DNA from: Candidatus Melainabacteria bacterium 17Bon1m
Lineage (GTDB): Bacteria; Cyanobacteriota; Vampirovibrionia; Obscuribacterales; Obscuribacteraceae
Assembly (NCBI GenBank): GCA_032128875.1
Contig: JAVLKG010000001.1
Location: 224,001 to 288,000, forward strand
Direction of reading: 5' to 3'
Length of the DNA: 64,000 bases
In this document: positions 1-64,000 of the stretch, in pieces
Position numbering within the stretch: position 1 is the first letter of the stretch
How the letters are laid out: each line of letters opens with the position of its first letter
The notes under the pieces: model-generated
What the model was told of the DNA's origin: nothing
Databases searched by the model: none
The model's input: the letters and a program-made list of their open reading frames with translations, nothing else
Program-made: the position numbers and the translations under genes

Positions 1-443
1 TGCTGTGTGTACTTGTACAAGTACTTCATGTAAGAGTGCGTAGGTGTGCTGTCGAGATAGAAGTAATACTCTTTGACGTCTTCGCCGTGATTGGCTTCGG
101 CATTTGTCAAACCAAATATGCGCTCTTTGATAATCGAATCCTTGCCATTCCACATGCCAAGCGCGAAGCAGAGCAGTTGCTTGTCGTCGCTGATGCCGCC
201 GATGCCGTCTTCTCCCCAGCGGTAAGCCCGGGAGCGGGCGTGTTCGTGGGGAAAGTAGCTCCACGCGTTGCCGTCTTCGCTGTAGTCCTCGCGCACCGTT
301 CCCCACTGGCGCTCACTCAAGTATGGACCCCACTTTTTCCATGGCGTGCCGTTTTCGCGCGCGTCCAGAAGCCGCCTCCTTTCCGCGCTATTGGATGTGG
401 TTTGCGCACCGGCGCCGGGATTCCCAGAGTGTTTGTCAGCCAT
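1..443 (-). CDS. MGH1-like/GH63-related glucosidase, N-terminal part (runs off the window)
   Basis: Manual minus-strand translation from ATG 443: MADKHSG...[21 protein letters not shown]...[12 protein letters not shown]...[35 protein letters not shown] upstream. Absent from the ORF track because it has no stop in the window. Confidence 0.85.
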
Positions 444-825
444 CGCTTCCTCTACCTTTGCAGCGGGGGTGAAACAGCATATATAGGTTTATATGACTCC
501 AGTAATGTGCCACACGCGGGATGTCAATCTAATCACCCTCCCACATTAATTGCAGAAATCTTCGCGATTGTTACCTGGGCAACGTTTTGGTTCTTATCCC
601 TTTCAATTTGGCTTCTTATTCCCTTCGATTTTGCAGTCAAGTGGATACCGAATTACTTGAGAGGTAGGTACTCTCTAGAGCTGGATTAAATGCCGGTTTC
701 GGCGAATTTAATCGGTAAATTCTGCAACAAAACGCCTATTTGCAAAGCAGTTAGTACAAATTAGTACTAAAATCCCTGAATTGCCGTTGGGCAAGATTAG
801 CCCCCTCACCGAAGAACGGAAAAAG

Positions 826-1683
826 ATGAAACTCAAACAACTGCCTTTAGCCCTCGCACTTGGAGGTGCACTTATGGTTAGCACTGCTGCATTTGCAGAT
901 ACTGCAAAAATTGAATTCCCTGCAGCCAGCCCGCTCTGCACTATGAAGCAGCGTGTTGGTTTGACTGATGTCGAAATCTCCTACTCCAGACCCGGAGTCA
1001 AAGGGCGCAAGATTTTCGGCGACATGATTCCTTATGGGAAGGTTTGGCGCACTGGCGCTAACGCCGCGACAAAGCTGGTCTTCAGCACGGACGTCAAGCT
1101 CAATGGGCATGATGTTCCTGCCGGTACTTACGCTCTGATGACCATCCCAGGCAAAGACGAGTGGACTGTCATCATCAACAAAGGCTCCGAGCAATGGGGC
1201 AGCTACAAGTATGACGAGAAGAACGATGTCGTCCGCTTCCAGGTCAAGCCAGTCGAGCTTGCTCATTCATTGGAAACGCTGACCTTCGATATCGAGAACA
1301 TCAAAGACGAGTCTGCTGACCTTGATTTGGTCTGGGCAACAACAAAGGTGCCGATCAAATTGGAAGTCAATTTTGTTGATAAGTTGACGAAGCAAATCGA
1401 AGCTGAAATGTCTTCGGACAAAAAAGAAAAGCCGTACTTCCAAGCTGCTAACTTCTGGTTCAACCACGACAAAGATTTGCAGCAAGCGAAGAAGTGGGTC
1501 GACGCGGCGGTTGCCGAGAAAGACGCTTTCTACATCGTGCACTTGCAAGCTAAGATTCTCGCCAAATTGGGCGACAAGGCTGGTGCATTGGCAGCGGCTA
1601 AGCACTCGACCGAACTCGCACAAAAAGCGAATGACACTGCATACGTGAAGCTCAATGAGACTCTCATCAACAGCTTGCAATAA
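826..1683 (+). CDS. DUF2911 domain secreted protein with C-terminal TPR-like helices
   Basis: Signal peptide MKLKQLPLALALGG; motifs QRVGLTDVEISYSRPGVKGRKIFG, PYGKVWRTGANAAT. Confidence 0.85.
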   Translation: MKLKQLPLALALGGALMVSTAAFADTAKIEFPAASPLCTMKQRVGLTDVEISYSRPGVKGRKIFGDMIPYGKVWRTGANAATKLVFSTDVKLNGHDVPAGTYALMTIPGKDEWTVIINKGSEQWGSYKYDEKNDVVRFQVKPVELAHSLETLTFDIENIKDESADLDLVWATTKVPIKLEVNFVDKLTKQIEAEMSSDKKEKPYFQAANFWFNHDKDLQQAKKWVDAAVAEKDAFYIVHLQAKILAKLGDKAGALAAAKHSTELAQKANDTAYVKLNETLINSLQ

Positions 1684-1689
1684 GGTGCG

Positions 1690-4314
1690 ATGAGGTTGTC
1701 CATTAGTTGGTCACTGAATTCGAAAGAGTGGCGTTGTGCATTCATCTCTTTGATGTGCGCGACGTCACTCTTTTCGAGTGTAGCGCAGAGCTATGCGGCG
1801 GTGCCCGAGGGAAGCTCGACCAACGCTGTTTCAAAAACTGTTTCTAAATCCAGCTCTGCTTTAGGAGTCAAGATGAAGAGTGATTCTCCCCAAGCGATTC
1901 TGCACGAACTGGAAAGTTTTCGGCAGATGGGCAGCGTGTTGTACATTGCCGCCCATCCCGACGATGAAAACACCGAGTTGCTTGCGTATCTAGCACGCGG
2001 GCGTAATTACCGAACCGCATACTTGTCTTTGACTCGTGGCGATGGTGGGCAGAATGTTTTGGGTGCAGATCTTGGTGCGAAACTCGGCGTCGCTCGCACG
2101 CAGGAGCTTTTGGCTGCAAGGCAGATTGATGGTGCGCAGCAATTTTTCTCGCGCGCCAAAGATTATGGATTTTCAAAAAACTATCTGGAAACGATGGAAG
2201 TCTGGGACAAGCAAGAAGTGCTGTCCGACATTGTTCGCGTGATTCGAACCTTTCGACCTGATGTGTTGATTACGCGCTTTTCGCCCAGCCCTGGTGGAAC
2301 TCACGGGCACCACACAACTTCCACAATTTTGGCGATGGAAGCATTCAAACTCGCCGGTGATGCAAATGCTTTTCCCGAGCAGAAGTTGGAGCCGTGGCAA
2401 CCGAAGCGAATCTTCTGGAATGCCTCTATCTGGCAGAAAGACAAAATAACTGACCAGACGGTTTGGAAGATTGATGCAACAGGCAATGATCCTGTTTCTG
2501 GTGAGAGCTTCCATTCAATCGCGAGCGAGAGCCGGGCGATGCACAAGACCCAAGGGTTTGATACTTTCAAGCTGCCTGGTGGTAATGGTGAAAAACGGCT
2601 TGAGTCCTTTCAGCTTTTAGATGGTGCCTCTATCGAGAAAGACATCATGGATGGTGTCGACACGAGTTGGCATCGTGTCAATGGTGGCGATGCAATTGAG
2701 AAATCAGCCAGCGAGATAATCGCGAAATTTGATATCAATGATCCAGCAAAGAGCGTTGGGGCTGTGTTGGAATTGCGCAAGCAACTGGCACAACTAATGC
2801 AGACGCCGGCTAATAGCAATGATGTTGTCTTAAAAGAGAAAGCCGAGCTTCTTGATCGTATTTTGCGGTCATGCATTGGATTGAGTTTTGAGACCACAAT
2901 TGCAAATGCGGAGATGGTTCCTGGCGAGTCAATGAAGATGCACTTGTCGGCATGGCTTAAGTCGAAATTACCTGACAAATTGCAAGTAAAATGGCTTGAT
3001 GTGCAGTTTCCCAAACTAGGCGCTAGCGACAGCACTCTTAAGGTGAATCAGACACTTGATCAACCGAGAAGCGTAGAAACTACAAAAATTCTCCCTGCAC
3101 AAACACCTCTAACTCAGCCATATTGGTTGACTTCCGAAGGGACGCCGGGAATGTTTCATGTTGATGTTCCTGCTTTGATCGGAACCGCCGAGAATTCTCC
3201 TGCGTTCCCCGTGTATGGAACCTTCCAAATTGCGGATCAAACATTGGTAGTTCATGATGAACCGCTGCAAGTGTCTACGGATTCGTTGGGTAACCGCATT
3301 CGACGTCGACTTGATGTGATACCGCCAGTCTCGTTGCATTTCCTCTCGGACGTTATAGTGATGAAGCCGGGAATGACGCGGTCTGTGGAAGTAGAGTTAC
3401 GTTCGTCGCGCGCTAATACAAAGGGCTCTCTGGAGCTGGAAGCACCTTCAGATTGGAAGATAGATCCGAAGAAGCAAACATTCAATCTAGCTGATGTGGG
3501 CGAAACCGCGAAGTTCACTTTCACTGTCACAGCGCCGAATAATGCAGCGACAACTAAGATAACGGCAAGTGCAGAAGTCGATGGCGAGCGCTATCACAAT
3601 CAAAGACAAATCGTGAGCTATGCACATTTGCCGCGCCAGCTCTTGCAACCACCCGCGGTGATGAATGCTGTCAGCTTTGATCTTGCTACTCGCGGACATA
3701 CTATTGGATACCTGCCTGGTGCCGGTGACAGTCTTGTGGAAAACCTGCAGCAGATGGGCTACGCAGTGAAAATCCTCGATGATGCCAATCTAACGGCTAA
3801 GGAGCTCGAGGGGGTCGATGCCGTAGTTATTGGTGTAAGAGCATTCAATGTGCGCAACAACATTGCTAAGGCTATGCCTGCGCTCTTCACTTATATTGAA
3901 AATGGTGGCACGGTAATTGCGCAATACAATCGGCACGACAAATTGAAGGTCGAGAAAATAGCGCCATACGAGTTGCACATTTCCAATGATCGTGTCACCG
4001 ATGAAAAGGCTCCCGTAACATTCCTTGCGCCGGACAATCCTATTTTGAATACGCCAAACAAAATCACGAATGCTGACTTTGAAGGCTGGGTTCAGGAGCG
4101 CGGATTATATTTCCCAAATCAATGGGATGAACACTTTACGCCAATCTTGGCCTTCAGCGACAAGGGCGAACTTCCGCATGCCGGCGGTCTTCTTGCCGCT
4201 CAGTACGGCAAGGGTTATTACATCTACACGGGGCTCGGATTCTTCCGACAGCTTCCAGCAGGCGTACCGGGTGCGTATCGCTTGTTTGCGAATATGGTTT
4301 CGCTAGGGAAGTAG
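1690..4314 (+). CDS. Secreted PIG-L/LmbE family deacetylase with C-terminal Ig-like (NEW3-like) and GATase-like domains
   Basis: AAHPDDE metal motif, LTRGDGGQN, RTQELLAAR, THGHH; C-terminal IGYLPGAGD, GWVQERGLYF, FFRQLPAGVPGAYRL; signal-like N-terminus. Confidence 0.85.
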   Translation: MRLSISWSLNSKEWRCAFISLMCATSLFSSVAQSYAAVPEGSSTNAVSKTVSKSSSALGVKMKSDSPQAILHELESFRQMGSVLYIAAHPDDENTELLAYLARGRNYRTAYLSLTRGDGGQNVLGADLGAKLGVARTQELLAARQIDGAQQFFSRAKDYGFSKNYLETMEVWDKQEVLSDIVRVIRTFRPDVLITRFSPSPGGTHGHHTTSTILAMEAFKLAGDANAFPEQKLEPWQPKRIFWNASIWQKDKITDQTVWKIDATGNDPVSGESFHSIASESRAMHKTQGFDTFKLPGGNGEKRLESFQLLDGASIEKDIMDGVDTSWHRVNGGDAIEKSASEIIAKFDINDPAKSVGAVLELRKQLAQLMQTPANSNDVVLKEKAELLDRILRSCIGLSFETTIANAEMVPGESMKMHLSAWLKSKLPDKLQVKWLDVQFPKLGASDSTLKVNQTLDQPRSVETTKILPAQTPLTQPYWLTSEGTPGMFHVDVPALIGTAENSPAFPVYGTFQIADQTLVVHDEPLQVSTDSLGNRIRRRLDVIPPVSLHFLSDVIVMKPGMTRSVEVELRSSRANTKGSLELEAPSDWKIDPKKQTFNLADVGETAKFTFTVTAPNNAATTKITASAEVDGERYHNQRQIVSYAHLPRQLLQPPAVMNAVSFDLATRGHTIGYLPGAGDSLVENLQQMGYAVKILDDANLTAKELEGVDAVVIGVRAFNVRNNIAKAMPALFTYIENGGTVIAQYNRHDKLKVEKIAPYELHISNDRVTDEKAPVTFLAPDNPILNTPNKITNADFEGWVQERGLYFPNQWDEHFTPILAFSDKGELPHAGGLLAAQYGKGYYIYTGLGFFRQLPAGVPGAYRLFANMVSLGK

Positions 4315-4315
4315 C

Positions 4316-6196
4316 ATGAACGGGCTGGACATATTCGTACTCATAGTGTCCATCTGCGCAATCGCATTGTATGGGGTCTGGCACACCAGAAATCGTCGCG
4401 ACCTCGATAGCTATCTCAAAGGAAGTGACCACACACCTTGGTGGGTAATCGGTATATCGGTAATGGCTACACAAGCCAGCGCGATCACCTTTTTGTCCAC
4501 CCCAGGGCAAGGATATCTTGGCGGATTGAGCTTCCTGCAAGTTTATTTTGGTGTTCCGATTGCGATGATAATCATCGCCGCCTGTTTTCTGCCGATCTTT
4601 CACAAACTACATGTCTATACAGCATACGAATATCTGGAGAAGCGTTTCGATCGCAAGACGCGTTTGTTCGGCGCAGGGCTGTTTCTCTTGCAGCGGGGCA
4701 TTGGAGCCGGTCTGACTATTTATGCTCCTGCGATTGTTTTGTCGACAGTATTCGGTTGGTCCTTGCCGCTGACCATCGTAGCGTGCGGACTTATCGCTAC
4801 TGCCTACACCGTATTTGGTGGTACCGATGCGGTTACTGTTACACAGAAGTATCAGATGGCTGTGATTTTTCTTGGTATGACGACTGCTGCAGGCATTTTG
4901 CTCTCGAAGCTTCCTGATGGTCTGACTTTCTTCGATGCGATGAATGTTGCCGGCGGATTTCAAAAGCTGAACGCTGTCAATTTGTCGCCAAGTTTGCACG
5001 AGCGGTATACGGTGTGGTCGGGATTGCTCGGCGGAACCTTCTTGATGCTGTCTTATTTTGGCGCAGATCAATCGCAGGTTCAGCGCTACCTTTCTGGGGA
5101 TTCTCTGCGTGAAAGCCGGCTTGGCTTGATGTTTAACGCGGTCTGCAAAATTCCCATGCAACTGTGTATCTTGATGCTTGGTGTGATGATGTTCGTGTTT
5201 TATCAATTCGAGCGACCGCCGCTGTTCTTTGACTCCGCTGCAAATAATTTTCTCGAGAGTCATCGAGGCGATGCTGTAGTTGCTAAGCAATTGGTTGGGT
5301 ATGAAGCCGAATTCAATAATCTGCACGATCAGGGCAAGCAGCACCTCATAAGTTGGTTGGCTGCGAAGCGCCGAGGAGATGAAAGCACTGCGACCGCTGA
5401 GTTTGTCAGTGCGGCAGTGACCCAGCAAGCAGGTGAGAAAGTGCGGTTGGCGGCGGCAAATGAGGTGACGCAGCTTCAAGCGCAAGGTGTTAGTGCTAAC
5501 ACTGCAATTGAGAAATCCACTGCAACTGAGAGATCCATTGCAACTGAGAGATCCATTGCAACGAAGGAGACTTCTGGCACGCCTTCTGAAAAGCCAGACT
5601 CCAAGAAAAGTAAATCTGTCTCTGCCACCAGTGCGGACTATGTTTTCATAACATTTATATTGCGTGAGCTCCCGCATGGTGCCATTGGTTTGTTGGTCGC
5701 GGCGTTCTTTGCCGCTGCTCTTTCGTCTAAGGCTGCGGAGTTGAATGCGTTAGGAACCTGTACCACCATAGACTTCTATCGATTGTTGATAAAACGCGAC
5801 GCCACCGATGCTGAGTCATTAGTGGCGTCGAAGCTTTTTACGGCTTTCTGGGGCGTTGTCGCTGTCTTCATTGCACTTTACGCACAGCTCTCTGAGAATC
5901 TCATTCAAGCGGTAAACATCCTTGGGTCAATTTTTTATGGTGTGCTGCTTGCGCTGTTCATCGTTGGTTTTTTCTTAAAGCGTGTTGGTGGCACCGCCCT
6001 ATTCTGGTCGGCGGTGATATCACAAACGCTGGTTTGCGTCTTGTACTTCAACCTGACGATTTCGTATCTCTGGTATCCGCTGATTGGTTGTGGCACCTGC
6101 GTGGTGATTAGTCTGCTTCTTCAGCTTGTTTTTGGTAACAACAATAAAAGCCGCAAGGATGCGGCCGTTCGTGGCGAGGTAGTGGAGGCGGCATGA
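4316..6196 (+). CDS. Sodium:solute symporter family transporter
   Basis: Many TM helices; SVMATQASAITFLSTPGQGY, YTAYEYLEKRF, SYFGADQSQVQRYL. Confidence 0.9.
   Translation: MNGLDIFVLIVSICAIALYGVWHTRNRRDLDSYLKGSDHTPWWVIGISVMATQASAITFLSTPGQGYLGGLSFLQVYFGVPIAMIIIAACFLPIFHKLHVYTAYEYLEKRFDRKTRLFGAGLFLLQRGIGAGLTIYAPAIVLSTVFGWSLPLTIVACGLIATAYTVFGGTDAVTVTQKYQMAVIFLGMTTAAGILLSKLPDGLTFFDAMNVAGGFQKLNAVNLSPSLHERYTVWSGLLGGTFLMLSYFGADQSQVQRYLSGDSLRESRLGLMFNAVCKIPMQLCILMLGVMMFVFYQFERPPLFFDSAANNFLESHRGDAVVAKQLVGYEAEFNNLHDQGKQHLISWLAAKRRGDESTATAEFVSAAVTQQAGEKVRLAAANEVTQLQAQGVSANTAIEKSTATERSIATERSIATKETSGTPSEKPDSKKSKSVSATSADYVFITFILRELPHGAIGLLVAAFFAAALSSKAAELNALGTCTTIDFYRLLIKRDATDAESLVASKLFTAFWGVVAVFIALYAQLSENLIQAVNILGSIFYGVLLALFIVGFFLKRVGGTALFWSAVISQTLVCVLYFNLTISYLWYPLIGCGTCVVISLLLQLVFGNNNKSRKDAAVRGEVVEAA
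5503..5563 (+). repeat. In-frame 18-bp tandem repeat in the symporter loop (AIEKST-ATERSI-ATERSI)
   Basis: TGCAACTGAGAGATCCAT x2 plus degenerate flanking copies. Confidence 0.85.
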
Positions 6197-6996
6197 CTTC
6201 TCCTGTTATATGTTTTGGGCAACAACCGTGTGGATTTTATCCGAAGCGGTTTTTGGTATCGAAGATTTTTACTGCACGGAGATTGCAGAAAGAGATCGGC
6301 GGCAAGATAGTATTTTTCTATCATGACAGCGATCACGATCCACGTGAGACGCGCACCATTCTGCGCCACCGCACTACAAATGATCCTGCGCAGCTCAACT
6401 TCACTTTCGAGAACAAAACGCAGCGAAAGTTCTCACCACTTTATGCAAAACGAATTCCAGGCGGTTGGCAAGAAAAGACGATTTTGCAGTTACCAAATTA
6501 CATCGACCACCCATTGATCAATATTTTCAAAGCGACGCACGTAAGTAACGTTGCTGATTTCTGCTTAGAAATGTATCGAGGCATGGGGCTGCTTGAAGGT
6601 ATTGAAGTTGTCAGATCCGGTAGCCCTGAATTCCGTCGCAGCGCCTGTGATATTACTGATTTCTATGTGGATGTTAATTACGACAACGAGATCGTCCGCG
6701 CGCGTGTTGCCGGAAACGTTCTAAAGTTGCATGAAGGCGGCAATGCATTTATCGAGCTGCCTATGGTGCCGTTTTCGAAAGAACAAATCAATCCGACGCG
6801 CGATACTCGTTTGCGCTGGATGCAGTCTGTGATTCATTGCACGCATTATATTGCGGGGGCGGGAGAGCAGGCATATTTGCACAAGGACGAAGCGCCTGAA
6901 ATTGAATTCGTAACACGGGATGAAATAGATTTGTCCGATGAGGCTTACGTAGAACTGCCATCGTCTAGTAAGAAGGAGGAAACTATTGAACATTAG
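6193..6996 (+). CDS. Compact BshC-like protein (putative bacillithiol cysteine-adding enzyme)
   Basis: GQQ, VFFYHDSDHD and YIAGAGEQAY resemble BshC GQQ, VFW..SEDHD and YIGGPGEIAY; lies directly upstream of bshB1-bshA. Confidence 0.6.
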   Translation: MTSPVICFGQQPCGFYPKRFLVSKIFTARRLQKEIGGKIVFFYHDSDHDPRETRTILRHRTTNDPAQLNFTFENKTQRKFSPLYAKRIPGGWQEKTILQLPNYIDHPLINIFKATHVSNVADFCLEMYRGMGLLEGIEVVRSGSPEFRRSACDITDFYVDVNYDNEIVRARVAGNVLKLHEGGNAFIELPMVPFSKEQINPTRDTRLRWMQSVIHCTHYIAGAGEQAYLHKDEAPEIEFVTRDEIDLSDEAYVELPSSSKKEETIEH

Positions 6997-7052
6997 TGAT
7001 ACCATCTTCTCAAGCGTTGTGTCGGATTTTGAGATTTCAGAGGAGGAGAGAA

Positions 7053-7772
7053 TTGAACGAAATTAGTTCTGCTCCTGTGTTGGCTTTTGGTGCGCATCCC
7101 GATGACATTGAGTTCGGCTGTGGAGGCGTGCTTGCGGTCGAGTCGCGCAAGGGACGTAGTGTACATTGCGTAATTTGCTCATTGGGCGAAGCCGCTTCCA
7201 ATGGCACTCCGGAAGGACGCCGTGCGGAATCTATCGCGGCGACCGAATGCCTCGGTGCAACTGTAGAATTCGTTGCGCTGGATGGTGACGCGAAATTAGA
7301 AATTCGCGCAGAACACACCCTCAAACTGGCTGAAGTAATTCGTCGTGTCCGACCATCTACTGTATTAGCGACAACTTGCTTTGAAAATCAACATCCCGAT
7401 CACTGGCGACTGGGAAAGATTGTTCGCGATGCTGCTCGCGTTGCGAGATATGGTGGATTAAAGGATGTGCAAGGCGAACCCCACGCAATCGGGCAGTTGT
7501 TCTATTACGCCGTAACGCCAGAAGGCGAACCTAACAATATTCATCCGATTTTGATCGATGTTTCTTCCTCAGACGTTGTGAATTCGTGGACTGCCGCAAT
7601 GGGCGCGCATGCCTCACAAGGTGCGACGCGCAATTACATTGATTTGCAATTGAATCGGGCTAGGGTTTGGGGTGCGCGCGCCGGCGTCGAATATGCTATG
7701 GCGCTGTTCCCGAATGATCCGCTGATGTTTGAATCGCTCGCTCAGGCGGGTAAAGGAGCGCGAAATTTCTAG
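7053..7772 (+). CDS. bshB1: Bacillithiol biosynthesis deacetylase BshB1-like (PIG-L family)
   Basis: AFGAHPDDIEFGCGG, LGEAASNGTPEGRRAE, QHPDH; AGGAGG RBS before TTG 7053; adjacent to bshA. Confidence 0.75.
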   Translation: MNEISSAPVLAFGAHPDDIEFGCGGVLAVESRKGRSVHCVICSLGEAASNGTPEGRRAESIAATECLGATVEFVALDGDAKLEIRAEHTLKLAEVIRRVRPSTVLATTCFENQHPDHWRLGKIVRDAARVARYGGLKDVQGEPHAIGQLFYYAVTPEGEPNNIHPILIDVSSSDVVNSWTAAMGAHASQGATRNYIDLQLNRARVWGARAGVEYAMALFPNDPLMFESLAQAGKGARNF

Positions 7773-8963
7773 GTGTCAAAGAATAATTCCAAATCGGATG
7801 CATTGAGAATTGGTATCACGTGCTACCCCACGGTTGGTGGCAGCGGTGTGGTGGCGACTACGCTTGGAATTGAACTTGCTCAGCGCGGACACGAGGTTCA
7901 CTTCATCAGCTATGAACGCCCATTTCGCTTGCCCGAAAATTCCTCTCGAATACATTTCCACCAGGTCTGTGTCAACGACTATGGTTTGTTCAAATATCCC
8001 GACTACACCTTGCCACTTTCCGTAGCAATGGCTAGTGTCAGTTGCAAGCACAATCTCGACATCTTGCACGTACACTACGCGGTACCGCACGCGACCGCAG
8101 CTTTGCTTTCGCGCTGCATGTTGCCTCCCGACAAACAACCTCGCATCGTCACAACATTGCACGGCACCGACACGACATTGCTAGGCGCAGACCCAGGGTA
8201 TGGTCCGGCAATTCACCACGCATTAATTCAGTCCGATGCGGTGACTACAGTGTCCGATTGGTTGAAATCAGAAACCAAACGAGTGATTGGATTTGACGGG
8301 GCAATGGAAGTTATTCACAACTTTTACGAGCCTGGCAAACCGTCGCGTACACGCGAAGCTGTTCGTCAGGACCTGGGAGTTGGTGATGAAGTCTTGATAC
8401 TTCACTCGTCCAACTTGCGACCACTCAAACGCATTGATTTATTGCTTGAATCTGTGGCGAAGATTCGCGACAGAAATTCATTCAAATTGTTGATTTTGGC
8501 GGGTGGTGATTTCAAACAATTCAGTGCCGATGTAAAACGTCTTGGATTGGAAGATCGCATTGTAGTTCGTGAAAACGTTCTGGAGATAGAAGAATACTTA
8601 CAGGCTGCCGACCTCGCTTTGTACACATCGGAAAGCGAGAGCTTTTGCCTGAGTATTTTGGAAGCAATGTTCTTTGGTTGTCCCAGCGTTGCAACGAATG
8701 TCGGCGGAATTCCAGAAGTTATTGATGATGGAGAGACTGGAATACTGGTGCCTTTTGGAAACGCTGATGCAATTGCGGAAGCATTGGAAGACCTGATCTT
8801 GGATAAGGCAAAACGTCAGCGCTTCGGCGAGAATGCTCGCAAGGAAGCGCAGCGTCGATTCTCTGCGGATGCAATCATCCATCGTTACGAAGAGCTGTAT
8901 CGTCGATTGCTTTGCTCGCCGCCATCGGTTGCCGTTGGAGAAGTTGTTGAAGGATGTCGCTAG
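7773..8963 (+). CDS. bshA: N-acetyl-alpha-D-glucosaminyl L-malate synthase BshA (GT4)
   Basis: IGITCYPTVGGSGVVAT, HEVHFISYERPFRL, HVHYAVPHA, TTLHGTD, SESESF..LEAM. Confidence 0.9.
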   Translation: MSKNNSKSDALRIGITCYPTVGGSGVVATTLGIELAQRGHEVHFISYERPFRLPENSSRIHFHQVCVNDYGLFKYPDYTLPLSVAMASVSCKHNLDILHVHYAVPHATAALLSRCMLPPDKQPRIVTTLHGTDTTLLGADPGYGPAIHHALIQSDAVTTVSDWLKSETKRVIGFDGAMEVIHNFYEPGKPSRTREAVRQDLGVGDEVLILHSSNLRPLKRIDLLLESVAKIRDRNSFKLLILAGGDFKQFSADVKRLGLEDRIVVRENVLEIEEYLQAADLALYTSESESFCLSILEAMFFGCPSVATNVGGIPEVIDDGETGILVPFGNADAIAEALEDLILDKAKRQRFGENARKEAQRRFSADAIIHRYEELYRRLLCSPPSVAVGEVVEGCR

Positions 8964-9055
8964 CAAGGCGCAACCGTCGCTAAAAAGCGAGAACTGGTTG
9001 AATGTGCGAACAGTTACAATTGGTTCCTAACTCAGTAGAGGACTTCTAGCAACTA

Positions 9056-9463
9056 ATGGATGACCCTACGGCAGTGAAGATAGATGTTATTGCTGCCGTG
9101 GTGCGTCGCGATGGGAAGTTTTTGGTATGCCAACGCCCGCCCGAGAAAAGGCACGGCAATCTCTGGGAATTCCCAGGTGGCAAGCTAGAACCTGGTGAGT
9201 CATTCCTTGCTGCGGCTCAACGCGAACTTAATGAAGAACTGACTCTAACCGTCACTTCGATTGGTGAAATTCGGTTCAAATCGCAAGATCCCGGCTCAAA
9301 TTTCGTCGTCAATTTTGTTGATGTTGTCGCTGACGGCATTCCACAAGCAATCGAGCACAGTCAAGTTGATTGGTTCACCGTGAGTGAATTGCTCACGCTG
9401 CAACTCGCTCCAAGCGATCGACAATTTGCCGAGTTTCTCGTCCGCGATAACCTTTACGGTTAA
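9056..9463 (+). CDS. MutT-like NUDIX hydrolase
   Basis: WEFPGGKLEPGESFLAAAQRELNEEL Nudix box. Confidence 0.9.
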   Translation: MDDPTAVKIDVIAAVVRRDGKFLVCQRPPEKRHGNLWEFPGGKLEPGESFLAAAQRELNEELTLTVTSIGEIRFKSQDPGSNFVVNFVDVVADGIPQAIEHSQVDWFTVSELLTLQLAPSDRQFAEFLVRDNLYG

Positions 9464-9525
9464 AGCGTGGGGGCGCGTTGCACGCGCCCACTATTTGTGA
9501 GGGCGATGCATTGTATCGCCCCTAC
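9464..9525. repeat. REP-like palindrome pair (GTAG/GTGG-GGGCG family)
   Basis: AGCGTGGGGGCGCGTTGCACGCGCCC and GGGCGATGCATTGTATCGCCCCTAC between convergent genes. Confidence 0.75.
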
Positions 9526-10484
9526 GGCTCAAGCGGACGCGCGAACACTACGCCAATTGTCTTCTGCGAACGCTGATTTGATTCCGCCACATATTGACTG
9601 ATTGATCCAGGCTCTAGTGTCACTTTCATGTTCTTCTTTTGCGACGATGCGTCCATAAAGTGTGGAATACCATCGTTGTCTTTGATGATTAGACCCGTAT
9701 GCGAAATATCCAGCCCGGGCACGTTCGTGCAAAGCCCAACGATGTCGCCAGTTTTTAAATGCGATTCTGCCGCCGCAATTTTCTCCGAGGGCACGTACAT
9801 CAATGGTCTCGCATTGATCTCCTCTTCGCGTTGTTTCATTTTTCCAACGAGCTCTGGGTGTGCAACAAGTTGTTTGTAAGCCGATGGATGCGTGGACATA
9901 AAATTGACTTTCTGTTGAAACTTCTCTGCGCCGGGCAACTTCGACAAAATCTCAATCGTGTGTTTGCTTTCATTGTCTGCGAGCCAATCGCTCGTGTAAT
10001 GAAGACGCGAGCTGTAGTCACCAACTTCGCCACCACGGTAACGCGTAAGTTGAATCTCCTTAAGCAAGTCATCGGAAGTTTCACGACCCTTCTTTATCAT
10101 GCGAGCAAGGCCGAGTGTCGTTTCAAAGAAAGTTACGCAATCCAGCCCCTCTAAATTTGCAGAGCAAAGTTCGACGTCTGGAGATATTTCAAGAGTGCTT
10201 GCGACGTATGGTGTTCCTTCTAGCTCTTCCGCAATTTTGCCCATCAATTCACCAATGGGTAGCGAGCGCCAATCGTTTTCCTTAGCCTTATTCACAATCT
10301 TGCAAAACTTTCCGTCACCTCGAAAAACAACTGGTTGTTCGATTGGTATCGGAGGAATTGTCTGTGCTGATTGAGCTTCTGCTTCTCGTTGGAATTCAAG
10401 GTTGCCCGCCACAAAAATTCCGACCAGCGTAATTCCCAAGGCAAAGCTTGAACGCAGTGGTGATCTGTTTTGCTGTTTTCGCAT
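9522..10484 (-). CDS. DUF1460 / N-acetylmuramoyl-L-alanine amidase-like protein (NlpC/P60 fold)
   Basis: GTPYVASTLE, LDCVTFFET, RYRGG...SRLHYTSDW, GLDISHTG; signal peptide. Confidence 0.85.
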   Translation of the reverse strand: MRKQQNRSPLRSSFALGITLVGIFVAGNLEFQREAEAQSAQTIPPIPIEQPVVFRGDGKFCKIVNKAKENDWRSLPIGELMGKIAEELEGTPYVASTLEISPDVELCSANLEGLDCVTFFETTLGLARMIKKGRETSDDLLKEIQLTRYRGGEVGDYSSRLHYTSDWLADNESKHTIEILSKLPGAEKFQQKVNFMSTHPSAYKQLVAHPELVGKMKQREEEINARPLMYVPSEKIAAAESHLKTGDIVGLCTNVPGLDISHTGLIIKDNDGIPHFMDASSQKKNMKVTLEPGSISQYVAESNQRSQKTIGVVFARPLEP

Positions 10485-10601
10485 ATGTGTTGGTTATTCG
10501 CTAAGAGGTTAAGAATGAAAATCCTCACTTCACGCGTGAGTGAGGCATAATTGTGCTTGCTATTGCCAGTTTTTAGATACCAGTTACAGGATACACGTGC
10601 C

Positions 10602-10985
10602 ATGAAAAAGTTTGTCGCCGCATCACTTTCAGTTTTCGCTTTGTCCGCTGCTTCTGTGGTTCCGGCATTCGCTGGCGACGACAGTCCAGTGATGAAGGCA
10701 TTCATGTTACCCGTCAAAGTAGTGGCGTTCGGAACCACCGCTGTTGTAGGAACGCCGGTCGCCGTCGTTCGTATGACAGCGAAGAACTCCTGCGAATCGA
10801 CCAAGTCCATTGCTGGCGACAAGGGTAATCCGTTGATGACTGGAATGGCGGCGCTTGCGGGCGTTCCGTTCGGCATCTTTACCGGCACGCTCGAAGGTGG
10901 CTATTACGGCATGAAGAATGCCGCGATGAACACCGACAAGCCATTCTCCAAAGACGCTTTCAGCATGGGCGATTTGGGCGACTAG
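10602..10985 (+). CDS. Hypothetical secreted/membrane protein
   Basis: Signal peptide MKKFVAASLSVFALSAASVVPAFA; AGGA RBS; terminator follows. Confidence 0.7.
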   Translation: MKKFVAASLSVFALSAASVVPAFAGDDSPVMKAFMLPVKVVAFGTTAVVGTPVAVVRMTAKNSCESTKSIAGDKGNPLMTGMAALAGVPFGIFTGTLEGGYYGMKNAAMNTDKPFSKDAFSMGDLGD

Positions 10986-11011
10986 TCCGCGAACTAAAGG
11001 TTAAAAACTCT

Positions 11012-11040
11012 TGGAAGGGGCGGCGACAACCGCCCTTTCC
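11012..11040 (+). terminator. Hairpin terminator
   Basis: GGAAGGGGCGG-CGACAA-CCGCCCTTTCC after the stop at 10985. Confidence 0.55.
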
Positions 11041-11339
11041 GCTTGCGTCTCATCGGTAAAACCCGAAGACGTCCCTCGAACGGGCGATTCCGGGGGATAG
11101 CCTCCGAACACGTACATATAGATCGCAAATACGCCGCGAACTGTCCCCCAAAGGGGTGAATCGCTCACCAGTTGACCCTCTCGGGGAAAAACACATAGGA
11201 ATGGACGTACTTCTATATAGGGCAGCGCCCATAAACCCGCGGTAGGGGGTTCTGGCGTGCGGGCAAGTTATTAGTACGAGCCTATTCAGATTCAATTTTT
11301 GCGGTCAGCCCAATTACGTGCATTGGGCGGGAGTTTCTT

Positions 11340-12560
11340 ATGCTAACTAAAAATCGAAATGAAGTCCTGTCGCTGCTGCTGACAGGCGCACGTTTGATCG
11401 ATATGCCGACCCTCGAACAAGGTTATGCTTCATCCGCCCGTTTGAGCACACCATTGCACAAAGTGCTTGTGATGCTGGGCTTCGTTAGTCAGTTCAAGAT
11501 GGACCGAGTGCTGCACGCAGAGACAATGATTCGCGTTCACGAGCTGTCGCCGGATCTGGCGGTGAAAGCACTGCGCATTGCGACAACGCAACAGCTCACA
11601 TTCGAGGAAGCGCTCGATGCGCTGGGCGACGAACACAAGAAAACGCAATTGATGCCAACTGCGTCCAACGAGATCACGAATCTTTTGGTCGAAGCAGGCT
11701 GCATCAACAACGAGCAAATAGGGCGAGCGCTCAAAACTTCGTTGGAGAACGGAATGCAAATGGGACGCGTACTTGTCTTTCATCGCGACGTCACCAGTCA
11801 GGTAATGAAGGCTGCGATTGCTTGCTGCATGTTGATGCAAGAAGAGAAGATTGGCTTGGCGTCAGCAGTTGAAGCGGTGAAGCATGTGCGCAAAACAAAT
11901 CAATCTGTAGAACAAGTGATGTTCCAACACAATATTTATCACGAAGAGCCAGGTCAGGGACCGAGGATTCATGAGCTTTTCGCAATGGCAGGTTTTGTGT
12001 CAGATACCGACTTGATGGAATGTCTCGAATTGCATGTATTGCGTGGACGGCAGATTGGTCAACTCTTTATTGAACAAGGTTTGATTAACAGTACCGTTTT
12101 GGAAAATGCGATTGTATTGCAAGGCATGGTCGCAAGTGGGGCCATCAAGGCGTATCATGCTGCAGAAGCCTTGAAGACGTCGTACAACAAAGAAGTTTCG
12201 ATCTATCAAGCTCTCGGCGAACTAAACCCCCCGGCATTTCCAGCAACGCCGAATCTCACTTTCGGTGAATTGCTTCTCTCTGCGAATTTGGTCAAGCGCG
12301 AAACGTACGACAGCTATTTCGAAGGACTCGAATTGTGTTCTCGGCAGATGGCGAAGAAACTTCTCGCCGCCGGAACGATCAACGACAAGACATGCGTCAC
12401 TGCATTGCGTGTGTTATCGCTGAACAACGAAGGATTTATCTCGAACAAAGATGCAGTCGAGATCCTTCGGCACGTGGTGTCATACGACGCGAACCTCGAC
12501 GAACAGCTTGCAGCCTGGGCTCACTTCGCACCAAATCGGATGCAATGGATCTGGCGGTAG
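11340..12560 (+). CDS. Protein built of tandem MshEN-like repeats (paralog 1)
   Basis: Repeated (I/L)GxLLxxAGxIxxxxLxxAL-type units, e.g. RQIGQLFIEQGLINSTVLENAIVLQ; full-length homolog at 22697. Confidence 0.7.
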   Translation: MLTKNRNEVLSLLLTGARLIDMPTLEQGYASSARLSTPLHKVLVMLGFVSQFKMDRVLHAETMIRVHELSPDLAVKALRIATTQQLTFEEALDALGDEHKKTQLMPTASNEITNLLVEAGCINNEQIGRALKTSLENGMQMGRVLVFHRDVTSQVMKAAIACCMLMQEEKIGLASAVEAVKHVRKTNQSVEQVMFQHNIYHEEPGQGPRIHELFAMAGFVSDTDLMECLELHVLRGRQIGQLFIEQGLINSTVLENAIVLQGMVASGAIKAYHAAEALKTSYNKEVSIYQALGELNPPAFPATPNLTFGELLLSANLVKRETYDSYFEGLELCSRQMAKKLLAAGTINDKTCVTALRVLSLNNEGFISNKDAVEILRHVVSYDANLDEQLAAWAHFAPNRMQWIWR

Positions 12561-13044
12561 AAACGATTTGCATGAGTGACAACTTCTATTTCAGATACAA
12601 ATAATAAATCCCCCCTGAAGTTTTTTGACTCATGCGGTGAGCAACGGTAGAAAGCGAGCTCGGCTATGCCTTTGAATTAAAAGCAGGCGAGTCCTTGGTG
12701 TCAGATTGAATTTCGCAAAAGGCGCTTGAAGTCAATTCGAACAAATTTGTAAGGTGATTTGTTGGCTGTCGATCTGGCGATCCCACTTTTGAGGGAACTG
12801 ACAACCCGTGGCGCGAGTTAAGTTCTGGAAGTCTAAGATCGGCTTGTGATTCGAGAGTTTTCTATATTTTCTTAGCAAGTTACCAGCGGGATAGTATTGT
12901 GGTTATAATTCTTGCCCTTGGGGTCTTTTGGCAGCAAATATATTTCCAGTGATTTTTTGCTGGCAGTTCATTTTCTTGTGTGGTTTTTTGCTCCACAAGC
13001 TCTCTTTGCGCACCCTCCATGTGCTCAGCATCATCATCATCATC

Positions 13045-13596
13045 ATGAACGAACAGAATGTGCAATCAGTTTTGCTGATAGGGAGCGGTTCAATCGCTGC
13101 TGGAAACATCGCTGGTTTGACCAGCAAGCTGTGTGAAAACTTTCGGGCTTCAGTGAGAGTTGTGTTGACGTCAGCCGCTACCAAGTTCACTTCGGTTGAA
13201 TTTATAAAATACGCTGGTGGCGCGCTGGAGGTTTTTACAGATCAAAGCACTCAGCAAATGTCGGACTTTCCGAATCACATAGCTCTCCCTGCTCAATCGG
13301 ACCTGACGATTGTCTATCCAGCAACCGCAGACTTCATCGGAAAAATGGCAAACGGTCTAGGAACTGATCTTGCCTCTACGATTATGCTTTATGCAGATCA
13401 AAACATAATTGTTGTGCCATCCATGAACGTGGAAATGTGGCGAAACAAGTTTGTTCAGAAAAATGTAAGAGCGCTCCAAGACGAGGGCATTCATATGATT
13501 GAGCCTAATGATGGTATGGCGCCATCAGTGGACGAGATAGTTGTGCAAGTGCAGAAGTATTTATCCCAAAAATTCAAAATTTACCAACAAATATAA
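13045..13596 (+). CDS. HFCD flavoprotein, EpiD/LanD-type peptidyl-cysteine decarboxylase
   Basis: GSGSIAA, NHIAL (EpiD-like His), PATADFIGKMANG, PSMNVEMW; no CoaB domain; start could lie further upstream. Confidence 0.8.
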   Translation: MNEQNVQSVLLIGSGSIAAGNIAGLTSKLCENFRASVRVVLTSAATKFTSVEFIKYAGGALEVFTDQSTQQMSDFPNHIALPAQSDLTIVYPATADFIGKMANGLGTDLASTIMLYADQNIIVVPSMNVEMWRNKFVQKNVRALQDEGIHMIEPNDGMAPSVDEIVVQVQKYLSQKFKIYQQI

Positions 13597-13609
13597 AGGA
13601 GAATTTCAT

Positions 13610-14320
13610 ATGTCAGTGAAGGCAGACGAGAAACACACAATTACTTTGGAAGTTAGAGTGCCGATAGCCGTTGACGAAGGAAAGCGAGCGAAGTTTGAAG
13701 ATGCAATGACAAATTTTATACTCGGTCACGATCGAATTCGTCCTGAACTTCATGATGCGTTAGTTGAAAGAGGTGTCGATATTAAACGCTTAAATGAGCT
13801 GTCTACTCCTGAAAAGCTGGGAGTTTGCAGATCAAAGGATGCTATGGAGTTCATTCCAACGCCTGAGCTTGTGGGTATAGGTAATAGAGCGGGAATAGAT
13901 TTTCGAGCTGGTGGAAAGCTCAACATTGAATTTGACTATTCAAATTCAAATGCTAGCAGCACGGATGTATTGGAAATGAAATTGCAATTACCATCTTCAA
14001 TTGAGGGCGTTGCTTCTGGTCAGGTTGGAAATATAATGAGGTCACTTTTTGGTGATTGTCACCTCTCAGTCAGAGCTCAGGATTATCTGCTTGCTCACGG
14101 AATTGATATTGCGGATTTGGCGGCTCAGAACATTGCGTCTTTAGGAAATGGAAGTGTTCCTCCAACTGCCCGAGTTGATAAATCTGTAGCAGATACATTA
14201 GATCAATTCGGATTGAACACCGCACGGCTAGGAAAAATTCAAGTGAAAGCTATGGCTGGTGATGCGGCACCGCTCAATGCGAATCCACCGATTGCGTGGA
14301 GCAAAACAACCTGCTGTTAA
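13610..14320 (+). CDS. Putative large-leader RiPP precursor ending PPIAWSKTTCC
   Basis: Strong AAGGAG RBS; two internally similar halves of about 100 aa; small-residue linker; C-terminal Cys; lies between the LanD-like gene and the rSAM. Confidence 0.6.
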   Translation: MSVKADEKHTITLEVRVPIAVDEGKRAKFEDAMTNFILGHDRIRPELHDALVERGVDIKRLNELSTPEKLGVCRSKDAMEFIPTPELVGIGNRAGIDFRAGGKLNIEFDYSNSNASSTDVLEMKLQLPSSIEGVASGQVGNIMRSLFGDCHLSVRAQDYLLAHGIDIADLAAQNIASLGNGSVPPTARVDKSVADTLDQFGLNTARLGKIQVKAMAGDAAPLNANPPIAWSKTTCC

Positions 14321-14328
14321 GGTGATTT

Positions 14329-15807
14329 ATGATATATCGTTCTATGGCGCCCCCGCAGTGGGGGCGCTTGCCAGGTCATATACAACTTGAGTTGGTACCG
14401 ACTCAGACACTCGTGGATGGTGAAGACACTATTCTCTTTCCGCTCCTAAAGCATTCTTGGCTCAGAGTATCAACCAAGGATCTAGAGAATGTGTTAATGC
14501 TTGATGGGCGTACTATCGACAGTATTCGCAATTCCCGCGAATCAATTAAGGACCTGATTCCGCTGTTGGATTCACTGTATTCCTCAGGTCTCTTATCCAT
14601 TGATGGACATAGTGGACTAGATGCAGAGCGTAAAGAAGAAACCTCTGGTCCGTCGACACTATTGATCAAGATGACTGGAGCTTGCAATATAGCCTGCAGC
14701 TATTGTTATGACTTTGATCAAAGTAGATGGAATGGACGTGGGAGTTCAACCCATGCGAAACATTTGATTGCTGATTCGTTTTCGGTCAATGATTCGATTA
14801 CTGTTATGTTTCACGGTGGTGAACCACTGCTGCATTTTTCTGAGATCAAAGAACTCGTATCGTTTGCAAACGAAATTGCCCATCGCGATGGAAAGAAAAT
14901 CACCTATTCCATTCAAACTAATGGATTGTTGCTGGATGAGGAGATCGTTCAATACCTTTTGAACGAGTCTTTTGACGTCGGCATTTCTTTGGATGGCCCC
15001 CTAGAAATTCATAATTTGTACCGTGTTGATCACAAAGGAAGGGGAACCTTCGAAGCATTAATAAAAAAATTCGATGAGTTTCCTGAATTTATGAGAACTC
15101 GAGTTGGATTTATGAGTGTAATTACTCAGAATTCGGTGTTTCATTTGGATCAAGTATGGCAATTCTTTCGAGATCTAGATGTTCAAACATGGAAACTGTC
15201 TCCAATGCTGCCGGAAGGTCGTGCATGTACAAATCAAGTGACTGCCAATTACATCGAGAGTTTTGTGGACTTTTTAGAAGAACGACTGCTGGAAATCATA
15301 AATGGAAGCTACCATCGCCCATACCTAATAAATCTGATTCAGGCAGTAGAACCATTTTTATCTCGTAATAGTAAGAATGTTTGTACTTCCTTTCCTTGTG
15401 GAGCTGGTCGTGATTTCGTGGTTTTAGATGCAAAAGGCGCACTGCGCTCGTGTGACTGCAGCTATCGTGATGACTTTTTTCTTGGCAATGCTGACTTTGA
15501 TTTGTTGAAGATGGTAAAGACTGAGTTTAAGAAAAGCGACCTGGCGAAGCGTGAACAGTGGCTTGTGGATTCTGAATGTGGACAATGTGTTTGGCTCCCA
15601 TTTTGCGGTGGAACTTGTCCCGCCGAAGCGCTCGCAAACACAGGAACTGTTCTAGCCGTTGACGAGCTGGAGTGCAACTTGCGAAAAAGGCTATTCCCAA
15701 GGATTGCAAAAGAAGTGTCTCAAGAAAGCTCGAACCTTCGCGAATATATTCAACAACGCCGAAGCGATAGGGCAAACTCTCTTACGAAGGTTAAGGAGGC
15801 CAGGTGA
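14329..15807 (+). CDS. Radical SAM/SPASM peptide maturase with N-terminal RRE-like domain
   Basis: CNIACSYC, FHGGEPLL, QTNG, ISLDG; SPASM C..CGAG...SC and CGQC-x5-C-x3-C...C; N-terminal extension of about 100 aa ending LDSLYSSGLL. Confidence 0.9.
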   Translation: MIYRSMAPPQWGRLPGHIQLELVPTQTLVDGEDTILFPLLKHSWLRVSTKDLENVLMLDGRTIDSIRNSRESIKDLIPLLDSLYSSGLLSIDGHSGLDAERKEETSGPSTLLIKMTGACNIACSYCYDFDQSRWNGRGSSTHAKHLIADSFSVNDSITVMFHGGEPLLHFSEIKELVSFANEIAHRDGKKITYSIQTNGLLLDEEIVQYLLNESFDVGISLDGPLEIHNLYRVDHKGRGTFEALIKKFDEFPEFMRTRVGFMSVITQNSVFHLDQVWQFFRDLDVQTWKLSPMLPEGRACTNQVTANYIESFVDFLEERLLEIINGSYHRPYLINLIQAVEPFLSRNSKNVCTSFPCGAGRDFVVLDAKGALRSCDCSYRDDFFLGNADFDLLKMVKTEFKKSDLAKREQWLVDSECGQCVWLPFCGGTCPAEALANTGTVLAVDELECNLRKRLFPRIAKEVSQESSNLREYIQQRRSDRANSLTKVKEAR

Positions 15808-16646
15808 GGATACAGGGCGATAATTGGGATCACATGATTTATGAGCGTTTAGGTAGCGATGGAAATCTCGATTCTTCTTTCTCTCACCTTGATATGGTGC
15901 ATTTGACGGTCGAGATGCTCGGAGAATCTCTTCCCACGTATTTGCGTGAGAATATTTCGAAAATCCAACGAGTCGTGTCTCAAAAAGATTATGCCGATTG
16001 CGATCTAACACATGTAATTATTGATTGGCTTGCTCGCTACTTTAAAGACATGCACGATTCAATGAAATATCCGTACCTAAGTAATCACGAAGAATGGCAA
16101 CATTTAACAGAGACAAATGCAAATATTCCAAATAGTGGCTGTGTATACGTAACATTCCAACTTGGTTTTCCACTTTTAGTGCCGATATTACTGGCGGATT
16201 TATTGAATTCTCCTGTCCGTGCACTTATTCATGATCAAAATCCAAAGGTCGCAAGCTTCTATCAATCGGTTCGGCATAATTTGGATTTTGCGTATGTGAA
16301 CTATTTAGATCCTTATGAGCAGATATCCTTTTTAAAGAGTGGTGGTCTTTTAGTTGCAAATATAGATACGGCTTATCCAGGCACAAGAGTAGAATCAATG
16401 CCGATTTTGAATTCCTGTATTCGTGTCCCATCTGGATTCATTCCACTGGCAAAACGAGCTAAAGCAGCTATATGTCCCGTTTCATTAGTTGCGAACGAAG
16501 GACGCCTTGAGCGTCACTTTGGCTTGCCTATTTGCAGCCAGAAGAACTCGATATTCGAAATACTTAAGTCGCTCTCTGGTTTCTTTGAAACAGTAATCAG
16601 AAAACATCCGGAGCAATGGCTAGCTTGGTCAAGTCTGGAGTTTTAG
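15804..16646 (+). CDS. LpxL/LPLAT-like acyltransferase (divergent)
   Basis: LKSGGLLVANID, VPSGFIPLAKRAKAAICPV and C-terminal IRKHPEQWLAW are typical of lipid A lauroyltransferase-like proteins; GTGA overlap with the rSAM stop. Confidence 0.65.
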   Translation: MRIQGDNWDHMIYERLGSDGNLDSSFSHLDMVHLTVEMLGESLPTYLRENISKIQRVVSQKDYADCDLTHVIIDWLARYFKDMHDSMKYPYLSNHEEWQHLTETNANIPNSGCVYVTFQLGFPLLVPILLADLLNSPVRALIHDQNPKVASFYQSVRHNLDFAYVNYLDPYEQISFLKSGGLLVANIDTAYPGTRVESMPILNSCIRVPSGFIPLAKRAKAAICPVSLVANEGRLERHFGLPICSQKNSIFEILKSLSGFFETVIRKHPEQWLAWSSLEF

Positions 16647-16671
16647 CATTCAATTAAAAAACGCAAGTTGC

Positions 16672-17196
16672 ATGCAGCACGACAGAGCGATTAGAGAATT
16701 AGTGGTGTACTTTTATCCTGAATTATTTGTCAAACGAATTGGATTTGGCTGCGAGTCTGATGTTTTTCTTGGCACTGATATCTACAGCCACTTGAAGGTC
16801 AAGTATTTCAAATATGAGAGTGACTTTTGTCGTCATTATTTTGGAATACCACTTTTATTAGAAGCATTGAGCGACCTTGGCTATAGTGACTACGTTGACA
16901 TTCCTGGAATTGTCGCCGTTAACAAGGAACTCCTCGCAATCGTGTCACCGTACATATCCGAACAGCAGCGATTTGATTCTAAAGAGTTTGAGTCAAGTAA
17001 GTTGAGAGCGGTAACGGCATTGTTGTGTGCGGCGGGCAGAGTTGTGACATTAACACCTGAAAAGATTGCATTGAAGTTCAATACTCAAGCACACTCAATG
17101 AATGCCTTGGTTGAAGATTTTGTCTTTTCAGGAGTGGATTTCTCGGGCGACAATCTAATGTTTGACGGTGTTCGCTGGTGGGCCATTGATTTCTAG
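16672..17196 (+). CDS. Minimal protein-kinase-like (RIO/APH-like) protein
   Basis: Gly-loop IGFGCESDVF, LKVKYFK, catalytic-like DFSGDNLMF, ends WAIDF*. Confidence 0.55.
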   Translation: MQHDRAIRELVVYFYPELFVKRIGFGCESDVFLGTDIYSHLKVKYFKYESDFCRHYFGIPLLLEALSDLGYSDYVDIPGIVAVNKELLAIVSPYISEQQRFDSKEFESSKLRAVTALLCAAGRVVTLTPEKIALKFNTQAHSMNALVEDFVFSGVDFSGDNLMFDGVRWWAIDF

Positions 17197-17244
17197 CATT
17201 TGTGTCTTCGTGAAATCGTATGATTGAGAGTGCATAGGTATTTG

Positions 17245-17604
17245 TTACCCGATTACAGTTGCCGCGAGCTTTGCACACAGGAACGCTATCGCGATCGCCT
17301 GCTGCTCACTTGTCTTCGTGCGTTTCGCTTCCTTCAGTATCCTCCTAATGCATGCAATTTCTTCACCACAAGGGAACCGAATACACAGCTCGTGTTCAGC
17401 TGCTGTCAGCACTTTGATATACCGCTTCTCGAAACGAGTCAACTTTGGTCGCGATTCAATTTCTTCTCTTATCGCACGGAGTTGTTGCAGTTCTCTCGTC
17501 GTGAGTCGGTTCGGCGGCTCGAGAGATTCCTGCAGGTATTCTTCATCTGTGACAGCGTACGAGCGACCATACGCGGTCGCATAGTTATGCGAAAAGATTT
17601 CCAT
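17245..17604 (-). CDS. Hypothetical protein
   Basis: 119-aa ORF; no recognised motif. Confidence 0.45.
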   Translation of the reverse strand: MEIFSHNYATAYGRSYAVTDEEYLQESLEPPNRLTTRELQQLRAIREEIESRPKLTRFEKRYIKVLTAAEHELCIRFPCGEEIACIRRILKEAKRTKTSEQQAIAIAFLCAKLAATVIG

Positions 17605-17706
17605 GTCAGACAGTTCTACTTATTAGGGGAAGGCACGCCTGGTGCTGGACGTTAGCACCTTAGCGCGGCAATTTTCAAAAAATCTTGAAATTCCCCAAAG
17701 CGAGAA

Positions 17707-18063
17707 CTAGTTACATTTATCGCCCGTCAGATTAATCCTTGGACCGGCTTGTGCGTCTTCGACAATTTCCATTTTGCAAAGACCATTCGGATTTCGATTA
17801 TTCGCGGCATCGCGCATTGAACTCCAGAGTTGTCTTTCTTGATTGGCGAGTTCATTGAATATGCCTTGAGAGCGTTGGGTCGCGGCGGGGTCGCCGTTCA
17901 GAATTGCCTCGCCGTTTTGACGAAAGTCGTTGAAGTAGTTAGTTGCACCGGGCAGGCTGAGCGTACACTCGTTGATGAGCCGATTAGATGCGTCCCGATT
18001 GCCCGCATTCAATTGTGTTGCGATGGCGTCAATTTGTCCGGGCGAACAAGATCTGTCTGACAT
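17707..18063 (-). CDS. Hypothetical protein
   Basis: 118-aa ORF with GAGG RBS. Confidence 0.55.
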   Translation of the reverse strand: MSDRSCSPGQIDAIATQLNAGNRDASNRLINECTLSLPGATNYFNDFRQNGEAILNGDPAATQRSQGIFNELANQERQLWSSMRDAANNRNPNGLCKMEIVEDAQAGPRINLTGDKCN

Positions 18064-18196
18064 GAGAAACCTCTAGAAGCTGGCAAGAGTAGTCTTTGCC
18101 CCAACCTACCATGCGGGTATGACATTACCTTGACACGCGTGAATTGGACGTGAACGGCGCGTCGGCGGTGCAAAGGCGGTGAGTTTATGAGTGGAC

Positions 18197-18268
18197 GGGC
18201 GGCATTAAGCCGCCCCTACAAGACCGTTGTGGATAAGCGAGACGGGCGATGCATGGCATCGCCCCTAC
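18197..18268. repeat. Two REP-like palindromes
   Basis: GGGCGGCATTAAGCCGCCCCTAC; GGGCGATGCATGGCATCGCCCCTAC. Confidence 0.75.
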
Positions 18269-18324
18269 GGTTTTAAGGAGAGCCCAGAAGACTGCTATGC
18301 TTGCTCAGGAAGTCCCCTTCTTCT

Positions 18325-18363
18325 CTTCTTCTTCTTCTTCTTCTTCTTCTTCTTCTTCTTCTT
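18325..18363. repeat. (CTT)13 microsatellite
   Basis: 13 perfect CTT units counted directly. Confidence 0.95.
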
Positions 18364-18384
18364 GCTTTGGAAACCGGAAAACTG

Positions 18385-19524
18385 ATGCCTCGCAATTCCA
18401 TCCTTGCTCTCTTACTAGCGCTGTTCACCGCGCAGTTTCTCTCCTCCTGCTCAATTATGCCGCCGCCACCTGATGATACGAAGGGTGTCGAAGAGTGGCT
18501 TGTGATGCCTATTTTTTTTGCAACCAATCGAGCCTTTGCCGGTAAGAACGGAAGTGTTGACTATTCCGAGGACGAGAGTCCGAACGGTCTTTTGTTTGGC
18601 GTCAAGAACGTGGTAGTGCCCTTTCCCGTTCGTACGCCACTCGAAAAGACGACTGAAGAGCGTATGCAATGGCAGCGTTTCAATATGGACCATGACTCGA
18701 AGAAGCTGAAAGTCATTCCTCCTCCCCCTGCGCTCTGCAAAGTCACAGATTCGACGTTTTCCAAAGAAGAAATGGTTGCGGCGCTGGATGCGTACCGAAA
18801 GAGAGCAGGAAGTCTTGAATCAGTAGTGTTCGTCCACGGATGCTGTGCAACTTTTGAAACATCGGCTCTGAGAGCGGCTAAGCTTGCGACACACATGCAG
18901 GTTCCGGTGCTTTTATATGATTGGGTTTCACCAAAGGGGTTCAAAAACTACCTGAAGAACGAGACTTTGGCAGAGCAGTCTGTCGATGGTTTTCTTTCCG
19001 CTCTGAATGCTTCTGAGAAAATCCTGGGTGCCAAAAATATGACCTTGGTTGGACACAGCATGGGTGCGTTCATTCTTGACCATGCTCTCTTGCGCAGGAA
19101 GGCACAGGGCGACGCCGCAGCTCCGGAAAAATTCAGCGAGTTGATAATGTCTAATGCCGATACCGATGGAAAGACCTTTCTGAATCATGCGCGCGATTTT
19201 GCCTCGAATGCGAAAATCACGCGAGTCTATTTTTCCAGATCCGATGACCGGCTGAAATATTCTGCGTACTCTCATGGGGATTTTAAGCGGCTTGGTCTGC
19301 CAGGAACGCTTGCTCAAGCGTTGGCTAAAGTTCCTGGGATACAAATGATTGACGTAACCGCAAGCAAAACGAATCACGAGCTCCCATTTTGGCTCGTATC
19401 TAACATGCACCGCTTCGGGAATGTCGGACCAGTCAACGATTTTGTTCTGAATAAGAACGCTAATGGACTTTTTGAATTGGAGCGAACAGTGTCACCACTT
19501 ATGGAGCCTTCCGGCTTAGAGTGA
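18385..19524 (+). CDS. DUF900-family alpha/beta hydrolase lipoprotein
   Basis: Lipobox-like FLSSC, IFFATNR, VFVHG, GHSMG nucleophile elbow. Confidence 0.8.
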   Translation: MPRNSILALLLALFTAQFLSSCSIMPPPPDDTKGVEEWLVMPIFFATNRAFAGKNGSVDYSEDESPNGLLFGVKNVVVPFPVRTPLEKTTEERMQWQRFNMDHDSKKLKVIPPPPALCKVTDSTFSKEEMVAALDAYRKRAGSLESVVFVHGCCATFETSALRAAKLATHMQVPVLLYDWVSPKGFKNYLKNETLAEQSVDGFLSALNASEKILGAKNMTLVGHSMGAFILDHALLRRKAQGDAAAPEKFSELIMSNADTDGKTFLNHARDFASNAKITRVYFSRSDDRLKYSAYSHGDFKRLGLPGTLAQALAKVPGIQMIDVTASKTNHELPFWLVSNMHRFGNVGPVNDFVLNKNANGLFELERTVSPLMEPSGLE

Positions 19525-19582
19525 CTTGAGCTAGGAGCGCAGTCGCTACGGACCAGATTTGGATGCGATGGAGAAAGCTGCT

Positions 19583-20359
19583 CTACCTGCTGCCGTCGCC
19601 GCCGATATAGTGCAAAATCATTTCGTGCCAATACGGCCAATCGTGCGCGAACCCATCCCAGATGCGATAGGCGTGCGGTATGTTTCGCTCGTTCAAAGCA
19701 GCGTCAAACAATTGGTTGCCATAAAACAGCGGGTCTGTTTCACCAATCGCAAAAATGATGTCGAGCTTCTTCAGCATTTCAACGTGCTTGTCGGAAGCAG
19801 CCTTCACTAATTCGGTCGGATCGCATTCTCGAATAATGTCATCGTAATAATCGTGTATCCATGAAAACACATTGTATGGATCCGCCATTTGATGCATGTC
19901 GTACGGACCGCTCAATCCAATTGTTCGATTGAAACTTTGTGGAAAACGCATGGCGATATCAATTGCATGGTACCCGCCCATGCTCGCGCCCAGTGCAATT
20001 ACATAGTCATTGGAGTTCTTCTTCTTCGTAAAGGGAAGTACCTCCTCGATAATGTATTTGTGATACGCAAGGTGTCTCAGTGCACGATCTTTTGGAGGCG
20101 CATCGAAGTTCCACCAGCTTTCAAAATCAACGCTATCAACACAATAGACTTGAATCCAGCCTTGCTCAATGTGATGACCGAAAGTTTCGATCATCCCACG
20201 ATTTTCCCAATCGAAAAATCGACCGCATGACGTGGGGAAAACAATCACTCGCGCTCCGGCATGTCCGAAGCTAAGCAGCTCCATCTCTCGGTTGAGACTG
20301 TCGCTGTGCCATTTATGATATTCGCGGTTCAGTTCCACTTTGGTTGTTGCAGTTTGCAT
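19583..20359 (-). CDS. Esterase family alpha/beta hydrolase
   Basis: FGHAG..VIVFPTS.GRFF, GASMGG, WDGFAHDWPYW. Confidence 0.85.
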   Translation of the reverse strand: MQTATTKVELNREYHKWHSDSLNREMELLSFGHAGARVIVFPTSCGRFFDWENRGMIETFGHHIEQGWIQVYCVDSVDFESWWNFDAPPKDRALRHLAYHKYIIEEVLPFTKKKNSNDYVIALGASMGGYHAIDIAMRFPQSFNRTIGLSGPYDMHQMADPYNVFSWIHDYYDDIIRECDPTELVKAASDKHVEMLKKLDIIFAIGETDPLFYGNQLFDAALNERNIPHAYRIWDGFAHDWPYWHEMILHYIGGDGSR

Positions 20360-20422
20360 TGCTATGGTCTTTCTAGTTGCGATGTCTCAAGTTGCATTGC
20401 TCAAATAGCTGTGTCGCTGTGA

Positions 20423-21406
20423 CTACTTACGACGTTCTATTTGATTACGTCTTTCTTGCCGATTTCGTCTTTCAATTTGCTTGGTGTAAAAGCTCAATTC
20501 TGTTTCGAGGCTGCCGATTTTGTCTGGTACTACCAGCGATGCCTCAGCGTTTTCCGCTTCAGGCGATGCGCCTGGTGTCGGTGCCGGTGCCAGCAAGTTG
20601 TAGCCGCAAAGTCGGCAGAATGTCGAGTCGCGTTCGTGCGATGTTTCTCCGCATTTCTTGCACACTGGTCCTGGGTTGTTGACCTGATTCAACTGCACGG
20701 AGACGATACCGGTGGGCACCGCGATGATTGCATAACCGAGCATCATTACGATGCAAGACAAGAATTGTCCGAGCGGAGTCTTAGGCGACATGTCGCCGTA
20801 ACCTACCGTGGTCAGTGTGACAATCGCCCAGTAAATGCTGATTGGAATGTTGGAGAATCCGTGCTCTTCTCCTTCCACCACGTACATCAATGCGCCAACG
20901 ATTACTACTATCGCGACAATCGCTGCGGCGAACACTGTAATTTTCGGCAGGCTCATTTGCAGCGCGCGCTTAAGCGCTTCTGCCTCATGCAAGAAGCGTG
21001 CTAATTTCAAAATGCGGAAGATGCGCATGAGACGCAAAATGCGCACAATCATCAGATAGTGCGCATCGTGAGAAAACAGTGCAATGTAAGTGGGCAACAC
21101 TGACAGTAAATCGACGATGCCGAAAAAGCTCTTTGCGTATCCCCATCTATTCGGTGCGCAAATGAGCCGTAGCGCATACTCAACTGTGAATATTGCAGTT
21201 ATTCCAATTTCTAAACCGAAGAAAAGATCGCCATATCGTTCGCGCAGAGAATGGACGCTGTTCAGCATCACTGTTGCAACGGACGTCACGATGACGGCGA
21301 TTAACACAAGGTCGAACGCTCGACCCATGCGTGTGTTTGATTCGAAAACTGTTTGGTAGAGTGCTCGACGCCAGCCTTGGGTGGGCGGAGCTAATTTTGG
21401 TGCCAC
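20423..21406 (-). CDS. Voltage-gated potassium channel / ion transporter
   Basis: S4 RILRLMRIFRILKL; pore TTVGYGD; C-terminal CxxC...CxxC. Confidence 0.9.
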   Translation of the reverse strand: MAPKLAPPTQGWRRALYQTVFESNTRMGRAFDLVLIAVIVTSVATVMLNSVHSLRERYGDLFFGLEIGITAIFTVEYALRLICAPNRWGYAKSFFGIVDLLSVLPTYIALFSHDAHYLMIVRILRLMRIFRILKLARFLHEAEALKRALQMSLPKITVFAAAIVAIVVIVGALMYVVEGEEHGFSNIPISIYWAIVTLTTVGYGDMSPKTPLGQFLSCIVMMLGYAIIAVPTGIVSVQLNQVNNPGPVCKKCGETSHERDSTFCRLCGYNLLAPAPTPGASPEAENAEASLVVPDKIGSLETELSFYTKQIERRNRQERRNQIERRK

Positions 21407-21745
21407 GGTACTTATATATGTAGGGATTCCGCTTACGACCGCCTATTGTAAGGCCGCACTGCGGTAAGTTAATGACATCGTAAGGTTTATGAATTGGGTT
21501 TCAACCAGTCCCCCCTCGCAAATGGGCGGTCCTCGCGGCAATCCCACCTACTTTGTCAGCCTGTTTTGGTTATTAGAAGTGAATCTACTGTCTCTGATTG
21601 GTAAGTAGCGCTCTGTTTCCGCCTACCGCTCTGCACAATTGCACATTCAATTTAATCGGCTGTTTTGTTCAAATAAGTGCTGAATGAACACTCCTTGCAG
21701 CGATTTTGGTGTTGTTATACAATGTGTTATACGGGAGCCGCGTAA

Positions 21746-22021
21746 TTGGTAGAAGGCTATCGAATCATCGGAAGTGCCTTTAAGCATGGCATTACGGAGT
21801 TTGAGATTGACTACGTCCTGAGCGACAAAAACCCGACTCGTCGCTCTTATGAAATGCATGATGACGAGGATGGTAACGCTCAGGATATGTACGTTGCGCA
21901 TACCGGCACTCGACCGTGGCCGATTGAGGTAGCTGTTTCCTACGGTACAAGCGAGAACATAGTGTTTCACGCCTCCAAAGTATCTTCTAAGTTCGAGGAG
22001 TTGTATAAATCGGAACCATGA
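21746..22021 (+). CDS. Putative type II toxin (RelE/BrnT-like small RNase)
   Basis: SAFKHGI...VFHA pattern; ATGA overlap with the downstream RHH gene. Confidence 0.5.
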   Translation: MVEGYRIIGSAFKHGITEFEIDYVLSDKNPTRRSYEMHDDEDGNAQDMYVAHTGTRPWPIEVAVSYGTSENIVFHASKVSSKFEELYKSEP

Positions 22022-22491
22022 CGAAGGAAAAGAGAACTAGCCGTATGTCCCCAGAAGAGCGTGCGCAGCGCCGTTCTGCCGTAGGTAGCATGGCGTCGGA
22101 GAAACTTGCGAAGAGTGAACAATTGAACTTTCGACTTGATGAGCAGTCAATTTTGGACCTGAACCAATTGGCCTTTGAGAAGAATATGCCCGTTGGCACA
22201 ATGGTCAGAGAATGGGTGCTGCAACGTCTTTCACAGGAAAAGCTTGGAGCTCCTGAATTGACTGGTGTTGCTATGCAGACGTTGAATGAGATACATGTCA
22301 AGCTCAGCAATCTCTTTGGAAAACCGCTGCCATTGCCTGACGAGAAGCGCGTTTCAGAGTGCGCACCTGTAGTCGATTATTTACCAATGGATCCTTCCGT
22401 AAACCTTCAGGCTTGGGAATACCTATTGAGCAAACAGCTGGATTTTGTTCGAGATCAACTTCAGAAGGTCGAACGCAAAAAGCGGCAATGA
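22018..22491 (+). CDS. Ribbon-helix-helix (CopG-like) putative antitoxin
   Basis: QLNFRLDEQSILDLNQLAFEKNMPVGTMVREWVLQRL. Confidence 0.6.
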   Translation: MTKEKRTSRMSPEERAQRRSAVGSMASEKLAKSEQLNFRLDEQSILDLNQLAFEKNMPVGTMVREWVLQRLSQEKLGAPELTGVAMQTLNEIHVKLSNLFGKPLPLPDEKRVSECAPVVDYLPMDPSVNLQAWEYLLSKQLDFVRDQLQKVERKKRQ

Positions 22492-22696
22492 ACTGATTTC
22501 GTCCCCTGGGGGCTCATCGCATATCCAAGGGATTGCCATTTCGGAGGGTTTTTCGAGAATTTATAGGCTCCGGCGTAAATCAATATGGGTTACCCCTACT
22601 GTTTCTGGGTGGAAAGGCCCGTACACTGGGCATCTTAGGAGAAATAACCTAAATCTCATTTGAATCCAATGGCGTAGCGTTGGACGGGAGTTTTAC

Positions 22697-23920
22697 ATGC
22701 TTACAAAAAATCGCGATAACGATGTCCTGTCGTTGCTTTTGACAGGCGCGCGGATTATCGAGCTCAGCACGCTTGAGGAGGGATATGCATCCTCTGCTCG
22801 CCTCAGCACGCCTTTGCACAAGGTTTTGGTCATGCTCAGGCATGTCAGTCAGTACACGATGGACAAGGCTTTGGCGGCAGAGACCATGGTACGGGAGAAT
22901 CAGATTTCGACGGACATTGCCGTTAAAGCTCTTCGTATTGCGACCACGCAACAGCTCTCTTTCGAGGATGCTCTGGCATCGTTGGGCGATGAGCACAAGA
23001 AAACCAACAATATGCCGAGCGCGTCCAACGAAATTTGTGACCTGCTCGTTGAAGCTGGAATCATCAATAACGAGCAGATTGGTCGCGCCTTGAGCACGTC
23101 ACTCGAAACCGGCATGCAGATGGGACGCATTCTGGTGTTCAATCGTGATGTCACGACCAACGTTATGAAAGCAGCGCTTACGTGCTGCATGATGTTGCAG
23201 GATGAAAAGCTCGGATACGCATCAGCTGTCGAGGCGGTGCAGTCTGTTCGTAAGACAAATAAGACTGTGGAAGAAACATTCTTCAGGCTCAATATCCATC
23301 ACGAAGAGCCCGGTCAAGGTCCAAAATTATACGAATTGTTCGCAATGGCTGGTTTTGTGTCGGACACTGACATGATGGAGTGTCTCGAGATTCACGTTTT
23401 GCGTGGAAGGCAACTAGGTCACATTTTCATTGAACAAGGTTTTGTGAAACATGAGGCTGTTGAAAACGCCATTACTTTGCAGGGCATGATCACTAGTGGT
23501 GCAATCAAGGCATATCAGGCTGCGGAAGCGCTTAAGAACGCTAACTTGAAGCAGATATCGATCTATCATGCGCTTGGCGAATTGGACCCACCGGCGGTGC
23601 CACCCACACCCACGTTGACGTTCGGACAGCTTTTGATTTCTTCCGGGATTGTTCATCCCGAGATGATGGAAGGTTTGATGGGCGGCATGGAACTCAATGC
23701 CCGTCAGCTTGCGAAGAAGGCATTGTCTGCGGGATATCTCACAGACAAGTCGTGTGTTACAGCGTTGCGTTGTTACTCGCTAAACAGTGAAGGATTCATC
23801 TCGAACAAGCAATGCGCTGAAATTCTCAAACAATGTGCGACACATGATTTGAACCTTGACGAACAGCTCGCTAAGGGCGGGCATTTTGTGCCGAATCGAA
23901 TGCACTGGATTTGGCGTTAG
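22697..23920 (+). CDS. Protein built of tandem MshEN-like repeats (paralog 2)
   Basis: Colinear homolog of 11340-12560 (shared GYASSARLSTPLHKVLVML, ELFAMAGFVSDTD, PNRMxWIWR). Confidence 0.7.
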   Translation: MLTKNRDNDVLSLLLTGARIIELSTLEEGYASSARLSTPLHKVLVMLRHVSQYTMDKALAAETMVRENQISTDIAVKALRIATTQQLSFEDALASLGDEHKKTNNMPSASNEICDLLVEAGIINNEQIGRALSTSLETGMQMGRILVFNRDVTTNVMKAALTCCMMLQDEKLGYASAVEAVQSVRKTNKTVEETFFRLNIHHEEPGQGPKLYELFAMAGFVSDTDMMECLEIHVLRGRQLGHIFIEQGFVKHEAVENAITLQGMITSGAIKAYQAAEALKNANLKQISIYHALGELDPPAVPPTPTLTFGQLLISSGIVHPEMMEGLMGGMELNARQLAKKALSAGYLTDKSCVTALRCYSLNSEGFISNKQCAEILKQCATHDLNLDEQLAKGGHFVPNRMHWIWR

Positions 23921-24016
23921 ATAGGGGCGCCGCATGCGGCTCCCTGACCTGGGAAGCACATGAGCCTCCCTTACAGAAGACGAAGTGCACACAGCTATAA
24001 AGTTTCGCCACGAACG

Positions 24017-24047
24017 AAGAGGAGACCGGTTACCCAGTCTCCTCTTT
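24017..24047. terminator. Hairpin terminator between convergent genes
   Basis: GAGGAGAC-CGGTTACCCA-GTCTCCTC followed by TTT. Confidence 0.55.
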
Positions 24048-24077
24048 GTCGCCGTTACAGCTTTATTTGTATGTTTC

Positions 24078-24284
24078 CTATTTAGCAGCGCTCGGTGGTG
24101 CTGCTTGTTCTTTCTCTTGAGGTTGAATCTCAATCTTCTTTGACTCAGCAGGCTGCGGTGCCGGTGCTGGGTGCAATTCGCCAATGGTCGGTGGTGCTAC
24201 CGGCTTAGGCGCATCGCTGTTCTGAGCCATAGCTGCAGAACCAATGAATGCAGTTACTACTGCTAAAGAAAGAATTGTTTTCAT
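24078..24284 (-). CDS. Small secreted Pro-rich protein
   Basis: GGAG RBS; MKTILSLAVVTAFIGSAAMA signal. Confidence 0.6.
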   Translation of the reverse strand: MKTILSLAVVTAFIGSAAMAQNSDAPKPVAPPTIGELHPAPAPQPAESKKIEIQPQEKEQAAPPSAAK

Positions 24285-24788
24285 ATGCGGTTTGTCTCCG
24301 TTCGTTGGAATGCACGCATTGTGCCTCGCTGATTTGCGGTGGTCAACTTTGCGAACGTAAACGCGAGACGAACTGAATTTCATCTGGGAACATTTTGGAA
24401 AAACGTGTCGTCCTTGGCGCGGCCTGTGCCGCTCGTCTGGGAAATTTTTCCATCAAATTCTCTGTATCGCCCAACCGGAGATGCTGATCGTAGGCGTCTC
24501 TTGTCTCGGCTAGTTGGCGGTGATCAATGCGTCACTTTATTGTGTTTTTCTAAGGTTGCACGCGAAAACACCAGGTGAGCGATTGACACTTATTTGCGGA
24601 GCAAAGAATATCACTAATATGAGTTACCTCCACGCTTGATTAGTAGAAGTGAAACAGTGCGTCGGTGAGCTGCCGACGCCGGGCGGCATTTTTGCCGCTC
24701 CTACAGAAAACAGAGCATTCGATGTGTGGCGCAGGTTGTGCTGCGCATACATTGAGCGGCGCATGCAATGCACCACCATTATTCCGTT

Positions 24789-26579
24789 CTATTGCGATTT
24801 CAGCTTGGTCAATCGGTCTTTCGCTTGACCAGCGCGGGGGTCAGAATCGCCTGCCAACTTCAGGAAGGTTTCTAATTCAGAAATCGCCTGTTCTTTCTCG
24901 CCGCTCTTTTCCAGAGAGTTGCTGAGCAAAAAGTGTGCATTCGGATCATTAGGCGCGAGCTTCACCGCTTCCTTATATGAGTTGCACGCTGGTACAACAT
25001 AACCTTGCACCATCAATGCGGAGCCAAGTGTTGTGCGTGCAGATGCTGACTTCGGGTCTAAGCGAACAGCTTCCTTTGCCTGCGCTGCGGATTGATCGAC
25101 TTCGCCGCTCTTCATGAGCCCATAGCTAAGACGCTCTCTCAAGTCTGCACGGGCAGGATACAGGTCGACTGCTTCTTCAAGGAAGCGAACCGACTCTTTC
25201 AACTGACCTGATGACATTGCCTTCTTCGAAAGTGCCATAAGCACTGTAGTGTCTTTAGGATTGATTGTGTAAGCCTGGTTGAGCTCCCGTAAGCTGTTTT
25301 CTGCATCGCCAAGTTTTTCTAAAATGCGAGCGTAGTTGAGGTGATAAAGTGCATCGTTCGGATTCGCTGCGATCGCGCGTTTTTGCAAATCGGCTGCGCC
25401 CTTCCAGTCACCTTTCAAAGCCAACGCTGTTCCATAGTCAGCGAGAGCATCAGCGTACTTTGGATCGGCAACGATAGCGAGTTTGTACTGCGCGAGCGCA
25501 TCTTCAATTTTTCCTTCCGCCATCGCCTTGCTGGCTTTCAGATAGGCGCCTTCAGCAGAGAGGAAAGAGGTTACAGAAGCCGGCAAATTCGCCACGCGCT
25601 CCGCAGGTGGTGTGCCCACTACGAGCTCTGTTCCTGTCCATGCGGATTTCATGAGTGGAACTTGCTTCTTGCGTGCATCTGCTGCGCCAGTTTCTTTTGA
25701 TGTTTTTTCTCTTGCGATTGCAAACGCTTTGTTCAATCCAATCAGTCCGTCTTCTTGCTTGAGCGCAGCGATGAGGTTGCGCGAGAACGCGCTGCTATGA
25801 GTAATTTCATTGGCTTGGCTGGAAGAGAGGATAATGAAGCCGTTGCCGAGCACCACCTTTTCCATGTCGACGTTGAATTGCTTTTTGACCGGCTCTAATG
25901 ATTTTGCGCCTTCATTCAAATTAGCTGCACCGCTATAACCTGCTTGCAATACGAGCAAGATTCTGTCGGAGTGAACGTTTTCCTTGAGCGAACTCATCAG
26001 TGACTGCATAGAAATGCAGGTGCCGTAGATGTTGTCGAGGGCGCAGTCGTAGGAGCATAGATAGGTGTTGCCGTCGGTTGTGGGAAAACTGCTAGTCGCG
26101 ATGTAGACAACAACGAGATCGTCTTTGCCAGCGGCATTACCGAGGAAGCTCGGACCAAGCGCCGTCGTGATGTTCTGCTTTTGTGCATCAGCATCAAGCA
26201 GCAGTCGTACGTGATTTGCATCGAAGCGACCACCGTGAGGATCTATTAGATATTGATAGAACTCTTTGGCAGACTGCGCCATGTCGTCTTCTTTGCCTGG
26301 ACTGAGGCGTCCTTCTTTGAACTTCGATGTTCCAATTACAACAGCCCACTTTTGTTTAATTGGTCTGTTGGTACCGCTTTTCGTAGGATTGAGATCTTGA
26401 ATCTGCGTAAATTCAACACCCTTCAACTTTGCTGTCGCGTTCGCGTCAGTTTTTGAAGTTAGGTCAGTAGTCGCTTGGCACCATGCGGGTAAGCAGCTTG
26501 TATTACCAAATGAATTTACGAGCATCAAAAGACTTGAGAAGCTCAGCAGTGCGGCGCGCTCAAAACGAAGTTTCAACAT
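24789..26579 (-). CDS. Caspase-like (C14 fold, catalytically degenerate) domain + TPR protein
   Basis: KWAVVIGTSKF, DLVVVYIATSSFP, LLVLQAGYSG, ILSSSQANE; C-terminal TPRs. Confidence 0.7.
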   Translation of the reverse strand: MLKLRFERAALLSFSSLLMLVNSFGNTSCLPAWCQATTDLTSKTDANATAKLKGVEFTQIQDLNPTKSGTNRPIKQKWAVVIGTSKFKEGRLSPGKEDDMAQSAKEFYQYLIDPHGGRFDANHVRLLLDADAQKQNITTALGPSFLGNAAGKDDLVVVYIATSSFPTTDGNTYLCSYDCALDNIYGTCISMQSLMSSLKENVHSDRILLVLQAGYSGAANLNEGAKSLEPVKKQFNVDMEKVVLGNGFIILSSSQANEITHSSAFSRNLIAALKQEDGLIGLNKAFAIAREKTSKETGAADARKKQVPLMKSAWTGTELVVGTPPAERVANLPASVTSFLSAEGAYLKASKAMAEGKIEDALAQYKLAIVADPKYADALADYGTALALKGDWKGAADLQKRAIAANPNDALYHLNYARILEKLGDAENSLRELNQAYTINPKDTTVLMALSKKAMSSGQLKESVRFLEEAVDLYPARADLRERLSYGLMKSGEVDQSAAQAKEAVRLDPKSASARTTLGSALMVQGYVVPACNSYKEAVKLAPNDPNAHFLLSNSLEKSGEKEQAISELETFLKLAGDSDPRAGQAKDRLTKLKSQ

Positions 26580-26599
26580 TTCTAGACCTATTTATTTGT

Positions 26600-28411
26600 T
26601 TATTTACCGTGGAACAACTGGATGCTTGCTGACACCATCTCACCGCTGTTCGAAGTCAGTCTTACGAGGCTGCTTCCTGCGGATGAGCTTGTCACCTGCG
26701 ATACAGGCGAGAAATCATCGGGGATCATTACTGGATTTGGGTCGTCCCAAGAGAGTTTCATGCGCGTTGAGCACACTTCTTTCTTGCCTTCTTCCTTCGG
26801 ACCTTTCGCGACTGCGTTGAAGCAGCTCAAATTTCCGCTACGGATCATTTCTGGCGTAATCGAGAACTTCTCTTGCCCAAACATCAGCCCCAAGCTTTCT
26901 GTGCCTGGGTTGCCGTCAAATTGCATCCAGCCTTCCGCCGGAATGGAGTAGTCCTTGCCGGGTTTCAAATAATTCTCTGTGCCATAGACCTGATTCGGGA
27001 AAAGCAAATCACTCTTACCGGTCGTGCTGGCTTTCATAACGAGATACGCATAACCTTCGCTTTCTGGAATCAGGTGAAAACGAATTGCATCCCCAGTTTT
27101 GAACTCCATTTTGTTATTGCAACGGAAGATCTTGCCGTTGCGATTGAGTTCAATCCAATAGCTGATTTTCGGTCGCGTATTTGTCGCGATACGATTCTTG
27201 AATTCGCCAGAACCTAGCGCGGGAAGCGCTGCCGGAGCGGGTGTTGCTGTCGGAGCATCCTTGTCATTGCCCTTGCCGGAGCCGTTTGCCGACCCGCTTC
27301 CGGTTGAAGTTGCGAGACCACTGCCGTTACCTGCTGACGAACCTGCACCAGAGTACTCTTCCTTTGATGCCACCACCGGTAGTTTGTCCTTAATACCAGT
27401 GATAGCAGGATCGAGCGATCCGATGTTTCTATCCATCCACGTCAGTACAAACTTGATGTCTTCCGGGTTGAACTGACCTTCTTCAAAGATCAAGTGCTCC
27501 GAGTTTTTGCTCAAAACCATTTGACGATTCGAAGTTGAAAGTCTTTCGAAGAGCTTCCATGTTCCTGCCGGACGAATGAGTTTGTCATTGCTCCCTTGAA
27601 TGAAGAGCACCGGTGTATTTGTCACCATCTCTGCGGCGTCAAGGTTGCGAGACATGAAAGAGTCGAGCTGGACAAATTCTTTCGGTGAAAAGTTGTTGCG
27701 CATCAACGGGTCGGTTTTCCACGTCTTGCGCAGCTCTTCTTTCTCAGAAATTTTGCTAACAACAGATGCGGCGGCGTCCGTCATTTGCTTGTTGAAACCG
27801 CCAAGCATTGTCTGAAAGCCGGCTTTCATGCCGACCTTACCGCCTTCGTCTCCGAGGCTAAAGCGATCTTTCGCTGGTACTGATGAAATCAAACCTGCAA
27901 CCAGCTCTGGGTAGAGCGCGGTGGTTCTCAATGCGATTGCTCCACCCATAGATTCACCGAGGACAATCACCGGCAGATCAGGATGATTCTTGTGAATCTT
28001 TTCGAGCGAAGCCTTGATGTCGGCGAGGCTGCCGTCAAAGTCCAGCTCAGTTTTGCCGTCAATTTCCTTACGCTCGCCGAATCCACGCATGTCGATCGCG
28101 TAAGTGGCAATGCCGTTTTTCGCCATCTCTTTACCGAAGGCGTCGTAGCATCCTTTGTGCATGCTGAAGCCATGAATGCACAACATCGCGATGCGCGGTT
28201 TTACTCCGGCGGGCGGCAGCCACGAAGCCATCGGCGCGGCTAGCGGCGCTGTGGTCGGAGTTTTAATTCTTTTGAAGGTGGCGTCACTTTCTTCCATCGG
28301 TGCAAATGACTTGCTGCCGTCGCCTGCATTAGCAGCCGGTAAGAAAGCGAATTGGCTGAGTGCCAAAACGCCGGACAAAGCCATGGTTAGAGTGCTTTTG
28401 CGATTACGCAT
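26600..28411 (-). CDS. Secreted alpha/beta hydrolase (monoglyceride lipase-like) + DUF4384-like domain, paralog A
   Basis: CIHGF, DMRGFG, GESMGG, QGSNDKL, SEHL; C-terminal FKTGDAIRFHL...GYAYLV...LLFP; AGGAG RBS. Confidence 0.8.
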   Translation of the reverse strand: MRNRKSTLTMALSGVLALSQFAFLPAANAGDGSKSFAPMEESDATFKRIKTPTTAPLAAPMASWLPPAGVKPRIAMLCIHGFSMHKGCYDAFGKEMAKNGIATYAIDMRGFGERKEIDGKTELDFDGSLADIKASLEKIHKNHPDLPVIVLGESMGGAIALRTTALYPELVAGLISSVPAKDRFSLGDEGGKVGMKAGFQTMLGGFNKQMTDAAASVVSKISEKEELRKTWKTDPLMRNNFSPKEFVQLDSFMSRNLDAAEMVTNTPVLFIQGSNDKLIRPAGTWKLFERLSTSNRQMVLSKNSEHLIFEEGQFNPEDIKFVLTWMDRNIGSLDPAITGIKDKLPVVASKEEYSGAGSSAGNGSGLATSTGSGSANGSGKGNDKDAPTATPAPAALPALGSGEFKNRIATNTRPKISYWIELNRNGKIFRCNNKMEFKTGDAIRFHLIPESEGYAYLVMKASTTGKSDLLFPNQVYGTENYLKPGKDYSIPAEGWMQFDGNPGTESLGLMFGQEKFSITPEMIRSGNLSCFNAVAKGPKEEGKKEVCSTRMKLSWDDPNPVMIPDDFSPVSQVTSSSAGSSLVRLTSNSGEMVSASIQLFHGK

Positions 28412-28591
28412 TGTGCGTCTCCTGCGATTCATTTGAATTAGGCTTATTCGCCTCAATTCGTCCCAGTTGGTTCAATGGGTATCAATACGTCTTAGCTCGT
28501 GAAATTAGCAGAGCTGCGACCTCTTGAAAGCCGGTCTTGATGCTGTCCGAGACCAGCTTAGAAGGCTTGCCAGCATAACATATTGGCTGCT

Positions 28592-30388
28592 TTACTTCCC
28601 GTGCAAAAGCTGAATGTTTGCGGCTATCATTCCGCCGGATGTGGAAGTCAGACGGACCAAACTGCTTTCGCTCGCGCGCGCCACCTGGGTCATGGGTTTG
28701 AAGTCTTCGGGCAGCATCACCGGCATCGGATCGTCCCAGGTCAGTTTGAGCCGCGTTGGGCAGAGGTCTTTCGAGCCATCGTCGGTGGATGAAACCCACG
28801 CCGTCATTTGCCCGTTTTTAAGTGTCTCGGGGGTGACTGCCATAGCTTCCTTGCCGAAGACTAGCCCCAATTGCTCGGTCCCGGGGTTTGAGTCAAACGC
28901 CATCCAGCCTTGCGATGGAATCGGGTAATCCTGACCCTTGGTCAGGAAATTCTTCGAGCCGTACGTTTTGTTGGGAAACAGCACATCGCTCTTACCTGTC
29001 GAACTCGCTTTCATAACGAGATATGCGTAGCCATCGCTTTCCGGAATTAAGTGAAAGCGAATTGCGTCGCCGTTTTTGAATTCCATTTTGTTGTTGCAGC
29101 GAAAAACTTTTCCGCCTCTGTAAAGTTCGATCCAATAGCTAATCTTTGGACGTTCGTTTGTTTGGAGTTTGTTCTTGAATTGAAACTCTTCTTTTGGCTT
29201 TGGCAATTCTGCAGGAGCTAGCGATGCGATGCGGTTTTCGGAAGAACCATTTGCAAATGCGGAGCGATCGGTCGAGCCACCGTTCAAAACAGCAGCCATC
29301 ATTTCAACTTGTTCATTTGGATCTGTTGCACCAGAAGAATACTCAGCTTTCGATGCCACCACAGGTAGTTTCTCTTGCGAGTCGGCCATCACATCCAAAT
29401 GCGATATGTTGTTGTTTATCCACGACAAGACAAACTTCAAATCATCCTGCCTGTACTGCCCTTCTTCGAAGATCAAGTGTTCGGAGTTTTTACTCAAAAC
29501 CAATTGTCGATTCGGCGTGCCAAGGCGCTCAAAAAGTTTCCACGTACCGGCCGGGCGAATCAATTTGTCATTCGTACCTTGAATGAAAAGTACTGGCTTG
29601 TCCTTCACCATTGCTGCCGCTTCCAAATTCTTCGACATAAATCCGTCGAGCTGCACGAATTCTTTTGGCGAGAAATTTGTGCGCATCAAGGGGTCGTTAG
29701 TCCACTGTGCACGCACTTCTTCCTTGTCGGAAATCTTCTTTACCGCAGCCAACGCGGCATTATGCATGGTGCGACTGTATCCGCCGAAGATGGTCTGAAT
29801 TCCTGCCTTTTCGGCGAATTCTCGCTCTTCTTCACTCATGCCAAAGCGGTCGCGCGCCGGGACTGACGCAATGAGACCCGATACAAGATCAGGATAGAGC
29901 GCTGCCGCTCTCAATGCGATTGCGCCACCCATCGATTCGCCCAAAACAATCACCGGCAAACCGGGGTGCGTCTTGTGAATTTGCTGCAGCACAGCCTTGA
30001 TGTCCGCCATACTGCCTTCAAAATCTAGCTCCGTGTGAATGGCTTTGCTCTTCGACTCGCCGAAGCCGCGCAGGTCGAGGGCATAAACTGCGACGCCGTC
30101 CTTCGCCATAACTTTGCCGAAAGCATTGAAACAGCCCTTGTGCAAGCTGAAGCCGTGGATGCAGAGCATCGCAACCTGAGGTTTAACACCCGCTGGCGGT
30201 AACCAGGAAATCTGCGGCGCGCTTTTTGCCTCAGCTGTTGGAACGCGCAGGGTTTTCGACCCGTCGTCGGCGTTCGCTGCCCAGGCTGGGGCTGCCGTGC
30301 CCAGACCCAACAAACCATTCGTCCCTGCCAGGCTTAGCGCCGCAAACGCCGCAAGCGCGGGCTTTGTAAGTTTTTTACTAATGCTCAC
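28592..30388 (-). CDS. Secreted alpha/beta hydrolase + DUF4384-like domain, paralog B
   Basis: Tandem paralog of the previous gene with the same motifs; start uncertain. Confidence 0.8.
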   Translation of the reverse strand: MSISKKLTKPALAAFAALSLAGTNGLLGLGTAAPAWAANADDGSKTLRVPTAEAKSAPQISWLPPAGVKPQVAMLCIHGFSLHKGCFNAFGKVMAKDGVAVYALDLRGFGESKSKAIHTELDFEGSMADIKAVLQQIHKTHPGLPVIVLGESMGGAIALRAAALYPDLVSGLIASVPARDRFGMSEEEREFAEKAGIQTIFGGYSRTMHNAALAAVKKISDKEEVRAQWTNDPLMRTNFSPKEFVQLDGFMSKNLEAAAMVKDKPVLFIQGTNDKLIRPAGTWKLFERLGTPNRQLVLSKNSEHLIFEEGQYRQDDLKFVLSWINNNISHLDVMADSQEKLPVVASKAEYSSGATDPNEQVEMMAAVLNGGSTDRSAFANGSSENRIASLAPAELPKPKEEFQFKNKLQTNERPKISYWIELYRGGKVFRCNNKMEFKNGDAIRFHLIPESDGYAYLVMKASSTGKSDVLFPNKTYGSKNFLTKGQDYPIPSQGWMAFDSNPGTEQLGLVFGKEAMAVTPETLKNGQMTAWVSSTDDGSKDLCPTRLKLTWDDPMPVMLPEDFKPMTQVARASESSLVRLTSTSGGMIAANIQLLHGK

Positions 30389-30633
30389 AACGATACCTTC
30401 TGGCGACAGGTCTCCGAAAGCCACAAAGTTGGCAAGACTTGATCTTATTACACATACTGCTAAAAGCCAATTTATTAGGGGCGTCTAGCCATTATTTTGG
30501 CCCTGTACCATGCGCTTGTGATTTCGGATGGACACATGAACAAAAGCGGCGAAGCTGTCTCCATAAAATAGAGAAACAACTTCGCCGCCGCCATTTAGCA
30601 ATTGATTGCTATTGTCTGAGTTCGGATTTCAGT

Positions 30634-31524
30634 CTAGGGAGATTGATACTGAAATTTCGTAATCGTCACGCGTTGTTCAGAACGCGGCTGTCCTTTCCCT
30701 TTCCTTCCATTTGGAACATAAAAATTGATATGCATTCGCTCATTTTTAGGGTCCGGAACTTTTGAACTTGAAATATCCTGCCAGCTAGCAAAAGCCTTTT
30801 TGACAGGGTAATCATTTTTCATTTCTTCAAAAGTAGGTTCGCCTGTGTAGATTCTGAAAAGGACATTGTTTTTGCTCCAGCTCATAAACGTGGTGAGTTT
30901 GTTCGTTCCATTTGGAATTTTGAATCTCTCGCCGCTTATGAGTTTTCCTCCATCAACTCTGGCGGGCTGCAGAGCAAATTGAGCGTTGTTTGGATCGTTT
31001 GTTTGCTGATAGCCTGCGATTGTCTCTAACAAATCAATTTCGCGGTGCACATTGTCTACGTTAGGATTACCTGCGGAAGCACCAAACTGATAGGTGAAGA
31101 TTCCCAGAATTACATTGTGGTCAAGATTCCCCAAGTCACTTCCTGTGACAGTCACTGCGTAATATCCAAATCCGAATCTTTCTTCCATAACTAATTCTGC
31201 AGTCAGTGGAGCGTCAGATGGTTGCGGGATGACCTTCAAGATCGGTCCATTTCCTGTTTGCTCAACAGTTTTTGTCGGGTCAAAAATTGAGTCAAATTGC
31301 GCATTATCACCCCAGACGTAATAGCCCTTCGTTCCGCGCTTGCCGTACTGATCAGGATCTTGTCCGAACCAATAGTCACCCCACCATTTCGTGTATCTAC
31401 CTTGCCCGTTGATTACTGAGGGTACTGTGTAGAAGTTGTGTTTGCCTTGATTGTATTGATTGTCGAGCCACCAATCTTCATCAAGGCCGACGTTTTCCAG
31501 GACTGATTCTTGTTGCGTAGACAT
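30634..31524 (-). CDS. GH16-like/ConA-fold protein
   Basis: FGFGYY, VILGIFTY, REIDLLE (ExDxxE-like), NAQF; AGGAG RBS. Confidence 0.55.
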   Translation of the reverse strand: MSTQQESVLENVGLDEDWWLDNQYNQGKHNFYTVPSVINGQGRYTKWWGDYWFGQDPDQYGKRGTKGYYVWGDNAQFDSIFDPTKTVEQTGNGPILKVIPQPSDAPLTAELVMEERFGFGYYAVTVTGSDLGNLDHNVILGIFTYQFGASAGNPNVDNVHREIDLLETIAGYQQTNDPNNAQFALQPARVDGGKLISGERFKIPNGTNKLTTFMSWSKNNVLFRIYTGEPTFEEMKNDYPVKKAFASWQDISSSKVPDPKNERMHINFYVPNGRKGKGQPRSEQRVTITKFQYQSP

Positions 31525-31935
31525 TCTTTTTTCTCCTGTTAGGCAGCCCAAGTAGCACGAAGCTAGAACTCCGTGAGGGCGAAATTTATTTGCTGCGATT
31601 TGCTAGCGGTTACCGGGTGGAAAGTATAGTCGTAGGCATGCATAATAGTGCGCGCTGATTACGTGAATTAATCTGACCACCTTCCGCTGAAATCAGCTCA
31701 GAATGCCTATTCAGCAAGGATTTTGTGGAATATGGATGGTTGTCATTTACGCTAATCGGGTGATCGAAACGAATCTAGAGTGGGCAAACCATTTGGATGC
31801 TGCTAGCGGTTTTGGTAAGTTTCTACACCCAGATACGCGAACACCATTGGCGGCAGAGGACGGCGAACGCGAGTCTGGTGGAAACTTAATTAGCGAAGCG
31901 CTGGGAGCGCTGGGAGCGCCGGCGGCTCGCCGGCA

Positions 31936-32493
31936 TTATTGTGATATCGATTTGTGCCAGCGGATAGTGGAGTTTTTTACGTTGGGCGCAAGTTCGTGCG
32001 CCTTTTCTCTCAGTGGTTTTGCCTCATCTGGACGCCCTGCTTTTTCCAGTAGCTTGGCGTAGCGAATGTACACCGCGGCAGTGTTGTCGTTCTTGTTCTT
32101 CGCTTCCACCAACGCGACGCTTTTCTTCATCGCATCAATTGCTTCATCGAACTTCTTTTGCTCTTCGAGAGATTTCGACAAGCGCTCCCAATTCCAGTTC
32201 GTTTCCTTGCACAAAGGCAGTTGTTGCAAATACTTCTCTGCGAGGTCGTATCTGTTTTTAAGCTCGTAGTGAGAAGCGAGCTTTTCTAACGGCTCTTCTA
32301 ATTCTGGCGAGTTCTTCGGAAGTGACGCTTCTTTGTCGGCTAGATTTTTGAGTAGCGTTTCTTCGCTTTCAACCTTTACAGTTTCAGTTTGCTTGCTGAT
32401 TGAAACTTCTTGCCGCGCGCCACTGCACGAAGACAATGCGAGAACAGACGAGAATAAAACTGCGAAAACTACCGATTGCCGAATTAGATTCAT
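31936..32493 (-). CDS. TPR lipoprotein
   Basis: Lipobox LSSC; TPR-like helices. Confidence 0.7.
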   Translation of the reverse strand: MNLIRQSVVFAVLFSSVLALSSCSGARQEVSISKQTETVKVESEETLLKNLADKEASLPKNSPELEEPLEKLASHYELKNRYDLAEKYLQQLPLCKETNWNWERLSKSLEEQKKFDEAIDAMKKSVALVEAKNKNDNTAAVYIRYAKLLEKAGRPDEAKPLREKAHELAPNVKNSTIRWHKSISQ

Positions 32494-32633
32494 CAATGAC
32501 TCCGACCAACAACTCCAAACACCCCGAAGGCCAACGTCTATTATGCCTGCTCGGGTCGGTTTTAGGTTGGCAACATTGCGGCAACATTGCGCCTATATAT
32601 TGTGCGGACAATCTCCACTAGCGAGAAACGCCC

Positions 32634-33905
32634 GTGCCTCACGATACTAGCTACGAGCAAGCGGTCACCCCGCAGCAAGCCGGCAAAACACCGCCACGCG
32701 AGACAGAACAAGACGACAGCAAACCAGAGTCGGCGAGCCCTTGGAACTCTTCCAGTCTACTTTCTGCATCAGGAGAACTCTTTTCAAAAGCCACTAAAGC
32801 TATTCCGAGCCAATTTCCGAATGTTGAAGTCCAGGGCGATGTTCCGTCGCAACAGTTGAAGCCTTCTCAACAAACCGACTTTAGCCCTGGAATCAGACTT
32901 CCTGACAGTCCCATCGTAGAAAAGACAATTCAGAAGATAAAGGATTCGCCTGATCCTGTGCTTGAAGTAGTCAATTTGCTTGCAGGCGGTTTGAGCAACG
33001 TGCGCGGCGCGAAGATCTATCAAACTGTTTACGGTGACTACCAATTGCAGATGTCGACGCATCGGCGCACGACTGACAGTCTGGTTGATAAGTCAATGGG
33101 ACCATTTAGCTCTGGTCCTGTGACGATGGACACCGAGTTCGGCATGCGTGCTTCATTGCGTCCTACTGTAAGTGGCGGTGCGATGTTGCAGTTGAACAAT
33201 TTTTATGGTGTTCACCCGAGTGTGGAAGGTCCCATGAAGAGCCGCGCCGTGCTACCGGGTGGTGCCACTCTTTTCAAAGGCAGCGATGGTGATTACCACA
33301 TGGCAGTTAATGGGCAAGCCGCATGGGGACTGCGTCGAACTCACTGGACGAAGTCACGCAACATAACGATTGATCCAGAGAATGTACGCGATCCGTTTTT
33401 GAGCAGAATGATGCGTGATGCGAAGGACATTGATCGCACACTCGCGGACTTGTTGAAGGTGCAGCAAGCGCAAGATATTTTGAGTATAGGCATTCATCGA
33501 GCTGCCTCGGGCGTGCCAGGCACAGAGCAGTTTGATATGCAGATCCGGTCTCGAAGAGAGAAGCATGTACCGCTTGAAGAAGCCGCCTCGGAGGGGTTAC
33601 CGGTCAAAGTAAAAAGCCTTGACCTCGCAACCGACGTATCTGCTGCACTTTCGTACAGTCGTGACGCTGGAATCGCTTTGAACGATATCAACGGAGTAAA
33701 AATCAACGTTGAGACATTTGGGTTAAAACAAGTAGCAGCCCCAACCAAGCTCACCTTTGGCAGAGATGCTGCAGGCAAAGCTTCGGTGGGAGTGCAATTT
33801 GTTATGCATGATGCGGAAGGCAAGCCGTCCGCGCCGATGAGTTTTTCAATTCCGTTTTCACGGATTATTCAAGAAGTGGAAAAGCGGAAGCCACACACCC
33901 GATAG
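32634..33905 (+). CDS. Hypothetical protein
   Basis: 423-aa ORF; no recognised motif. Confidence 0.6.
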   Translation: MPHDTSYEQAVTPQQAGKTPPRETEQDDSKPESASPWNSSSLLSASGELFSKATKAIPSQFPNVEVQGDVPSQQLKPSQQTDFSPGIRLPDSPIVEKTIQKIKDSPDPVLEVVNLLAGGLSNVRGAKIYQTVYGDYQLQMSTHRRTTDSLVDKSMGPFSSGPVTMDTEFGMRASLRPTVSGGAMLQLNNFYGVHPSVEGPMKSRAVLPGGATLFKGSDGDYHMAVNGQAAWGLRRTHWTKSRNITIDPENVRDPFLSRMMRDAKDIDRTLADLLKVQQAQDILSIGIHRAASGVPGTEQFDMQIRSRREKHVPLEEAASEGLPVKVKSLDLATDVSAALSYSRDAGIALNDINGVKINVETFGLKQVAAPTKLTFGRDAAGKASVGVQFVMHDAEGKPSAPMSFSIPFSRIIQEVEKRKPHTR

Positions 33906-33988
33906 AATTCGCGAGCCCGATGAAAGCCGCGCGTCCGATAAAAGCCGCACACCCGATAGAATTCGCGCTCCCGCTGAATGCTGCGTAG
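33899..33988. repeat. Degenerate 18-bp tandem repeat (about 5 units) running into a REP
   Basis: CCGATAGAATTCGCGAGC / CCGATGAAAGCCGCGCGT / CCGATAAAAGCCGCACAC / CCGATAGAATTCGCGCTC / CCGCTGAATGCTGCGTAG. Confidence 0.7.
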
Positions 33989-34026
33989 GGGCGATGCAAT
34001 GAATCGCCCGGCCTCAACAAATCACT

Positions 34027-35502
34027 CTACCCGATGATCTTCGATGCCATCTCGTGCCAGACAGCCAAATCTTGTGAATCGCCGTCGAAATCTCCCGCAT
34101 GGACAGGTTGTTTTCGCTCACGTTTCTCGATTCTCTCTGTTCGCTCTGAGCGTTCTTTTCGATCTACAAGCTGAAGACCTGCGTCTTCCGCAAGCTTTCG
34201 CGCTTGCTGCGCATGATGCATTGGCTTGGCAGTCTTCGCCTTATTGCGATTCACGCTGTGATGCTCCGGTCGACTTTGATGCCCGCGAGAATCAAAGGAT
34301 TGTTTGCGAGACTGATGTCCGGTCGTCTCTTTAGTTTTTGCTTCCGATTTCGGCTTCTTCGCTTTCTTTGACTCTTCTCGAATCTTGCCAAACGGACTGT
34401 TAGGATCCAGCGAGCGACCAGTTACTTTTTCGATTTCGCGAATCAAATAACGTTGATCGTTGCTGACGAAGGAAAGCGCTATTCCAGAGCGGCCTGCGCG
34501 TCCGGTGCGACCGATACGGTGAACGTAATCAGCAGCGCCGAGCGGAAGGTCGAAGTTGATTACCAGGCTGATTGCCGGCACATCGAGCCCGCGAGCGGCG
34601 ACGTCGGTAGCAACCAATACGGTTATGTCTCCAGAGCGAAACTTCCGCAGAGTCGCTTCCCGCTTGTTCTGCGAGATATCGCTGTGAATTTCACCGGCTC
34701 TGATATTCTCTGAGTTCAGCTTTTTGCAAATTTTAGATGCGCGGTGTCGCGTTTTTGTGAAAACCAGAACAGTGTTGTGAACTTCATCTTTGTTGCTGAG
34801 AAGTTCGATGAGCAGCGGAGTCTTGCCTTCTTCATTTACAAGGTGAATGCGCTGATCAATCGATGCTGGCTCGACGCGATTGGTGTTGACGAATATATTC
34901 ACCGGATCGGTGAGAAACTCTTCGCCTTGTTTTTCAACGGCTTTGTTGATGGTGGCAGAGAACATCACCGTTTGGTGCTGCCCTTTGACCATGTCGACAA
35001 TTCGCCGCACTTGCGGAGTAAAGCCCATGTCTAACATGCGGTCCGCTTCATCCAGCACCAGTGTTTGCACGCGGCTCAGATCGACGTTGCCTTGCTCAAT
35101 GTGGTCATTCAGTCGTCCAGGGGTGGCGACAATCACGTCGACACCTTTCTTGAGCGTGCGTATTTGATGGAACATACTGACGCCACCATATATAGTGGCG
35201 GTACGGACACCGCACTTGTTGGCAAATCTAATGATCTCGTCATTGACTTGGACAGCCAATTCTCTTGTGGGAACCAGAATCAATGCGCGAGGCAATGGCT
35301 TAGAACCGCTGCGCATTCCATTAATGATGGGGAGCGCGTATGCAGCTGTTTTGCCAGAGCCAGTCTCCGCCGACGCCATAATGTCACGTCCGGCGAGGAT
35401 TGCTGGAATAGTCTTTTCTTGGATTTCGGTAGGTTCTGTAAATCCGATCTTTTCCAAGTCATTGGAAAGTCGCTCGGCCAGGCCAAGTTCAATAAATCTC
35501 AT
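34027..35502 (-). CDS. DEAD-box RNA helicase (RhlE-like)
   Basis: ETGSGKT, PTRELA, TPGRL, DEAD, SAT, ARGLD, HRIGRTGR. Confidence 0.95.
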   Translation of the reverse strand: MRFIELGLAERLSNDLEKIGFTEPTEIQEKTIPAILAGRDIMASAETGSGKTAAYALPIINGMRSGSKPLPRALILVPTRELAVQVNDEIIRFANKCGVRTATIYGGVSMFHQIRTLKKGVDVIVATPGRLNDHIEQGNVDLSRVQTLVLDEADRMLDMGFTPQVRRIVDMVKGQHQTVMFSATINKAVEKQGEEFLTDPVNIFVNTNRVEPASIDQRIHLVNEEGKTPLLIELLSNKDEVHNTVLVFTKTRHRASKICKKLNSENIRAGEIHSDISQNKREATLRKFRSGDITVLVATDVAARGLDVPAISLVINFDLPLGAADYVHRIGRTGRAGRSGIALSFVSNDQRYLIREIEKVTGRSLDPNSPFGKIREESKKAKKPKSEAKTKETTGHQSRKQSFDSRGHQSRPEHHSVNRNKAKTAKPMHHAQQARKLAEDAGLQLVDRKERSERTERIEKRERKQPVHAGDFDGDSQDLAVWHEMASKIIG

Positions 35503-35761
35503 ATCAGTTTCCTTCGCAAATTCTGCGGAATTTGCTGTGTGCGAACCTGCGGTTCGCTGAGCGGCAGATGCAGCCTCTCAAGAAGGAACTGGAGAGCCTC
35601 TGCGGTGTTTAAGACCGCGAACATGTTGCCTTAATCGGTTGTCAGCATAACACGTATCTGCCGCCTGGAAAGCAATTTGGGAAATGCTTAGAGACATCGC
35701 TACACATAAGCTCTTTTGTTATGTGCTTCTCACAAATGCCTTGGCTGAAAAGCTAACCATC

Positions 35762-37102
35762 CTAATGCGCGTGTTTTCGCCTGTCATGGACGTTCCAAGT
35801 GAGAGCCAGTAGGGCAATCGAAAGGACAGCGGCTGTAATAATGCTGATGAATCCTACGTTCCAGCCATGATGTTGCACGATAAGACCGATGCCCAGCTCG
35901 GCGAGTGTGGCGCCAAGATAGCCAAATAGTCCGGTTAAACCTGCTGCGGTACCGACCGCTTTTTTCGGTACGAGGTCGCAAGCTGCGACGCCAATGAGCA
36001 TGACCGGACCATATATGAGAAATCCTATAAGTAGCAGGGCGACAGTGTCGACCGCAACATTGCCTTTAGGATTTAGCCAATAAAGCAGAATGGCGCCCGC
36101 GATCAGGCTCATGGAAAACACCATCACAGGCGAGCGCCGACCATGAAAAAGCTTATCGCTAGCCCATCCGCAGAAGAGCATGCCCGGAATTCCTGCCAGT
36201 TCATAAATGCTGGATTGCCAGGCGGAATCAGTAATGCTGTAGCCTTTCACTTCTGTGAGATATGTAGGCGCCCAGTTGAGAACGCCGTACCGCACGAAGT
36301 AGACGAGAACGTTTGCTGCCGAAAAAATCCACAAGAACTTGTTATTTAGCACGTATTTGAAGAGAATTTCGGAGCTGCTGAGCTCCTTTTCCCTGTCTTC
36401 GACGCCGGTGGACGGGTAATCGTCTTTGAACTCTTCGATGGGAGGCAATCCAACTGACTGCGGGGTGTCACGCATGAAAATGAAAACGAGCAACCCGATG
36501 ATTATCGAAAGCACTGCCGGGACGAAGAAAGCGCTCTTCCACGAGCCAAAGCTTGTTATCGCGTAGCTGGCAATAACGGGTGCGAGCATTCCGCCGACGT
36601 TGTGAGCGAGGTTCCAGATCGCCATTTTTGTGCCGCGCTCGCGATCGGAAAACCAATGAACCATGGTTCGTCCGCACGGTGGCCATCCCATTCCCTGAAA
36701 CCAACCGTTCATCGCCCAAAACGCAACCATCAAATACAAGCTAGGAAGGAAGCCGAAAGCTAGATTTACAACTCCGGAAAGAATGAGTCCAGTCGCTAAA
36801 AAGTATCTCGGATTGGATCGGTCGGAAACGTTGCCCATCAAGAATTTGCTCAGTCCGTAAGCAATCGTGAGCGCAGACGCAAGCAATCCGACATCGCCTT
36901 TTGTCAATCCCAATTCGCTGATGAGGAGTGGCTTTGCGACATTGATATTCGATCTGACAAGGTAGTAGCCCGCATACCCTACAAAAATCGTGCTGAGAAT
37001 TTGTGCGCGGTAGCGTTGATACTCACCGTCGACCTTGTCTTCCGGCAGCCGATCGACGAATGGCGCTGGTTTGTAGAGTTTTGAAACGAGCGTCAGGGGC
37101 AT
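35762..37102 (-). CDS. glpT: Glycerol-3-phosphate/OPA-family MFS antiporter
   Basis: GYAGYYLVR, SKFLMGNVSDRSNPR, QGMGWPPCGRTMVHWFS, WNLAHNVGG, GFLIYGPVMLIG. Confidence 0.85.
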   Translation of the reverse strand: MPLTLVSKLYKPAPFVDRLPEDKVDGEYQRYRAQILSTIFVGYAGYYLVRSNINVAKPLLISELGLTKGDVGLLASALTIAYGLSKFLMGNVSDRSNPRYFLATGLILSGVVNLAFGFLPSLYLMVAFWAMNGWFQGMGWPPCGRTMVHWFSDRERGTKMAIWNLAHNVGGMLAPVIASYAITSFGSWKSAFFVPAVLSIIIGLLVFIFMRDTPQSVGLPPIEEFKDDYPSTGVEDREKELSSSEILFKYVLNNKFLWIFSAANVLVYFVRYGVLNWAPTYLTEVKGYSITDSAWQSSIYELAGIPGMLFCGWASDKLFHGRRSPVMVFSMSLIAGAILLYWLNPKGNVAVDTVALLLIGFLIYGPVMLIGVAACDLVPKKAVGTAAGLTGLFGYLGATLAELGIGLIVQHHGWNVGFISIITAAVLSIALLALTWNVHDRRKHAH

Positions 37103-37200
37103 GGCTCTTTTGAGTGCGGAAAGCTAAAGTCTGTTGGCTTATTGTTCTGTTCTTCGCGTCAAAATGTTAGCATGGGAACAGTCGTCTTTTTGAAGCGCAG

Positions 37201-37746
37201 ATGAATAGAGAAGCATTCAATTACGCACCTTTCTATTGCGAGGAAAACATCTGGCATCTCTGCCAGGAAGCGGATTTTCGCGCGTACGATAAAAACGTTG
37301 TATTTATCTCCAATCCTAGATTGACGTGTGCATTGTGGAATCAGCGAGCTCGCAAGGCGGAGAACGAACCTGTTCTGTGGGACTACCACGTCATTATGTT
37401 GTTCAAGAAGCAGGGATGGAAGGTGTTCGATTTGGACACGTTGCTTCCAACTCCAACTCCTGTCGTCGACTATCTACGCGGCACCTTTGGAGAACTTGCC
37501 GTGCCGGATGAGTTTCGCCCCTTGTTTCGCGTAATTGATGCTGATGAGTATGTGAAAGTGTTTTCGTCAGACCGTTCGCACATGAAAAATCCTGATGGAA
37601 CGTGGCATGTTCCACCACCACCTTGGCCTGCGATTGAACGCAATGAGCGTTCAAATCTAATGGAACTTATCGACATGGAAAAGAAGAATGTCGGTCAGGT
37701 GATGGATCTTTTTCAGCTTGAAGTCGCTTTTACTATCGATCTGTAG
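37201..37746 (+). CDS. Protein N-terminal glutamine amidohydrolase (NTAQ1/WDYHV family)
   Basis: YCEENIWHL, WDYHVI, DLDT, FSSDRSHM, PPPWPAI. Confidence 0.85.
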   Translation: MNREAFNYAPFYCEENIWHLCQEADFRAYDKNVVFISNPRLTCALWNQRARKAENEPVLWDYHVIMLFKKQGWKVFDLDTLLPTPTPVVDYLRGTFGELAVPDEFRPLFRVIDADEYVKVFSSDRSHMKNPDGTWHVPPPPWPAIERNERSNLMELIDMEKKNVGQVMDLFQLEVAFTIDL

Positions 37747-37783
37747 TGGTGCGTTGTATGCGCCTTTATACATCGTTGGAAGC

Positions 37784-37835
37784 GTAGGGGCGACGCCATG
37801 CGTCGCCCGGCGGGCGGCATGAATGCCGCCCCTAC
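37784..37835. repeat. Inverted REP doublet (REPIN/BIME-like)
   Basis: GTAGGGGCGACGCCATGCGTCGCCC ... GGGCGGCATGAATGCCGCCCCTAC. Confidence 0.8.
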
Positions 37836-37850
37836 ATCTGGTGGCAGAAT

Positions 37851-39443
37851 TTATTTGTCGGCCCGCGTAAACAGCCCTTGCCCGTTATTGTTCAAGTTAT
37901 CGATCATCACACTTACAGGTCGTCCGTCTGTGCCAATCGCAAACGTAATTGCACTTACTCCCCACAAATCTTCGCTTTCCATTTCCCATGTGAATGTGTC
38001 ACGATCGTAGTGTTTGATCGGCTTTACTAGATTGTTTCCGAGCATCATGGTGAGCCCATCTCCCGAGGCGGTGATTTTGAGATCACCATAAAAATCGTTT
38101 GAGTAAGTTCCAACGTAAGTATCTAATTTTTGCGCTGGTGTCGGTGATTTCGGTGGTTTGCTTAGGTTGCCAACCGACAATCCAAATTCAGCTGGGTCTT
38201 CGAATATCTGCTTGAACAACTGCATCCAATCCTGGGTTGTCTTGCCGTATGACGCCAGGTCTGTAAAAGTTGCCGTCATGCCTTCTGCTACACCGATAGG
38301 GAAGCCATTCGTCAGCACACAAATACCTAATTTTTCAGACGGTATCATCTTAACGTTGGTCGCAGCGCCCAGCTGGAATCCACCGGAGTGCGAGAGCACG
38401 CGCCGCCCGCGTTTGTCGAATGAAACATTGAATCCCAATCCGTAAAACTCGGGCATTCCATTGATTGGACTACGACCGGACACCATCTGCGGTGTGTGTG
38501 TTTCTTCCACTGCATTCTCATCGACGATCTGCTTACCTTCAAATTTTCCGTTTTCGATTTGCAGACGCATCCACTTAGACATGTCGTTTACGGAAGAACT
38601 TACGCCACCTGCAGGAGATTGAGGATCTGGCGTGCGTTGATGTTTGTGCACCCATTTACCGTCAATACGCATGTGACCCATAGCTTTGTTGGGGGCGTTC
38701 ATGAAATCTGCAAACGACGAACTTGTTGAAATCATACCGATCGGCTTGTAGAGCTTTTCTTTGCTCAGCTCTTCCCAGCTCGTTTTGGCGGCCTTAGCTG
38801 TTGCGACTCCAGCTTCTGTCAGTCCGTAATTTGTATATGCATATTTTGAGCGAAAACTGCTGGCCGGTTTTTGGTATCGCAAGCGGTGCAAAATTTGCGC
38901 GCGATCGTAGCCGATATCTTCTAGTATGTCAGCAGCATGTGCCGGCAAACCACTGCGATGTGAGTATAAATCCCGAATAGTTATATTGGCTGTTACCCAG
39001 GGATCTGACAATGCAAATGATGGATCGAGGTCACTTATTTTGGAATCCCACGAAACAATCTTTTCTCCAACCGCCGCCGCTACGACCGTTGAACCGACCG
39101 ATTTGGAAATTGATGCTAGTTGAAAAACGGTGTCGGGATCAATTTTCTCCGCTTTTCCCACCTCGCGAACACCATAGCCCTTTGCAAAGACGAGCTTATC
39201 GTTGTGGACAACTGCTATTGCCAATCCCGGTAAGATGTTGTGGTCGATTTGTTTTTGCGCGAGTTTGTCGATTGCATCAATCGCACTTTGAACTTCCGCA
39301 TCGGTTATCGTCGGTTGTGCATAGTCAAGATTGAATTTGAGCTTAGGCTGCTCCTCTGCTGTTGCCGGCGATGGCAGAATGCCGGATTGCGCGATTGTCA
39401 ATGACAGCGCAAGAAGCGCAGCGGTGATTTTGCGGAGATACAT
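37851..39443 (-). CDS. Serine hydrolase (beta-lactamase/AmpC-like) with DUF3471-like C-terminus
   Basis: SISK (SxxK), YTN, HSGG; YVGTYSNDFYG. Confidence 0.9.
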   Translation of the reverse strand: MYLRKITAALLALSLTIAQSGILPSPATAEEQPKLKFNLDYAQPTITDAEVQSAIDAIDKLAQKQIDHNILPGLAIAVVHNDKLVFAKGYGVREVGKAEKIDPDTVFQLASISKSVGSTVVAAAVGEKIVSWDSKISDLDPSFALSDPWVTANITIRDLYSHRSGLPAHAADILEDIGYDRAQILHRLRYQKPASSFRSKYAYTNYGLTEAGVATAKAAKTSWEELSKEKLYKPIGMISTSSSFADFMNAPNKAMGHMRIDGKWVHKHQRTPDPQSPAGGVSSSVNDMSKWMRLQIENGKFEGKQIVDENAVEETHTPQMVSGRSPINGMPEFYGLGFNVSFDKRGRRVLSHSGGFQLGAATNVKMIPSEKLGICVLTNGFPIGVAEGMTATFTDLASYGKTTQDWMQLFKQIFEDPAEFGLSVGNLSKPPKSPTPAQKLDTYVGTYSNDFYGDLKITASGDGLTMMLGNNLVKPIKHYDRDTFTWEMESEDLWGVSAITFAIGTDGRPVSVMIDNLNNNGQGLFTRADK

Positions 39444-39617
39444 GGGAAGCCTCTTGTTTTCCAGTGACCTTAGATAACTTGATGATCTTAGATCACGAAG
39501 CGTGGACTGTAAAAAAGGGCGACGCCATGCATCGCCCCCCCAGATCTTATATAGGTTCTATCGCCCTGATGTTAACCGTCTCTGTAGGCAGATTCCATCG
39601 CCCTTACTACTGACCAA

Positions 39618-40076
39618 TTACGATTCAGGACCGTCTGGAATTTCAGCTTCCACCAATTTTGTTAGAAGTGTGAGCGATTCTTGCCAGCCGAGATAACAAC
39701 CGTCTGGCGGAATCATCTCTGGAATACCTTCCTGAGTAATTACCACGTCTGTACCGACTGACACTTTCTTGAAGAGAATGGTCGTCATCATCTCGCCGGG
39801 AAGGTTGTTGCCTTCAAACTTGTCGGTGTAGCGAAGTTTCTCGCCTGGCTTCATCTCGACGAACGTGCCACCAAATGCATGGGAGGCGCCGGTGCTGAAA
39901 TTGGTGAAGGACATTCTGTAGCTGCCGCCTTCGCGTGCATCCATTTCATGAACCTTGCCCGTGAAGCCATTCGGTGGCAACCACTTTGCCATCGCATCTG
40001 GATCAATGAACGCTTTGTAGATTCGGTCTGCGGGCGCGCGAAGCACGCGATGCAATTTTACGGTGTTTCCTGCCAT
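39618..40076 (-). CDS. SRPBCC/AHSA1 family protein
   Basis: VKLHRVLRAPADRIYKAF, WLPPNGF, CYLGWQESL. Confidence 0.9.
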   Translation of the reverse strand: MAGNTVKLHRVLRAPADRIYKAFIDPDAMAKWLPPNGFTGKVHEMDAREGGSYRMSFTNFSTGASHAFGGTFVEMKPGEKLRYTDKFEGNNLPGEMMTTILFKKVSVGTDVVITQEGIPEMIPPDGCYLGWQESLTLLTKLVEAEIPDGPES

Positions 40077-40192
40077 GGGTTGGTCCTTTCGCAGTGTTGT
40101 AATGGACGGTGGATCATAGCAGGATCGATTTGCGCAAAACACCCCTTCCCGCGGGATTAAAAGTGATTACTGCCTTGATTGGGCTCCAGCAT

Positions 40193-40681
40193 CTATCGCA
40201 CGAATTGCATCATCCTAGGCGCGAGCGCTGGTCCCAAGATGCTTATCGCACGCACCGCCGCTGGAAATAGTGCAGGATTCGATACACAGATTCCAACTAT
40301 TCCGACAACAACTGCGATGGCGAGCGCCGCTTTCAATGCCTCCTTTGCTTCCTCGGACAAATCCAGGATGTCTTCCGGATTTGGTATCCAGTCAGGTTTG
40401 CCAGGATTGTCGCCGCCAGGATGTTTATCGCCGCCCTTTCCCATTGGAATAATTGGCTTGATCGGATTGATTTTGCCTAAGTAGTGGTCCCCGTCAACCT
40501 GCTTCAAATGAAGATTATCGAGCAGCTCCTTAGCATCGGCAAATCCAAGATCTCGCAGTTGTTCTTTTGGTAGTTGTTTCACGCGGTCAACGTCGTTTTT
40601 CGTTAACGTGAATTCCAGCGGTTTTTGTTCGAATTGCAGTTGTCCATGGCTGCCTTCAAAAGCTTCAATTCTGGCGCTCAT
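40193..40681 (-). CDS. Hypothetical protein with C-terminal hydrophobic segment
   Basis: 162-aa ORF, GAGG RBS. Confidence 0.5.
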   Translation of the reverse strand: MSARIEAFEGSHGQLQFEQKPLEFTLTKNDVDRVKQLPKEQLRDLGFADAKELLDNLHLKQVDGDHYLGKINPIKPIIPMGKGGDKHPGGDNPGKPDWIPNPEDILDLSEEAKEALKAALAIAVVVGIVGICVSNPALFPAAVRAISILGPALAPRMMQFVR

Positions 40682-40948
40682 TTTGTAAAACCTCGCTCGC
40701 CTCTGCCTGGTTTCTATACTTTCGGCAATCTCTGGGTCGCAGCTCGGTCTTTAACAGGTCAATTTTGGGTCACTTGTTTAATTGTTCGTTCGAGTATCTT
40801 AAAACTGAAAGGTATTAGCTTTTAACGGTCGAATTTTGACCAATCCAGACTCTATTCGCAGAACAAATGCAATTGAACCGGTAATGTAGGCTGCTGACGA
40901 TGAGCCATCTTACGATGGTGCGAGTGAAGAACTCAACCATGGAACCAG

Positions 40949-41455
40949 ATGGCGTTTTCTATGAGAGATAACCAGCAAAGGCACTATAATAAAATTGATT
41001 TGTCGCTTCACAAGAATCGAATTGTGCAATGGTGCTCTGACTATTTGAATGGTTTTCGTGGCTGGAGTGACGACTATGATTTCCCAGGCGCCGCGACACT
41101 TTGCGCCATACCGCTAATCTCAGTGATTCAGGATGCTATGACAGAGAATAGTCAATCGTTTTCTCGTCCTGAGGACTTTAAGAAAAACGTGATTGCGCGC
41201 TTACGTGATGTCGACGAATGGCGCCTTGAAGGCGGAACACTCATTCGCAGATTTTCGGAGCAGTACGAGATGGATGTAGCTATTTCGATAACTACGGACG
41301 CCAAGTTTAAAGATGTAGAGATTGTCAAACAAGCTTTTGAAGGAAACAAGATAGTATACGTCCCGCTGTCGGTCGGCTATTTTCATTTGTACTCAGTTGA
41401 TGTTTTAGACGACAGAAAGGTTTGCAGACAACTTGTGAATGGTTGGCTTTCTTAA
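40949..41455 (+). CDS. Hypothetical protein
   Basis: 168-aa ORF. Confidence 0.55.
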   Translation: MAFSMRDNQQRHYNKIDLSLHKNRIVQWCSDYLNGFRGWSDDYDFPGAATLCAIPLISVIQDAMTENSQSFSRPEDFKKNVIARLRDVDEWRLEGGTLIRRFSEQYEMDVAISITTDAKFKDVEIVKQAFEGNKIVYVPLSVGYFHLYSVDVLDDRKVCRQLVNGWLS

Positions 41456-41506
41456 AGTAGGTCAAATCTCAGTTTTTTGATTTCGAGTCTCTTAAATTTG
41501 AGCGAT

Positions 41507-43327
41507 TCAATTTTGATTGTTTTCCAAACTAGTGATTAGCCTGTTTGTCTCGTCTCTTTTGACGATTCGAAACTCTTCGAAGTATTTGTCAGATGCCGTT
41601 TTTAGATCGGCAAGGGCCGCAGGGTAATTCTTTTGTGCAAGTTCAATCTGCGCTCTCAGCGCATAGTTGTCCGCGAGCATTTTTGCTGGTATTGCTGTTT
41701 TGAATAGCTGCGCTGCTGCCTCGACCTGACGATTTTTAAGTAAATACTCAACCTTTTCTTGTGAAACCAAGTCGCCGACTTCTGGATTAATGGTTCTTCT
41801 TATATACGTCTTTTCCTTCGCAATGGCTTTGTCGATCCACGAAAGTGCCATAGGAAAATTTCCTTCCGCTGCGTAAATCTTCGCTTGTGCGCGCATGAAT
41901 AATTCAGAGTTGCTTTTCTCTTTCCACTTTTGAGCTAGATCCTTTGCCTCCTCTGTTTTTCTGCCTGAAAGTAATCCAACAATATAGCTAAACCATTCTT
42001 CTTCATCTCGCGGATGCCATTCAACACATGCTTGCTCGGGGTGCTTTAAGCGTCCTTCGAGCAATTCCACAGTGTACAGACTCCCAAAGCCACCTTTAAA
42101 CCAAGTGAGTTCTAACAATCCTGATGGAACCTTATACCCTTCAATGGTTCCGAATTTCGGGTCGAGTTGTGTGGCTGGGACAGTCACTTTTTCCATAGTC
42201 AGAAAAGAGCGGCAATCTTCTTGCGTAATAGAGCAGTCCGTTGTATTTAGCCGTATCACCAATTTTAAAGCTTTACCGGAAGCATTGCGTTCCGGCCCGA
42301 CTTGAACCATATTGATGGACGTCAATTTGGGATCCGGCAAGTAGAAGCGAAACGAACCATCTGAGTTCTTTTCAAAGCTGTCGGCATGCAGTGCTTCTTT
42401 CAGTTTTTCTGGATTGAATGCGTCCTTTTGCGTTGCAAGGAATTTGATCAGTTCACAGATTTGGCATTTGTTTGTTACTGGAGGAGTTAGGTCAGCCTTG
42501 GTCGGCGTTGGACTTCCTGTCTCACACCTTCCAGCGCTTTCAAGGCAAACCTTCATAGCATCTTCTTTGCCTGTCCCTGCAAAATATCTAGCTGCTATTA
42601 GATAGTCTGAGCGAGCGCTTCCAAGCTTTCCATTCTTCTCTTCACTCAGAGCTAGTACATAACGATAGACACTCTCAGATAAATAGCTCTGTGGATTGTT
42701 AACCAATGCAGAAAAAATTGCTTCGGCATCTTTCGTTTTACCGTGTTCCAAAAGAACAACTGCGGCCGGAAATTTATATTGGGTTGATAATAGTTTTTCC
42801 GCATCCAATAAGGCCTCTGGAACTCGGTCCGCAGCAAGAAATAGCCTCATCCTTGTATTTAGATACTCTTGTAAGTTGTACGGGTTTTTACCGTCCCCCC
42901 TTTGTTCATCGAGGGATTTTTGTGCCGCTACGACACTTTTGCTGATCTCGGTAATGGCTTCATCAAAGTGTCCACTTGCTGCTAAATTACCGGCTCTGTA
43001 TGCTTCAAATTTGCCAGCGTCAAACCAACCGGTTAAACACCAGGCCTTAAATTTGTCATCTTCATCTGTTCGAAGATGGCGATTTACATGCTCCCATCTC
43101 TCCGAGCCCATCAGCTGTTGAAAGATGCTGTCTTTTGCAATTGCGGACGGAAGGTCTTTGTGAGACAAGCCAACAAACGCTTGTTGATCTTCTGTTTTTT
43201 CTTTCGCGTTTGGATCTGGTATATAGATGCCTGGCGCTGCCCACGCGACGTCAGTAGTTGCGGCAGCAAAAGCTATGGCAACACCTGCTACCAAACAAGC
43301 TCGTCGAAAATTGGCGTTTGATGCCAT
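41507..43327 (-). CDS. Secreted TPR-repeat protein
   Basis: Signal peptide; TPR-like segments at both ends. Confidence 0.65.
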   Translation of the reverse strand: MASNANFRRACLVAGVAIAFAAATTDVAWAAPGIYIPDPNAKEKTEDQQAFVGLSHKDLPSAIAKDSIFQQLMGSERWEHVNRHLRTDEDDKFKAWCLTGWFDAGKFEAYRAGNLAASGHFDEAITEISKSVVAAQKSLDEQRGDGKNPYNLQEYLNTRMRLFLAADRVPEALLDAEKLLSTQYKFPAAVVLLEHGKTKDAEAIFSALVNNPQSYLSESVYRYVLALSEEKNGKLGSARSDYLIAARYFAGTGKEDAMKVCLESAGRCETGSPTPTKADLTPPVTNKCQICELIKFLATQKDAFNPEKLKEALHADSFEKNSDGSFRFYLPDPKLTSINMVQVGPERNASGKALKLVIRLNTTDCSITQEDCRSFLTMEKVTVPATQLDPKFGTIEGYKVPSGLLELTWFKGGFGSLYTVELLEGRLKHPEQACVEWHPRDEEEWFSYIVGLLSGRKTEEAKDLAQKWKEKSNSELFMRAQAKIYAAEGNFPMALSWIDKAIAKEKTYIRRTINPEVGDLVSQEKVEYLLKNRQVEAAAQLFKTAIPAKMLADNYALRAQIELAQKNYPAALADLKTASDKYFEEFRIVKRDETNRLITSLENNQN

Positions 43328-43334
43328 TGGCTCC

Positions 43335-44222
43335 CTAACCCAATCCGCAGCCATGGCAAACTTGCTTGACGTACGGCTTTCCGTTATTGAGTGATTTTAC
43401 GATATTGGCTTGCTGATTGCTTTTTTGAGTCCAGCCGAAAAGTTGATACCACTTTTGCAATGCGACATGCCCAACTATACGCTTTTCTTTTGGAAGTTTA
43501 TCGAATTGCATAATCGCGCGAAGTTGATATGTTTCAGCTCTTTTGAAATCATATGTGCTCCGCTTATTAGGATCCGTGAATAAACCGGCCATTTGCTGCA
43601 ACGTGTATGCTGTTGTTTCAATGACACTTTCGTCTAGTCCTCTTGCGTTTTCCAACGCGCGGAGCTGTTCGTCCAAGTCAGCAGTTTGTTTGTTTGCTTC
43701 TTCTGCTGCACCGATCTGATTGTAGAAATTGATGAGGCTAACAAGATATTGCAAACGTTCCCTGGAGCCGATCGGAAGTTTGATGGCGAATTCTAGCCCA
43801 ATGGTTGCTGCGCGCCGCGCTTTGACCTTGTCGTATGGAGCCATCTCGAAAGCATAATTGCTCATGAGCCCTGGGATTATAAGCTCGGGAGCTCGGAACG
43901 TTTTTGCAGACTCGATTGCTCGGGTAATTGTCTTTTCTGCCTGTACAATTTGACCAGTCAGTATGTACACACGAGCTAGATCACCGAGTCTGACTGGGTA
44001 ATCCTCGATCAAAGTGCCATGTTGTTTTTCGTACTCTTGAAGATCCTTTTCTGCCAAGTTGATCTGCAACTTTTGGTCAGCCGTTAGAGCCTTAGGTGAG
44101 TTAACGCTCGGATTTACCGCGGTCCTTGGTTGCTTAGGGGCGTCTTTCGCAAGCGATGTATGTCCCGCTATTAGAAGCCCGACATTTATTGCGCACAACG
44201 CTCGCGCTGTCTTCGCCTTCAT
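43335..44222 (-). CDS. Secreted helical-repeat protein with C-terminal CHGCGLG
   Basis: Signal peptide; TPR-like helices; terminal CxxCGxG. Confidence 0.6.
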   Translation of the reverse strand: MKAKTARALCAINVGLLIAGHTSLAKDAPKQPRTAVNPSVNSPKALTADQKLQINLAEKDLQEYEKQHGTLIEDYPVRLGDLARVYILTGQIVQAEKTITRAIESAKTFRAPELIIPGLMSNYAFEMAPYDKVKARRAATIGLEFAIKLPIGSRERLQYLVSLINFYNQIGAAEEANKQTADLDEQLRALENARGLDESVIETTAYTLQQMAGLFTDPNKRSTYDFKRAETYQLRAIMQFDKLPKEKRIVGHVALQKWYQLFGWTQKSNQQANIVKSLNNGKPYVKQVCHGCGLG

Positions 44223-44298
44223 GACTAACCTCGATGTATCGATATAGTTAGTTTGCCTGAAAGCGCAGATTCACGCAAGATGAGGCAAACTATTTGTG

Positions 44299-44733
44299 CT
44301 ATTCCTCTCGTTGTAGTTGACCGTTCACATGTATCTTGCTTCCGTCTGCATCTGTCGTGAAGCATTGGAAGCTGATGGTATCAATGTGATTTTGGCTTGA
44401 TCCGTAGCCCGTCATAATCAGCAAAGGTTTAAATCTGTTTGACGAAAATGAGGCCACAAAAACGTCCGGCGTTGTCTTATTATTTCTGTCTGCATAAGCT
44501 TCGAGGGTCGCTTCACCTATTGAAACTTCATCAGGAAAGCCCACCAGTGCCCCTCGAACTTTTACGCTTCCGTCTTTCTCTTTTGTGAAACTGAGCCTTT
44601 TGATGGTGACAAAATTCGTTTCTTTGCTGGTGAAGTTACCAGTCCACTTCTCTGGATAATTAGCTGCAAGCCCTAAGGACGGAGTTCCCAATGATATTGC
44701 TGCAATTGCAGCAGAAATGAATGCCCCTTTCAT
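44299..44733 (-). CDS. Hypothetical secreted protein
   Basis: GGAGGGG RBS; signal peptide. Confidence 0.6.
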   Translation of the reverse strand: MKGAFISAAIAAISLGTPSLGLAANYPEKWTGNFTSKETNFVTIKRLSFTKEKDGSVKVRGALVGFPDEVSIGEATLEAYADRNNKTTPDVFVASFSSNRFKPLLIMTGYGSSQNHIDTISFQCFTTDADGSKIHVNGQLQREE

Positions 44734-44837
44734 ATCCCCTCCAGAGGTTGTCGTCGCCTAATCATACTATTTGGTAAGTATTAAGGGGTATTGCATCCGC
44801 AAATCGAACTTCACTTTGCGAAGGAATTTAAAAAAGA

Positions 44838-45070
44838 CTATCTGTCTTTTGAAAGTGAGATTCTGATTCGCAGGTCTAGAGCACTTGCGGTTCTTACAAG
44901 CATCGGAAGTGAGTGTCCTTCATAGTCAGAATCCTCTAGTCGACTTATCACTGACTGGGTCGTACCTGTCAGGTCTGCAAGTCCTTTCTGACTTAATCCT
45001 GCTTCTTTTCGCGCCTCGTAAATCATCACTGCTATTTCAGAACTGAGGCGCTCATTTGATTTAGTGGTTG
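44838..45070 (-). pseudogene. 5'-truncated XRE/HigA-like HTH gene
   Basis: ERLSSEIAVMIYEARKEAGLSQKGLADLTGTTQSVISRLEDSDYEGHSL; the frame continues upstream of GTG 45029 to a stop, without an RBS. Confidence 0.5.
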
Positions 45071-45143
45071 TTTAGGTCTAGCAATGAGAGGTGGTCGGCC
45101 AGCCTTTCTGGTTGCCTGCAAACATTCGAGAGAGGTCGTGAAA

Positions 45144-45228
45144 TGGCGGAGATGGCATGGACTCGAACCTGCAACGCTTTCGCGCGCCTGTTTTCAAGAC
45201 AGGCTCCTTTCCAATTCGGATCATCTCC
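45144..45228 (-). tRNA. tRNA-Ser(TGA)
   Basis: CCTGT-CT TGA AA-ACAGG arm, long variable arm, encoded CCA. Confidence 0.85.
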
Positions 45229-45233
45229 GTAAT

Positions 45234-45306
45234 TGCCAACGACTGGAATCGAACCAGTTTCGTGCCGTCTTCAGCGGCTCGTGTTGACCACAATCACCAC
45301 ATTGGC
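45234..45306 (-). tRNA. tRNA-Phe(GAA)
   Basis: Acceptor GCCAATG/CGTTGGC, loop CT GAA GA, TTCGATT; no CCA. Confidence 0.75.
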
Positions 45307-45307
45307 A

Positions 45308-45381
45308 TGGCGCGTCGACCTCGATTCGAACGAGGACCAGCAACTTTGGAGGTTGCGCGGCTACCGTTACCTCATCGACGC
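45308..45381 (-). tRNA. tRNA-Trp(CCA)
   Basis: GCAAC-CT CCA AA-GTTGC; TTCGAAT; CCA end. Confidence 0.85.
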
Positions 45382-45382
45382 A

Positions 45383-45458
45383 TGGAGCACACGAGCCGAT
45401 TTGCACGGCTGCGTAGCGGGGTTGCAATCCGCCGGCTTGCTGTCTTGCCTACGTGTGC
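45383..45458 (-). tRNA. tRNA-Cys(GCA), atypical T-loop
   Basis: Loop TT GCA AC; U73 + CCA; T-loop TGCAAAT. Confidence 0.75.
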
Positions 45459-45459
45459 A

Positions 45460-45535
45460 TGGAGCCGTCAGCAGGAATTGAACCCGCAACCAATCGCTTA
45501 CAAGGCGATTGCTCTACCAATTGAGCTATAACGGC
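45460..45535 (-). tRNA. tRNA-Thr(TGT)
   Basis: ATCGC-CT TGT AA-GCGAT; canonical D-arm; CCA end. Confidence 0.9.
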
Positions 45536-45588
45536 GTGTGTTGAACGTCAGATTGTTGAAACCTCGTGAGTTGGTTAGATAAAACAAT

Positions 45589-45660
45589 TGGAGGCAGTAG
45601 GAATCGAACCTACCTGGAGCTGGTTAAAAGCCAGATACATAGCCAATCTGCCATGCCTCC
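45589..45660 (-). tRNA. tRNA-Lys(TTT)
   Basis: Acceptor GGAGGCA/TGCCTCC; loop CT TTT AA; TTCGATT; no CCA. Confidence 0.8.
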
Positions 45661-45683
45661 GCAAAAGTTTCTGAAAAAAAATT

Positions 45684-45778
45684 GGGCGTGTGCAACACGC
45701 CCCCACGCTCTGGAAGAGCCGGCTGGAAGCCAGCGCTCCGGCCGATTTAGAAGCGGGCGAGCCGCCGGCGCTCCCAGG
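45684..45778. repeat. REP-like palindromes inside the tRNA array
   Basis: GGGCGTGTGCAACACGCCCCCACGCT; GGCGAGCCGCCGGCGCTCCCAG (reverse complement of a copy near 31911). Confidence 0.65.
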
Positions 45779-45783
45779 AAAAA

Positions 45784-45856
45784 AGCCCCTGCCAGGATTT
45801 GAACCTGGACCCTTCTGGTTCGTAGCCAGATGCTCAATCCGTTGAGCTACAGGGAC
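45784..45856 (-). tRNA. tRNA-Arg(ACG)
   Basis: TCTGG-CT ACG AA-CCAGA; TTCAAAT; no CCA. Confidence 0.85.
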
Positions 45857-45917
45857 AATGCCGGACCTAAAGGCTCAGCTTTGGTCCGGGTTTCTCGGCG
45901 GCCGCCGTAGAAATGAT

Positions 45918-45988
45918 AGCCCACCATCGGATTCGAACCGATATCTCCGCCGTGGCGCGACGGGGTTCTGCCATTGAACCAGGTAGGC
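45918..45988 (-). tRNA. tRNA-Gly(GCC), atypical (C33)
   Basis: CCGTC-GC GCC AC-GGCGG; U73; TTCGAAT. Confidence 0.7.
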
Positions 45989-45991
45989 GAA

Positions 45992-46062
45992 TTGCCACAG
46001 CAGGAGTCGCACCTACACCACTCGCTTATCAGGCGAGCGCTCTACTGTTGAGCTATGCAGCA
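45992..46062 (-). tRNA. tRNA-Ile(GAT), atypical T- and D-loops
   Basis: CTCGC-CT GAT AA-GCGAG; T-loop TGCGACT; D-loop lacks GG. Confidence 0.7.
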
Positions 46063-46066
46063 CTAA

Positions 46067-46138
46067 TGCCCGATGAAGGATTTGAACCTTCAACCCTCTC
46101 CTTGTAATGGAGTAGCTCTACCGTTGAGCTAACCGGGC
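46067..46138 (-). tRNA. tRNA-Val(TAC)
   Basis: Acceptor GCCCGGT/ATCGGGC; loop AT TAC AA; TTCAAAT. Confidence 0.8.
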
Positions 46139-46141
46139 GAA

Positions 46142-46214
46142 TGGAGACTATCGGAATCGAACCGATGACCTTCTCGTTGCAGGCGAGTTGCTCTGCCGTC
46201 TGAGCTTAGTCCCC
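46142..46214 (-). tRNA. tRNA-Ala(TGC), atypical (C33)
   Basis: G3:U70 identity pair (GGGGACT/AGTCTCC); loop CC TGC AA. Confidence 0.8.
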
Positions 46215-46521
46215 ATGTTTTCTCGATTTTCAGGGTGCGATGTTTCCGAAGTGAACAGATGAAAGTGCGAAGTGTTCAAAATGAGTATGGGTGAGTTCAA
46301 AAGTTATGCGACTAAATTTTTTCTGACACCTCCCTGCGCTAGAGCGAGCTAGGACAATGGCACCACTAATGGTGACACTGCAGATTAAGAAGCGAATTTA
46401 TTCACACGACGTTGATCGGTCAGCAAAGCTGCGATTGCGCGCTAACGCAAATCAATCAGCAAATGCTTGATCGAAGAATGTCTAGTTATCGGGATTCCCG
46501 TGAATAGAGAGCCTTAAAGAC

Positions 46522-46548
46522 AAAAATGCCTGGGCTCTTTACCCAGGC
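46522..46548 (-). terminator. Intrinsic terminator (attenuator) upstream of the tRNA array
   Basis: GCCTGGG-TAAAGAG-CCCAGGC-ATTTTT on the minus strand. Confidence 0.75.
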
Positions 46549-46574
46549 TCTGCGGAGTTAGATACCAATCAATC

Positions 46575-46691
46575 TCATCGCATTACTGGGATTTTCACGC
46601 GCACGTTTGCCGTGCCGCCGCAAAACACTGGACGTCCGGAGTCGGCGCGCCATGTGCGTTTGGTGGTTGAGCAAATAATTGATTTATTCAT
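46575..46691 (-). CDS. 38-aa leader peptide MNKSIICSTTKRTWRADSGRPVFCGGTANVRVKIPVMR
   Basis: TAAGGTG RBS 6 nt before ATG; lies between the promoter and the terminator; too short for the ORF track. Confidence 0.65.
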   Translation of the reverse strand: MNKSIICSTTKRTWRADSGRPVFCGGTANVRVKIPVMR

Positions 46692-46759
46692 AGTCTGCAC
46701 CTTAGTGTCCTTTATGATCATTAGTGATCATAAAGTCGGCCCGAAGACCGACTAAATTC

Positions 46760-46788
46760 AACATACCACAACACCCCTGACGCCGCAA
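46760..46788 (-). promoter_or_regulatory. Sigma70-type promoter of the leader/tRNA array
   Basis: TTGCGG-17 nt-TATGTT with extended TG; a cUUCGg hairpin follows immediately (46734-46753). Confidence 0.65.
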
Positions 46789-46791
46789 GAA

Positions 46792-47868
46792 CTATTTTTG
46801 TTTCGTTCTTTCTAATAATGCGTTGTAGTCATCTTGCCACTCAGGCTTCTGAGTGTTTTGCTGTTTCGCTCGCTTATCTACCGCAATATTGTAGATTTTC
46901 AACGCTTCCACATCATCGCGTTTCAGTTCACAAAAGCGCGCCATGGTAATGAACATTCGCTCGCTCTCGTTTGTGCGTTTCAACAATTCGTTTTTGATTG
47001 CGTTAAACGCATCGTATTTCCTTTGTTTTAAAAGGGCGTAAGCCAGCGCAATTTGAACGTCAGTCAATCCGGCATTTTCGTCCGTTAGTTCTTTGATGTG
47101 TGCACTCGATTTTTGCGCATAATCTTCCGCCAGCGAATAGTGCTTAGAACTGTTTGCAATGAGAGCCAATCTGTAGAGCCCAAGCGCAGCACGCACATCA
47201 CCTACGGGCATTTGTTGTGCTTCGCTCGCCAGCTTGTCTAGCGACTTTCCGAATTCTTCTAATGTGTCAACGCTTACATTGGAAGATGGATCTGCTTCGG
47301 GATTTTCTTCGTTAAGAGAGGTGAGCGGATCGCCATACTTCAGTTGCTCGCCATCCGCGATTGACTTGAATTCATCAAGTTGTTTCAGCGCCGCATCGAC
47401 GCCGTCACAGTGTTTCTTGAGCTGCGCAGTGTAATCTTTTGGCACCGTGTTGTTTATAAGCGATTCAATAATCGCTTTGGTATCAGTACTCGTTCCACCT
47501 GCGGTGGCATTTTGATTCTCAATTTCCTTCTCGAAAAATTGCTTGAGCATTTGCGGGCTTCTCGCGTACAATTCCGCGGAGTTTTTCGCGTAGTTCGGAT
47601 CCATAATCAATTCGAGTTGCATTCTGATCAACATCTCTCGAATGATTCGCGCACTCTCATCCGGATGTCCCGCCTTCAACTGCGCAAGAGCATTTTGAGC
47701 TTGCATGGCAGGTGTTGCCGGCACAGATAATGTTGGTCCAGGCGTCGTTTGTTCCGGTGTCGTTTGTTCAGGTGTCGCCGGCTCAGCCGCTGTCGCAATC
47801 GATAAAGCAAACGAGCAATAGAGCAATCCGCAAATCAGAGCCGTCAGTGTGCGTTGTTTGAACCGCAT
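46792..47868 (-). CDS. Secreted helical/TPR-like hypothetical protein
   Basis: GGAG RBS; signal peptide; TPEQT x2 linker. Confidence 0.65.
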   Translation of the reverse strand: MRFKQRTLTALICGLLYCSFALSIATAAEPATPEQTTPEQTTPGPTLSVPATPAMQAQNALAQLKAGHPDESARIIREMLIRMQLELIMDPNYAKNSAELYARSPQMLKQFFEKEIENQNATAGGTSTDTKAIIESLINNTVPKDYTAQLKKHCDGVDAALKQLDEFKSIADGEQLKYGDPLTSLNEENPEADPSSNVSVDTLEEFGKSLDKLASEAQQMPVGDVRAALGLYRLALIANSSKHYSLAEDYAQKSSAHIKELTDENAGLTDVQIALAYALLKQRKYDAFNAIKNELLKRTNESERMFITMARFCELKRDDVEALKIYNIAVDKRAKQQNTQKPEWQDDYNALLERTKQK

Positions 47869-47937
47869 GAATTCTCTCCCGAATGCACAGGGCATCAGGT
47901 AAGAATATAACAAACTCTTCGACAATGCGATTTTGAA

Positions 47938-48288
47938 TTAGCTCTCGTCGTCAATTGCCGGAGCGAGATCTCGAATCCTGCGTGTTGCAGACTCTCTACG
48001 TTGTGAGAGTTCGGATGGTGTCGAATTCAAAAACTGGAGTATAGAGTCCCAGATCCCGGAGACCGCGTTAGAAATTATGGATATTAGGTTCGCAAACGAA
48101 GGAACTGAATCTTTCCAATTTCGCTCGAGCCAGTTTGAATCAAGTTTTGGCATGTGCACAGTTTCTGGGAAATTCACAACTTCAAAGTCGGTGAATTCAC
48201 GACTTCCACACGTCCGGCAAATCTTGTTTTCGGCCAGTGTTCTGAACTGACACTTATTGCAAATTTTTATCTTCATTTTGGTAACCAC
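47938..48288 (-). CDS. Zinc-ribbon hypothetical protein
   Basis: CNKC...CRTCGS. Confidence 0.5.
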   Translation of the reverse strand: MVTKMKIKICNKCQFRTLAENKICRTCGSREFTDFEVVNFPETVHMPKLDSNWLERNWKDSVPSFANLISIISNAVSGIWDSILQFLNSTPSELSQRRESATRRIRDLAPAIDDES

Positions 48289-48409
48289 GTCACACTTTCA
48301 AGTTTGACTGCTGTGACCGCAACTTTGTTCCATGTTTATCTGCCCGTCACTTAAAGGGAACAAAATGCCCTGATCGCTTGTCTCCCAAGCGAAATTAAGG
48401 ATTAGTGCT

Positions 48410-48877
48410 ATGAGAAAGCAAAAACAAAGCGTTTTGTTTTTCAGTTGTCTATTGGTCGGGTTAACGTTTGCAATGGGTCAGCCATCATTTGCGGCGCGCC
48501 AAGACGACGGTGAAGACAAGCCGAGCAAGCTTTCGAGAATTTTTAGAGGTGTTGCATCCTTTTATGGAAAAAAGTTTCACGGAAAGAAGACCGCTTCAGG
48601 AAAGCCGTTTGACATGAATGCATTCACGTGCGCGCACCCGAGTTTGCCTTTCGGAACACCGGTGTTAGTGCAAAACGAGAGTAACGGTGCGCAGTGCCAA
48701 GTCGTTGTAACGGATAGGGGACCCTATGCACATAACCGATGCATCGATTTATCGAAAGCTGCTGCCAGAAGACTTGGTATCACCGGAGTAGCGAAGGTGG
48801 TCTGCAAGACTGGGCGCTTTATCAAGAATGGGCTCGACAGCGATGGACCGCCGAGACAAACGGCTTCCAGCAGATAG
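48410..48877 (+). CDS. rlpA: Septal ring lytic transglycosylase RlpA family
   Basis: GVASFYG, TASG, AHPSLPFGT, DRGPY, IDLSKAAA. Confidence 0.9.
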   Translation: MRKQKQSVLFFSCLLVGLTFAMGQPSFAARQDDGEDKPSKLSRIFRGVASFYGKKFHGKKTASGKPFDMNAFTCAHPSLPFGTPVLVQNESNGAQCQVVVTDRGPYAHNRCIDLSKAAARRLGITGVAKVVCKTGRFIKNGLDSDGPPRQTASSR

Positions 48878-48893
48878 AGCTTTTTCCCGTGAT

Positions 48894-49685
48894 TTACGCT
48901 GCTAGCTTTTCTTCCAAGAATTTTGAAAATTCAGTAAATGCGTCTTTCAAATCTTCGTAGTGTTCTGCTGCCTCAACCCAATCGCCGTCGCTGAGCATAT
49001 CGTTGAGCTCTCTGCAAAATTTGCAGATGGTGCGCGCACCCACGTCGGCGCTGGCTGAGTTCAACTCTTGCAAGACGCGGAAACACTGAAATTTGTCGTG
49101 CTCACTCAAAAGCTTCTCGAGCGTTTCCACGTAATTCTGAGCGCTGGTCAAGTAGTTGCGCAGCAAATTGCTGAAATTCTCATCACCGAAATTCTCGAGA
49201 ATTCGCTTCAAATCTTCAGGGTCAAGCCAGATGCCTTCGTAATGCGTGAGGTCGATATCCTCATTGCTCGCAGCTGTCTCCACGTTCTTCTGCAGCCAAT
49301 GATTGACCTTCACGTAGAGAAAGTCTCTATCGATGGGCTTTGCGATGTGGTCGTCCATGCCGGCGTCCAGGCATTTCTGCTTGTCAGCATCTGAAGAAAG
49401 CGCAGTGACCGCGATAATCGGCGTGTGCCCGCCGCTCGCTTTTTCCATCTGTCGGATGATTTGCGTAGCTTCGAGCCCGTCCATCTTAGGCATATGGACG
49501 TCCATCAGGATAAGGTTGTAATGGGTGCTTTTTACCGCCTCGACCGCTTCCCGCCCGTTTTCGACCGTGTCACAGTCGAAATTAAACTTGTCCAAAAGCA
49601 GCAGCAGCACCTTTGTGTTGACCTTATTGTCTTCGGCAATAAGTATTTTGGCTGGTGAGTCTTTTCCGGCGGTCGCTTCTGGCAT
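48894..49685 (-). CDS. Response regulator receiver + HPt-like domain
   Basis: ILIAEDN, LMDVHMPKMDG, GMDDHIAKP; C-terminal helical HPt-like region. Confidence 0.85.
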   Translation of the reverse strand: MPEATAGKDSPAKILIAEDNKVNTKVLLLLLDKFNFDCDTVENGREAVEAVKSTHYNLILMDVHMPKMDGLEATQIIRQMEKASGGHTPIIAVTALSSDADKQKCLDAGMDDHIAKPIDRDFLYVKVNHWLQKNVETAASNEDIDLTHYEGIWLDPEDLKRILENFGDENFSNLLRNYLTSAQNYVETLEKLLSEHDKFQCFRVLQELNSASADVGARTICKFCRELNDMLSDGDWVEAAEHYEDLKDAFTEFSKFLEEKLAA

Positions 49686-49881
49686 CCTGATTCGTCCGTT
49701 TGAGTTGCCAACCTTATACCAGATTTGGACTTTCCCTACCTTACCGTTGGGCTGAAGCGCACCCCTGTGGGCGTATGGAGCGTCACATCTTGTAGTGTTT
49801 GCCCGGCGGAGGCGCTCTAAAAAGTAAAGGGATCGCGGCTGGCTTTCTAATTTATGATTGTGCTTTTCAGGCGGTAATCCC

Positions 49882-50520
49882 ATGATCGTACAAAAGCAAG
49901 AGATTGATTTAGCGACCTGGGCGCGCGCCCCGCACTTTGAATTCTTTCGAGAATTTCTTGAACCCTGCTACGGCATTACTTTTCGCGTCGATTGCACCGA
50001 TGGTTACACGTATGCAAAGGCGAAAGGGTATTCATTCTTTCAATATTGTCTGTTCTGGACGCTGACGGCTGCGCAGAGCATTGAAGCGTTTAAGTTGCGC
50101 ATTGAAGAAGACAGGCTTGTTCGCTACGAGCGCCTTGATGCCGGCTCAGCCATTGATCGTCCAGATGGTACGTTTGGATTTGGGCATTTTTTATATGATG
50201 CAAATGGGACCAAGTTTTTGACAGAAGCGAAGGAGGAGGTCGCGCGTGTTCGCAATACAACTAAATTGCTGCGACCTGAGGTCAATAACATAATTCGTTA
50301 TTCGGCGTTGCCGTGGATCGATTTTACGTCTATTACTCATGCGCAGAAGTTCGCTCAAGCTGACAGCTGTCCGCGCATTACATTCGGCAAAATGACTGAG
50401 GTCAACGGATGCAGGAGCATGCCCATTGCTGTTCATGTCCACCATGCGCTTGTTGATGGTCGGGATGTGGGACTGTTTGTGGAAAAGCTCGAACAGTTCA
50501 AAATTAGCGACTATGAATAA
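49882..50520 (+). CDS. cat: Chloramphenicol acetyltransferase (CatA family)
   Basis: WARAPHFEFF, SALPWIDFTS, PRITFGK, VHHALVDG. Confidence 0.85.
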   Translation: MIVQKQEIDLATWARAPHFEFFREFLEPCYGITFRVDCTDGYTYAKAKGYSFFQYCLFWTLTAAQSIEAFKLRIEEDRLVRYERLDAGSAIDRPDGTFGFGHFLYDANGTKFLTEAKEEVARVRNTTKLLRPEVNNIIRYSALPWIDFTSITHAQKFAQADSCPRITFGKMTEVNGCRSMPIAVHVHHALVDGRDVGLFVEKLEQFKISDYE

Positions 50521-50645
50521 ATTGTTGCGTTCCGAATTCCTGCTGCAAAACCGGTTAGTATCAGATTAGACGCCGTGTTTTGAAGCGGCAAAACGTGCTC
50601 AAATGAGCCGTGTATTTGCGCGTCTGGAGTGCAATAGAAAAATAA

Positions 50646-51290
50646 ATGACAAGAAAACAAATGCAGATTGGTGCAATTTATTTGGATAAAAACAGCGGAA
50701 AGCCGCTGGTTGTCTTGCATGACCCGGAGGGTAAATTGATAATGCCGATTTGGGTCGGTATGTCTGAGGTGCGAGCGATTAGCTTGGCTGCAAGTAAGGA
50801 AGCCGCTAGTAATGGTGTGCCTGGGGACGAGTTGGGCGGTACGGAGTCCTCTAGAGCCGGCGAACCTAACGACGATGTGATGAGCGAAATCAGCAGCGGC
50901 GAATCATCGGGCCTGGCAGTGCCACGTCCTCGACCTTCTGTTTACGAAGTGTTTTTGTCGGCAGTTGAAACAATGGGCGGGCGTGTAAGAGAGGTTTCGA
51001 TCGAGGCGAACAAGGAAGATGTCTTCACCGCTTGGGTGAGTTTAGAACCGGCGTTTGACCCCGTGCCGATGGAAAACATAGTAGAGCGTATCGAGGCGCG
51101 CCCGGCAGATGCGGTTGTTCTCGCGAGTATTTCCGGAGCGCCGCTTTTCGTGTCGTCGGATTTGTTTGACCAGGCGGAAGTAAAAGCGCAGGCGCCGATG
51201 GATGAAAAAGAAACTGAGAAATTCAAAGAGTTTCTCAAAGATCTCAAACCATCCGATTTTGCAAAGTACATTGGAAGAGATCCGGAATAA
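50646..51290 (+). CDS. Bifunctional nuclease family (DUF151) protein
   Basis: MPIWVG..E.RAI, PRP, ARPADAVVLA, FKEFLKDLKPSDF. Confidence 0.8.
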   Translation: MTRKQMQIGAIYLDKNSGKPLVVLHDPEGKLIMPIWVGMSEVRAISLAASKEAASNGVPGDELGGTESSRAGEPNDDVMSEISSGESSGLAVPRPRPSVYEVFLSAVETMGGRVREVSIEANKEDVFTAWVSLEPAFDPVPMENIVERIEARPADAVVLASISGAPLFVSSDLFDQAEVKAQAPMDEKETEKFKEFLKDLKPSDFAKYIGRDPE

Positions 51291-51387
51291 GACAACCAAT
51301 GGACTGAACCTTAACGTCGGCAGGATGCCTTCTGCAGGCGAAAAGATGGCGGTCTAAGAACAAGCCGGGCGATGTATGTCATCGCCC

Positions 51388-52611
51388 TTACGCTTTGACT
51401 AACAGGTGTTTTGGTCCGCGAAGCGCGAGTGGGAATTTGAAGTCCACTTGCTGATCAACCATTTTTAGATTTGGGAAATTGGAGAACAGGCTCGTCAATG
51501 CAATTTCGCATTCCGCCTCGGCAAGTGAGGCACCGATGCATCTGTGGATGCCTTCACTAAAGCTGATGTGTCGGTTATGGGCGCGCGTAATATCGAAGAC
51601 ATGTGCGTCTTTGAATTCTTTGTCATCGCGATTTGCACTTCCCAGGAGTATCCAAACCATATCTCCTGCCTTTATTGTTTTGCTGCCGACTACGACGTCC
51701 TTGTTGGCGAGACGTGGTACCGCTTGCGCTGGACCGTCATAGCGTAAAACCTCTTGTACTGCGGAAGTGACCAGCTGTGGGTTTTCTATTAACTTGGCTA
51801 ATTGTTCCGGATTACGCGTCAGGTTTAGAACCGCATTTGATATCAGGTTGACGGTGGTTTCTTGTCCGGCAACCAAAAACAGAATCAAGTTGCTGAGCAG
51901 CTCTGCGGTGTTTAAGCGACTGCCTTCTTCCTCTGCACTGATAAGCATGCTGAGCATGTCATCGCGTAAATCTTTTCGTCGTTCTTCGATCAGTGGTGTC
52001 AGATATCTTCGCAGTTCGATAATTGCGCTTCCACTGGTCCAAACCGAAGGGAAAGAACGATTGCCACCAGCGATAGAAACGAGCATGTTTGACCATTTCT
52101 TCAGGAGCTCGCGGTCCGACACGGGGATACCCATGATCAGCGCTATAACTGTAAGCGGAAGTGGAAATGCGTAGTCAGCAACCAGGTCAAACTCGCCTTT
52201 CTCCTTGGCGATGTTGATGAGTTCGACGGCGGTCTCTTCTATCTCCGGTTTTAATCGATTCACCGTAGATGGTGCAAAAGTTCGTCCGACCAAGGATCTT
52301 ACGCGGGTGTGGTCTGGGGGATTGAGGTTGAGCAACCAGCTGCTTGATGTTTCGCGCAAAGCTTTGAACGGTGGGAAAAACAATGCCCACTTTGGATTGG
52401 GCGAATGCTTCCACCTCTGGATTTGTTTCTCAAAATCAGAGCTTCGCAGAATTAACTGTGCCTCTGCATATGTGCTTACAATCCAGACCTTCGAGGCACC
52501 ACACCACCACACAGGTTCTGCTGCACGCAGGCGGCTATACAAGGGGTATGGATCGTTGAGCTCGGCTTGAGCGCGAATGGTTAGTGGGTTTTTCAACGCA
52601 ATGGCAGGCAT
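51388..52611 (-). CDS. Cytochrome P450
   Basis: AGQETT, EVLR, SANRD, FSEGIHRCIG heme motif. Confidence 0.95.
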   Translation of the reverse strand: MPAIALKNPLTIRAQAELNDPYPLYSRLRAAEPVWWCGASKVWIVSTYAEAQLILRSSDFEKQIQRWKHSPNPKWALFFPPFKALRETSSSWLLNLNPPDHTRVRSLVGRTFAPSTVNRLKPEIEETAVELINIAKEKGEFDLVADYAFPLPLTVIALIMGIPVSDRELLKKWSNMLVSIAGGNRSFPSVWTSGSAIIELRRYLTPLIEERRKDLRDDMLSMLISAEEEGSRLNTAELLSNLILFLVAGQETTVNLISNAVLNLTRNPEQLAKLIENPQLVTSAVQEVLRYDGPAQAVPRLANKDVVVGSKTIKAGDMVWILLGSANRDDKEFKDAHVFDITRAHNRHISFSEGIHRCIGASLAEAECEIALTSLFSNFPNLKMVDQQVDFKFPLALRGPKHLLVKA

Positions 52612-52703
52612 GGAATTTTGGTCTGCTAGATAACAGTCCAAGTTTACTCCACTGCCGGAGGTCGTCCGTTAGATGTGTGTAACCGACGGCGATACTACGA
52701 ACA

Positions 52704-52913
52704 TTAGCGTGCAGAGCGGTCATCCTTGGGTGAAGTCCTCGGGTTGAGAACGTCAACAGTATCGCTTTGGACTGCTGTTCCATCCTCGGAATAACCCTTC
52801 GTCGGGTTGCCCGGAGACTTTGGCCACAGAACGGCAAGCGCCATTACAAATATGAACGCGACTGACATTAAGATCATGCCTAACGGCGCACGGCTATCAT
52901 TTGCTACTTTCAT
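52704..52913 (-). CDS. Small membrane protein
   Basis: GAGGTG RBS; single TM helix. Confidence 0.5.
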   Translation of the reverse strand: MKVANDSRAPLGMILMSVAFIFVMALAVLWPKSPGNPTKGYSEDGTAVQSDTVDVLNPRTSPKDDRSAR

Positions 52914-53008
52914 CTTTCACCTCAAGTTTTGTACTTACAAGCTTTGCCTTTTGTTGACCCAACGCTGTGAAATTGGTTCCTCTTCAAGTTTTTTCGCATG
53001 TAGAACCG

Positions 53009-53527
53009 CTAGCTAGCTCTGCGTCGCCTTTTCGCCTCTTCTACCTTCTTATTCTCTGCCAGCCTGGTCAGTCGTATTTTTCTTCGTTGTACTTTCTCTG
53101 CCAGAGCATCGAGATCAACATTAGCTCGTTTCAGTTTTGGCAATAATTCTTTTTCTTCTTCTTCCACGTGGTGCTCGATCATTTCCTTCAGAACTGCGAC
53201 TTTTGCACCGAAGTTGATTTCAAAACCGTCCATTTGAATCAGGTCAGCAAGCAGAACTTTTACAAGTTTGTGCTCTTCAAACGCTTCGATGGTTTTTTCT
53301 TCCAGAATTTCTATGATCTCCGGATAAACCATGTCCTCTTCAATCAGGCTGTGAATGGTAAGCTCCGTAACAATTTCATTTACCAAACTTTTCTGCTTCT
53401 CTATTGATTCAGCTTTGTCAAATTCGTTAAAAAGTTGTTTTACTTTGCGGTGATCTGCCTTTAGCATTGTCACGATTTTAGGTTCACTGAAAATTGACCG
53501 CACAGCGTTACTAATGTCGTTATCCAT
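53009..53527 (-). CDS. Hemerythrin domain protein
   Basis: DHRKV, HSLIEE, EEH, HHVEEEE. Confidence 0.9.
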   Translation of the reverse strand: MDNDISNAVRSIFSEPKIVTMLKADHRKVKQLFNEFDKAESIEKQKSLVNEIVTELTIHSLIEEDMVYPEIIEILEEKTIEAFEEHKLVKVLLADLIQMDGFEINFGAKVAVLKEMIEHHVEEEEKELLPKLKRANVDLDALAEKVQRRKIRLTRLAENKKVEEAKRRRRAS

Positions 53528-53776
53528 ATGGTTTCCTCTTCATTTTGGCTTGCTCAAAAGGAGACCTGAGAAGCTGTCGAATGTTCCTATTTCGTCTAAT
53601 TCGAGTGTCACATTTGGATGCCTGCCCACCGATTTAGCTGTCGGTTTGCCTTGTGTACTTGGAGCTTAAAGTGTGGGCTCAAGCGTTGGGTCTATGTGTT
53701 CACAAGATTTGTACTGTTCTAGTTTCCAGGTTGTTTGAATAGTGGACTGATCTGAAGTTTCCCGCTATCCTCTCTG

Positions 53777-55141
53777 ATGTTTTCCCAAAAAGAGATAAGA
53801 ATCATGAGAACGAACAATGTGAAACGCCAAGCGACGTTGGTTCATGTATTAATGCTCTTCTTTTGGGTCTGCTCGTTGAGTTGCATGCGCCCCCAATCGG
53901 TACTTGCAGTGACACCGACGTCCGATGTGCTAAGTGATGGTGAAAGAACCACAGATCCCTGGTCGACAAATGGGAAATCTCAGGAAGAATATAAGCAGCT
54001 TTTGTCCATTCGAACTCATAGCCTAAAGCTTAATCCAAAAAATCCAACTGAGCTAAATGCCAGAGCTGATGCGTATTTACATTTGAAAATGTCTAAAGAA
54101 GCTTACGACGACGCTAATGCCTCCATCTCGCTCAAATCTAAAGATCCAGAGTTGGTTGAGAAAGCTTTCTGCATTAGAGGGCAAGCTCAAATACAGCAAC
54201 AACAGTACAATCGCGCACTTGATGATTTGAATAAAGCCTGCTCTTTGGATAATGAAAGTGGAGAAGCGTTTTATTTTCGTGGGATGGCGAAAGAAAAGCT
54301 TGGACAGTTGGCTGAAGCAATCAAGGATTATGCGAGTGCGCGGTCGTTCGGATATACCGCAAAAGGTTTCGACGTAGACTTTTCTCGTTTCATGGAAACG
54401 ATGCAGCGCCAAATCAAAAAGGGTTGGTTTCCGCCAAAAGGAGAGGAGAGCAAGAGAGTAGTAACTGTTTTCAAATTGGCTCGTAACGGAAGTATGTCAG
54501 ATTTGAGAATCAGCCAATCTTCTGGCGTTGCTGCTGTGGATGCAGCTGCGAAAAGAGCTGTTGAAAGTGCGTTTCCTTTTGGACGACTGCCGCTTGGTGT
54601 CCCGAGACATGTTGACGTTGAATTCAAGTTTGACTACAACGTCTTCAGTGGAGGCGATCGTATTTCTGGTGTCAAAACAACTGCTCCTCCAGCAGGTTTT
54701 TCATATCTTGACCATACAACTAAGCAATGGAATCAAGCAGAAAGCGATGCTATGAAGGAAATGCAGGAAGCTCAAAAGAAAAATGATGATACAGCATTAT
54801 GGAGAGCGCAGTTGAAACTTGCTGACATTTACTCTGATAGAGGTAAGTATGAAGCCGCAATAGCGCTGTATCAGGGAGCGTTGCAAGCGTTGAAAAAGGA
54901 TCCAGCCAAGAACTGGGATTACGGTAAAGCTCTCGGGCATTTGGCAATTGTTTACTCACTTCAAGGCAAAAATGCTGAAGCAATGCTTCAGTTTGAGAAT
55001 TCGCTTTATGTGATAGATAAGGAGCCGGGATATCCCCAACATGAAGATGTTGTGCGAATCTTAAAAGAGTACGCGAAAGTTCTCTATAAATCGAACAAGA
55101 GAGAGGAAGCCAACAAAATCTATGCGCGATTGAAAAAATAA
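53777..55141 (+). CDS. TPR + TonB C-terminal domain protein
   Basis: TPRs flanking QRQIKKGWFPP...SSG...DAAAKRAV...PFGRLP...EFKFDY. Confidence 0.8.
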   Translation: MFSQKEIRIMRTNNVKRQATLVHVLMLFFWVCSLSCMRPQSVLAVTPTSDVLSDGERTTDPWSTNGKSQEEYKQLLSIRTHSLKLNPKNPTELNARADAYLHLKMSKEAYDDANASISLKSKDPELVEKAFCIRGQAQIQQQQYNRALDDLNKACSLDNESGEAFYFRGMAKEKLGQLAEAIKDYASARSFGYTAKGFDVDFSRFMETMQRQIKKGWFPPKGEESKRVVTVFKLARNGSMSDLRISQSSGVAAVDAAAKRAVESAFPFGRLPLGVPRHVDVEFKFDYNVFSGGDRISGVKTTAPPAGFSYLDHTTKQWNQAESDAMKEMQEAQKKNDDTALWRAQLKLADIYSDRGKYEAAIALYQGALQALKKDPAKNWDYGKALGHLAIVYSLQGKNAEAMLQFENSLYVIDKEPGYPQHEDVVRILKEYAKVLYKSNKREEANKIYARLKK

Positions 55142-55205
55142 TGTGTTCACTGCGCCGGCTTTTGTAGCGCGTTAGAATTCGATTCTAGTTTTCGATTGAA
55201 AGATC

Positions 55206-56774
55206 TTAGCCTGCCACCACGGGCAATGCATCGCAGACGAACTTGGTTTCGTCCTCAGCATCAAACGCCGGATCTATGGCAAGCAGTTTTTCGTGCACCA
55301 CTTTCTCTTCATCGTGACGTTTGAGCTTGTGCAAGCAGAGTCTCAATCCAATGAGACTTTCTACAAGATCGACCGCCTTTTTCCCAAGGAATTCTTCTTG
55401 CATGCCGATGAGTTTTGTAAATTCACGTTCGGCTTCTTCAAAGTTTTCCTCTCTGCATAAGAGCACTGCATAGATATATAAGCATTCAGAGCAATAGAAG
55501 TAGTCTAATTTCTCGCTGCCGTTTTCAATTGATTTCTCATAGTGTTCTATCGCTTTCTTTGCGCATGTCATTGCTTCTTTGAGCATGCCCAGCTCGAACG
55601 CAGTTTTGGCAAAATTCGAATAACTGTTGAATAGACTGTCGAAATCATCGCTCTGCTGTTTATCGAGCCAAGCGACCTTCTTTTCAAAAATAGTCTTCAT
55701 GTCAGTGAGAGACTCGCCAGCTTCGAGAAGAACCGCGCCGAGCATTTTCGCTGTGAGGAGGAACATATCCCCGCCATCATTCAGCATTTCAGCTTCACGC
55801 AAAGCGGTTTTGAATGCTTTCTTTGTTGATTTGAAATCTTCTCTGCGAAGATGTGTGTCCGCGAGTTCCATCTCGCGCTGCCACTTTTTGAAACGAATCT
55901 CGTCTTGCACTTCTTCTGCACCGTAAAGAAGGTGCTTCGTATCAAAGATTTTTGACAGCCACTCTAGCGCACCAGGAGTCTGCTTCCACGCGGGCATTGA
56001 GATAAGGGCAAATTGTTCGTCCCAGTCTGTGAGCAAACTATCCGCATCCGTATGCTCTTCTTCGTCCATTTCATCGAGCTCATCTGTGAGGATGACGGCA
56101 ATCATCACACTATCGTTTAGCGCGACGGAAAGGGCACTGCGCGATTGAATGCAATCACCCATCTCCTTAAATTTCACGAGCGCATTCATGTAGTACCAAT
56201 GTGCGAGCGGCACTGGATCTCTTTCTACTTCCGCGCGCGCCTCTGCGGTTTTGTTTGCGCAAATCAACTGCGTTGTTAGTGCCACGAATAGTGCGTCTAG
56301 GTTGTCTTGATTCAACCACAGTAGATCTGTGCTGGACTGCAGCTCTTGCAATTCTTTGAGTGCTTCTTCCTGCTTGCCATTTCTCAACAGGGCGTCAGCA
56401 AATTCGAGGGTAATGGCGGCATAGATCATGTCACCTTTGAGACTGTTACCTTTAGTGGTTTTGAACTGTTGGTCGATGCTGTTTTTCTGTGCTTCTCGGT
56501 AGTGTTTTTCCTTCTCGGAAAACTTATCGCTGGAGCGTGCCAACACGAGATTCGCTATGCCCAAATCTGGCTTGCCATCCTTCAAAATCCGATTAGCAAT
56601 GTCGATCCGCTTTGCGCTATCAGGTTCGCCCATGAGCGTGAGGATGTCTTCTGATGCGTCGGCAAGCTCTTTGCTGTCAGGATCGGAGTTGTCGAACAGC
56701 TCGAAAAATCTGAATGCTTCGGTTTCTGCGGCACCACGCCAAAATTCTTCAACCGGGGAAACGGTATTTGCCAT
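55206..56774 (-). CDS. TPR-like helical repeat protein
   Basis: 522-aa acidic helical ORF. Confidence 0.6.
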   Translation of the reverse strand: MANTVSPVEEFWRGAAETEAFRFFELFDNSDPDSKELADASEDILTLMGEPDSAKRIDIANRILKDGKPDLGIANLVLARSSDKFSEKEKHYREAQKNSIDQQFKTTKGNSLKGDMIYAAITLEFADALLRNGKQEEALKELQELQSSTDLLWLNQDNLDALFVALTTQLICANKTAEARAEVERDPVPLAHWYYMNALVKFKEMGDCIQSRSALSVALNDSVMIAVILTDELDEMDEEEHTDADSLLTDWDEQFALISMPAWKQTPGALEWLSKIFDTKHLLYGAEEVQDEIRFKKWQREMELADTHLRREDFKSTKKAFKTALREAEMLNDGGDMFLLTAKMLGAVLLEAGESLTDMKTIFEKKVAWLDKQQSDDFDSLFNSYSNFAKTAFELGMLKEAMTCAKKAIEHYEKSIENGSEKLDYFYCSECLYIYAVLLCREENFEEAEREFTKLIGMQEEFLGKKAVDLVESLIGLRLCLHKLKRHDEEKVVHEKLLAIDPAFDAEDETKFVCDALPVVAG

Positions 56775-56859
56775 CGCTGCTCTCCGCTGGGCGAAAGGGA
56801 AGTATAAGGCAACTATTGTACGCTGTTGGCAGCGTTGGGGCGATGACGCGCATTATTTT

Positions 56860-56933
56860 AGCGTGGGGGCGCGTTGCACGCGCTCTGTTTTCTAGATGCA
56901 TCCAAGCCGGGCGACGCATGGCTTCGCCTCTAC
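56860..56933. repeat. REP-like pair
   Basis: AGCGTGGGGGCGCGTTGCACGCGC (matches 9464) and GGGCGACGCATGGCTTCGCCTCTAC. Confidence 0.7.
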
Positions 56934-57010
56934 AATCGCCGCTGTAATAGCCAAGAGGCTAGAATAACAACGATTTCGCCCGATTCTTAGGCAAATAGAG
57001 AACTGAAAAC

Positions 57011-58042
57011 ATGAAAGCAGCTGTCATTCGAAGCTTCGGCGGTCCTGAGGTCTTCTCGGTCGAGGAGATGCCGACACCCGTCGCAGGTCCTGGTCAGGTG
57101 TTGGTGAAGGTGCACGGCGTCTTGGTCAATCGCCTCGACCACTATATCCGCAACGGCGACATCACCCAGTCGCTGCCTTTTCCGCATGTACTCGGTCTTG
57201 ACGCTGTTGGCGAAATCGCCGTCTTGGGCGAGGGAGTCACGAAGTTTCGTATGGGCGATCGCGTCATCACTGCTCCAGGTTATCCAGCGGACCCGAAAGA
57301 ATACAGCTTCCGACCCATGACTCTCGCGCCAAGTTATTCCATGCGAGGGTTGCAGCTGCCCGGCACATATGCGCAATATGTTGCAGTGCCTCAGGAATTC
57401 GTCATTCCCGATAGGACGGGGCTTGCGACCGAGATAGTTGCGGCACTGCCCGTGCCGCTGATGACGGCGGTCAACGCCGTGCAAAAGGTCGGCGGCGTGA
57501 AGTCGGGAGACTTTGTTCTAATCCACGCGGGCGGCTCGTTGACAGGTTATATGGGCATCCAGGTTGCGAAGGCCCTGGGCGCACGCGTTGCTGCTACTGC
57601 GCGAAGCATTGAAGCGCGGGAGATGGCTGGAGCCGCGGGGGCAGAGCTGGTCGTTAATGTCAGCGATGCCGATTTCAACGATTGGATTTTGAAATGGACG
57701 GATGGTCGCGGCGTTGATGTGGCGGTTGATAGTCTTGGCGGAGACACTTTCGAGAAAACAATCAACGCCGTGAAAAAAGCCGGAGTCATTGTGGCGATGG
57801 GCTTTATGTCCGGCTCCGAAGTGAAGTTCGACATCAGAAGTCTGTTTTTCCAAGAGAAACAGATCCGCGGCTCGCTCACCGCGGACATTGAAGATCTCGC
57901 ACCATGGCTTGATCTTGTTCGCAAGGAAGTCATCAAACCTAAAATCGACTGCACGCTCCCATTGAGTGAAGCTGCAAAAGCGCACGAATTAGTTTCACAA
58001 AACAAAGCCAAGGGTGCTGTAGTCCTTTTGCCCTGGGCGTGA
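57011..58042 (+). CDS. MDR-family (quinone oxidoreductase-like) NAD(P)-dependent dehydrogenase
   Basis: MKAAVIRSFGGPEV, PHVLGLD, GTYAQYV, GRGVDVAVD. Confidence 0.9.
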   Translation: MKAAVIRSFGGPEVFSVEEMPTPVAGPGQVLVKVHGVLVNRLDHYIRNGDITQSLPFPHVLGLDAVGEIAVLGEGVTKFRMGDRVITAPGYPADPKEYSFRPMTLAPSYSMRGLQLPGTYAQYVAVPQEFVIPDRTGLATEIVAALPVPLMTAVNAVQKVGGVKSGDFVLIHAGGSLTGYMGIQVAKALGARVAATARSIEAREMAGAAGAELVVNVSDADFNDWILKWTDGRGVDVAVDSLGGDTFEKTINAVKKAGVIVAMGFMSGSEVKFDIRSLFFQEKQIRGSLTADIEDLAPWLDLVRKEVIKPKIDCTLPLSEAAKAHELVSQNKAKGAVVLLPWA

Positions 58043-58088
58043 TCAAAAGCGTTCTTGGCGGGCACCAGAACGTGCGGAAACACTATAG

Positions 58089-59657
58089 ATGCATCAGGTA
58101 GAGATCTTAGCCATACTGTTAGCGGTTGTGGGCGCAGTGGGCGTCGTCGCAGATCAGTTTCGCGCGCCTTTGCCCATAATGCTCATTTTCTCCGGCGTGT
58201 TGATCTCGCTTGTGCCTTATGTCCCGCCGATGCATCTAGATCCTGAGGTGGTCTTCTTCATCGTCCTGCCACCACTGTTGTACATGGACTCTTTTCAGAC
58301 ACCATGGAAAAAGCTAAGGGACGTCGGCGATTTGATTTCAATGCAGGCAGTTGGATTAGTCATTGCCACTATATTCGGTGTCGCTGCCGCTATACGACTG
58401 GTCGTCCCGCAGATGCCGTGGGCTGTTGCGCTTGCGTTGGGCGCAATCGTTTCTCCCACTGACGCCGTGGCTGTCTCTGCCATGGCGAGAGGGACGCATA
58501 TCCCCCGCAGAACGATGGATATTATAAAAGGCGAGAGCCTTGTCAATGATGCAACCGGCTTGGTTGGATTTCAGTATGCGGTTGCAGCCGCGGTGACTGG
58601 CACTTTCTCGCTGGTTAATGCGAGCGAGACTTTTCTCTATCTTTCCATTGGCGGAGTTGCTGTAGGACTTGTGCTTGGTGGCGTTCTCAGCAAAATCAGA
58701 ACCGACCTCAGCCACCGACCTGCAGAAATCATCGCGTCTTTGCTGTCACCATTTGTGGTGTATCTTGCCGCAGAGCATTTGAATGTATCCGGCATTCTTG
58801 CCGTGGTAACCGCGGGGTTGTTTCTGGGGATGCGCAGTCCCAAAATGCTCTCATCGCCCGCGCGCGTTCAAGCTATGGCAAATTGGGAAACCATCACCTA
58901 CATATTGAATGGTTTGACATTTTTGCTGATTGGCTTGCAGGTTCGACCAATCATGGAAAAGGTTTTGACTACGCCTTCGATGCATCTTTTCCTCTGCTCG
59001 CTCGTCGTGATTGTCAGTTTGTTTTTGATTAGATTTGTTTGGACGTTCGCGACTGTCTTGCTGTTTAAAACATTCACGGGCCATGGTGCTCCCGATTTCA
59101 AACACCTCTTCATCTTTTCGTGGTGCGGAATGCGCGGGGTGGTTTCACTTGCTGCTGCGCTTTCCTTGCCATTCAAACTCCAAGACGGGCAGCCGCTTCC
59201 CTTCAGAGATCTGCTGATTTTCATTACGATCGTTGTGATTGCTTTTTCATTGTTTGTGCAGGGTGGAACATTGCCCGCGCTTCTGCGCCGATTTGGTTTT
59301 TCCAATGAAGACGATAACAGTGACGAGGTTGAGCGAAAAATCAGATTGAAACTTTCACGTGAAGCATTGAGAGCTCTTGATGAAGAGGCGACTCGCTCAG
59401 GTATTGATAGAACCGATCCGATTTTTCAGGAAGTTATCAACTCTTATGTGCTGACCGCGACTTCAAACATGCAAGCGCGCGATGCTGAGCAAACTGAGTT
59501 GGCGCAAAAACTGGAAGGTATCGCTATAAAGTCCCAACGCGATTTGCTGATTCGTTTGCGCGAACACCACGATGTTGATGAAGCAGTGTTTCAGTCATTG
59601 CAGCGCGAGCTGGACCTCGCCGATATTCAACGCCTGCCGACCGAGCGCCGGTCGTAG
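58089..59657 (+). CDS. Na+/H+ antiporter (CPA1 family)
   Basis: LPPLLY, SPTDAVA, GESLVNDA, GMRGVVSLAAAL. Confidence 0.9.
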   Translation: MHQVEILAILLAVVGAVGVVADQFRAPLPIMLIFSGVLISLVPYVPPMHLDPEVVFFIVLPPLLYMDSFQTPWKKLRDVGDLISMQAVGLVIATIFGVAAAIRLVVPQMPWAVALALGAIVSPTDAVAVSAMARGTHIPRRTMDIIKGESLVNDATGLVGFQYAVAAAVTGTFSLVNASETFLYLSIGGVAVGLVLGGVLSKIRTDLSHRPAEIIASLLSPFVVYLAAEHLNVSGILAVVTAGLFLGMRSPKMLSSPARVQAMANWETITYILNGLTFLLIGLQVRPIMEKVLTTPSMHLFLCSLVVIVSLFLIRFVWTFATVLLFKTFTGHGAPDFKHLFIFSWCGMRGVVSLAAALSLPFKLQDGQPLPFRDLLIFITIVVIAFSLFVQGGTLPALLRRFGFSNEDDNSDEVERKIRLKLSREALRALDEEATRSGIDRTDPIFQEVINSYVLTATSNMQARDAEQTELAQKLEGIAIKSQRDLLIRLREHHDVDEAVFQSLQRELDLADIQRLPTERRS

Positions 59658-59713
59658 CTCAAGTAGGTCATTCTTGCAGAATGAGCACCTAGCATGGTTG
59701 CGTTCGCATTAGA

Positions 59714-60331
59714 TTACTTGCGCAGTTCGAGCCCGTTGAGCGCGAAGTCAAAATACCCTTGTAAGTGTTTCTTCAACTCACCTTTGGGTCTTCCCGTGCG
59801 AACCCAATGATATTGTTCGCACAAAATCGCCAAGTCCAAAAGATGAGCAATCCTGCAGCGGTCGATGTCTTTTCGGTAAACGCCGGTTTCCTGCCCTCGC
59901 TGAATGATGTAGTCGAGGCAGATGGTCATCGGCTCCGGTTTGCACGCGGACACGCTTTCGCGTTCCATTAAAGGACTAAAGCGCTGATTGCAAAATACAT
60001 CCAACAAACGGAAGTTTTTCTCAGTCCACTCGGCGACGTCTACGCAGAGTTTTTCAATCATCTCGTTGACGGGTAGTTGCTGGGCCCGCAGGCTCTCGAC
60101 ATAGGCGAGGGCTTCTTCGGTGCCTTTGCGTTTTATCTCGAGCGCGATCTCCTCCTTCGACTTGAAATATGAGTAGAAGGTCACTTTGGCGACGTCAGCT
60201 TCAAGCACTATGTCGTCGATTGTTGTGCCTGAATAGCCATGTTTCGTAAAAAGAAGCGTCGCCGCATCAATTAATGTCTGGCGCCTGTGCTCTTTCTTGC
60301 GATCTTTTCGTGATAATTCAGTGCTATTCAT
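59714..60331 (-). CDS. TetR/AcrR family regulator
   Basis: N-terminal HTH: LF..HGYSGTTIDDI...VAKVTFYSYFKSKE. Confidence 0.9.
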   Translation of the reverse strand: MNSTELSRKDRKKEHRRQTLIDAATLLFTKHGYSGTTIDDIVLEADVAKVTFYSYFKSKEEIALEIKRKGTEEALAYVESLRAQQLPVNEMIEKLCVDVAEWTEKNFRLLDVFCNQRFSPLMERESVSACKPEPMTICLDYIIQRGQETGVYRKDIDRCRIAHLLDLAILCEQYHWVRTGRPKGELKKHLQGYFDFALNGLELRK

Positions 60332-60353
60332 TTGACAAGCATAACACGGTATG

Positions 60354-60376
60354 AAAACATACTAGAGTATGGTTTT
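60354..60376. promoter_or_regulatory. Putative TetR operator palindrome
   Basis: AAAACATACT-AG-AGTATGGTTTT between the divergent tetR and efflux genes. Confidence 0.6.
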
Positions 60377-60433
60377 TTAATCTTGGTGAAGGGCAGACCT
60401 TTGCTCTTCAATAATTAGTCCTTTCTGGTAACC

Positions 60434-61693
60434 ATGGCATCCCAGTTCAAATTATTACCAATATTCCTTTTTATATGCTTTGCCGCGTTTTTCTGCACGG
60501 CTTGCAACGAAACGCCCAAGCAGATGGGAATGCCGCCGGCGATGGTGGCGATAGAACCTGTGCGCGTTGGACCATTCAAAGAAAAGTCCGACTATCTCGC
60601 CAATTTGAAATCGCGCAAATCCATCACGCTTTCACCCAACGTGGAAGGGCACATCGAAAGCATCGAAGTGACCGCCGGTCAGGTTGTTGCGGCGGGCACT
60701 CGCATCATGCAGATTGATTCGCGAATGCAAACCGCACAGACCCATGCTGTCGCTTCTGCTGCAGACTCGGTCAATTCCGACCTCGCCAATGCCCAAGCCA
60801 CGCTACGCTCGCTCCAGAACACGTTGTTGAGCAAGCAGGCGAATGTCGATTACACTCGTTCGCAACACAAAAGATATGGCACCCTGCAAACGGAAGGTGC
60901 TGTTTCGCAAGCGGAGTTAGACGCCTGGAGCAACAATTACAAAGCCGCTGTTGCCGAAAGAGATGCTGTCCAACAGCAGATTGAAGCGCAGAAGATGACG
61001 GTTCAAAAATACGAGCGCAGTCACAATCAAGCTGTCTCTAACCTGCAAGCGCAGAAAGAAAATCTCAAGTACTACAATATCGTCGCTCCGTTTAGCGGCA
61101 CTATTGGCGACATTCCAGTGAAGTTGGGCGACCGGGTCACGTCGGACACAGCGTTGACGACGCTGACTGAAAATCATCCGCTCGAAGTGTACATCTCGAT
61201 TCCAGCAGAAAAGGCCAGCCTCATGCAGAAAGGCATGAAGGTTCAACTTGTGAGCACTGATGGTGTCGATTACGGAAGCAGCGAGCTGATTTTTATCTCA
61301 CCGACCGTGGACCCGAATAGTCAGACTGTTCTTATCAAAACGCTCTATCCGAATACGAAGAGCATGCTGCGCGCGGATCAAACTGTGCGGGCGCAGGTTT
61401 TGTGGAAAACGCGCGAAGGCATTTCGGTTCCGACTTCTGCGGTTATGCAGGCGGCAGGAAAATATTTTGTCTTCACCGCTGTGGAAACCGCCGGCAAGCT
61501 CAGCGCCAAGCAGGTCGAGATTGAAGTTATTGGCATCGAGGGCGATGCGTATCAGGTTAAAAGCGGTTTGAAGAAGACCGACAAGATAGTGACGACCGGC
61601 ATTCAGCGACTTGCTGACGGCGCACCGATTATGGAAAAACCATCTGGTGTGAAACCCGACAGCACGGCGCAAACCACTCAGAGCATTCATTAG
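60434..61693 (+). CDS. RND efflux periplasmic adaptor (MFP)
   Basis: Lipoprotein-like signal; V.G.I...V.AG, IVAPFSGTIG, SPTVDP, VPTSAV. Confidence 0.9.
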   Translation: MASQFKLLPIFLFICFAAFFCTACNETPKQMGMPPAMVAIEPVRVGPFKEKSDYLANLKSRKSITLSPNVEGHIESIEVTAGQVVAAGTRIMQIDSRMQTAQTHAVASAADSVNSDLANAQATLRSLQNTLLSKQANVDYTRSQHKRYGTLQTEGAVSQAELDAWSNNYKAAVAERDAVQQQIEAQKMTVQKYERSHNQAVSNLQAQKENLKYYNIVAPFSGTIGDIPVKLGDRVTSDTALTTLTENHPLEVYISIPAEKASLMQKGMKVQLVSTDGVDYGSSELIFISPTVDPNSQTVLIKTLYPNTKSMLRADQTVRAQVLWKTREGISVPTSAVMQAAGKYFVFTAVETAGKLSAKQVEIEVIGIEGDAYQVKSGLKKTDKIVTTGIQRLADGAPIMEKPSGVKPDSTAQTTQSIH

Positions 61694-61717
61694 CGCTGAG
61701 TTTTCGAGGAAACCAAC

Positions 61718-64000
61718 ATGTTCGTCAACTTTTTCATCAGCCGCCCGATTTTTGCTTCAGTTTGCTCGCTGGTGATTGTAATCGCGGGTTTGGTGTCTAT
61801 TCCCAACCTTCCGATTGCGCAATTCCCAGACATTGTTCCGCCGCAAATCAAAGTTACATCCGCGTACACTGGCGCCAGCGCCAGTGCGGTAGAAGCATCT
61901 GTCACCAACATTCTCGAACAACAAATAAACGGTGTTCGCGGAATGAAGTATCTGACGTCCAGCAGCGGCAACGACGGGACGAGCACCATCAACGTCACCT
62001 TCGACCTCGAGCGTGATATCGATGCTGCGGCAGTCGACGTGCAGAATCGCGTCGGCTCTGTTCAGGGGCGCTTGCCTGACGAGGTCAAAAAGACCGGCGT
62101 CACTGTTGATAAAGTTTCAACCACAATTATCTTCGCGGCTGCGCTCTCGTCTGACCGGCATGACGCGCTCTATTTGAGCAATTACGCAGACTTGTATATC
62201 AAGGATGCTTTGAAACGCGTCAAGGGTGTGGGCGATGTCACCATATTTGGTGAGCGCAAATACTCGATGCGTATTTGGTTAGACCCGACTAAGCTGAACA
62301 ATCGAAAGATAACTACAGCCGACGTAACGCGCGCGCTGCAGAGTCAAAACGTCCAGGTAGCCAGCGGTTCTATCGGTAAGGCGCCTTACCCGAAAGGGCA
62401 ATCTTTTGAAATTAGCACGCGGGTTGTCGGCCGTTTGCGCACGCCTGAAGAGTTCGCAAATATCGTCATCAAAGGTGGTCCTTTCGGCTCCGTCGTCAAA
62501 ATCAAAGACGTCGGGCGGGTTGAGCTAGGCGCGGAAAATTATGGAACATTCTTGCGCTACAAAGGCAAAAACGCCGTCGGTATTGCAATCTATCAATTCC
62601 CTGGCGCCAACGCGCTTGATGTCGCTCGTGACGCGAAAGTAGAACTTGCAAAGCTGACTCAAAACTTGCCGCCGGGTATTCAATGCGAAATAGCGTTCGA
62701 CACGACGCGCGCCGTTGAAGAGTCGATTCACGAGGTGGTTAAAACCCTCGGCGAAGCTATCTTCCTTGTAATTCTCGTCATCTTCCTTTTCTTGCAGAGC
62801 TGGCGGACGACAATCATTCCGGCAATCACAATTCCGGTTTCTTTGGTGGGTACCTTCGCCGTCATGAAGGCGATGGGCTTTTCCATCAACACATTGACGT
62901 TGTTTGGTATCACGCTCGCCACTGGACTAGTGGTTGACGACGCGATCGTTGTCATTGAAAACATCGCGCGCTTGATGGAAGAGAAGAAAATCTCGGCTGT
63001 CGAAGCAGCGCGACAAGGCATGAAAGAAGTCACCGGCGCAGTTATTGCGACGGCACTCGTGCTGGCAGCGGTGTTCATTCCGGTCGCATTTTTCCCGGGC
63101 ACAACCGGTCAGTTGTACAGGCAGTTCGCCTTGACATTGGCAATATCTGTGGCGATCTCGGCTTTTAATGCCTTGACTCTTACGCCTGCTCTTTCGGCGT
63201 TGCTGTTGAAAAACGAGCATGGCCGCTCAAATTGGTTCTTCTCTAAAATCAATTGGTTTCTAGATTCGCTGCGCGACTTTTTCGAGTCGACATTGGGCTT
63301 CTTGCTGAAGTTCAAGCCCGTCGTGGTTGTCGGCTTTATCGCGTCGCTCGCCTTGACCGCATTCTTGTACACCAAGATTCCGACCGGGTTTTTGCCCGAC
63401 GAAGATGTCGGCTATTTCATGATTATCGTGCAGGGACCTGACGGCGTTTCGCTCGACTACACCTCCAATGTTGTGGCAAAAGTCGAAAAAGTCGTGAGCA
63501 CAATCCCGGCAATCAGCGGTGTTTTTGCCGTCGGTGGATTCAGCTTCTCTGGCAATAATTCCAGCAACGCGATTGTATTCTGCACGTTAAAACCCTGGAA
63601 CGAACGGCACAAAGAGCAAGATTCCGCCAATGGCATTATCGCCTCATTGCGCGGACCGCTGTTTGGTATTGACGAGGCATTCTGTATTCCGTTTAACCCA
63701 CCGCCTATTCAAGGCTTGGGCAATTTCGGCGGCTTTGCTTTCGAGTTGGAAAACACCCAGCGCTTGCCCCTCGAAGAGTTTTCCAAAATCTCTGACGGCT
63801 TCCTTGCTGAGGCGCGAAAGAGTCCGCTGCTCACCGGGATTCAGACTACATTCCGGATGAATTCCCCTCAGCTGATAATTGACGTCGACCGCGACAAGGT
63901 TGAATCTCTCGGAATTGACGTCGGTGATATCTTCAACACATTGCAGGTATTCATCGGTTCGCTTTACGTCAATGATTTCGATTATTTGGATCGTTCGTAC
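61718..64000 (+). CDS. RND efflux permease (HAE1/AcrB family), partial
   Basis: MFVNFFISRPIFASV...LPIAQFPDIVPPQ...; GLVVDDAIVVIEN; runs off the window. Confidence 0.9.
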   Translation, partial: MFVNFFISRPIFASVCSLVIVIAGLVSIPNLPIAQFPDIVPPQIKVTSAYTGASASAVEASVTNILEQQINGVRGMKYLTSSSGNDGTSTINVTFDLERDIDAAAVDVQNRVGSVQGRLPDEVKKTGVTVDKVSTTIIFAAALSSDRHDALYLSNYADLYIKDALKRVKGVGDVTIFGERKYSMRIWLDPTKLNNRKITTADVTRALQSQNVQVASGSIGKAPYPKGQSFEISTRVVGRLRTPEEFANIVIKGGPFGSVVKIKDVGRVELGAENYGTFLRYKGKNAVGIAIYQFPGANALDVARDAKVELAKLTQNLPPGIQCEIAFDTTRAVEESIHEVVKTLGEAIFLVILVIFLFLQSWRTTIIPAITIPVSLVGTFAVMKAMGFSINTLTLFGITLATGLVVDDAIVVIENIARLMEEKKISAVEAARQGMKEVTGAVIATALVLAAVFIPVAFFPGTTGQLYRQFALTLAISVAISAFNALTLTPALSALLLKNEHGRSNWFFSKINWFLDSLRDFFESTLGFLLKFKPVVVVGFIASLALTAFLYTKIPTGFLPDEDVGYFMIIVQGPDGVSLDYTSNVVAKVEKVVSTIPAISGVFAVGGFSFSGNNSSNAIVFCTLKPWNERHKEQDSANGIIASLRGPLFGIDEAFCIPFNPPPIQGLGNFGGFAFELENTQRLPLEEFSKISDGFLAEARKSPLLTGIQTTFRMNSPQLIIDVDRDKVESLGIDVGDIFNTLQVFIGSLYVNDFDYLDRSY

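Follow-up and report, generated by a model that had tools for sequence, protein, structure and literature searches.

A half-size BshC-like protein occupies the place of BshC in a bsh-type operon

Bacillithiol synthesis ends with BshC, an enzyme whose reaction has yet to be explained and is acknowledged as an open problem. MshC, the mycothiol cysteine ligase, is a homologue of cysteinyl-tRNA synthetase (CysRS). It has a class-I-synthetase fold and, in a scheme that PMC5790435 describes in part, couples cysteine to the freed amine of a GlcN-aglycone once a GT4 glycosyltransferase and then a PIG-L deacetylase have done their part. According to the relevant passages of PMC5790435 and PMC4360819, the BshC reaction has never been reconstituted, and the statement that a protein works like BshC therefore defines no chemistry yet. 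The bshC gene itself was first identified by its co-occurrence with bshA (PMC5790435), and published surveys of bacillithiol producers demand full-length BshC, as stated in the methods of PMC6282198 and PMC12719100. A natural half-size enzyme carrying the core motifs alone would show which parts of BshC are dispensable.

The window, the whole stretch of 64,000 nucleotides that was analysed, comes from Candidatus Melainabacteria bacterium 17Bon1m and encodes at 6193..6996 (+ strand) a BshC-core-like protein for which we use the name X267. An earlier note had drawn attention to a 267-aa protein with GQQ, DSDHD and YIAGAGEQAY motifs in the BshC position of a bsh operon, and we recovered exactly such a gene, with all three motifs in a single listed ORF that starts with ATG and is backed by homologues, an AF2 model, a match to structure 4wbd and hhalign. 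X267 is translationally coupled to its neighbour genes. A GGAGG ribosome-binding site (6184-6188) precedes an ATG that shares bases, as ATGA, with the TGA that ends the symporter gene upstream (6184..6196 in all, + strand, read from the sequence), and the last base of its TAG stop is the first base of the GTG start of the next gene.

Among 7210 candidates, 6912 homologues of X267 were found at E<=0.001, with a typical length of ~256 aa, and every one of them was unnamed or annotated as hypothetical. Relatives occur in at least 567 species genomes. An alignment of 39 family members, including some down to 30-44% identity, retained 21 invariant columns, and in 80 genome loci X267 was the most conserved gene of the operon, at a median of 69% identity to the protein of the window versus 56-68% for its neighbours. 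The ORF is genuine, and its conservation is far above chance. That X267 is a truncated bshC pseudogene was rejected, as the family holds steady at ~256 aa and is highly conserved. Longer forms were limited to 11 proteins, one sequence each, fused to the neighbouring PIG-L, symporter or GT4 protein; of the four PIG-L fusions inspected, P0391 was clean across both domains, and P0393, P0398 and P0400 contained garbled, frameshift-like stretches. The fused forms were set aside as evidence. No description of a short BshC-like protein was found in the literature searched.

Structural comparison placed X267 closest to BshC. The AF2 model had a pLDDT of 93.4 and a pTM of 0.89 (a single-sequence AlphaFold model, with a pLDDT of 31.9, was set aside), and the top Foldseek match of this model was 4wbd, the BshC of Bacillus subtilis (E 7.3e-11, query-normalised TM 0.61), followed by a runner-up at E 1.2e-4. 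VIA-align superposed 244 of the 267 residues on 4wbd with a Z of 20.1, an rmsd of 2.8 Å and 17% identity; the second-ranked structure was a class I lysyl-tRNA synthetase (LysRS, Z 14.6), and all remaining structures reached at most 9.2. Comparison of the X267 family with 24 BshC sequences by hhalign gave 89.9% (E 1.7e-6, 219 columns), and a local rerun gave 93.2% (E 3e-7), pairing X267 residues 1-249 with BshC residues 83-401. In the ESM Atlas, the named clusters nearest to X267 were PF10079 BshC Rossmann clusters (score 0.90, 10 hits). The structural likeness to BshC that the earlier note had proposed checking was thus borne out by fold and profile alike.

The paired columns carry the BshC motifs. 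GQQ (G9, Q10 and Q11; 6217..6225, + strand) aligns with the invariant G91, Q92 and Q93 of BshC and is kept in 37-38 of 39 family members and in all 24 BshC sequences. The motif H44-D-S-D47-H48-D49-P-R-E52 (6322..6348, + strand), which includes DSDHD (residues 45-49, 6325-6339), aligns with (E)D135-H136-D137..E140, and R206..Q211 (6808..6825, + strand) aligns with the invariant R335..Q339. In H218-YIAGAGEQAY228 (6844..6876, + strand; YIAGAGEQAY itself is residues 219-228, 6847-6876), G222, E225 and Y228 align with the invariant G351, E354 and Y357. Of 47 BshC columns conserved at >=90%, 34 aligned with X267, and 15 of these held the same residue at >=90% conservation in the X267 family: G9, Q10, Q11, K24, D47, H48, D49, E52, G132, R206, Q211, G222, E225, Y228 and P235. 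The X267 family also has invariants of its own that are absent from BshC (C7, H44, D45, S46, C124, H218 and many Arg/Lys), of which C7, C124 and H218 are invariant even in the most divergent members.

Direct sequence searches did not reach BshC. X267 matched no Pfam or NCBIfam model, those of BshC included, even at E<=10, and a six-frame scan of its own genome with TIGR03998 (E<=10) did not report the X267 locus. Neither phmmer nor a 20-sequence family profile reached 4wbd in the PDB, the matches being at chance level only (8fre_A, E 0.1; 7bkb_L, E 0.54). A phmmer-type search of 1.84 billion cluster representatives returned 239 matches at E<=0.001, and the best 150 of these (49-475 aa) contained no protein of BshC length, so that the link between X267 and BshC is invisible to phmmer. 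Judged by the predicted model and the profile alignments, X267 appears to be a compact protein homologous to the catalytic core of BshC, which has a Rossmann-type fold like that of class I aminoacyl-tRNA synthetases. The missing half of BshC, the silence of every BshC model and the match of class I synthetases to the same fold would also suit a BshC remnant that has lost catalysis, or an enzyme of another kind (class-I-synthetase-like or a nucleotidyltransferase) that has no relation to BshC and merely adjoins bsh genes. We regard this as very improbable, given that X267 is the best conserved gene of its operon (median 69% against 56-68%), that its conservation falls precisely on the core motifs of BshC, that BshC outscores the best synthetase by 5.5 Z units, and that X267 co-occurs perfectly with BshA in two samples.

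X267 starts at the equivalent of BshC residue 83, and its alignment with BshC ends at residue ~401. The N-terminal ~82 residues of BshC are therefore absent, leaving R53, N64 and L80 unpaired, as are an insert of ~40 residues and the C-terminal coiled coil (PF24850, the dimerisation domain). Invariant BshC residues without an aligned partner in X267 are R53, R378, P498, Q503, E504, R505 and H535; if these are catalytic in BshC, a different working mode would be required of X267. A search of the own genome for a separate coiled-coil piece gave chance-level matches only (E 0.28-7.5), and a split BshC with its coiled coil encoded elsewhere was rejected on this ground. The earlier note's description of a minimal Rossmann-core BshC agrees with an alignment confined to BshC residues ~83-401, and we take X267 to be a minimal BshC variant with a predicted function.

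Gene-context analysis further linked X267 to the bsh pathway. Directly downstream lies a BshB-like PIG-L/LmbE deacetylase (6996..7772, + strand; PF02585), which holds this position in 67 of 73 genome loci. Its best NCBIfam model is TIGR04001 BshB1 (132.6 bits, under the cut-off of 182.5), and the closest solved structure is likewise BshB1 (6p2t, E 1.6e-22). A complex prediction for this protein with X267 gave a score of 0.00 and a mark of 0.32 and weighs neither way. The next gene encodes BshA, the GT4 N-acetylglucosaminyl L-malate synthase (7773..8963, + strand; TIGR03999 equivalog, 404.4 bits, cut-off 273.7), and 61 of 65 genome loci have it no further than 2 kb downstream of X267. In metagenome loci, members of only 44-55% identity included, a BshB-like protein or BshA came next after X267 in 49 of 51, and BshA was ~2.5 kb away or nearer in 33 of 37. 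No BshB-like protein was found at E<=1e-10 in five genomes where BshA immediately follows X267. The canonical operon at locus L085, in the sole BshC genome of a second phylum sample, runs methyltransferase-BshC-BshB-BshA, and here the order is X267-BshB-like-BshA, so the BshC position that had been claimed for X267 is literal.

The distribution of X267 follows that of BshA and alternates with that of BshC. In a sample of 81 genomes of the order, X267 was present in 33; BshA was over its cut-off in 32 of these, the BshA of the 33rd being cut by a contig end, and in none of the 48 genomes free of X267, and BshC was found in none of the 81. Of the 151 genomes in the second phylum sample, eight had a BshA over its cut-off; seven of these had X267 without BshC, and the eighth (G305) had BshC without X267. 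The class of G305 (101 genomes) had BshC in nine genomes and X267 in none. A full-length bshC elsewhere, which the earlier note had asked about, was sought in the own genome (93% complete) and not found (best E 0.276), nor was a canonical bshC found in 11 carriers checked from other lineages. Within the sample of the own phylum, X267 was seen in 1 of 151 genomes, the own genome, and the family is confined there to one order. In the genomes sampled, those bearing BshA hold X267 or BshC, never both and never neither; the argument is the one by which bshC itself came to light. X267 replaces BshC in the operon of many soil and freshwater bacteria that are not known as makers of such a thiol.

Most likely, though with moderate confidence for the reading as a whole, X267 performs the BshC step of the adjoining pathway. 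We infer its substrates, its chemistry and the nature of the attached group as follows. BshA would join GlcNAc and L-malate, the BshB-like deacetylase would free the 2-amino group, and X267 would acylate the freed amine. The acyl donor would be an activated amino acid, cysteine being the most probable, and the product would be bacillithiol or a molecule closely akin to it. X267 would do this while lacking two parts of BshC, the N-terminal domain and the domain for coiled-coil dimerisation. Several points stand against this reading. No model matches X267, half of BshC is absent, bacillithiol redox partners were not found in carriers, and the neighbouring deacetylase falls short of the cut-off for BshB1. 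The five genomes with BshA right after X267 and no BshB-like protein, and the further genes upstream in the operon, also weigh against it.

The redox partners bear on the attached group. In the own genome no YtxJ and no BrxA/B (PF06491) were found, and its best YpdA match was 78.3 bits, under the cut-off of 339.9. YpdA was over the cut-off in none of the 81 genomes of the order, three carriers reaching 258-274 bits. In the second phylum, YpdA and YtxJ were both absent in 4 of 4 carriers and both present in the BshC genome G305. Since YpdA and YtxJ are absent in carriers, X267 may attach something other than cysteine, or the thiol may serve in another way; the different group that the earlier note allowed for becomes more likely for the same reason. 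The absence points either to recycling enzymes not yet known or to a new product. An enzyme of the same class, acting on the same acceptor (GlcN-malate), could thus attach a non-cysteine group, and its product would be a non-thiol conjugate, for example an aminoacyl- or acyl-GlcN-malate, and not a cytoplasmic redox buffer. The lack of YpdA, YtxJ and BrxA/B, the invariants peculiar to X267, the loss of the C-terminal BshC invariants and the link of the operon with a symporter and a probably exported LmbE-domain protein all lean this way. We nevertheless consider it rather unlikely, as X267 and BshC are strictly alternative among BshA-positive genomes, as functional equivalents would be, and all common core motifs of BshC are kept. 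Moreover, we know of no pathway besides that of bacillithiol that uses GlcN-malate, and the own genome is without a glutathione pathway by the two models tried, GshB and cyanobacterial GshA both being under the cut-off.

Three genes precede X267 in the window. The first gene of the module (781..1683, + strand) encodes a DUF2911 protein (PF11138, E 9e-57) with a signal peptide judged by eye, and lies upstream of X267 in 56 of 62 loci. It is followed by an 874-aa protein (1690..4314, + strand) with an N-terminal PIG-L/LmbE domain and a probable signal peptide, again judged by eye, found upstream in 57 of 63 loci; among NCBIfam models, its LmbE domain comes closest to that of the conjugate amidase Mca (53.8 bits, short of the cut-off). 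A sodium:solute symporter (4316..6196, + strand; PF00474, TIGR00813) immediately precedes X267 in 62 of 73 loci. The exported-type LmbE protein, DUF2911 and the symporter are superfluous to a simple biosynthetic reading. The six-gene module might instead serve mainly salvage or recycling, in which the exported LmbE/Mca-like protein would cleave external or periplasmic amino-sugar conjugates, the symporter would import the GlcN-aglycone and X267 would re-ligate it, the BshA product being one source of acceptor. Large LmbE proteins of the 874-aa type occurred in 32 of 33 X267-positive and 0 of 48 X267-negative genomes of the order, the domain is nearest to Mca, synteny of the module is kept across phyla, and cleavage of the Bca type yields GlcN-malate that is "used for BSH recycling" (PMC5790435, in a figure legend). 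A mainly salvaging role nevertheless seems improbable to us, since X267-BshB-BshA stands without the upstream trio in several lineages and 6 of 63 sufficiently flanked loci lack the large LmbE protein; in addition, export of this protein and of DUF2911 was judged by eye, and the symporter is without a known substrate.

A broader interpretation, which we put forward tentatively and hold to be possible though on balance doubtful, is that the X267 cluster is a horizontally spread six-gene island of soil and freshwater Verrucomicrobiota, Obscuribacterales and others, whose genes would make and recycle a small molecule built on GlcN-malate that works apart from the redox machinery known for bacillithiol. 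The island would comprise DUF2911, the exported Mca-like LmbE protein, the Na+ symporter, the minimal BshC-like ligase, the deacetylase and BshA, and its product would be either a new conjugate or bacillithiol put to a new use, for example in a loop of conjugation and recycling at the envelope or outside the cell. If this is true, a 256-aa protein defines the minimal catalytic unit of the BshC reaction, the chemistry of which has been obscure since bshC was identified. For the preferred reading, in which X267 performs the BshC step, the family is a candidate for the missing step of the bsh pathway in its at least 567 species genomes, and X267 may be an easier object than BshC for biochemistry and structural work.

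Among the known systems, the class I synthetases share a HUP nucleotide-binding, Rossmann-like fold with X267 (GluRS, TyrRS, CysRS and GlnRS, Z 7.5-9.2). The nearest of them, the class I LysRS 1irx, is the second-best match by both methods (rmsd 3.0 Å over 212 residues); it differs in its low identity (11%) and in the anticodon-binding domain that X267 is without, and the gene context of X267 is unrelated to translation. By analogy, X267 would act in the same manner as MshC, and CysRS structures match its model weakly (3sp1_B, Z 8.4; 1li7_B, Z 7.9). Sequence comparison detected no relation between MshC and X267, the GQQ of X267 is placed as in BshC, and a string check found neither HIGH nor KMSKS in its sequence. 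C7, C124 and H218 might form a zinc site like that of CysRS and MshC, judging from their conservation, or, by strand order, may simply be core residues. BshC (YllA; TIGR03998, PF10079 plus PF24850) differs from X267 in length (509-594 aa versus about 256-267 aa), in the N-terminal ~82 residues, the ~40-residue insert, the coiled-coil domain and the C-terminal invariants that X267 lacks, and in the fact that X267 is unscored by BshC models, has invariant Cys and His of its own and is carried by genomes without YpdA and YtxJ. The two proteins nevertheless have in common the Rossmann-type core fold and the motifs GQQ, D-H-D..E, R..Q and G-x-x-E..Y, and X267, like BshC, stands upstream of BshB and BshA, the one taking the place of the other in BshA-bearing genomes.

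The 267-aa protein under study (X267) is encoded at 6193–6996 on the forward strand of the window, starts with ATG and carries GQQ at residues 9–11, DSDHD at 45–49 and YIAGAGEQAY at 219–228; the ORF listing of the window confirmed the length and the three motifs described in the earlier note. The start codon and the TGA stop of the preceding gene overlap as ATGA, with GGAGG four bases 5' of the ATG; at the other end, one base is common to the TAG stop and the GTG that opens the following gene. X267 belongs to a tightly packed module of six forward-strand genes (781–8963), which encode a DUF2911 protein (781–1683), an 874-aa protein with a PIG-L/LmbE domain (1690–4314), a sodium:solute symporter (4316–6196), X267 itself, a BshB-like PIG-L deacetylase (6996–7772) and a GT4 glycosyltransferase (7773–8963). 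The glycosyltransferase scored 404.4 bits with the BshA equivalog model, above its cut-off of 273.7, and BshB1 was the best NCBIfam match of the deacetylase (132.6 bits, below the cut-off of 182.5). The placement of X267 next to bsh genes, as first proposed, was upheld. Midway through its transporter domain, the symporter carries a long low-complexity insert (about 100 residues), rich in Ser, Thr, Lys and Glu and marked by a repeated ATERSI motif, and the Pfam match of the symporter falls into two separate stretches. Elsewhere in the window, three adjoining genes at 12928–15807 have the appearance of a RiPP-like (peptide-modification) cluster, namely an HFCD-type flavoprotein (12928–13596, PF02441), an unnamed 259-aa ORF ending in TTCC (13541–14320) and a radical SAM enzyme (14329–15807). 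For the ORFs at 11340–12560 and 22697–23920 (406 and 407 aa), the only matches were to the fumarase C C-terminal model, both of them weak and below threshold; the two may be paralogues.

X267 gave no match to Pfam-A or NCBIfam, even at E ≤ 10. The AlphaFold model built with an alignment of 39 family sequences was confident (pLDDT 93.4, pTM 0.89; pLDDT 31.9 from the single sequence). Foldseek searches of the PDB placed the B. subtilis BshC structure 4wbd first (E 7.3e-11), followed by class I LysRS (E 1.2e-4). VIA-align also ranked 4wbd first (Z 20.1, rmsd 2.8 Å, 244 aligned residues, 17% identity), with model residues 1–259 on chain residues 82–522; the runner-up was 1irx (Z 14.6), and other class I synthetases reached Z ≤ 9.2. 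Comparison of the family alignment with that of 24 BshC relatives, gathered from a canonical BshC of a second-phylum genome (locus L085), gave an hhalign probability of 89.9% (E 1.7e-6, 219 columns), and a local rerun gave 93.2% (E 3e-7), with X267 residues 1–249 on BshC 83–401. The nearest named neighbours in the ESM Atlas were BshC Rossmann-domain clusters (PF10079, score 0.90).

Forty-seven BshC columns are conserved at ≥90%, of which 34 were aligned to the X267 family and 13 had no partner. In 15 of the 34, the same residue is also ≥90% conserved in the X267 family (G9, Q10, Q11, K24, D47, H48, D49, E52, G132, R206, Q211, G222, E225, Y228 and P235), while the columns without a partner include N-terminal R53, N64 and L80, then R378, and C-terminal P498, Q503, E504, R505, G517 and H535. 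The parts of BshC absent from X267 are the N-terminal ~82 residues, an insert of ~40 residues and the coiled-coil domain, the last described in a passage of a review as a dimerisation element (PMC4360819). By this comparison of motifs and columns, X267 is, as judged from sequence and predicted structure, the Rossmann core of BshC. Both the structural likeness to BshC and the core-only architecture put forward in the earlier note thus held. Three invariants of the X267 family, C7, C124 and H218, are not found in BshC and are kept even at 30–45% identity.

Searches of 5.8 billion proteins yielded 7210 candidates, of which 6912 were homologues at E ≤ 0.001; the top 120 were 254–282 aa long and 71–88% identical, had no Pfam domain, and where named were all 'hypothetical'. 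Among 1.84 billion cluster representatives, phmmer found 239 matches at E ≤ 0.001, and the best 150 of these included no protein of BshC length. The family is compact, phmmer linking it to nothing else. With each species represented by a single genome, relatives were found in at least 567 genomes. The best 80 records were all metagenome-assembled and, by title, came from Obscuribacterales/Melainabacteria, many Verrucomicrobiota, and a few Phycisphaerales and others, these titles being in part unreliable (the phylum group that supplied an 'Acidoferrum' genome also supplied one titled 'Verrucomicrobiae'). One 495-aa metagenomic protein (P0391, represented by one sequence, on a contig of 2.4 kb) reads as a clean fusion of an X267 domain with a BshB-like deacetylase; three further apparent fusions look like frameshift artefacts.

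Gene-context analysis was performed on 80 genome loci, counting those with enough flank, and on 80 metagenome loci fetched with divergent members, including relatives 39–55% identical to X267. A BshB-like gene was located directly 3' of X267 in 67/73 genome loci, and the next gene was BshB-like or BshA in 49/51 metagenome loci; BshA lay downstream in 61/65 genome loci (within 2 kb) and 33/37 metagenome loci (within ~2.5 kb). Upstream, genome loci carried the symporter directly adjacent (62/73), the large LmbE protein (57/63) and DUF2911 (56/62). Because gene order is conserved across phyla and the module is inherited as a unit yet patchily within genera of the order Obscuribacterales (for example 5/9, 4/13 and 3/8), these results suggest that it is a horizontally moving island. 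The canonical operon at L085:723–4510, in a 2.0-Mb genome, runs from a SAM-methyltransferase-like ORF (252 aa; it may be an NmbA-type N-methyl-bacillithiol synthase) through BshC and BshB to BshA, and X267 therefore occupies exactly the place of BshC, as the earlier note had claimed. BshA directly followed X267 (6001 to ~6790 in each) in five genome loci (L019, L021, L024, L027 and L049), and no BshB-like protein at E ≤ 1e-10 was detected anywhere in these five genomes, by a search with no positive control among them. The large LmbE protein may be the GlcNAc-malate deacetylase there. One of the five records is titled a complete chromosome.

X267 and BshC were distributed in an either/or manner across the genome samples, in which many assemblies are incomplete. 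X267 was present in 33 of 81 Obscuribacterales genomes. BshA passed its cut-off in 32, all carriers of X267 (a contig end cuts the BshA of the 33rd), and in 0/48 non-carriers; the large LmbE protein followed the same pattern (32/33 and 0/48), and BshC was found in 0/81. In a second phylum sample of 151 genomes, X267 occurred in 7 and BshA over cut-off in 8, that is, the 7 carriers, all lacking BshC, and G305, the only genome with BshC among 201 sampled. The class of G305 (101 genomes) had BshC in 9 and X267 in none, and four further carriers reached through loci lacked BshC. Over all samples, none of 44 carriers had BshC, none of nine BshC genomes had X267, and every examined genome with BshA over cut-off had one or the other. 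The window organism's own genome, 93% complete, likewise yielded no full-length bshC elsewhere (best E 0.276), and its GshB and cyanobacterial GshA matches were both below cut-off.

For X267, homology to the BshC core in fold and motifs is shown, as are its place in the operon and its alternation with BshC across genomes. We infer that X267 would take the GlcN-malate produced by BshA plus the deacetylase and acylate its amine with an activated amino acid, cysteine being the most probable, acting as a core-only enzyme without a coiled-coil dimer; we consider this reading, taken as a whole, moderately probable. Evidence against a plain 'bacillithiol synthase' comes from the known bacillithiol redox partners, not found in carriers, from the five genomes in which no BshB-like protein was detected, and from the extra co-inherited genes. 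The own genome has no YtxJ or BrxA/B, and its best YpdA match, at 78.3 bits, fell short of the cut-off of 339.9, which none of the 81 genomes of the order passed; YpdA and YtxJ were absent in 4/4 second-phylum carriers, and G305, with BshC, has both over cut-off (428 and 113 bits). Sub-threshold YpdA-like genes (258–274 bits) occur in three carriers of the order (G200, G223 and G228), whose assemblies have contamination estimates of 6–7%, and these genes are perhaps not native. The missing YpdA and YtxJ, together with the family-specific residues of X267, are the grounds for the main alternative, that a different group is attached to the same acceptor or that the product is not a redox buffer, which we regard as possible but rather unlikely. 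An exported-looking LmbE/Mca-like protein, DUF2911 and the symporter are inherited together with the operon, and these extra genes would be explained if the whole module served salvage, with an exported amidase freeing a GlcN-aglycone, the symporter importing it and X267 re-ligating it; this recycling scheme is speculative and appears improbable.

According to review passages, reconstitution of the BshC reaction has never been achieved, and its cysteine donor is unknown (PMC5790435). Surveys of bacillithiol producers, in the passages concerned, demand a full-length BshC (PMC6282198, PMC12719100), and one of the two predicts no low-molecular-weight thiol for Verrucomicrobia and Planctomycetes. 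In the full-text literature searched, no paper describing a short BshC-like protein was found. X267 is outside the BshC family as currently defined: the family models do not recognise it, and it has neither the N-terminal domain nor the coiled-coil domain nor the C-terminal invariants. X267 would work like BshC and, by analogy, in the manner of MshC.

Follow-up and report, generated by a model that had tools for sequence, protein, structure and literature searches.

The NHLP and Nif11 precursor families have large conserved leaders that derive from standalone proteins. Lipolanthines and lipoavitides, in turn, are made by lanthipeptide synthetase-type dehydration together with GNAT or PKS/FAS-linked acylation, while the gamma subunit of quinohemoprotein amine dehydrogenase is matured by the radical SAM (rSAM) enzyme QhpD and a flavoprotein (QhpC, QhpD). 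In the thioamitide and kintamdin pathways, as described in PMC9415263, the inactive kinase homologues TvaE and KinH and the HFCD decarboxylases TvaF and KinI constitute an AviCys-type synthetase. A precedent for a W-x-K/R cross-link introduced by an rSAM enzyme is the Trp-Lys link of darobactin, according to the accounts in PMC9055067 and PMC10288494.

The cassette described here appears to encode a ribosomal peptide pathway of an undescribed type. The initial annotation of this DNA knew of no pathway with such a set of enzymes, and no description of the combination was found in the published literature. On balance, we favor the interpretation that it is a horizontally acquired and very rare RiPP-type maturation cassette, whose substrate would be the heptapeptide tail carried by a folded and duplicated scaffold of ~215 aa, the g2 protein; the individual steps proposed below are those that we infer from the encoded proteins.

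Organization and distribution of the cassette

The window is the whole stretch of 64,000 nucleotides that was analyzed. Within it, positions 13045-17196 hold five co-directional open reading frames on the plus strand, placed exactly as first annotated and rightly described as tightly packed, since the gaps from g1 to g5 measure 13, 8, -4 and 25 nt:

g1, 13045..13596, plus strand, 183 aa: HFCD-family flavoprotein, candidate LanD-like peptidyl-Cys decarboxylase
g2, 13610..14320, plus strand, 236 aa, ending ...PIAWSKTTCC: likely substrate/scaffold protein with a two-repeat folded domain followed by a variable linker and, at the C-terminus, a conserved tail
g2 core tail, 14297..14317, plus strand: W230-S-K-T-T-C-C236, family consensus W-x-[K/R]-x-T-C-C
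g3, 14329..15807, plus strand, 492 aa: predicted radical SAM/SPASM enzyme of peptide-maturase type, with an N-terminal extension of ~105 aa
g4, 15804..16646, plus strand, 280 aa, GTG start: LpxL/LPLAT-like protein without the canonical catalytic motif
g5, 16672..17196, plus strand, 174 aa: truncated protein of kinase-like fold, most of whose relatives are probably non-catalytic

The AT-richness that had been noticed is equally evident in a sliding-window analysis, with a GC content of 0.428 in the cassette against 0.491 in the rest of the window; a value as low occurs in one of 240 sliding windows of 4152 bp, and that one overlaps the cassette. Genes g1, g2, g3 and g4 are found in the same order in all four loci fetched from other organisms, namely those of Virgisporangium ochraceum and two Streptacidiphilus species, all three actinomycetes, and one metagenome contig. 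This recurrence in four unrelated loci, which include syntenic copies of both g1 and g4, indicates that the arrangement is not due to chance. The fifth gene was found in two of these loci (L002 and L005) and not in the other two (L003 and L004). Searches for g2 were negative in 60 related genomes, 12 of the same genus among them, and in 400 other genomes of the phylum. The cassette is rare and conserved across phyla; its GC content, the lowest in the window, and the absence of g2 from these 60 and 400 genomes argue for horizontal acquisition.

Neither the cassette nor its immediate surroundings were found to encode a protease or an exporter, in agreement with the initial annotation, and none is conserved next to the cassette in any of the five loci. 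An acyl carrier protein or acyl-activating gene was likewise not found within the cassette, nor a dehydratase (LanB PF04738, HopA1 PF17914) in this 93%-complete genome. In the Virgisporangium locus, one of the five, a pyridine-nucleotide-disulphide oxidoreductase is encoded ~2 kb downstream.

The g2 protein and its tail

The g2 gene, whose ATG is preceded by an AGGAG 8 nt upstream, is located directly upstream of the rSAM gene g3. Its product matches no Pfam or NCBIfam family, and a search of 1.84 billion representatives retrieves only 21 clusters of relatives (50% identity, E<=0.001). By eye, no hydrophobic signal-peptide-like stretch is apparent at its N-terminus. The AlphaFold2 model (pLDDT 82.1, pTM 0.78) has a folded part of about residues 1-215 made of two repeats, and the two halves of the protein are homologous to each other (hhalign 95.9%, E 6e-9). 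No significant fold match was obtained in the PDB, the best Foldseek E being 0.06 and the best VIA matches (Z 4.5) being tautomerase/MIF-like cores. Conservation extends over the whole length of the protein, with the internal residues C73 and C150 nearly invariant.

The motif W-x-[K/R]-x-T-C-C closes all 20 complete tail-bearing relatives. Specifically, W, T and both C are invariant, with Thr at -3, while position -5 is invariantly Lys or Arg, Arg occurring in some members. The 15-25 residues ahead of the motif form a linker that varies in length and sequence among relatives and is poorly predicted (pLDDT <50 at residues 218-222, 60-65 in the tail). Of the 28 rows of alignment A2, 20 end in the motif, six are tail-less (P0014-P0016, P0021-P0023) and two have aberrant ends. 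Since g2 is conserved throughout and six of the 28 aligned relatives are tail-less, the domain has a role of its own. No Gly-Gly cleavage motif was found in g2 and no peptidase-containing ABC exporter nearby. With an invariant tail behind a variable linker, g2 is likely the substrate, as the initial annotation had proposed. Its picture of a giant precursor keeps the conserved tail but has to accommodate a confidently folding, internally duplicated domain with tail-less relatives; g2 is more a scaffold protein with a seven-residue core than a long peptide.

A rather doubtful possibility is that the tail is never cleaved and that its Cys-Cys and Trp residues, folding back on g2, provide a protein-derived cofactor or permanent modification with a function in redox chemistry, metal binding or catalysis. 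The confident fold (pLDDT 82), the conservation of the whole protein including C73 and C150, and the tail-less relatives, which imply a domain existing in its own right, would be in line with such a function; so would the lack of an adjoining protease or exporter in the five loci, that of a visible signal-peptide-like stretch, and the QhpD model, which aligns to g3 from residue 66 to 441 with 135 bits. However, the variable and poorly predicted linker resembles a leader-core junction, the domain has no recognizable active site or fold relative, and RiPP pathways commonly rely on proteases that act in trans.

The neighboring proteins and a possible maturation route

For a RiPP-type maturation of the g2 tail, the reading preferred here, the first candidate enzyme is g1, most likely a LanD-like peptidyl-Cys decarboxylase, as first annotated. 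It matches the Pfam family Flavoprotein (PF02441, E 1.9e-21), and its best matches among PDB sequences are 7cfu, EpiD (3qjg, 1g63), 6jls and MrsD, with CoaBC and AtHAL3a behind. The active-site His is kept, that of 'NHIAL' being aligned with that of 'NHVDI' in EpiD, and a PSMNxxMW motif is present. Two further PF02441 genes lie elsewhere in the genome, one of them in a CoaBC-sized open frame of 438 aa.

The product of g3, annotated from the start as an rSAM/SPASM enzyme, is assigned to the peptide-maturase type of this class. It contains the Radical_SAM domain (PF04055, E 2.7e-13), the cluster motif CNIACSYC and a Cys-rich C-terminus, and 77 NCBIfam rSAM models hit it, each scoring below its cut-off. 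Many rSAM/SPASM peptide-maturase models span its full length, with end-to-end alignments for those of PapB, DynA, YhhB, QhpD and the SCIFF maturase. The best bit scores are those of PapB (156.8) and anSME (156.6), followed by DynA (125.9), YhhB (113.5) and DarE (95.2); a thioether former is thus slightly nearer to g3 than the cyclophane formers DynA and DarE, all of them below cut-offs. In the PDB, the best matches are anSME 4k36, ChlB 9gm3 and CteB 5wgg. Its N-terminal 108 aa remain without a Pfam hit when matches up to E<=10 are admitted, and no RRE/PqqD domain was detected in the protein.

The g4 protein is, to judge from its matches, a member of the LpxL-like fold family and part of the conserved core. 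Its match to Lip_A_acyltrans (PF03279) barely passes the cut-off (23.2 versus 22.3 bits) and covers the C-terminal half only, while in the ESM Atlas the same family is found on 28 of the 30 nearest clusters (score 0.95). In the actinomycete homologues PF03279 is not detected at E<=0.01, and PatA-like proteins of actinomycete genomes align over the C-terminal 86 columns only (hhalign, 34% probability). Invariant motifs are QLG[FY]xLL, H[DE]QNP and NxDTxYPGT, whereas the catalytic H-x4-[D/E] motif is conserved in none of the five members of a shallow alignment. As far as motif spacing can place it, in a region that no significant alignment spans, the catalytic His would be replaced by the invariant Gln of QLG[FY]xLL. 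Because the H-x4-D/E dyad is lost, lipid attachment by the usual mechanism is improbable: of the LPLAT acyltransferase first proposed, the fold family stands and the lipidation is unsupported.

No Pfam, NCBIfam or PDB sequence match was obtained for g5. Its AlphaFold2 model (pLDDT 76) retrieves kinase-like folds throughout among the Foldseek matches listed, with ranks up to 50, the best being RIOK3 (E 1.8e-4). In VIA the model scores Z 9.1 against APH(2'') and Z 7.8 against LxmK 9dk1, in a match that reaches the last residue at a DFG-like 'DF'. In a shallow alignment of the five known family members, GxGCExxV, K44 and D173 are invariant, and the catalytic D156 and N161 are confined to the g5 of the window; in the other four, the Asp is changed to Ala and the Asn to Ser or Gly. 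The Ser/Thr kinase of the initial annotation therefore retains its fold but not its catalytic residues in four members of five, and is missing from two of the four other loci. In appearance, g5 is closer to the inactive kinase homologues found as partners of HFCD decarboxylases in the thioamitide and kintamdin pathways.

These features bear on the full scheme first envisaged, in which Ser/Thr phosphorylation of the tail falls to g5, fatty acylation of Lys or the N-terminus to g4, cross-linking to g3 and decarboxylation to g1, yielding a lipidated, cross-linked and decarboxylated peptide. The LpxL acyltransferase fold of g4 agrees with it, as do the invariant Thr at -3 and Lys/Arg at -5 and, in the g5 of the window, a Gly-rich loop, Lys, Asp-x4-Asn and DF motif on a kinase-like fold, with a spacing that we take to be that of canonical kinases. 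Nevertheless, the scheme is quite unlikely, considering the state of the g4 motif, with an invariant Gln at the inferred His position and actinomycete homologues short of PF03279, the substitutions and patchy occurrence of g5, and the absence from the cassette of acyl carrier and acyl-activating genes. In addition, Arg at -5 in some members speaks against Lys N-acylation as a conserved step.

Highly improbable is a further alternative, in which the terminal Cys-Cys, perhaps Thr-Cys-Cys, would be converted on g2 to a small sulfur heterocycle that is subsequently set free, in the manner of amino-acid-derived products assembled on peptide scaffolds and of dithiolopyrrolones made from two cysteines. 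The account of holomycin-type dithiolopyrrolones in PMC3826145 offers a precedent, with two cysteines, the PPC-decarboxylase-like flavoprotein HlmF and the N-acyltransferase HlmA, and the cassette combines an invariant Cys-Cys end, an HFCD flavoprotein and an acyltransferase-fold protein. An rSAM-made Cys C-beta radical could conceivably attack the enethiol carbon, and the downstream oxidoreductase of the Virgisporangium locus would fit. However, that gene is present in one locus of five, the acyl-CoA dehydrogenase, GMC oxidoreductase and thioesterase of holomycin synthesis are absent, g4 is without its usual motif, and the invariant Trp and Lys/Arg would be left with no role.

The best reading is instead an uncharacterized RiPP-type pathway in which, as the proposed chemistry has it, the C-terminal Cys is decarboxylated and a radical cross-link is added, plausibly from Trp to Lys/Arg. 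The scaffold domain of g2 would offer its flexible tail to the enzymes, probably via the ~105-aa N-terminal extension of g3. This enzyme would abstract a hydrogen atom and form one cross-link in the tail, most likely a three-residue Trp-to-Lys/Arg carbon-carbon cyclophane like those at W-S-K of darobactin, W-G-K of tryglysin and W-P-R of WprA, or alternatively a thioether from the penultimate Cys. Oxidative decarboxylation of the terminal Cys by g1 would generate an amino-enethiol. In this process g5 might, in the way of TvaE or KinH, assist the decarboxylase mostly without catalysis of its own, as an accessory protein and no dedicated Ser/Thr kinase, while g4 might serve as scaffold, in cyclization or in a non-canonical transfer.

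This explanation is preferred because the g1-g4 order is kept in four of four loci, the tail is invariant in 20 of 20 relatives and g3 aligns end to end with maturase models; because g1 is nearer to EpiD/MrsD than to CoaBC, with a CoaBC-sized gene elsewhere in the genome; and because a kinase homologue beside a decarboxylase has precedent and g5 combines a kinase-like fold with catalytic Asp/Asn in one member of five. Against it stand the lack of a conserved adjoining protease or exporter in the five loci, which is unusual for a secreted RiPP, the tail-less relatives, the missing dehydratase, the lack of RRE/PqqD in g3, the PapB score above those of DynA and DarE, the mere five members of the g5 family and the shallow alignments behind the inferences on g4 and g5. 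In particular, the absence of a dehydratase leaves a canonical aminovinyl-cysteine ring from Thr, the canonical AviCys route, unexplained.

Comparison with described systems

Similarly to NHLP and Nif11 precursors, g2 has a protein-like conserved N-terminal region ahead of a short and putatively modified C-terminal core, and its tail-less members recall core-less 'leader' relatives. In contrast, its leader of ~215 aa is far larger and internally duplicated with a confident fold of its own, Gly-Gly motif and peptidase-containing exporter are both missing, and the core is invariant rather than hypervariable. The lipidated AviCys peptides, lipolanthines and lipoavitides, resemble the decarboxylated, cyclized and acylated ribosomal peptide first envisaged; the cassette differs in having no dehydratase and, as sole acyltransferase-like protein, a g4 devoid of H-x4-D/E. 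As in the QhpC/QhpD system, a QhpD-related g3 and a flavoprotein are encoded beside a Cys- and Trp-containing polypeptide on which the modification may stay, although g1 is an HFCD decarboxylase and not a monooxygenase, and the cassette is not accompanied by dehydrogenase subunits, protease or exporter.

The rSAM enzymes that cross-link W-x-K/R, namely DarE (darobactin, W-S-K), WgkB (tryglysin, W-G-K) and WprB (W-P-R), together with the systems of the three-residue cyclophane 'triceptides', are paralleled by the invariant W-x-[K/R] of the tail beside the rSAM/SPASM protein g3. This protein aligns over its full length with the DynA, YhhB, GrrM/OscB and DarE models and, like DarE in the account of PMC10288494, has its highest similarity to anSME when compared with solved or known enzymes. 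By contrast, cyclophane-synthase models all stay below cut-offs on g3, with thioether formers slightly higher, and g2 carries a single motif, placed behind 229 residues and followed by T-C-C. An HFCD decarboxylase in W-x-K/R cross-link systems was not found in the literature.

With the AviCys machinery of thioamitides, kintamdin and class V lanthipeptides (TvaE/TvaF, KinH/KinI, Lxm), the cassette shares an HFCD flavoprotein, a precursor with C-terminal Cys and a degenerate kinase-fold protein encoded beside the HFCD enzyme, as outlined in PMC9415263, and LxmK (9dk1, Z 7.8) is among the structural matches of g5. On the other hand, neither an active kinase with a HopA1 lyase nor a LanB was found in this genome, and g5 is much shorter (174 aa, ending at the DFG-like motif) and was not found in two of the four other loci. 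Moreover, the invariant Thr of the cassette lies just two residues ahead of the terminal Cys, and the core of the cassette includes an rSAM/SPASM enzyme as well as an LpxL-like protein.

Genomic setting and distribution of the cassette

The five genes between positions 13045 and 17196 are separated from one another, in order, by 13, 8, -4 and 25 nt. Their GC content is 42.8%, versus 49.1% in the rest of the window, and at a scale of 4.15 kb the cassette is the lowest-GC stretch of the window, since just one of 240 sliding windows is equally low and that one overlaps it. The ORF positions and the GC scan thus bear out the description, in the initial annotation, of five packed co-directional genes lying in AT-richer DNA.

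Genes of the cassette and open reading frames on its 3' side
13045-13596, + strand: g1, 183 aa, PF02441 flavoprotein
13610-14320, + strand: g2, 236 aa, C-terminus PIAWSKTTCC
14329-15807, + strand: g3, 492 aa, radical SAM/SPASM
15804-16646, + strand: g4, 280 aa, LpxL-type PF03279 match
16672-17196, + strand: g5, 174 aa, kinase-like fold
17245-17604, - strand: ORF of 119 aa adjoining the 3' side of g5, convergent; no Pfam or NCBIfam family
17707-18063, - strand: ORF of 118 aa on the 3' side of g5, convergent; no Pfam or NCBIfam family

None of the neighbours is related to peptide maturation, either upstream (a protein with a c-di-GMP-binding motif, an AmiA-like amidase and a NUDIX protein) or downstream (two small unknown genes, a DUF900 hydrolase, an esterase and an ion channel), and the 119- and 118-aa ORFs have no conserved counterpart beside the cassette in the other loci. 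A pair of paralogous genes, at 11340-12560 (+, 406 aa) and 22697-23920 (+, 407 aa), brackets the region at a distance of ~10 kb from each other; both share weak Pfam matches to FumaraseC_C and DUF4388, and the first matches the NCBIfam model of an MshE-related c-di-GMP-binding motif with 66.6 bits (cut-off 38). The DUF900 alpha/beta hydrolase gene (18301-19524) starts with ~12 Leu codons (18301-18372), a simple trinucleotide repeat whose other frames would give poly-Phe, poly-Ser or poly-Arg, and the contigs of public runs break or skip within it, at 18312-18372. A scan for regulatory signals gave promoter-like sites below expectation (7 versus 8.9) and terminator-like sites above it (8 versus 4.5), and no site is convincing at the ends of the operon. 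As regards expression, three public runs labelled RNA-Seq (X3-X5, compared with window positions 11000-19000) yield contigs of 22-39 kb that cover all of this multi-gene region, arranged just as in the DNA run from that sample. These runs appear to hold genomic DNA or to carry a wrong label, and, as their contigs span many genes just like those of the DNA run, they do not demonstrate transcription of the cassette.

The family of g2 is very small. Of 694 candidates that a word-based search drew from 5.8 billion proteins, 7 are relatives at E<=0.001, and a profile search over 1.84 billion representatives returned 21 at the same threshold, 20 of them at E<=1e-10. By their database names, members come from Streptomyces arboris, S. 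cyaneofuscatus and a Streptomyces sp., and each bears the label "hypothetical protein". When one genome per species was scanned with a pattern, which restricts sensitivity, 67 stretches matched and, out of these, three cassette loci were obtained, in Virgisporangium ochraceum NBRC 16418, Streptacidiphilus anmyonensis and S. melanogenes; a metagenome scan added one more (L005). The order and orientation g1-g2-g3-g4 are kept in all four of these loci, with identities of 26-42% (tblastn). The fifth gene is less constant: a profile search finds it in two of the four, those of Virgisporangium and the metagenome, and does not find it in the two Streptacidiphilus loci, where ~5-6 kb downstream were covered. 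In the Virgisporangium locus, a DDE transposase fragment lies at 6000-6659 (-), ~0.7 kb upstream of g1, with a SARP-type regulator further upstream, and a pyridine-nucleotide-disulphide oxidoreductase (Pyr_redox_2, 401 aa) is encoded at 13542-14744 (+), ~2 kb 3' of g5.

No copy of g2 was found in 60 related genomes, 12 of them from the same genus, in 400 other genomes of the window's phylum or in 400 others from the class to which the Virgisporangium genome belongs, and no plasmid record matched it (tblastn). Such scattered occurrence in different phyla and the low GC content point to horizontal acquisition of the cassette.

The g2 protein and its C-terminal tail

The alignment of g2 (A2) comprises 28 sequences, namely the window copy, 23 database proteins and the copies of the four other loci, the shortest N-terminal fragments (P0024 and P0025) being omitted. 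The motif W-x-[K/R]-x-T-C-C ends 20 of these rows, and its Trp, basic residue, Thr and both Cys are invariant. Six rows (P0014, P0015, P0016, P0021, P0022 and P0023) are tail-less and stop a few residues past the domain, and two (P0019 and P0020) have aberrant C-termini. The tail is preceded by 15-25 residues of variable length and sequence, and before these the first ~215 residues are conserved throughout, with 26-47% identity to the window copy (98% in the case of P0001) and with C73 and C150 among the nearly invariant positions. A gene for a protein with a conserved tail thus stands beside the same enzymes with synteny in all four other loci, as is typical of RiPP-type systems.

No Pfam or NCBIfam family matches g2. 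Its AlphaFold2 model has a pLDDT of 82.1 and a pTM of 0.78, with values below 50 in the linker and of 60-65 in the tail. The two halves of the protein are homologous by profile comparison (hhalign 95.9%, E 6e-9), unlike in BLASTP, which gives no match between them. The confident fold, the homology of the repeats, the low pLDDT of the linker and the invariant tail together indicate that g2 is, as modelled, a folded scaffold of two repeats, to which a flexible linker attaches an invariant core of 7 residues. No solved structure matches the fold significantly (best Foldseek E 0.06); weak recurring matches are to tautomerase/MIF-like beta-alpha-beta cores (VIA best Z 4.5, rmsd 4.2 over 89 residues), and a tautomerase/MIF-like identity was set aside because a Z of up to 4.5 amounts to a loose topological likeness.

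The initial annotation had seen in g2 a giant precursor with a conserved W-x-K...C tail. The tail part of that proposal stands, as all 20 tail-bearing members carry it, while the idea of a long unstructured peptide gives way to a folded two-repeat domain, which, judging from the six tail-less relatives, also exists alone. Nif11 and nitrile-hydratase-like RiPP leaders are likewise derived from standalone proteins.

A question that follows is whether the tail ever leaves the scaffold. Family searches of the cassette and its flanks detected no protease or exporter for leader removal and export in any of the five loci, in line with the initial annotation, which had noted the lack of both in the cassette. 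This, along with the conservation and folding of the domain, would be consistent with a modified tail that is kept on the protein in the manner of a cofactor. Both functions could also be supplied in trans. A retained tail is regarded as a serious alternative, albeit an unlikely one.

Putative modifying enzymes

The product of g1 matches the flavoprotein family PF02441 (E 1.9e-21), and its best sequence matches in the PDB are 7cfu, EpiD, 6jls and MrsD, with CoaBC and AtHAL3a behind. The active-site His of EpiD aligns with the His of "NHIAL" in g1 (phmmer), and the HFCD motif PxMNxxMW reads PSMNVEMW. In the five-sequence, shallow alignment of g1 (A7), the four other homologues have His for Asn in this motif (PSMHxRMW) and an N-terminal extension of ~14 residues, and the Streptacidiphilus copies carry an extra C-terminal extension rich in His, Asp and Arg. 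The assignment to LanD made at first is therefore upheld as regards the fold, the active-site His and the motif, but not by the curated peptide-decarboxylase models, none of which scores above its cut-off. Specifically, g1 falls short of every NCBIfam cut-off (CypD 25.2 versus 215, CoaBC 116 versus 219.7, CoaC 82 versus 261.4 bits), which places it outside the curated subfamilies. Two further PF02441 genes lie on other contigs of the genome, one of them in a frame of CoaBC size, so that g1 is an extra paralogue. On its context, namely an adjoining protein that ends in an invariant Cys-Cys and other flavoprotein genes that serve CoA synthesis, g1 is a candidate decarboxylase of a C-terminal peptidyl Cys.

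The identification of g3 as a radical SAM/SPASM enzyme holds. It contains the CxxxCxxC motif (CNIACSYC) and a C-terminal Cys-rich block, CGQCVWLPFCGGTC, matches PF04055 and aligns end to end with many NCBIfam models of SPASM peptide maturases, as in the case of PapB (positions 3-327 of 330). The scores, all below the cut-offs, are 156.8 bits for PapB, 156.6 for anSME, 138.3 for the nif11-type model, 135 for QhpD, 131.9 for HxsB and 128.3 for SCIFF; the nearest solved relatives are anSME, ChlB and CteB. The cyclophane-synthase models are also short of their thresholds (DynA 125.9/450, YhhB 113.5/445, GrrM/OscB 98.9/310 and DarE 95.2/650 bits), which lowers the case for membership of g3 in these families, not the case for its working alike. 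The aromatic-x-X core motif of three-residue cyclophane systems is present in the g2 tail, as W-x-[K/R] in all 20 tail-bearing members. In four members examined, the N-terminal 108-114 residues of g3 gave no match to PqqD (RRE) or to any other Pfam family of relevance at E<=10, and the alignments to CteB and QhpD start at residues 66-71.

The relationship of g4 with LpxL-type acyltransferases is more distant. Its match to PF03279 reaches 23.2 bits, with a cut-off of 22.3, and covers the C-terminal half only; searches of the PDB with the single sequence and with a profile gave nothing relevant. The LpxL fold family is nevertheless credible for g4, given that PF03279 is carried by 28 of its 30 nearest ESM Atlas clusters (score 0.95, ~200 shared features). 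The actinomycete homologues, in three genomes, have no PF03279 match at E<=0.01, a domain found there only in PatA-like genes on other contigs, and the g4 family aligns with PatA-like proteins over just the C-terminal 86 columns (hhalign, 34% probability). A regular-expression search of the alignment (A3; five sequences, shallow) detected a conserved H-x4-[D/E] in none of the five: the window, Virgisporangium and metagenome copies lack the motif and each Streptacidiphilus copy has one at a non-conserved column, while the PatA-like proteins of the same actinomycete genomes bear H-M/A/T-G-N-W/Y-D. By motif pattern and spacing, in a region with no reliable alignment, an invariant QLG[FY]xLL would occupy the expected site of H-x4-[D/E]. 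A mapping of the catalytic His through a forced global hhalign alignment to PatA-like proteins was discarded, its N-terminal half being unreliable (4% probability). The absence of PF03279 from the actinomycete homologues, the 34% hhalign probability and the missing H-x4-[D/E] leave lipidation by the usual LPLAT mechanism unsupported, and the acylation initially attributed to g4 is not retained.

No Pfam or NCBIfam model matches g5, a single-sequence search of the PDB gave nothing relevant and a single-sequence search for relatives recovered g5 alone; four relatives emerged from a profile search, giving a shallow alignment of five sequences. Its AlphaFold2 model has a pLDDT of 76 (55-58 in the first 40 residues), and the Foldseek matches listed, at ranks up to 50, are all kinase-like (RIO, Bud32, APH, choline-kinase and homoserine-kinase; best E 1.8e-4), and the ESM Atlas points in that direction too. 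VIA places it near APH(2'') (Z 9.1), RioK1 (8.5), Bud32 (8.3) and the lexapeptide kinase LxmK (7.8), with a match over residues 1-174, that is, to the last residue. The Gly-rich loop GxGCExxV, K44 and a terminal DFG-like D173-F are invariant among the five members, whereas the catalytic-loop residues D156 and N161 occur in the window copy only, the other four having Ala, and Ser or Gly. Moreover, as it ends at the DFG-like motif, g5 is without everything that lies C-terminal to that motif in a complete kinase. The kinase proposed initially thus survives as a fold with a Gly-rich loop and K44, but not as a set of catalytic residues (one of five members) nor as a constant gene (two of four other loci), and by analogy g5 fits better as an inactive partner than as a Ser/Thr kinase. 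Consequently, the full scheme of the initial annotation, which adds lipidation and phosphorylation and could appeal to the folds of g4 and g5, appears improbable in view of their missing motifs.

Proposed maturation route and known systems

A canonical Dhb plus enethiol ring would call for a dehydratase. Neither LanB (PF04738) nor HopA1 (PF17914) has any match in the 93%-complete genome, and a full-length LanB gene adjoins the cassette in just one of the five loci, so that the conserved gene set gives no explanation of such a ring. The exception is the metagenomic locus, where a LanB dehydratase (1097 aa, -), a Cupin_8 (JmjC-like) protein and a SAM methyltransferase are encoded directly upstream, at 1163-6135; they may extend the pathway there or may be part of a neighbouring cluster. 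The LanB genes of the three actinomycete genomes sit on contigs other than that of the cassette.

The scheme that we favour, with a confidence slightly above even, is that g3 would cross-link Trp to Lys/Arg in the tail of g2, g1 would decarboxylate its terminal Cys, g5 would act as a helper of g1 and g4 would have a non-canonical, essential role. The Trp-Lys/Arg link was chosen for g3 since W-x-[K/R] corresponds to motifs cross-linked by known radical SAM enzymes; a Cys thioether is a less likely outcome. A sulfur heterocycle built on the scaffold, by analogy with dithiolopyrrolones, for which two cysteines, a PPC-decarboxylase-like enzyme and an N-acyltransferase are described (PMC3826145), seems very unlikely. 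Equally far-fetched is its elaborate form, in which g2 would be a ribosomal scaffold whose terminal Cys-Cys becomes an ene-dithiol or dithiolopyrrolone-like warhead on a Trp-Lys-cyclised peptide, through HFCD decarboxylation, a radical SAM C-C bond between the penultimate Cys C-beta and the enethiol carbon, and handling by the acyltransferase fold. If true, the non-ribosomal route to holomycin would have a ribosomal equivalent.

With regard to novelty, NCBIfam has no model for g2 and none above cut-off for g1, g3 or g4. Searches of open-access papers and bioRxiv found no description of the gene combination or of this tail, in agreement with the initial annotation, to which no such pathway was known, and supplementary genome-mining lists, for example that of PMC10288494, may hold the cluster. 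If the favoured scheme is right, the cassette would define an undescribed RiPP-type family whose precursor is a folded two-repeat protein of ~215 aa with an invariant 7-residue core. It would combine flavin-dependent Cys decarboxylation and radical SAM/SPASM cross-linking, a pairing that we did not find reported, with two partners that resemble pseudo-enzymes and appear to be repurposed, namely an LpxL-fold protein that lacks the catalytic dyad and a minimal kinase fold. The cassette would also offer a further route to strained Trp-Lys/Arg rings and enethiol-derived rings, as well as a test of how HFCD enzymes capture the enethiol without an available dehydroamino acid. The presence of the cassette in culturable actinomycetes, which going by database names include Streptomyces arboris and S. 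cyaneofuscatus besides the three species with cassette loci, makes product and function directly testable.

Two groups of known systems are close to this scheme. In the thioamitides and kintamdin, as presented in PMC9415263, an inactive kinase homologue (TvaE, KinH) and an HFCD decarboxylase (TvaF, KinI) lead to an AviCys-type ring, and dehydration requires another kinase, which is active, as well as a HopA1-like lyase. The degenerate catalytic residues of g5 would resemble the inactive-partner role of TvaE and KinH, whereas the active kinase and HopA1-like lyase of those pathways set them apart from the window's genome, in which HopA1 was not found. As for the cross-link, the motif of darobactin is W-S-K. 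Its Trp-Lys link is made by a radical SAM enzyme (PMC9055067, PMC10288494), WgkB cross-links W-G-K, and for WprB the cross-linking of W-P-R is reported together with a "single WxR/K motif" precursor family (PMC11851443). The W-x-[K/R] of the g2 tail resembles the cross-link motifs in the substrates of all these enzymes.

Follow-up and report, generated by a model that had tools for sequence, protein, structure and literature searches.

How is a long array of extra tRNA genes kept in check, and what might call it into use? The question is raised by a tRNA array on the minus strand of the window, a 64,000-nucleotide stretch of DNA from an Obscuribacteraceae (Melainabacteria) genome (G000 in our comparisons), of a non-photosynthetic lineage related to the cyanobacteria. 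The array resembles one in the same phylum, the trn operon (L-array) of Anabaena sp. PCC 7120, which is also long and supernumerary and which the available parts of PMC8421152 describe as silent by default and induced by impaired translation or translation inhibitors. [quoted passage not shown] For the array in the window, that note had proposed a leader-peptide transcription attenuator. On the evidence laid out below, which is drawn entirely from genome sequence, we consider it probable that a ribosome-mediated attenuator of this kind gates the L-type tRNA array in Obscuribacteraceae.

The array unit and its leader are listed in Table 1. Every element that the earlier note had recognized, namely the promoter, the UUCG hairpin, the palindrome, the RBS, the ORF, the terminator, and the 11 tRNAs, was found again at or near the place assigned to it. 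ARAGORN called ten of the tRNAs; Rfam added a Ser-like gene at 45147-45228 but missed tRNA-Trp, and relaxed ARAGORN placed a Ser(tga) gene at 45144-45228. The first gene of the array (46141-46215), called as Cys(gca), probably encodes an Ala(UGC) tRNA in which position 33 is a C: six members of the genus have orthologues called Ala(tgc), and its sole non-self BLAST match is a tRNA-Ala. None of the array genes has a non-self BLAST match above 80% identity, and housekeeping copies exist elsewhere in the genome. The array is thus long, supernumerary, and distinct from the housekeeping copies, as in the L-type description given in the part of PMC8421152 available. Within the stretches fetched, arrays of 16-22 tRNAs are present in five other genera and shorter ones in two. 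The nearest relative of the window genome is G011.

Table 1. Features of the tRNA array unit and its leader, in positions of the window
Feature	Positions	Strand	Details
Promoter	46760..46788	-	weak -35 at 46788-46783; 17-nt spacer; extended -10 (TGn + TATGTT) at 46768-46760
5' terminal hairpin, UUCG loop	46734..46753	-	from sequence and RNAalifold
11-bp perfect palindrome, 4-nt loop	46710..46735	-	in 2 of 12 genus genomes (G000, G011)
RBS and leader ORF	46575..46703	-	RBS AAGGTG at 46703-46698; ATG at 46691; 38 codons; TGA at 46577-46575
Antiterminator hairpin	46542..46590	-	outer helix 46590-46586/46546-42; middle helix 46582-79/46554-51; plus inner helix
Intrinsic terminator	46516..46548	-	stem 46548-46542/46534-46528; T-rich tract 46526-46516
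Second conserved hairpin	46452..46474	-	conserved block in spacer alignment of 12 genus genomes
boxA-like 16-nt motif	46223..46238	-	7 nt (ARAGORN start 46215) or 8 nt (Rfam start 46214) before first tRNA
11 tRNA genes	45144..46215	-	ARAGORN, Rfam, relaxed ARAGORN; order: Ala-like (UGC, C33; called Cys), Val (UAC), Ile (GAU), Gly (GCC), Arg (ACG), Lys (UUU), Thr (UGU), Cys (GCA), Trp (CCA), Phe (GAA), Ser (UGA)
Multi-copy genomic repeat	45669..45783	-	inserted between tRNA-Arg and tRNA-Lys; many matches in other contigs

The leader begins with a candidate promoter, from which transcription would be expected to start near 46753. The TG, the TA, and the final T of this promoter are invariant in all 17 aligned leaders, and a consensus scan found an extended -10 promoter-like site upstream of the short ORF (sORF) in 28 of 28 genomes. 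It should be kept in mind that these scans register consensus matches only and that the general scan also missed the leader promoter. Compared by eye, the 20-nt repeat pattern of TrcR fits neither TGT of the promoter, where a single half-site matches at 7 of 8 positions. A TrcR-like regulon was rejected, as the 14-nt promoter motif has 30 genomic matches with up to two mismatches versus 52 for its reversed control.

The UUCG hairpin that follows forms a seven-pair helix according to RNAalifold across 17 sequences. The commonest pair is found in 12-16 of the 17 at six positions and in 8 at the seventh, and one pair has changed on both sides. The hairpin probably sits at the extreme 5' end of the transcript, where it may act as a stabiliser. 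Next to it lies the 11-bp perfect hairpin, which the earlier note had listed among the elements seen. Its sequence is indeed present, but a role in the device is unsupported, as only 2 of 12 same-genus genomes carry it; we rejected it as an operator or core stem and regard it as a lineage-specific insertion outside the conserved device.

The heart of the proposed switch is a choice between two hairpins. The earlier note had claimed that the last leader codons can pair with the 5' arm of the terminator, and this pairing is real: CCCAG..TGCG (46590-46579) is complementary to CGCA..CTGGG (46554-46542), over a span that includes the last four sORF codons and the stop, and the predicted stability of this antiterminator is -15.4 kcal/mol versus -14.8 kcal/mol for the terminator. 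Across genomes, stabilities span -14.5 to -23.5 kcal/mol for the antiterminators and -13.1 to -15.5 kcal/mol for the terminators. The terminator stem, to which the middle helix of the antiterminator does not belong, is invariant in 17 of 17 sequences; a scan found 5 terminator-like sites as a class versus 2.5 +/- 1.6 in shuffles. When the antiterminator is folded locally, at least five of the seven terminator-arm bases are paired in 28 of 28 genomes. In global minimum free energy (MFE) structures with long context, the outcome varies with the 5' limit chosen: with 170 nt of upstream sequence, the terminator arm pairs with the end of the ORF at just 17 of 29 loci, and another limit gave the antiterminator in 15 of 17.

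The covariation in relatives that the earlier note had suggested looking for depends on how the sequences are aligned. On A4, an alignment fitted to the switch's own covariance model, 90.5% of cells pair versus 25-51% in slid registers, and 14 of the 17 antiterminator pairs change on both sides, a count that none of 500 shuffles equals. On fixed-register MAFFT alignments, however, the covariation is thin, with only 1 of 10 and 2 of 17 pairs changed on both sides. The model-fitted comparison suggests that the antiterminator has been kept through compensatory changes, and the strong counts are to be read as those of an alignment made to fit the model.

In the window, AAGGTG precedes the ATG of the leader ORF by 7 nt (spacer 46697-46692); across the 28 genomes the sequence before the ATG is mostly GGAG-like, as judged by eye and uncounted. 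All 12 genomes of the genus have the ORF at 36-38 aa, with indels that are all multiples of three, and family-wide an ORF of 33-43 codons starting with ATG is found in 28 of 28 genomes, so that the conservation of the proposed upstream ORF is borne out. The stop codon is TGA in every one of the 28, whereas TGA closes only 508 of 2116 long ORFs in the window's genome, and it ends 20-25 nt into the switch element, always inside the 5' strand of the antiterminator. The frame of the ORF relative to the conserved CCCAGG varies among genera, which argues that this motif is constrained as RNA.

These observations bear on the possibility that a trans-acting factor (protein, uncharged tRNA, or small molecule) sets the switch in place of the ribosome by stabilising or melting the antiterminator, the sORF being secondary. 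Leaders that sense tRNA (T-boxes) exist in other bacteria, and an inner hairpin and loop with no obvious role are conserved in the antiterminator. However, a comparison of the leader (46216-46800) with the Rfam families, among them the T-box, gave no match at E <= 1, and a secondary sORF would hardly be expected to end in the antiterminator 5' strand in all 28 genomes despite its frame shifts against CCCAGG, or to stop at TGA each time. We therefore regard control by a trans-acting factor as quite unlikely.

The ribosome-mediated attenuator, which we favour, would work as follows. Transcription would begin at the extended -10 promoter and produce a 5' leader encoding the ORF, the last codons of which, together with the UGA, would supply the 5' strand of the antiterminator, while the 5' arm of the terminator would supply its 3' strand. 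A ribosome reaching the UGA in step with RNA polymerase would cover the antiterminator strand, allowing the terminator to form and transcription to stop about 235 nt from the start. If the ribosome were absent, slow, or stalled at about codons 1-29, the antiterminator would form first, and the polymerase would read through, pass the boxA-like element, and transcribe the array. Poor translation would, in this way, switch the array on. The sequence elements, their conservation and covariation, and their linkage to the array are what the genomes show; we infer that the unit is transcribed and from where, that the ORF is translated, that read-through takes place, that the response has this sign, and that the boxA-like motif has a Nus-type role.

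Constrained folding of the two states, which the earlier note had put forward as a check, reproduced one of them. With a ribosome placed at the stop codon of the G000 leader, the terminator forms with 7 of 7 pairs, but at equilibrium the full leader adopts the terminator fold under every ribosome position constrained. The model therefore needs kinetic, co-transcriptional folding. Neither a pause site nor an anti-antiterminator was established.

How widely the device is found was assessed with a covariance model of the switch, R1, which matches 30 of 104 family genomes, once in each. In 28 of the 29 matches analysed, a tRNA array begins on the same strand 112-465 nt downstream, and the unit of switch and array spans 28 genomes in nine genera of an uncultured family. 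This co-occurrence of sORF, antiterminator, terminator, and array is what the leader-peptide attenuation model would predict. Outside the family, 150 sampled genomes of the phylum yielded two marginal R1 matches (24 bits, E ~0.009). The window's genome is matched once by R1, and BLAST found no paralogous leader at its other tRNA arrays (contigs C3 and C4).

The genomic surroundings also speak to the idea that the terminator merely shields the array from the gene upstream and is constitutively leaky, with the antiterminator arising as a by-product of GC-rich palindromic arms. Such hairpins are common, for 53 unrelated genomes carry the exact terminator pattern, in no case with tRNAs downstream of it. 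However, an insulator would not account for a leader that owns a conserved promoter and that remains with the array while the upstream genes vary between genomes; the flanking protein genes are conserved only among the closest relatives. Nor would a by-product be expected to be as stable as the real antiterminator: in 25 of the 28 genomes, when the 5' strand is shuffled 200 times, no more than 6 of the shuffled strands fold as stably. Constitutive leakage past an insulator is, in our view, highly improbable.

Between the terminator and the first tRNA lies a spacer with two conserved elements. The first is a hairpin, whose fold and pairing-preserving stem changes in some genomes were read by eye and are uncounted. 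The second is the boxA-like 16-nt motif. This motif is also found ahead of the tmRNA gene, and the 16S rRNA leader holds a variant of it, which follows a TTGACA-17-TATGAT promoter by about 55 nt and is separated from the 16S gene by about 70 nt. As it lies downstream of a perfect sigma-70 promoter, this variant must be transcribed there and cannot be a promoter, and the motif, found in addition before tmRNA, was rejected as a promoter of the array. A boxA-like motif between the terminator and the array is as expected for a transcribed leader, and it may be a Nus-factor site. To our knowledge, boxA has not been described ahead of tmRNA or of tRNA arrays. The motif resembles the sites of boxA/Nus rRNA antitermination, as presented in parts of PMC5725501, in being a short conserved leader motif that follows a small hairpin in stable-RNA operons. 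Unlike those sites, it matches the gamma-proteobacterial consensus GYTCTTTAANA only partly (PMC5725501, in the portion available), and it is best called a putative NusB/NusE site.

The spacer is also where a second promoter would have to lie if the sORF and its terminator were an independent small-protein or small-RNA gene and the array had a non-canonical promoter of its own. Several features would suit such a gene. The peptide shows some conservation within the genus (median dN/dS 0.52, with several conserved residues), the terminator is strong and nearly invariant, a conserved motif stands immediately before the first tRNA, and consensus promoter scans cannot rule out unusual promoters. Against this, the architecture and the position of the TGA are constant across genera whose peptides have diverged almost completely, and the leader peptide has no Pfam match at E <= 1. 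Its 48-aa in-frame form likewise has no homologue among proteins of 26-84 aa in a word-index search, a result of little weight as small ORFs are rarely called. The 16-nt motif, occurring as it does in the transcribed 16S leader, offers no promoter there. The spacer alignment of the genus lacks a conserved -35/-10 pair, and a promoter past the terminator, which would count against attenuation, was found in silico neither in G000 nor in more than 2 of the 28 spacers, where a promoter-like site is seen. Furthermore, a compensated antiterminator laid over the stop codon would be useless to a plain gene end. An independent gene is thus an unlikely explanation of the leader.

If the ribosome sets the switch, the codons it reads may matter. 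In G000, 25 of the 37 leader codons are readable by array anticodons versus a background of 32.7%, an enrichment that had been spotted ahead of the test. The readable fraction in 13 further genomes is always at least as high as background, with nominal p < 0.02 in seven and no significance in six, and the in-frame fraction exceeds that of both other frames in 13 of 13. Cys codons are present in all 28 leaders and Trp codons in 25. This in-frame enrichment for codons read by the array is suggestive, not proven. It allows the tentative proposal, which we hold to be possible at best, that the leader is a sensor of tRNA supply. Its codons would sample the tRNA species encoded by the array, among them those for the rare Trp and Cys codons that almost every leader retains; depletion of or damage to any one of these tRNAs, e.g., by anticodon nucleases, would stall the leader ribosome and switch on the array, which would deliver replacements. 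The shared boxA-like motif might then join the array, tmRNA, and rRNA in one translation-rescue programme.

Leader-peptide attenuators are textbook devices for matching amino-acid synthesis to demand, as in the trp, his, leu, thr, and ilv operons. The device predicted here shares with them, going by the part of PMC1183508 available, a short leader ORF together with an intrinsic terminator and an antiterminator that cannot form at the same time, with the ribosome position deciding and a ribosome at the stop favouring termination. However, the regulated genes are tRNAs and not biosynthetic enzymes, and the stop is always UGA and lies inside the antiterminator strand. We also found neither a string of one repeated regulatory codon nor a clear 1:2 anti-antiterminator, and therefore absent translation should give read-through, not super-attenuation. 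A further likeness is to bmrCD of B. subtilis (PMC4191407) and to mef/mel (PMC4335068), in which, according to the accessible parts of these papers, slowdown of the ribosome on the leader ORF relieves a terminator and the output responds to translation stress. Systems of that type control resistance transporters or methylases, whereas a tRNA array is concerned here, with no antibiotic-specific arrest motif evident and a peptide that is not conserved between genera.

In the literature searched, we found no precedent for leader-peptide attenuation of tRNA genes, and the words 'leader', 'terminator', and 'attenuat' are absent from the available part of PMC8421152 on the Anabaena array. If the proposed attenuator is real, it would let the performance of the ribosome feed back directly on tRNA gene expression with no protein in between, and it would extend the logic of leader-peptide attenuation to the supply of tRNAs themselves. 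It would also be a second, independent way of silencing and waking 'cryptic' tRNA arrays, the only described one being TrcR in Anabaena. The leader motif shared by the tRNA array, tmRNA, and rRNA points to a possible translation-rescue regulon.

Four runs labelled RNA-Seq, which contain 0.98 of the sequence words, were rejected as transcript data and gave no starts or ends, being DNA-like: their locus contigs are 7.9-19 kb long, their longest records 72-156 kb, and their depth is flat at ~14-22. An XRE/HTH gene of 63 aa downstream of the array (44838-45029) was rejected as a dedicated regulator, as tblastn gave no match at 42 loci, G011 included, comprising 29 R1 loci (~1.5 kb on each side) and 13 arrays (4-8 kb). 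Finally, the multi-copy repeat inserted in the array carries a terminator-like hairpin of its own (45702-45684), and contigs break at this repeat.

The best explanation of this locus, and in our judgement a probable one, is a ribosome-mediated attenuator that gates the tRNA array, i.e., a known mechanism with a new kind of target. All of the parts named in the earlier note, namely the promoter, hairpins, ribosome-binding site, 38-codon ORF, terminator, and 11 tRNAs, are present according to our reading of the minus strand, ARAGORN, and Rfam (Table). ARAGORN called ten tRNAs in the array; Rfam missed Trp and added a long-arm Ser-like gene (45147-45228), and relaxed ARAGORN gave Ser(tga) at 45144-45228. 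The proposed pairing of the ORF end with the 5' arm of the terminator was confirmed by folding in isolation.

Table. Features of the leader, the array, and related loci (window coordinates unless a contig or locus is named; G000, the window's own genome)
Feature	Position	Strand	Remarks
Upstream gene, 377 aa	stop at 46792		leader region begins after stop
Weak -35	46788-46783	minus	sequence reading
Extended -10, TGn+TATGTT	46768-46760	minus	sequence reading
5' hairpin, UUCG loop	46753-46734	minus	
Perfect 11-bp palindrome	46735-46710	minus	two GATC sites; between 5' hairpin and ribosome-binding site
Ribosome-binding site	46703-46698	minus	
Leader ORF, 38 codons	ATG 46691, TGA 46577-46575	minus	
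Proposed antiterminator pairing	46590-46579 / 46554-46542		-15.4 kcal/mol, folded alone
Intrinsic terminator	stem 46548-46528, then T tract	minus	-14.8 kcal/mol
Second conserved block	46452-46474		reads as hairpin
Spacer, terminator to array			~310 nt
16-nt motif	46238-46223	minus	ends 8 nt before Rfam start of first tRNA
tRNA array, eleven genes	46215-45144	minus	ARAGORN + Rfam
tRNA called Cys(gca)	46141-46215		
Multi-copy repeat	45669-45783		terminator-like hairpin 45702-45684
XRE-family ORF, 63 aa	44838-45029	minus	Pfam HTH_3, E 3.5e-8
Motif copy	G000:C1:953813-953828 (L040 ~1014-1029)		~32 nt before tmRNA gene; only other close copy in genome
Close motif variant	L072 ~1413-1432		16S rRNA leader; ~55 nt after perfect TTGACA-17-TATGAT promoter
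Array on contig C3 of G000	~1007950-1010321		Asp, Gly, Cys, Tyr, Gln, Ser, Met
Array on contig C4 of G000	286272-286804		Asp, His, Tyr, Leu, Gln

In the proposed mechanism, efficient translation would bring the ribosome to the UGA, where it would cover the 5' strand of the antiterminator and about 12 nt beyond; the terminator would then form, ending a transcript of ~235 nt near 46518. With no ribosome present, or with one halted at any point within roughly codons 1-29, the antiterminator would stay free, and read-through past the boxA-like site would lead to transcription of the array. Because no anti-antiterminator was found in the leader, the device should differ from the trp attenuator in that the absence of translation would turn the array on. 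TGA ends 28 of 28 leaders, compared with 508 of 2116 long ORFs in G000, and by analogy with RF2-dependent leaders this universal stop may prolong the stay of the ribosome.

To follow the switch across the family Obscuribacteraceae, a covariance model was built from 14 sequences with the antiterminator supplied as structure. It matched 30 of 104 family genomes, distributed over 11 genera, with a single match in each genome. Two matches were doubtful, G070 (weak) and G119 (terminator only), and the latter was excluded. In 28 of the 29 analysed, an ORF of 33-43 codons opens with ATG and reaches its TGA stop 20-25 nt into the element, and a tRNA array on the same strand starts 112-465 nt past it; G070 has neither a qualifying ORF nor a downstream array. 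These 28 genomes represent nine genera, the minimum span over which the predicted switch-array device is conserved. The flanking genes are kept in the closest relatives only, and none of them keeps the downstream XRE gene; the leader therefore goes with the array. A scan for the exact pattern, with each species represented by one genome, gave 67 loci, 14 of them with downstream tRNA arrays, and 13 of these 14 carry the titles Candidatus Obscuribacter, Obscuribacterales, Obscuribacteraceae, Melainabacteria, or 'Cyanobacteria bacterium'; the remaining 53 loci, in unrelated bacteria, lack downstream tRNAs. The window is thereby placed in the class of non-photosynthetic bacteria that is sister to the cyanobacteria.

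The leader peptides are nearly wholly different between genera, sharing only Cys (28/28), Trp (25/28), and a Pro codon belonging to a CCCAGG motif. The frame over this motif varies by genus (CCA-G, CCC-AGG, or CCC-GGG), so the motif is constrained as RNA and not as protein. The median dN/dS of the leader ORF is 0.52 (89 of 91 pairs from the genus and the two nearest genera), a much looser constraint than that of a typical protein. In G000, 25 of 37 leader codons are readable by the array anticodons under strict wobble, against a background of 32.7% in 2116 long ORFs (binomial 1.5e-5, post hoc, as the richness of the leader in amino acids served by the array was noticed before the test). Thirteen other genomes were each scored against the array they carry, taking G000 codon usage as background: in all 13 the readable fraction was at or above background and the in-frame fraction exceeded both out-of-frame readings. 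Nominal p was below 0.02 in seven (G011, G007, G015, G018, G071, G078, and G075), with no significance in G017, G115, G116, G050, G051, and G074. Given the relatedness of the genomes, the miscalling of some array genes by ARAGORN, and the little contrast that large arrays allow, the match of leader codons to the array's tRNAs is suggestive only.

RNAalifold on 17 leaders recovered the 5' hairpin and an invariant terminator. In two fixed-register MAFFT alignments, A2 and A3, 88.8% and 90.3% of antiterminator cells are paired, versus 22-48% and 26-51% when slid, with one and two compensated pairs, respectively; the pairing is clean and the covariation thin. The covariation is fuller in an alignment of the 30 matches fitted to the model, and hence leaning towards it: 90.5% of cells pair (25-51% slid) and 14 of 17 pairs changed on both sides, equalled by 0 of 500 shuffles. 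Without any alignment, folding the stretch of each genome that begins shortly before CCCAGG and closes with the terminator 5' arm paired at least 5 of 7 arm bases with the ORF end in 28 of 28 genomes. Antiterminator energies range from -14.5 to -23.5 kcal/mol and those of the terminators from -13.1 to -15.5; in 25 of 28 genomes, no more than 6 of 200 shuffled 5' strands match the stability of the real antiterminator, and the sequence of the middle helix varies between genera. However, when 170 nt of upstream sequence are included, the global MFE contains the antiterminator pairing in only 17 of 29 loci (15 of 17 with another 5' limit), and at equilibrium the full G000 leader forms the terminator under every ribosome position imposed. 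The switch would therefore have to act kinetically, like other attenuators of this type; the 3' strand of the antiterminator is transcribed ahead of the 3' arm of the terminator.

A promoter of the array's own after the terminator would, according to the earlier note, refute the model. All 28 genomes were scanned by consensus (sigma-70, 9/12 or better; or else TGn followed by a -10 that scores 4/6 or better and has A2 and T6), a rule that an unusual promoter could escape. Every one of the 28 has an extended -10 site ahead of the ORF; the spacers (121-474 nt) contain a promoter-like site in only two genomes, G000 not among them, and no conserved -35/-10 pair was seen in the genus spacer alignment.

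The 16-nt motif before the first tRNA was discarded as a promoter, since a variant is transcribed inside the 16S leader and another copy precedes tmRNA. For the same reasons, we infer that it is a boxA-like leader element of stable-RNA operons. At no more than one mismatch it occurs in 47 of 104 family genomes, against three matches in total for the reversed control. Among eight sampled loci, seven from other genera plus a one-mismatch G000 copy on C4, a tmRNA gene lies just downstream in five, a tRNA array in one, and nothing at the Rfam gathering score in two, including the C4 copy. The match to the gamma-proteobacterial boxA consensus (PMC5725501) is only partial. If the boxA-like reading is right, polymerase would have to come from upstream, fitting read-through from the leader promoter, and the motif may mark shared control of stable RNAs in translation rescue.

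In a DNA search of 41 relatives, matches to the array and separate ones to the leader came from genomes of the same genus. Across 12 aligned genomes of the genus, little or no variation is seen in the TG and TAnnnT of the -10, the 5' hairpin, the ATG, or the terminator; all 12 keep an open frame of 36-38 codons that always closes with TGA, and in-frame indels are all multiples of three. The palindrome exists as first described, but is not part of the conserved device, because only 2 of the 12 genomes (G000 and its nearest relative, G011) have it; it is an insertion in one lineage, where it may serve as a protein site or as a hairpin that modulates translation initiation. The second conserved block lies ~45-75 nt past the terminator in all 12.

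In Anabaena, the long array of supernumerary tRNA genes (L-array) is silent and is induced by translation inhibitors; its control involves direct repeats that overlie the -10 box and the start site (PMC8421152), to which the ribbon-helix-helix repressor TrcR binds (PMC10272220). The statement of the earlier note on TrcR and a stress-induced array agrees with both sources. The published repeat pattern misfits the window promoter, with one 7-of-8 half-site match only, and the window promoter motif is not over-represented in G000. The words 'leader', 'terminator', and 'attenuat' are absent from the PMC8421152 main text, PMC2965389 does not mention tRNA genes, and, in line with the earlier note, which was aware of no peptide attenuation described for such arrays, no attenuation of tRNA genes is described in the full-text literature searched, where most subscription journals are missing. 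Arrays of 16-22 tRNAs in five other genera match the L-arrays of PMC8421152 in length. Together with the C3 and C4 arrays, which lack a copy of the window leader, the window array resembles a split L-array.

The tRNA called Cys(gca) resembles an Ala(UGC) gene in which position 33 is C rather than U, and its orthologues are called Ala(tgc) in six genus members; the gene may be decaying or undergoing a shift of anticodon. The multi-copy repeat is inserted between tRNA-Arg and tRNA-Lys; copies occur on many contigs of G000 (7.55 Mb, 35 contigs, ~49% G+C) and of related genomes, and assemblies break at it. The XRE-family helix-turn-helix ORF directly downstream of the array was not found in the stretches examined around the other arrays, the nearest relative's among them. 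The locus also occurs in four public runs with the label TRANSCRIPTOMIC RNA-Seq, which carry the locus (44500-47300) in contigs of up to 137-156 kb at flat depth, and look like genomic DNA data.

Follow-up and report, generated by a model that had tools for sequence, protein, structure and literature searches.

A probably translated open reading frame upstream of a divergent tRNA array in an Obscuribacteraceae genome has the layout of a putative leader-peptide attenuator

Organization of the tRNA array and its surroundings

The window, a stretch of 64,000 nucleotides from the genome of Candidatus Melainabacteria bacterium 17Bon1m, carries an array of 11 tRNA genes on its minus strand (46215..45147) in the order Ala(UGC), Val, Ile, Gly, Arg(ACG), Lys, Thr, Cys, Trp, Phe and Ser(UGA). 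The array begins 360 nt 3' of an ORF of 38 codons plus a stop codon, read by translation of the same strand (46691..46575, minus) and hereafter called the leader. The tRNA genes were assigned with ARAGORN and Rfam: by default, ARAGORN reported 10 tRNAs, with the first misread as Cys and Ser missed, and Rfam added the Ser gene; at a threshold of 88%, ARAGORN recovered all 11, and Ala(UGC) was confirmed by its anticodon loop.

The genome (7.55 Mb in 35 contigs) holds 68 tRNA genes according to ARAGORN. Each of the 10 array anticodons compared, Ser being left out, has one dispersed genomic copy that is 56-74% identical to the array copy, so the array is a divergent spare set. In the accessible part of the source, a long tRNA array is one with 20 or more densely packed tRNA genes (PMC4758250). 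The leader-bearing arrays of this genome, with 11 and 6 genes, stay below that number, and arrays of 21-26 tRNA genes are found in a related genus.

Between the leader's terminator, described below, and the array lies a poorly conserved spacer, 150-350 nt long among the related loci, that ends in a 20-nt motif. In the alignment of those loci the motif is conserved directly 5' of the first tRNA gene, tRNA-Ala (46220..46239, minus strand). The sole other close copy in the genome has two mismatches and is located at G000:C1:953812, approximately 35 nt before the tmRNA gene; the motif may be a separate promoter, operator or processing signal shared by two translation-rescue RNAs.

Several other features of the region were recorded. 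A hairpin followed by a T-run within the array (45702..45684, minus strand) was considered as an internal attenuator and rejected, as it belongs to a genome-wide repeat of about 200 copies. The repeat is a 20-nt G+C-rich palindrome that occurs inside both leader-bearing arrays of the genome, often in tandem clusters genome-wide, and assembly contigs of public sequencing runs are interrupted only at this repeat. The array is followed immediately, in the same orientation, by a helix-turn-helix gene of the HTH_3 family encoding 63 residues (44838-45029, minus). A gene of the chloramphenicol acetyltransferase family (Pfam CAT, E=1.6e-22) lies on the plus strand at 49858-50520, 3.6 kb from the array. 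The sequencing runs that cover the region, three labelled RNA and one unlabelled, gave a flat depth and contigs of 8-19 kb running across genes and spacers; the runs labelled RNA look like DNA in their behavior.

Translation signals and evolution of the leader ORF

A Shine-Dalgarno-like site lies 6 nt 5' of the ATG of the leader (46698..46703, minus strand), recognized by its sequence and by its conservation in the alignment, where both the site and the ATG are kept across homologues. For comparisons among loci we used an objective rule, by which the leader starts at the first in-frame start codon with a Shine-Dalgarno-like site 5-16 nt upstream. This rule gives a leader in each locus, and the leaders so chosen have a GGAG-type site 5-16 nt 5' of the start.

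When class I homologues are compared across genera, all 26 keep the leader frame open, and each of the other frames contains stops in 22 of them. A second frame that is partly open over the leader within the genus was rejected as coding on account of those stops; within a genus, high nucleotide conservation alone can keep reading frames open. The indels among the leader homologues are multiples of three. Their codon differences, 359 synonymous and 1,427 non-synonymous, indicate that the peptide evolves near neutrality, and the third codon position is only mildly more variable than the other two (1,098 differences vs. 811 and 928). Because of this near-neutral change, a leader is a likelier product than a working protein. 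Searches of the peptide against Pfam and of the leader against Rfam returned no family. The conserved start signals, the open frame and the indels in threes are taken as evidence that the ORF is translated.

Elements of the putative leader transcript

Upstream of the leader we located an extended -10-like element, consisting of TG, one base and a TATGTT-type hexamer (46760..46768, minus strand), which forms a conserved block in the 14-locus alignment. An equivalent GTGGTA..AT element was found 5' of every class I leader inspected, those of other genera included, and it may act as the promoter of the leader transcript. A crude sigma-70 scan requiring a -35 box found nothing in 44800-47100, the spacer between leader and array included.

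The 5' region of the putative transcript has a stem-loop (46734..46753, minus strand), supported by alignment and consensus fold, whose sequence changes preserve pairing. This hairpin was considered as the terminator of the upstream gene and rejected; it was assigned to the leader because it is conserved in loci where the upstream genes differ. Only this genome and its closest relative have, between this hairpin and the ribosome-binding site, a perfect inverted repeat with two 9-nt arms separated by 4 nt (46712-46733, minus strand), which may be an operator or a recent insertion.

Downstream, an intrinsic terminator was predicted at 46515..46548 (minus strand), with a G+C-rich stem of 8 pairs that closes a loop of 5 nt and is followed by a T-run. 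It is paired in 112 of 112 cells over 14 loci, is present in all 25 aligned loci, and has no other copy in the genome at up to 4 mismatches, save one match with 4 mismatches. A copy of its 3' arm, CCCAG, lies inside the ORF 13 nt before the stop codon (46586..46590, minus strand) and is proposed as an antiterminator strand that would pair with the 5' arm of the terminator. In all 25 class I leaders, CCCAG or CCCAGG lies 7-13 nt 5' of the stop codon and is read in two codon phases, as Pro-Val, Pro-Gly or Pro-Arg; it is therefore preserved as RNA and not as peptide. Its pairing with the terminator 5' arm, which would exclude the terminator stem itself, is invariant in 14 of 14 genus-level loci.

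A small hairpin across the stop codon is enclosed by the candidate antiterminator (46551..46582, minus strand, from the alignment). The proposed antiterminator as a whole, that is, the CCCAG helix and two inner helices at the stop, is paired in 94.2% of 224 cells, vs. 25-51% in slid controls. For the inner helices taken by themselves, pairing holds in 91% of cells, and each of the two has one pair that changes on both sides. Covariation over the antiterminator is thin, with 2 pairs that change on both sides and a score reached by 13 of 500 shuffles.

We folded the window leader as RNA ending just before the terminator 3' arm, with ribosome footprints masked. In the free RNA, the antiterminator helix had a predicted probability of 0.92; this fell to 0 when a ribosome covered the stop codon, and was again 0.92 when the ribosome was stalled in the middle of the ORF. 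Among 12 representatives this probability reached at least 0.14 in 7 and was about zero in 5, the helix being of 5-6 pairs and closing approximately 45 nt. The terminator was favored at equilibrium in all 12 under all masks, so a switch between the two structures would need to act kinetically. The leader showed no clear 1:2 anti-antiterminator helix.

Peptide and codon composition of the leader

The reading of this DNA from its sequence alone had pointed to the composition of the leader peptide. According to that reading, all 11 amino acids served by the array occur in the peptide and make up 31 of its 38 residues, and our recount of the translation agrees (K3, S3, I3, C2, T4, R5, W1, A2, G3, V4 and F1); the other 7 residues are M2, N2, D1 and P2, with Leu, Glu, Gln, His and Tyr missing as it had stated. 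Its account of the codons is also exact: Arg is encoded by CGC three times and by CGT and CGA once each, Lys by AAA in 3 of 3 cases, Val by GTG three times and GTA once, and Ile by ATT twice and ATC once. The codon-anticodon match that it drew from these counts stood in part. Taken by single amino acids it is weak, with probabilities under genome codon usage that all codons match of 0.14 for Arg, 0.023 for Val, 0.65 for Ile and 0.15 for Lys; pooled, 19 of the 24 informative codons can be decoded by the array anticodons, vs. 13.5 expected.

Compared with proteome frequencies, 31 of 37 residues fall within the array set where 21.8 were expected (binomial P=0.0011). As controls we took real small ORFs of 33-48 codons from the six frames of the same genome (n=30,455). 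In these ORFs the mean fraction of amino acids belonging to the array of the window is already 0.65, and 606 of them (2.0%) equal or exceed the match of the leader. The first reading had itself cautioned that the sample is small and chance possible. Taken alone, the amino-acid match of the window leader appears mildly unusual; the composition claim gains its weight because the leaders of other arrays also track array content.

Distribution of the leader in the family

The leader DNA was matched in 15 of 61 related genomes, covering 11 of the 12 of the same genus and three other genera. The stretch conserved among these matches corresponds to the ORF and the terminator hairpin, and the same tRNA array lies downstream in 15 of 15 loci. 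Among 104 genomes of the family, a covariance model of the ORF end and terminator found a single match in each of 29, belonging to 10 of 37 genera. In a 151-genome sample of the class, the model gave two weak matches outside the family, neither near tRNA genes. These two and a third weak match in genome G126 were rejected as leaders; with no tRNA genes nearby, they are considered ordinary terminators. A search with the sequence of the array revealed arrays of differing content in further genera of the family, of which 20 were taken for leader comparison.

Some unusual elements were found among the arrays. In locus L037, from a related genus, a 120-nt piece matching positions 1063-1185 of bacterial 23S rRNA (64.4 bits) is placed between array tRNA genes (L037:3272-3392, minus strand). 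At fixed places the arrays also have tRNA-like genes whose anticodon loop is 6 or 8 nt long or whose wobble position is A (L037:2116 and 2755, L038:1182, L039:2271, L051:2414 and L034:3323, in array-strand coordinates, and G000:C3:1007950), and they were excluded from the amino-acid sets. The last of these positions belongs to a third tRNA cluster, G000:C3:1007950-1010321 (L020), which holds an ORF assigned by Pfam, at E=1e-14, to the Acb2/Tad1 hairpin family, known from phage counter-defense; because of this ORF, the cluster is probably prophage-derived.

The second array and the class II leaders

The second leader-bearing array of the genome, with genes for Asp, His, a Pro-like tRNA, Tyr, Leu and Gln, lies with its leader region at G000:C4:285779-286804 (loci L019 and L021). 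It is preceded by a conserved sigma-70-like promoter, a 5' hairpin and a leader of 43 codons. This leader has GTG as its start codon, with a Shine-Dalgarno site before it, and is kept in 9 of 12 genomes of the genus. Its peptide takes 25 of 42 residues from the six amino acids of its own array (binomial P=2.7e-5), a fit reached by 23 of the 30,455 random small ORFs, and these residues are largely the amino acids missing from the window leader. When the amino-acid labels of the two arrays were shuffled, the observed fit was reached in about 1 of 10,000 trials (P of about 1e-4). The composition bias is present in all homologues, with 27-32 of 35-40 residues in the first type and 21-26 of 40-42 in the second.

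Leaders of this second type (class II) are without a terminator. In this genome, the first 10 or so codons of the C4 leader pair with the ribosome-binding site and start of a second, overlapping ORF (L021:1771-1993 and homologous loci L022-L030), in a layout like that of erm. The overlapping ORF is hydrophobic, of about 74 codons, and has a strong coding signature (third-position difference of 0.49 vs. 0.23), and its Pfam search gave no family. In 10 of 10 loci it enters the tRNA-Asp gene without a stop codon, and its mRNA would be a non-stop message once the tRNAs are processed. In another genus, the class II leader ends 7-19 nt before tRNA-Pro. By analogy, class II leaders might work through erm-like translational attenuation, perhaps coupled to Rho protection.

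Leader composition across arrays of differing content

The first reading had held that it would be refuted if homologous leaders failed to correlate with array content; the correlation was found. We paired one leader per array type from related genera, with array sets of 6-18 amino acids, and permuted the pairs. The true pairing of eight leaders with eight arrays was equalled or beaten by 8 of 40,320 permutations. Because the leaders fall into two broad classes, the permutation was also restricted within class, using 10 units that included one genus found afterwards by the covariance model; the true pairing was then reached by 15 of 17,280 permutations with a z statistic and by 2 of 17,280 with presence or absence. 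These P values overstate the independence of the loci, because the loci are related.

The array sets were obtained with ARAGORN at the lowered threshold, with two mis-set anticodon kinds re-read by eye and one Pro-like tRNA taken from Rfam alone. The pairing tests leave out same-type homologues (L002-L013, L022-L030, L033, L036, L038-L041, L045, L048 and L051), loci with a cut leader or partial array (L035, L042/L043, L054 and L055), and L046, for which no leader was identified.

Pooled over the eight leaders, 211 residues belong to the amino-acid sets of the respective arrays vs. 157.5 expected, and the residue ratio is higher when the array has the cognate tRNA for 16 of the 20 amino acids. 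In class II leaders, codons for Cys, Tyr and Trp each appear only where the respective tRNA is in the array, and in class I leaders Glu appears only where tRNA-Glu is present. The pooled match at the codon level, 65 of 103 vs. 51.8 expected (P=0.004), is modest, and two leaders drive it.

The tracking has its exceptions. For Ser, Asn, Phe and Val, presence of the cognate tRNA does not raise the ratio, and Ser and Asn are often used by leaders of arrays that have no such tRNA; locus L044 has an Asn-rich leader and no tRNA-Asn in its array. Arrays of 16-18 amino acids are uninformative for tracking, as in L034 (z=-1.2), and the held-out genus (L052) is neutral (z=0.73). With these results, the earlier proposal that the leader samples the tRNAs of its array draws support from the tracking of composition, and its sensing role is a probable one as far as it can be read from the DNA.

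Discussion

An ORF with a ribosome-binding site lies upstream of the array on the same strand, a terminator is placed between the two, and the leader is enriched in the content of the array; as read from sequence, this layout is that of a leader-peptide transcription attenuator. The explanation we favor, with a probability of roughly 60%, is that the ORF encodes the leader peptide of a ribosome-dependent attenuator governing spare tRNA genes, in which stalling for want of the tRNAs of the array permits read-through. RNA polymerase would start from the conserved extended -10 promoter some 75 nt 5' of the ATG, and a ribosome would read the 38-codon leader. On reaching the stop codon, the ribosome would mask CCCAG, 13 nt upstream, such that CCUGGG is left to its 3' partner; the terminator would then form, and transcription would stop before the array. 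When a tRNA for any of codons 2-29 is scarce or uncharged, the ribosome would stall earlier and leave CCCAG unmasked, and its pairing with the emerging CCUGGG would pre-empt the terminator. RNA polymerase would then continue into the 11 tRNA genes, and the supply of array tRNAs would close a negative feedback loop. Since the leader is composed mostly of amino acids served by the array, the switch would report a shortage of the very tRNAs that it controls. Transcription start, read-through into the array and dependence on stalling are thus the predicted steps of the scheme, and its natural trigger may be amino-acid starvation or toxin damage to tRNAs, both being possible.

We consider it unlikely that the ORF belongs to an attenuator for translation stress in general, one that would respond to any slowing of ribosomes by antibiotics or global starvation and for which the composition match would be secondary or weak. 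General stalling would be sensed by any ORF in front of such a switch, leaders that belong to the largest arrays draw on almost every amino acid and so cannot be specific, and the match at the codon level is modest. A chloramphenicol acetyltransferase family gene is also found 3.6 kb away, and the accessible part of a study on a cyanobacterial trn array describes its induction by translation inhibitors (PMC8421152). However, a response to general stress does not predict that the leaders of small arrays avoid amino acids absent from the array, nor that two arrays of one genome have complementary leaders, and it is at odds with the presence/absence tracking within classes (2 of 17,280).

Somewhat less probable still is an independent gene, for a small protein or an sRNA, with its own terminator, the array being served by a promoter next to its first tRNA and the synteny reflecting a co-inherited mobile block. 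The near-neutral peptide, with no family, fits a leader better than a functional protein, and the copy of the terminator arm, CCCAG(G), in two codon phases points to an RNA switch. A separate gene would also leave the composition tracking unexplained, and the crude scan found no sigma-70-type promoter in the spacer. The terminator, however, is strong and wins at equilibrium, the spacer is long and variable, the 20-nt motif stands before tRNA-Ala and also before the tmRNA gene, and read-through into the array is a step that we infer, all of which speak for two separate units.

It is very improbable that the composition match is due to chance and that the ORF, without being translated, merely accompanies a conserved structured RNA. 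The window leader alone does reach just P=0.02 against random small ORFs, and within the genus the high nucleotide conservation is enough to hold frames open, a second one partly so. Across genera, however, all 26 homologues have an open leader frame, each of the other frames is open in only 4 of 26, the Shine-Dalgarno site and start codon are conserved, and the second array replicates the bias independently (P=2.7e-5), in agreement with the permutation tests.

If the attenuator governing spare tRNA genes is real, it would extend classical attenuation from the supply of amino acids to the decoding machinery itself, and it would account for the retention of silent, redundant tRNA arrays. Furthermore, the co-variation of leader and array across genera would be a rare case in which the codon content of a regulatory element can be read from the genes that it controls. 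A broader proposal, to which we give even odds, is that spare tRNA sets carry a codon-matched test gene that evolves with the gain and loss of tRNAs, such that the array would be switched on only when those tRNAs run short, for example after cleavage by a tRNA-targeting toxin, in a self-tuning supply circuit of bacterial chromosomes.

Comparison with known systems

Leader-peptide attenuators control the trp, his, leu and phe operons, and the thr and ilv leaders are multivalent. In classical trp attenuation the terminator is thermodynamically favored and antitermination is kinetic. The locus described here shares with these biosynthesis operons a short translated ORF followed by an intrinsic terminator before the regulated genes, a strand near or in the ORF that would compete for a terminator arm, and regulatory codons that name the sensed resource. 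It differs from them in that the product is tRNA and not enzymes, in that up to 11 or more amino acids are spread over the ORF instead of a run of one to three, and in that the candidate antiterminator is a copy of the terminator arm, of 5-6 bp, within the last codons.

T-box riboswitches bind one uncharged tRNA directly and control genes for aminoacyl-tRNA synthetases or amino acids. As in the T-box, the status of tRNA would be sensed and a terminator or antiterminator selected, but here translation would be needed. An Rfam scan of 44800-47000 with E up to 1, in which a T-box was sought, gave just tRNAs and chance matches. Antibiotic-sensing leader ORFs, as in the translational attenuation of erm genes, bmrCD and topAI, sense the drug through the nascent peptide. 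Our proposed mechanism resembles theirs in that a stall in a short upstream ORF would remodel the downstream RNA, and the pairing of the C4 leader with the ribosome-binding site of the next ORF is an erm-like layout; unlike theirs, the peptide sequence is poorly conserved and its composition follows the array.

Little has been described of the regulation of individual bacterial tRNA genes, and we know of only one studied array of this kind, that of Anabaena, with a repressor acting at the promoter. A literature search, with subscription journals outside its scope, found no leader-peptide control of tRNA genes or arrays. According to the accessible part of PMC8421152, the trn operon of Anabaena sp. 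PCC 7120 is silent by default, is induced when translation is impaired, and is controlled at the promoter level via promoter repeats; that part of the text uses none of the words leader, terminator and attenuat-. As far as that source goes, the Anabaena operon and the array of the window are both supernumerary, divergent tRNA sets of the wider cyanobacterial lineage, but the former is a long array, whereas the arrays of this genome have 11 and 6 genes with a leader ORF in front. Altogether, by analogy, the locus resembles classical leader-peptide attenuation and would differ from it in the genes regulated, which encode tRNAs, and in the breadth of the sensor.
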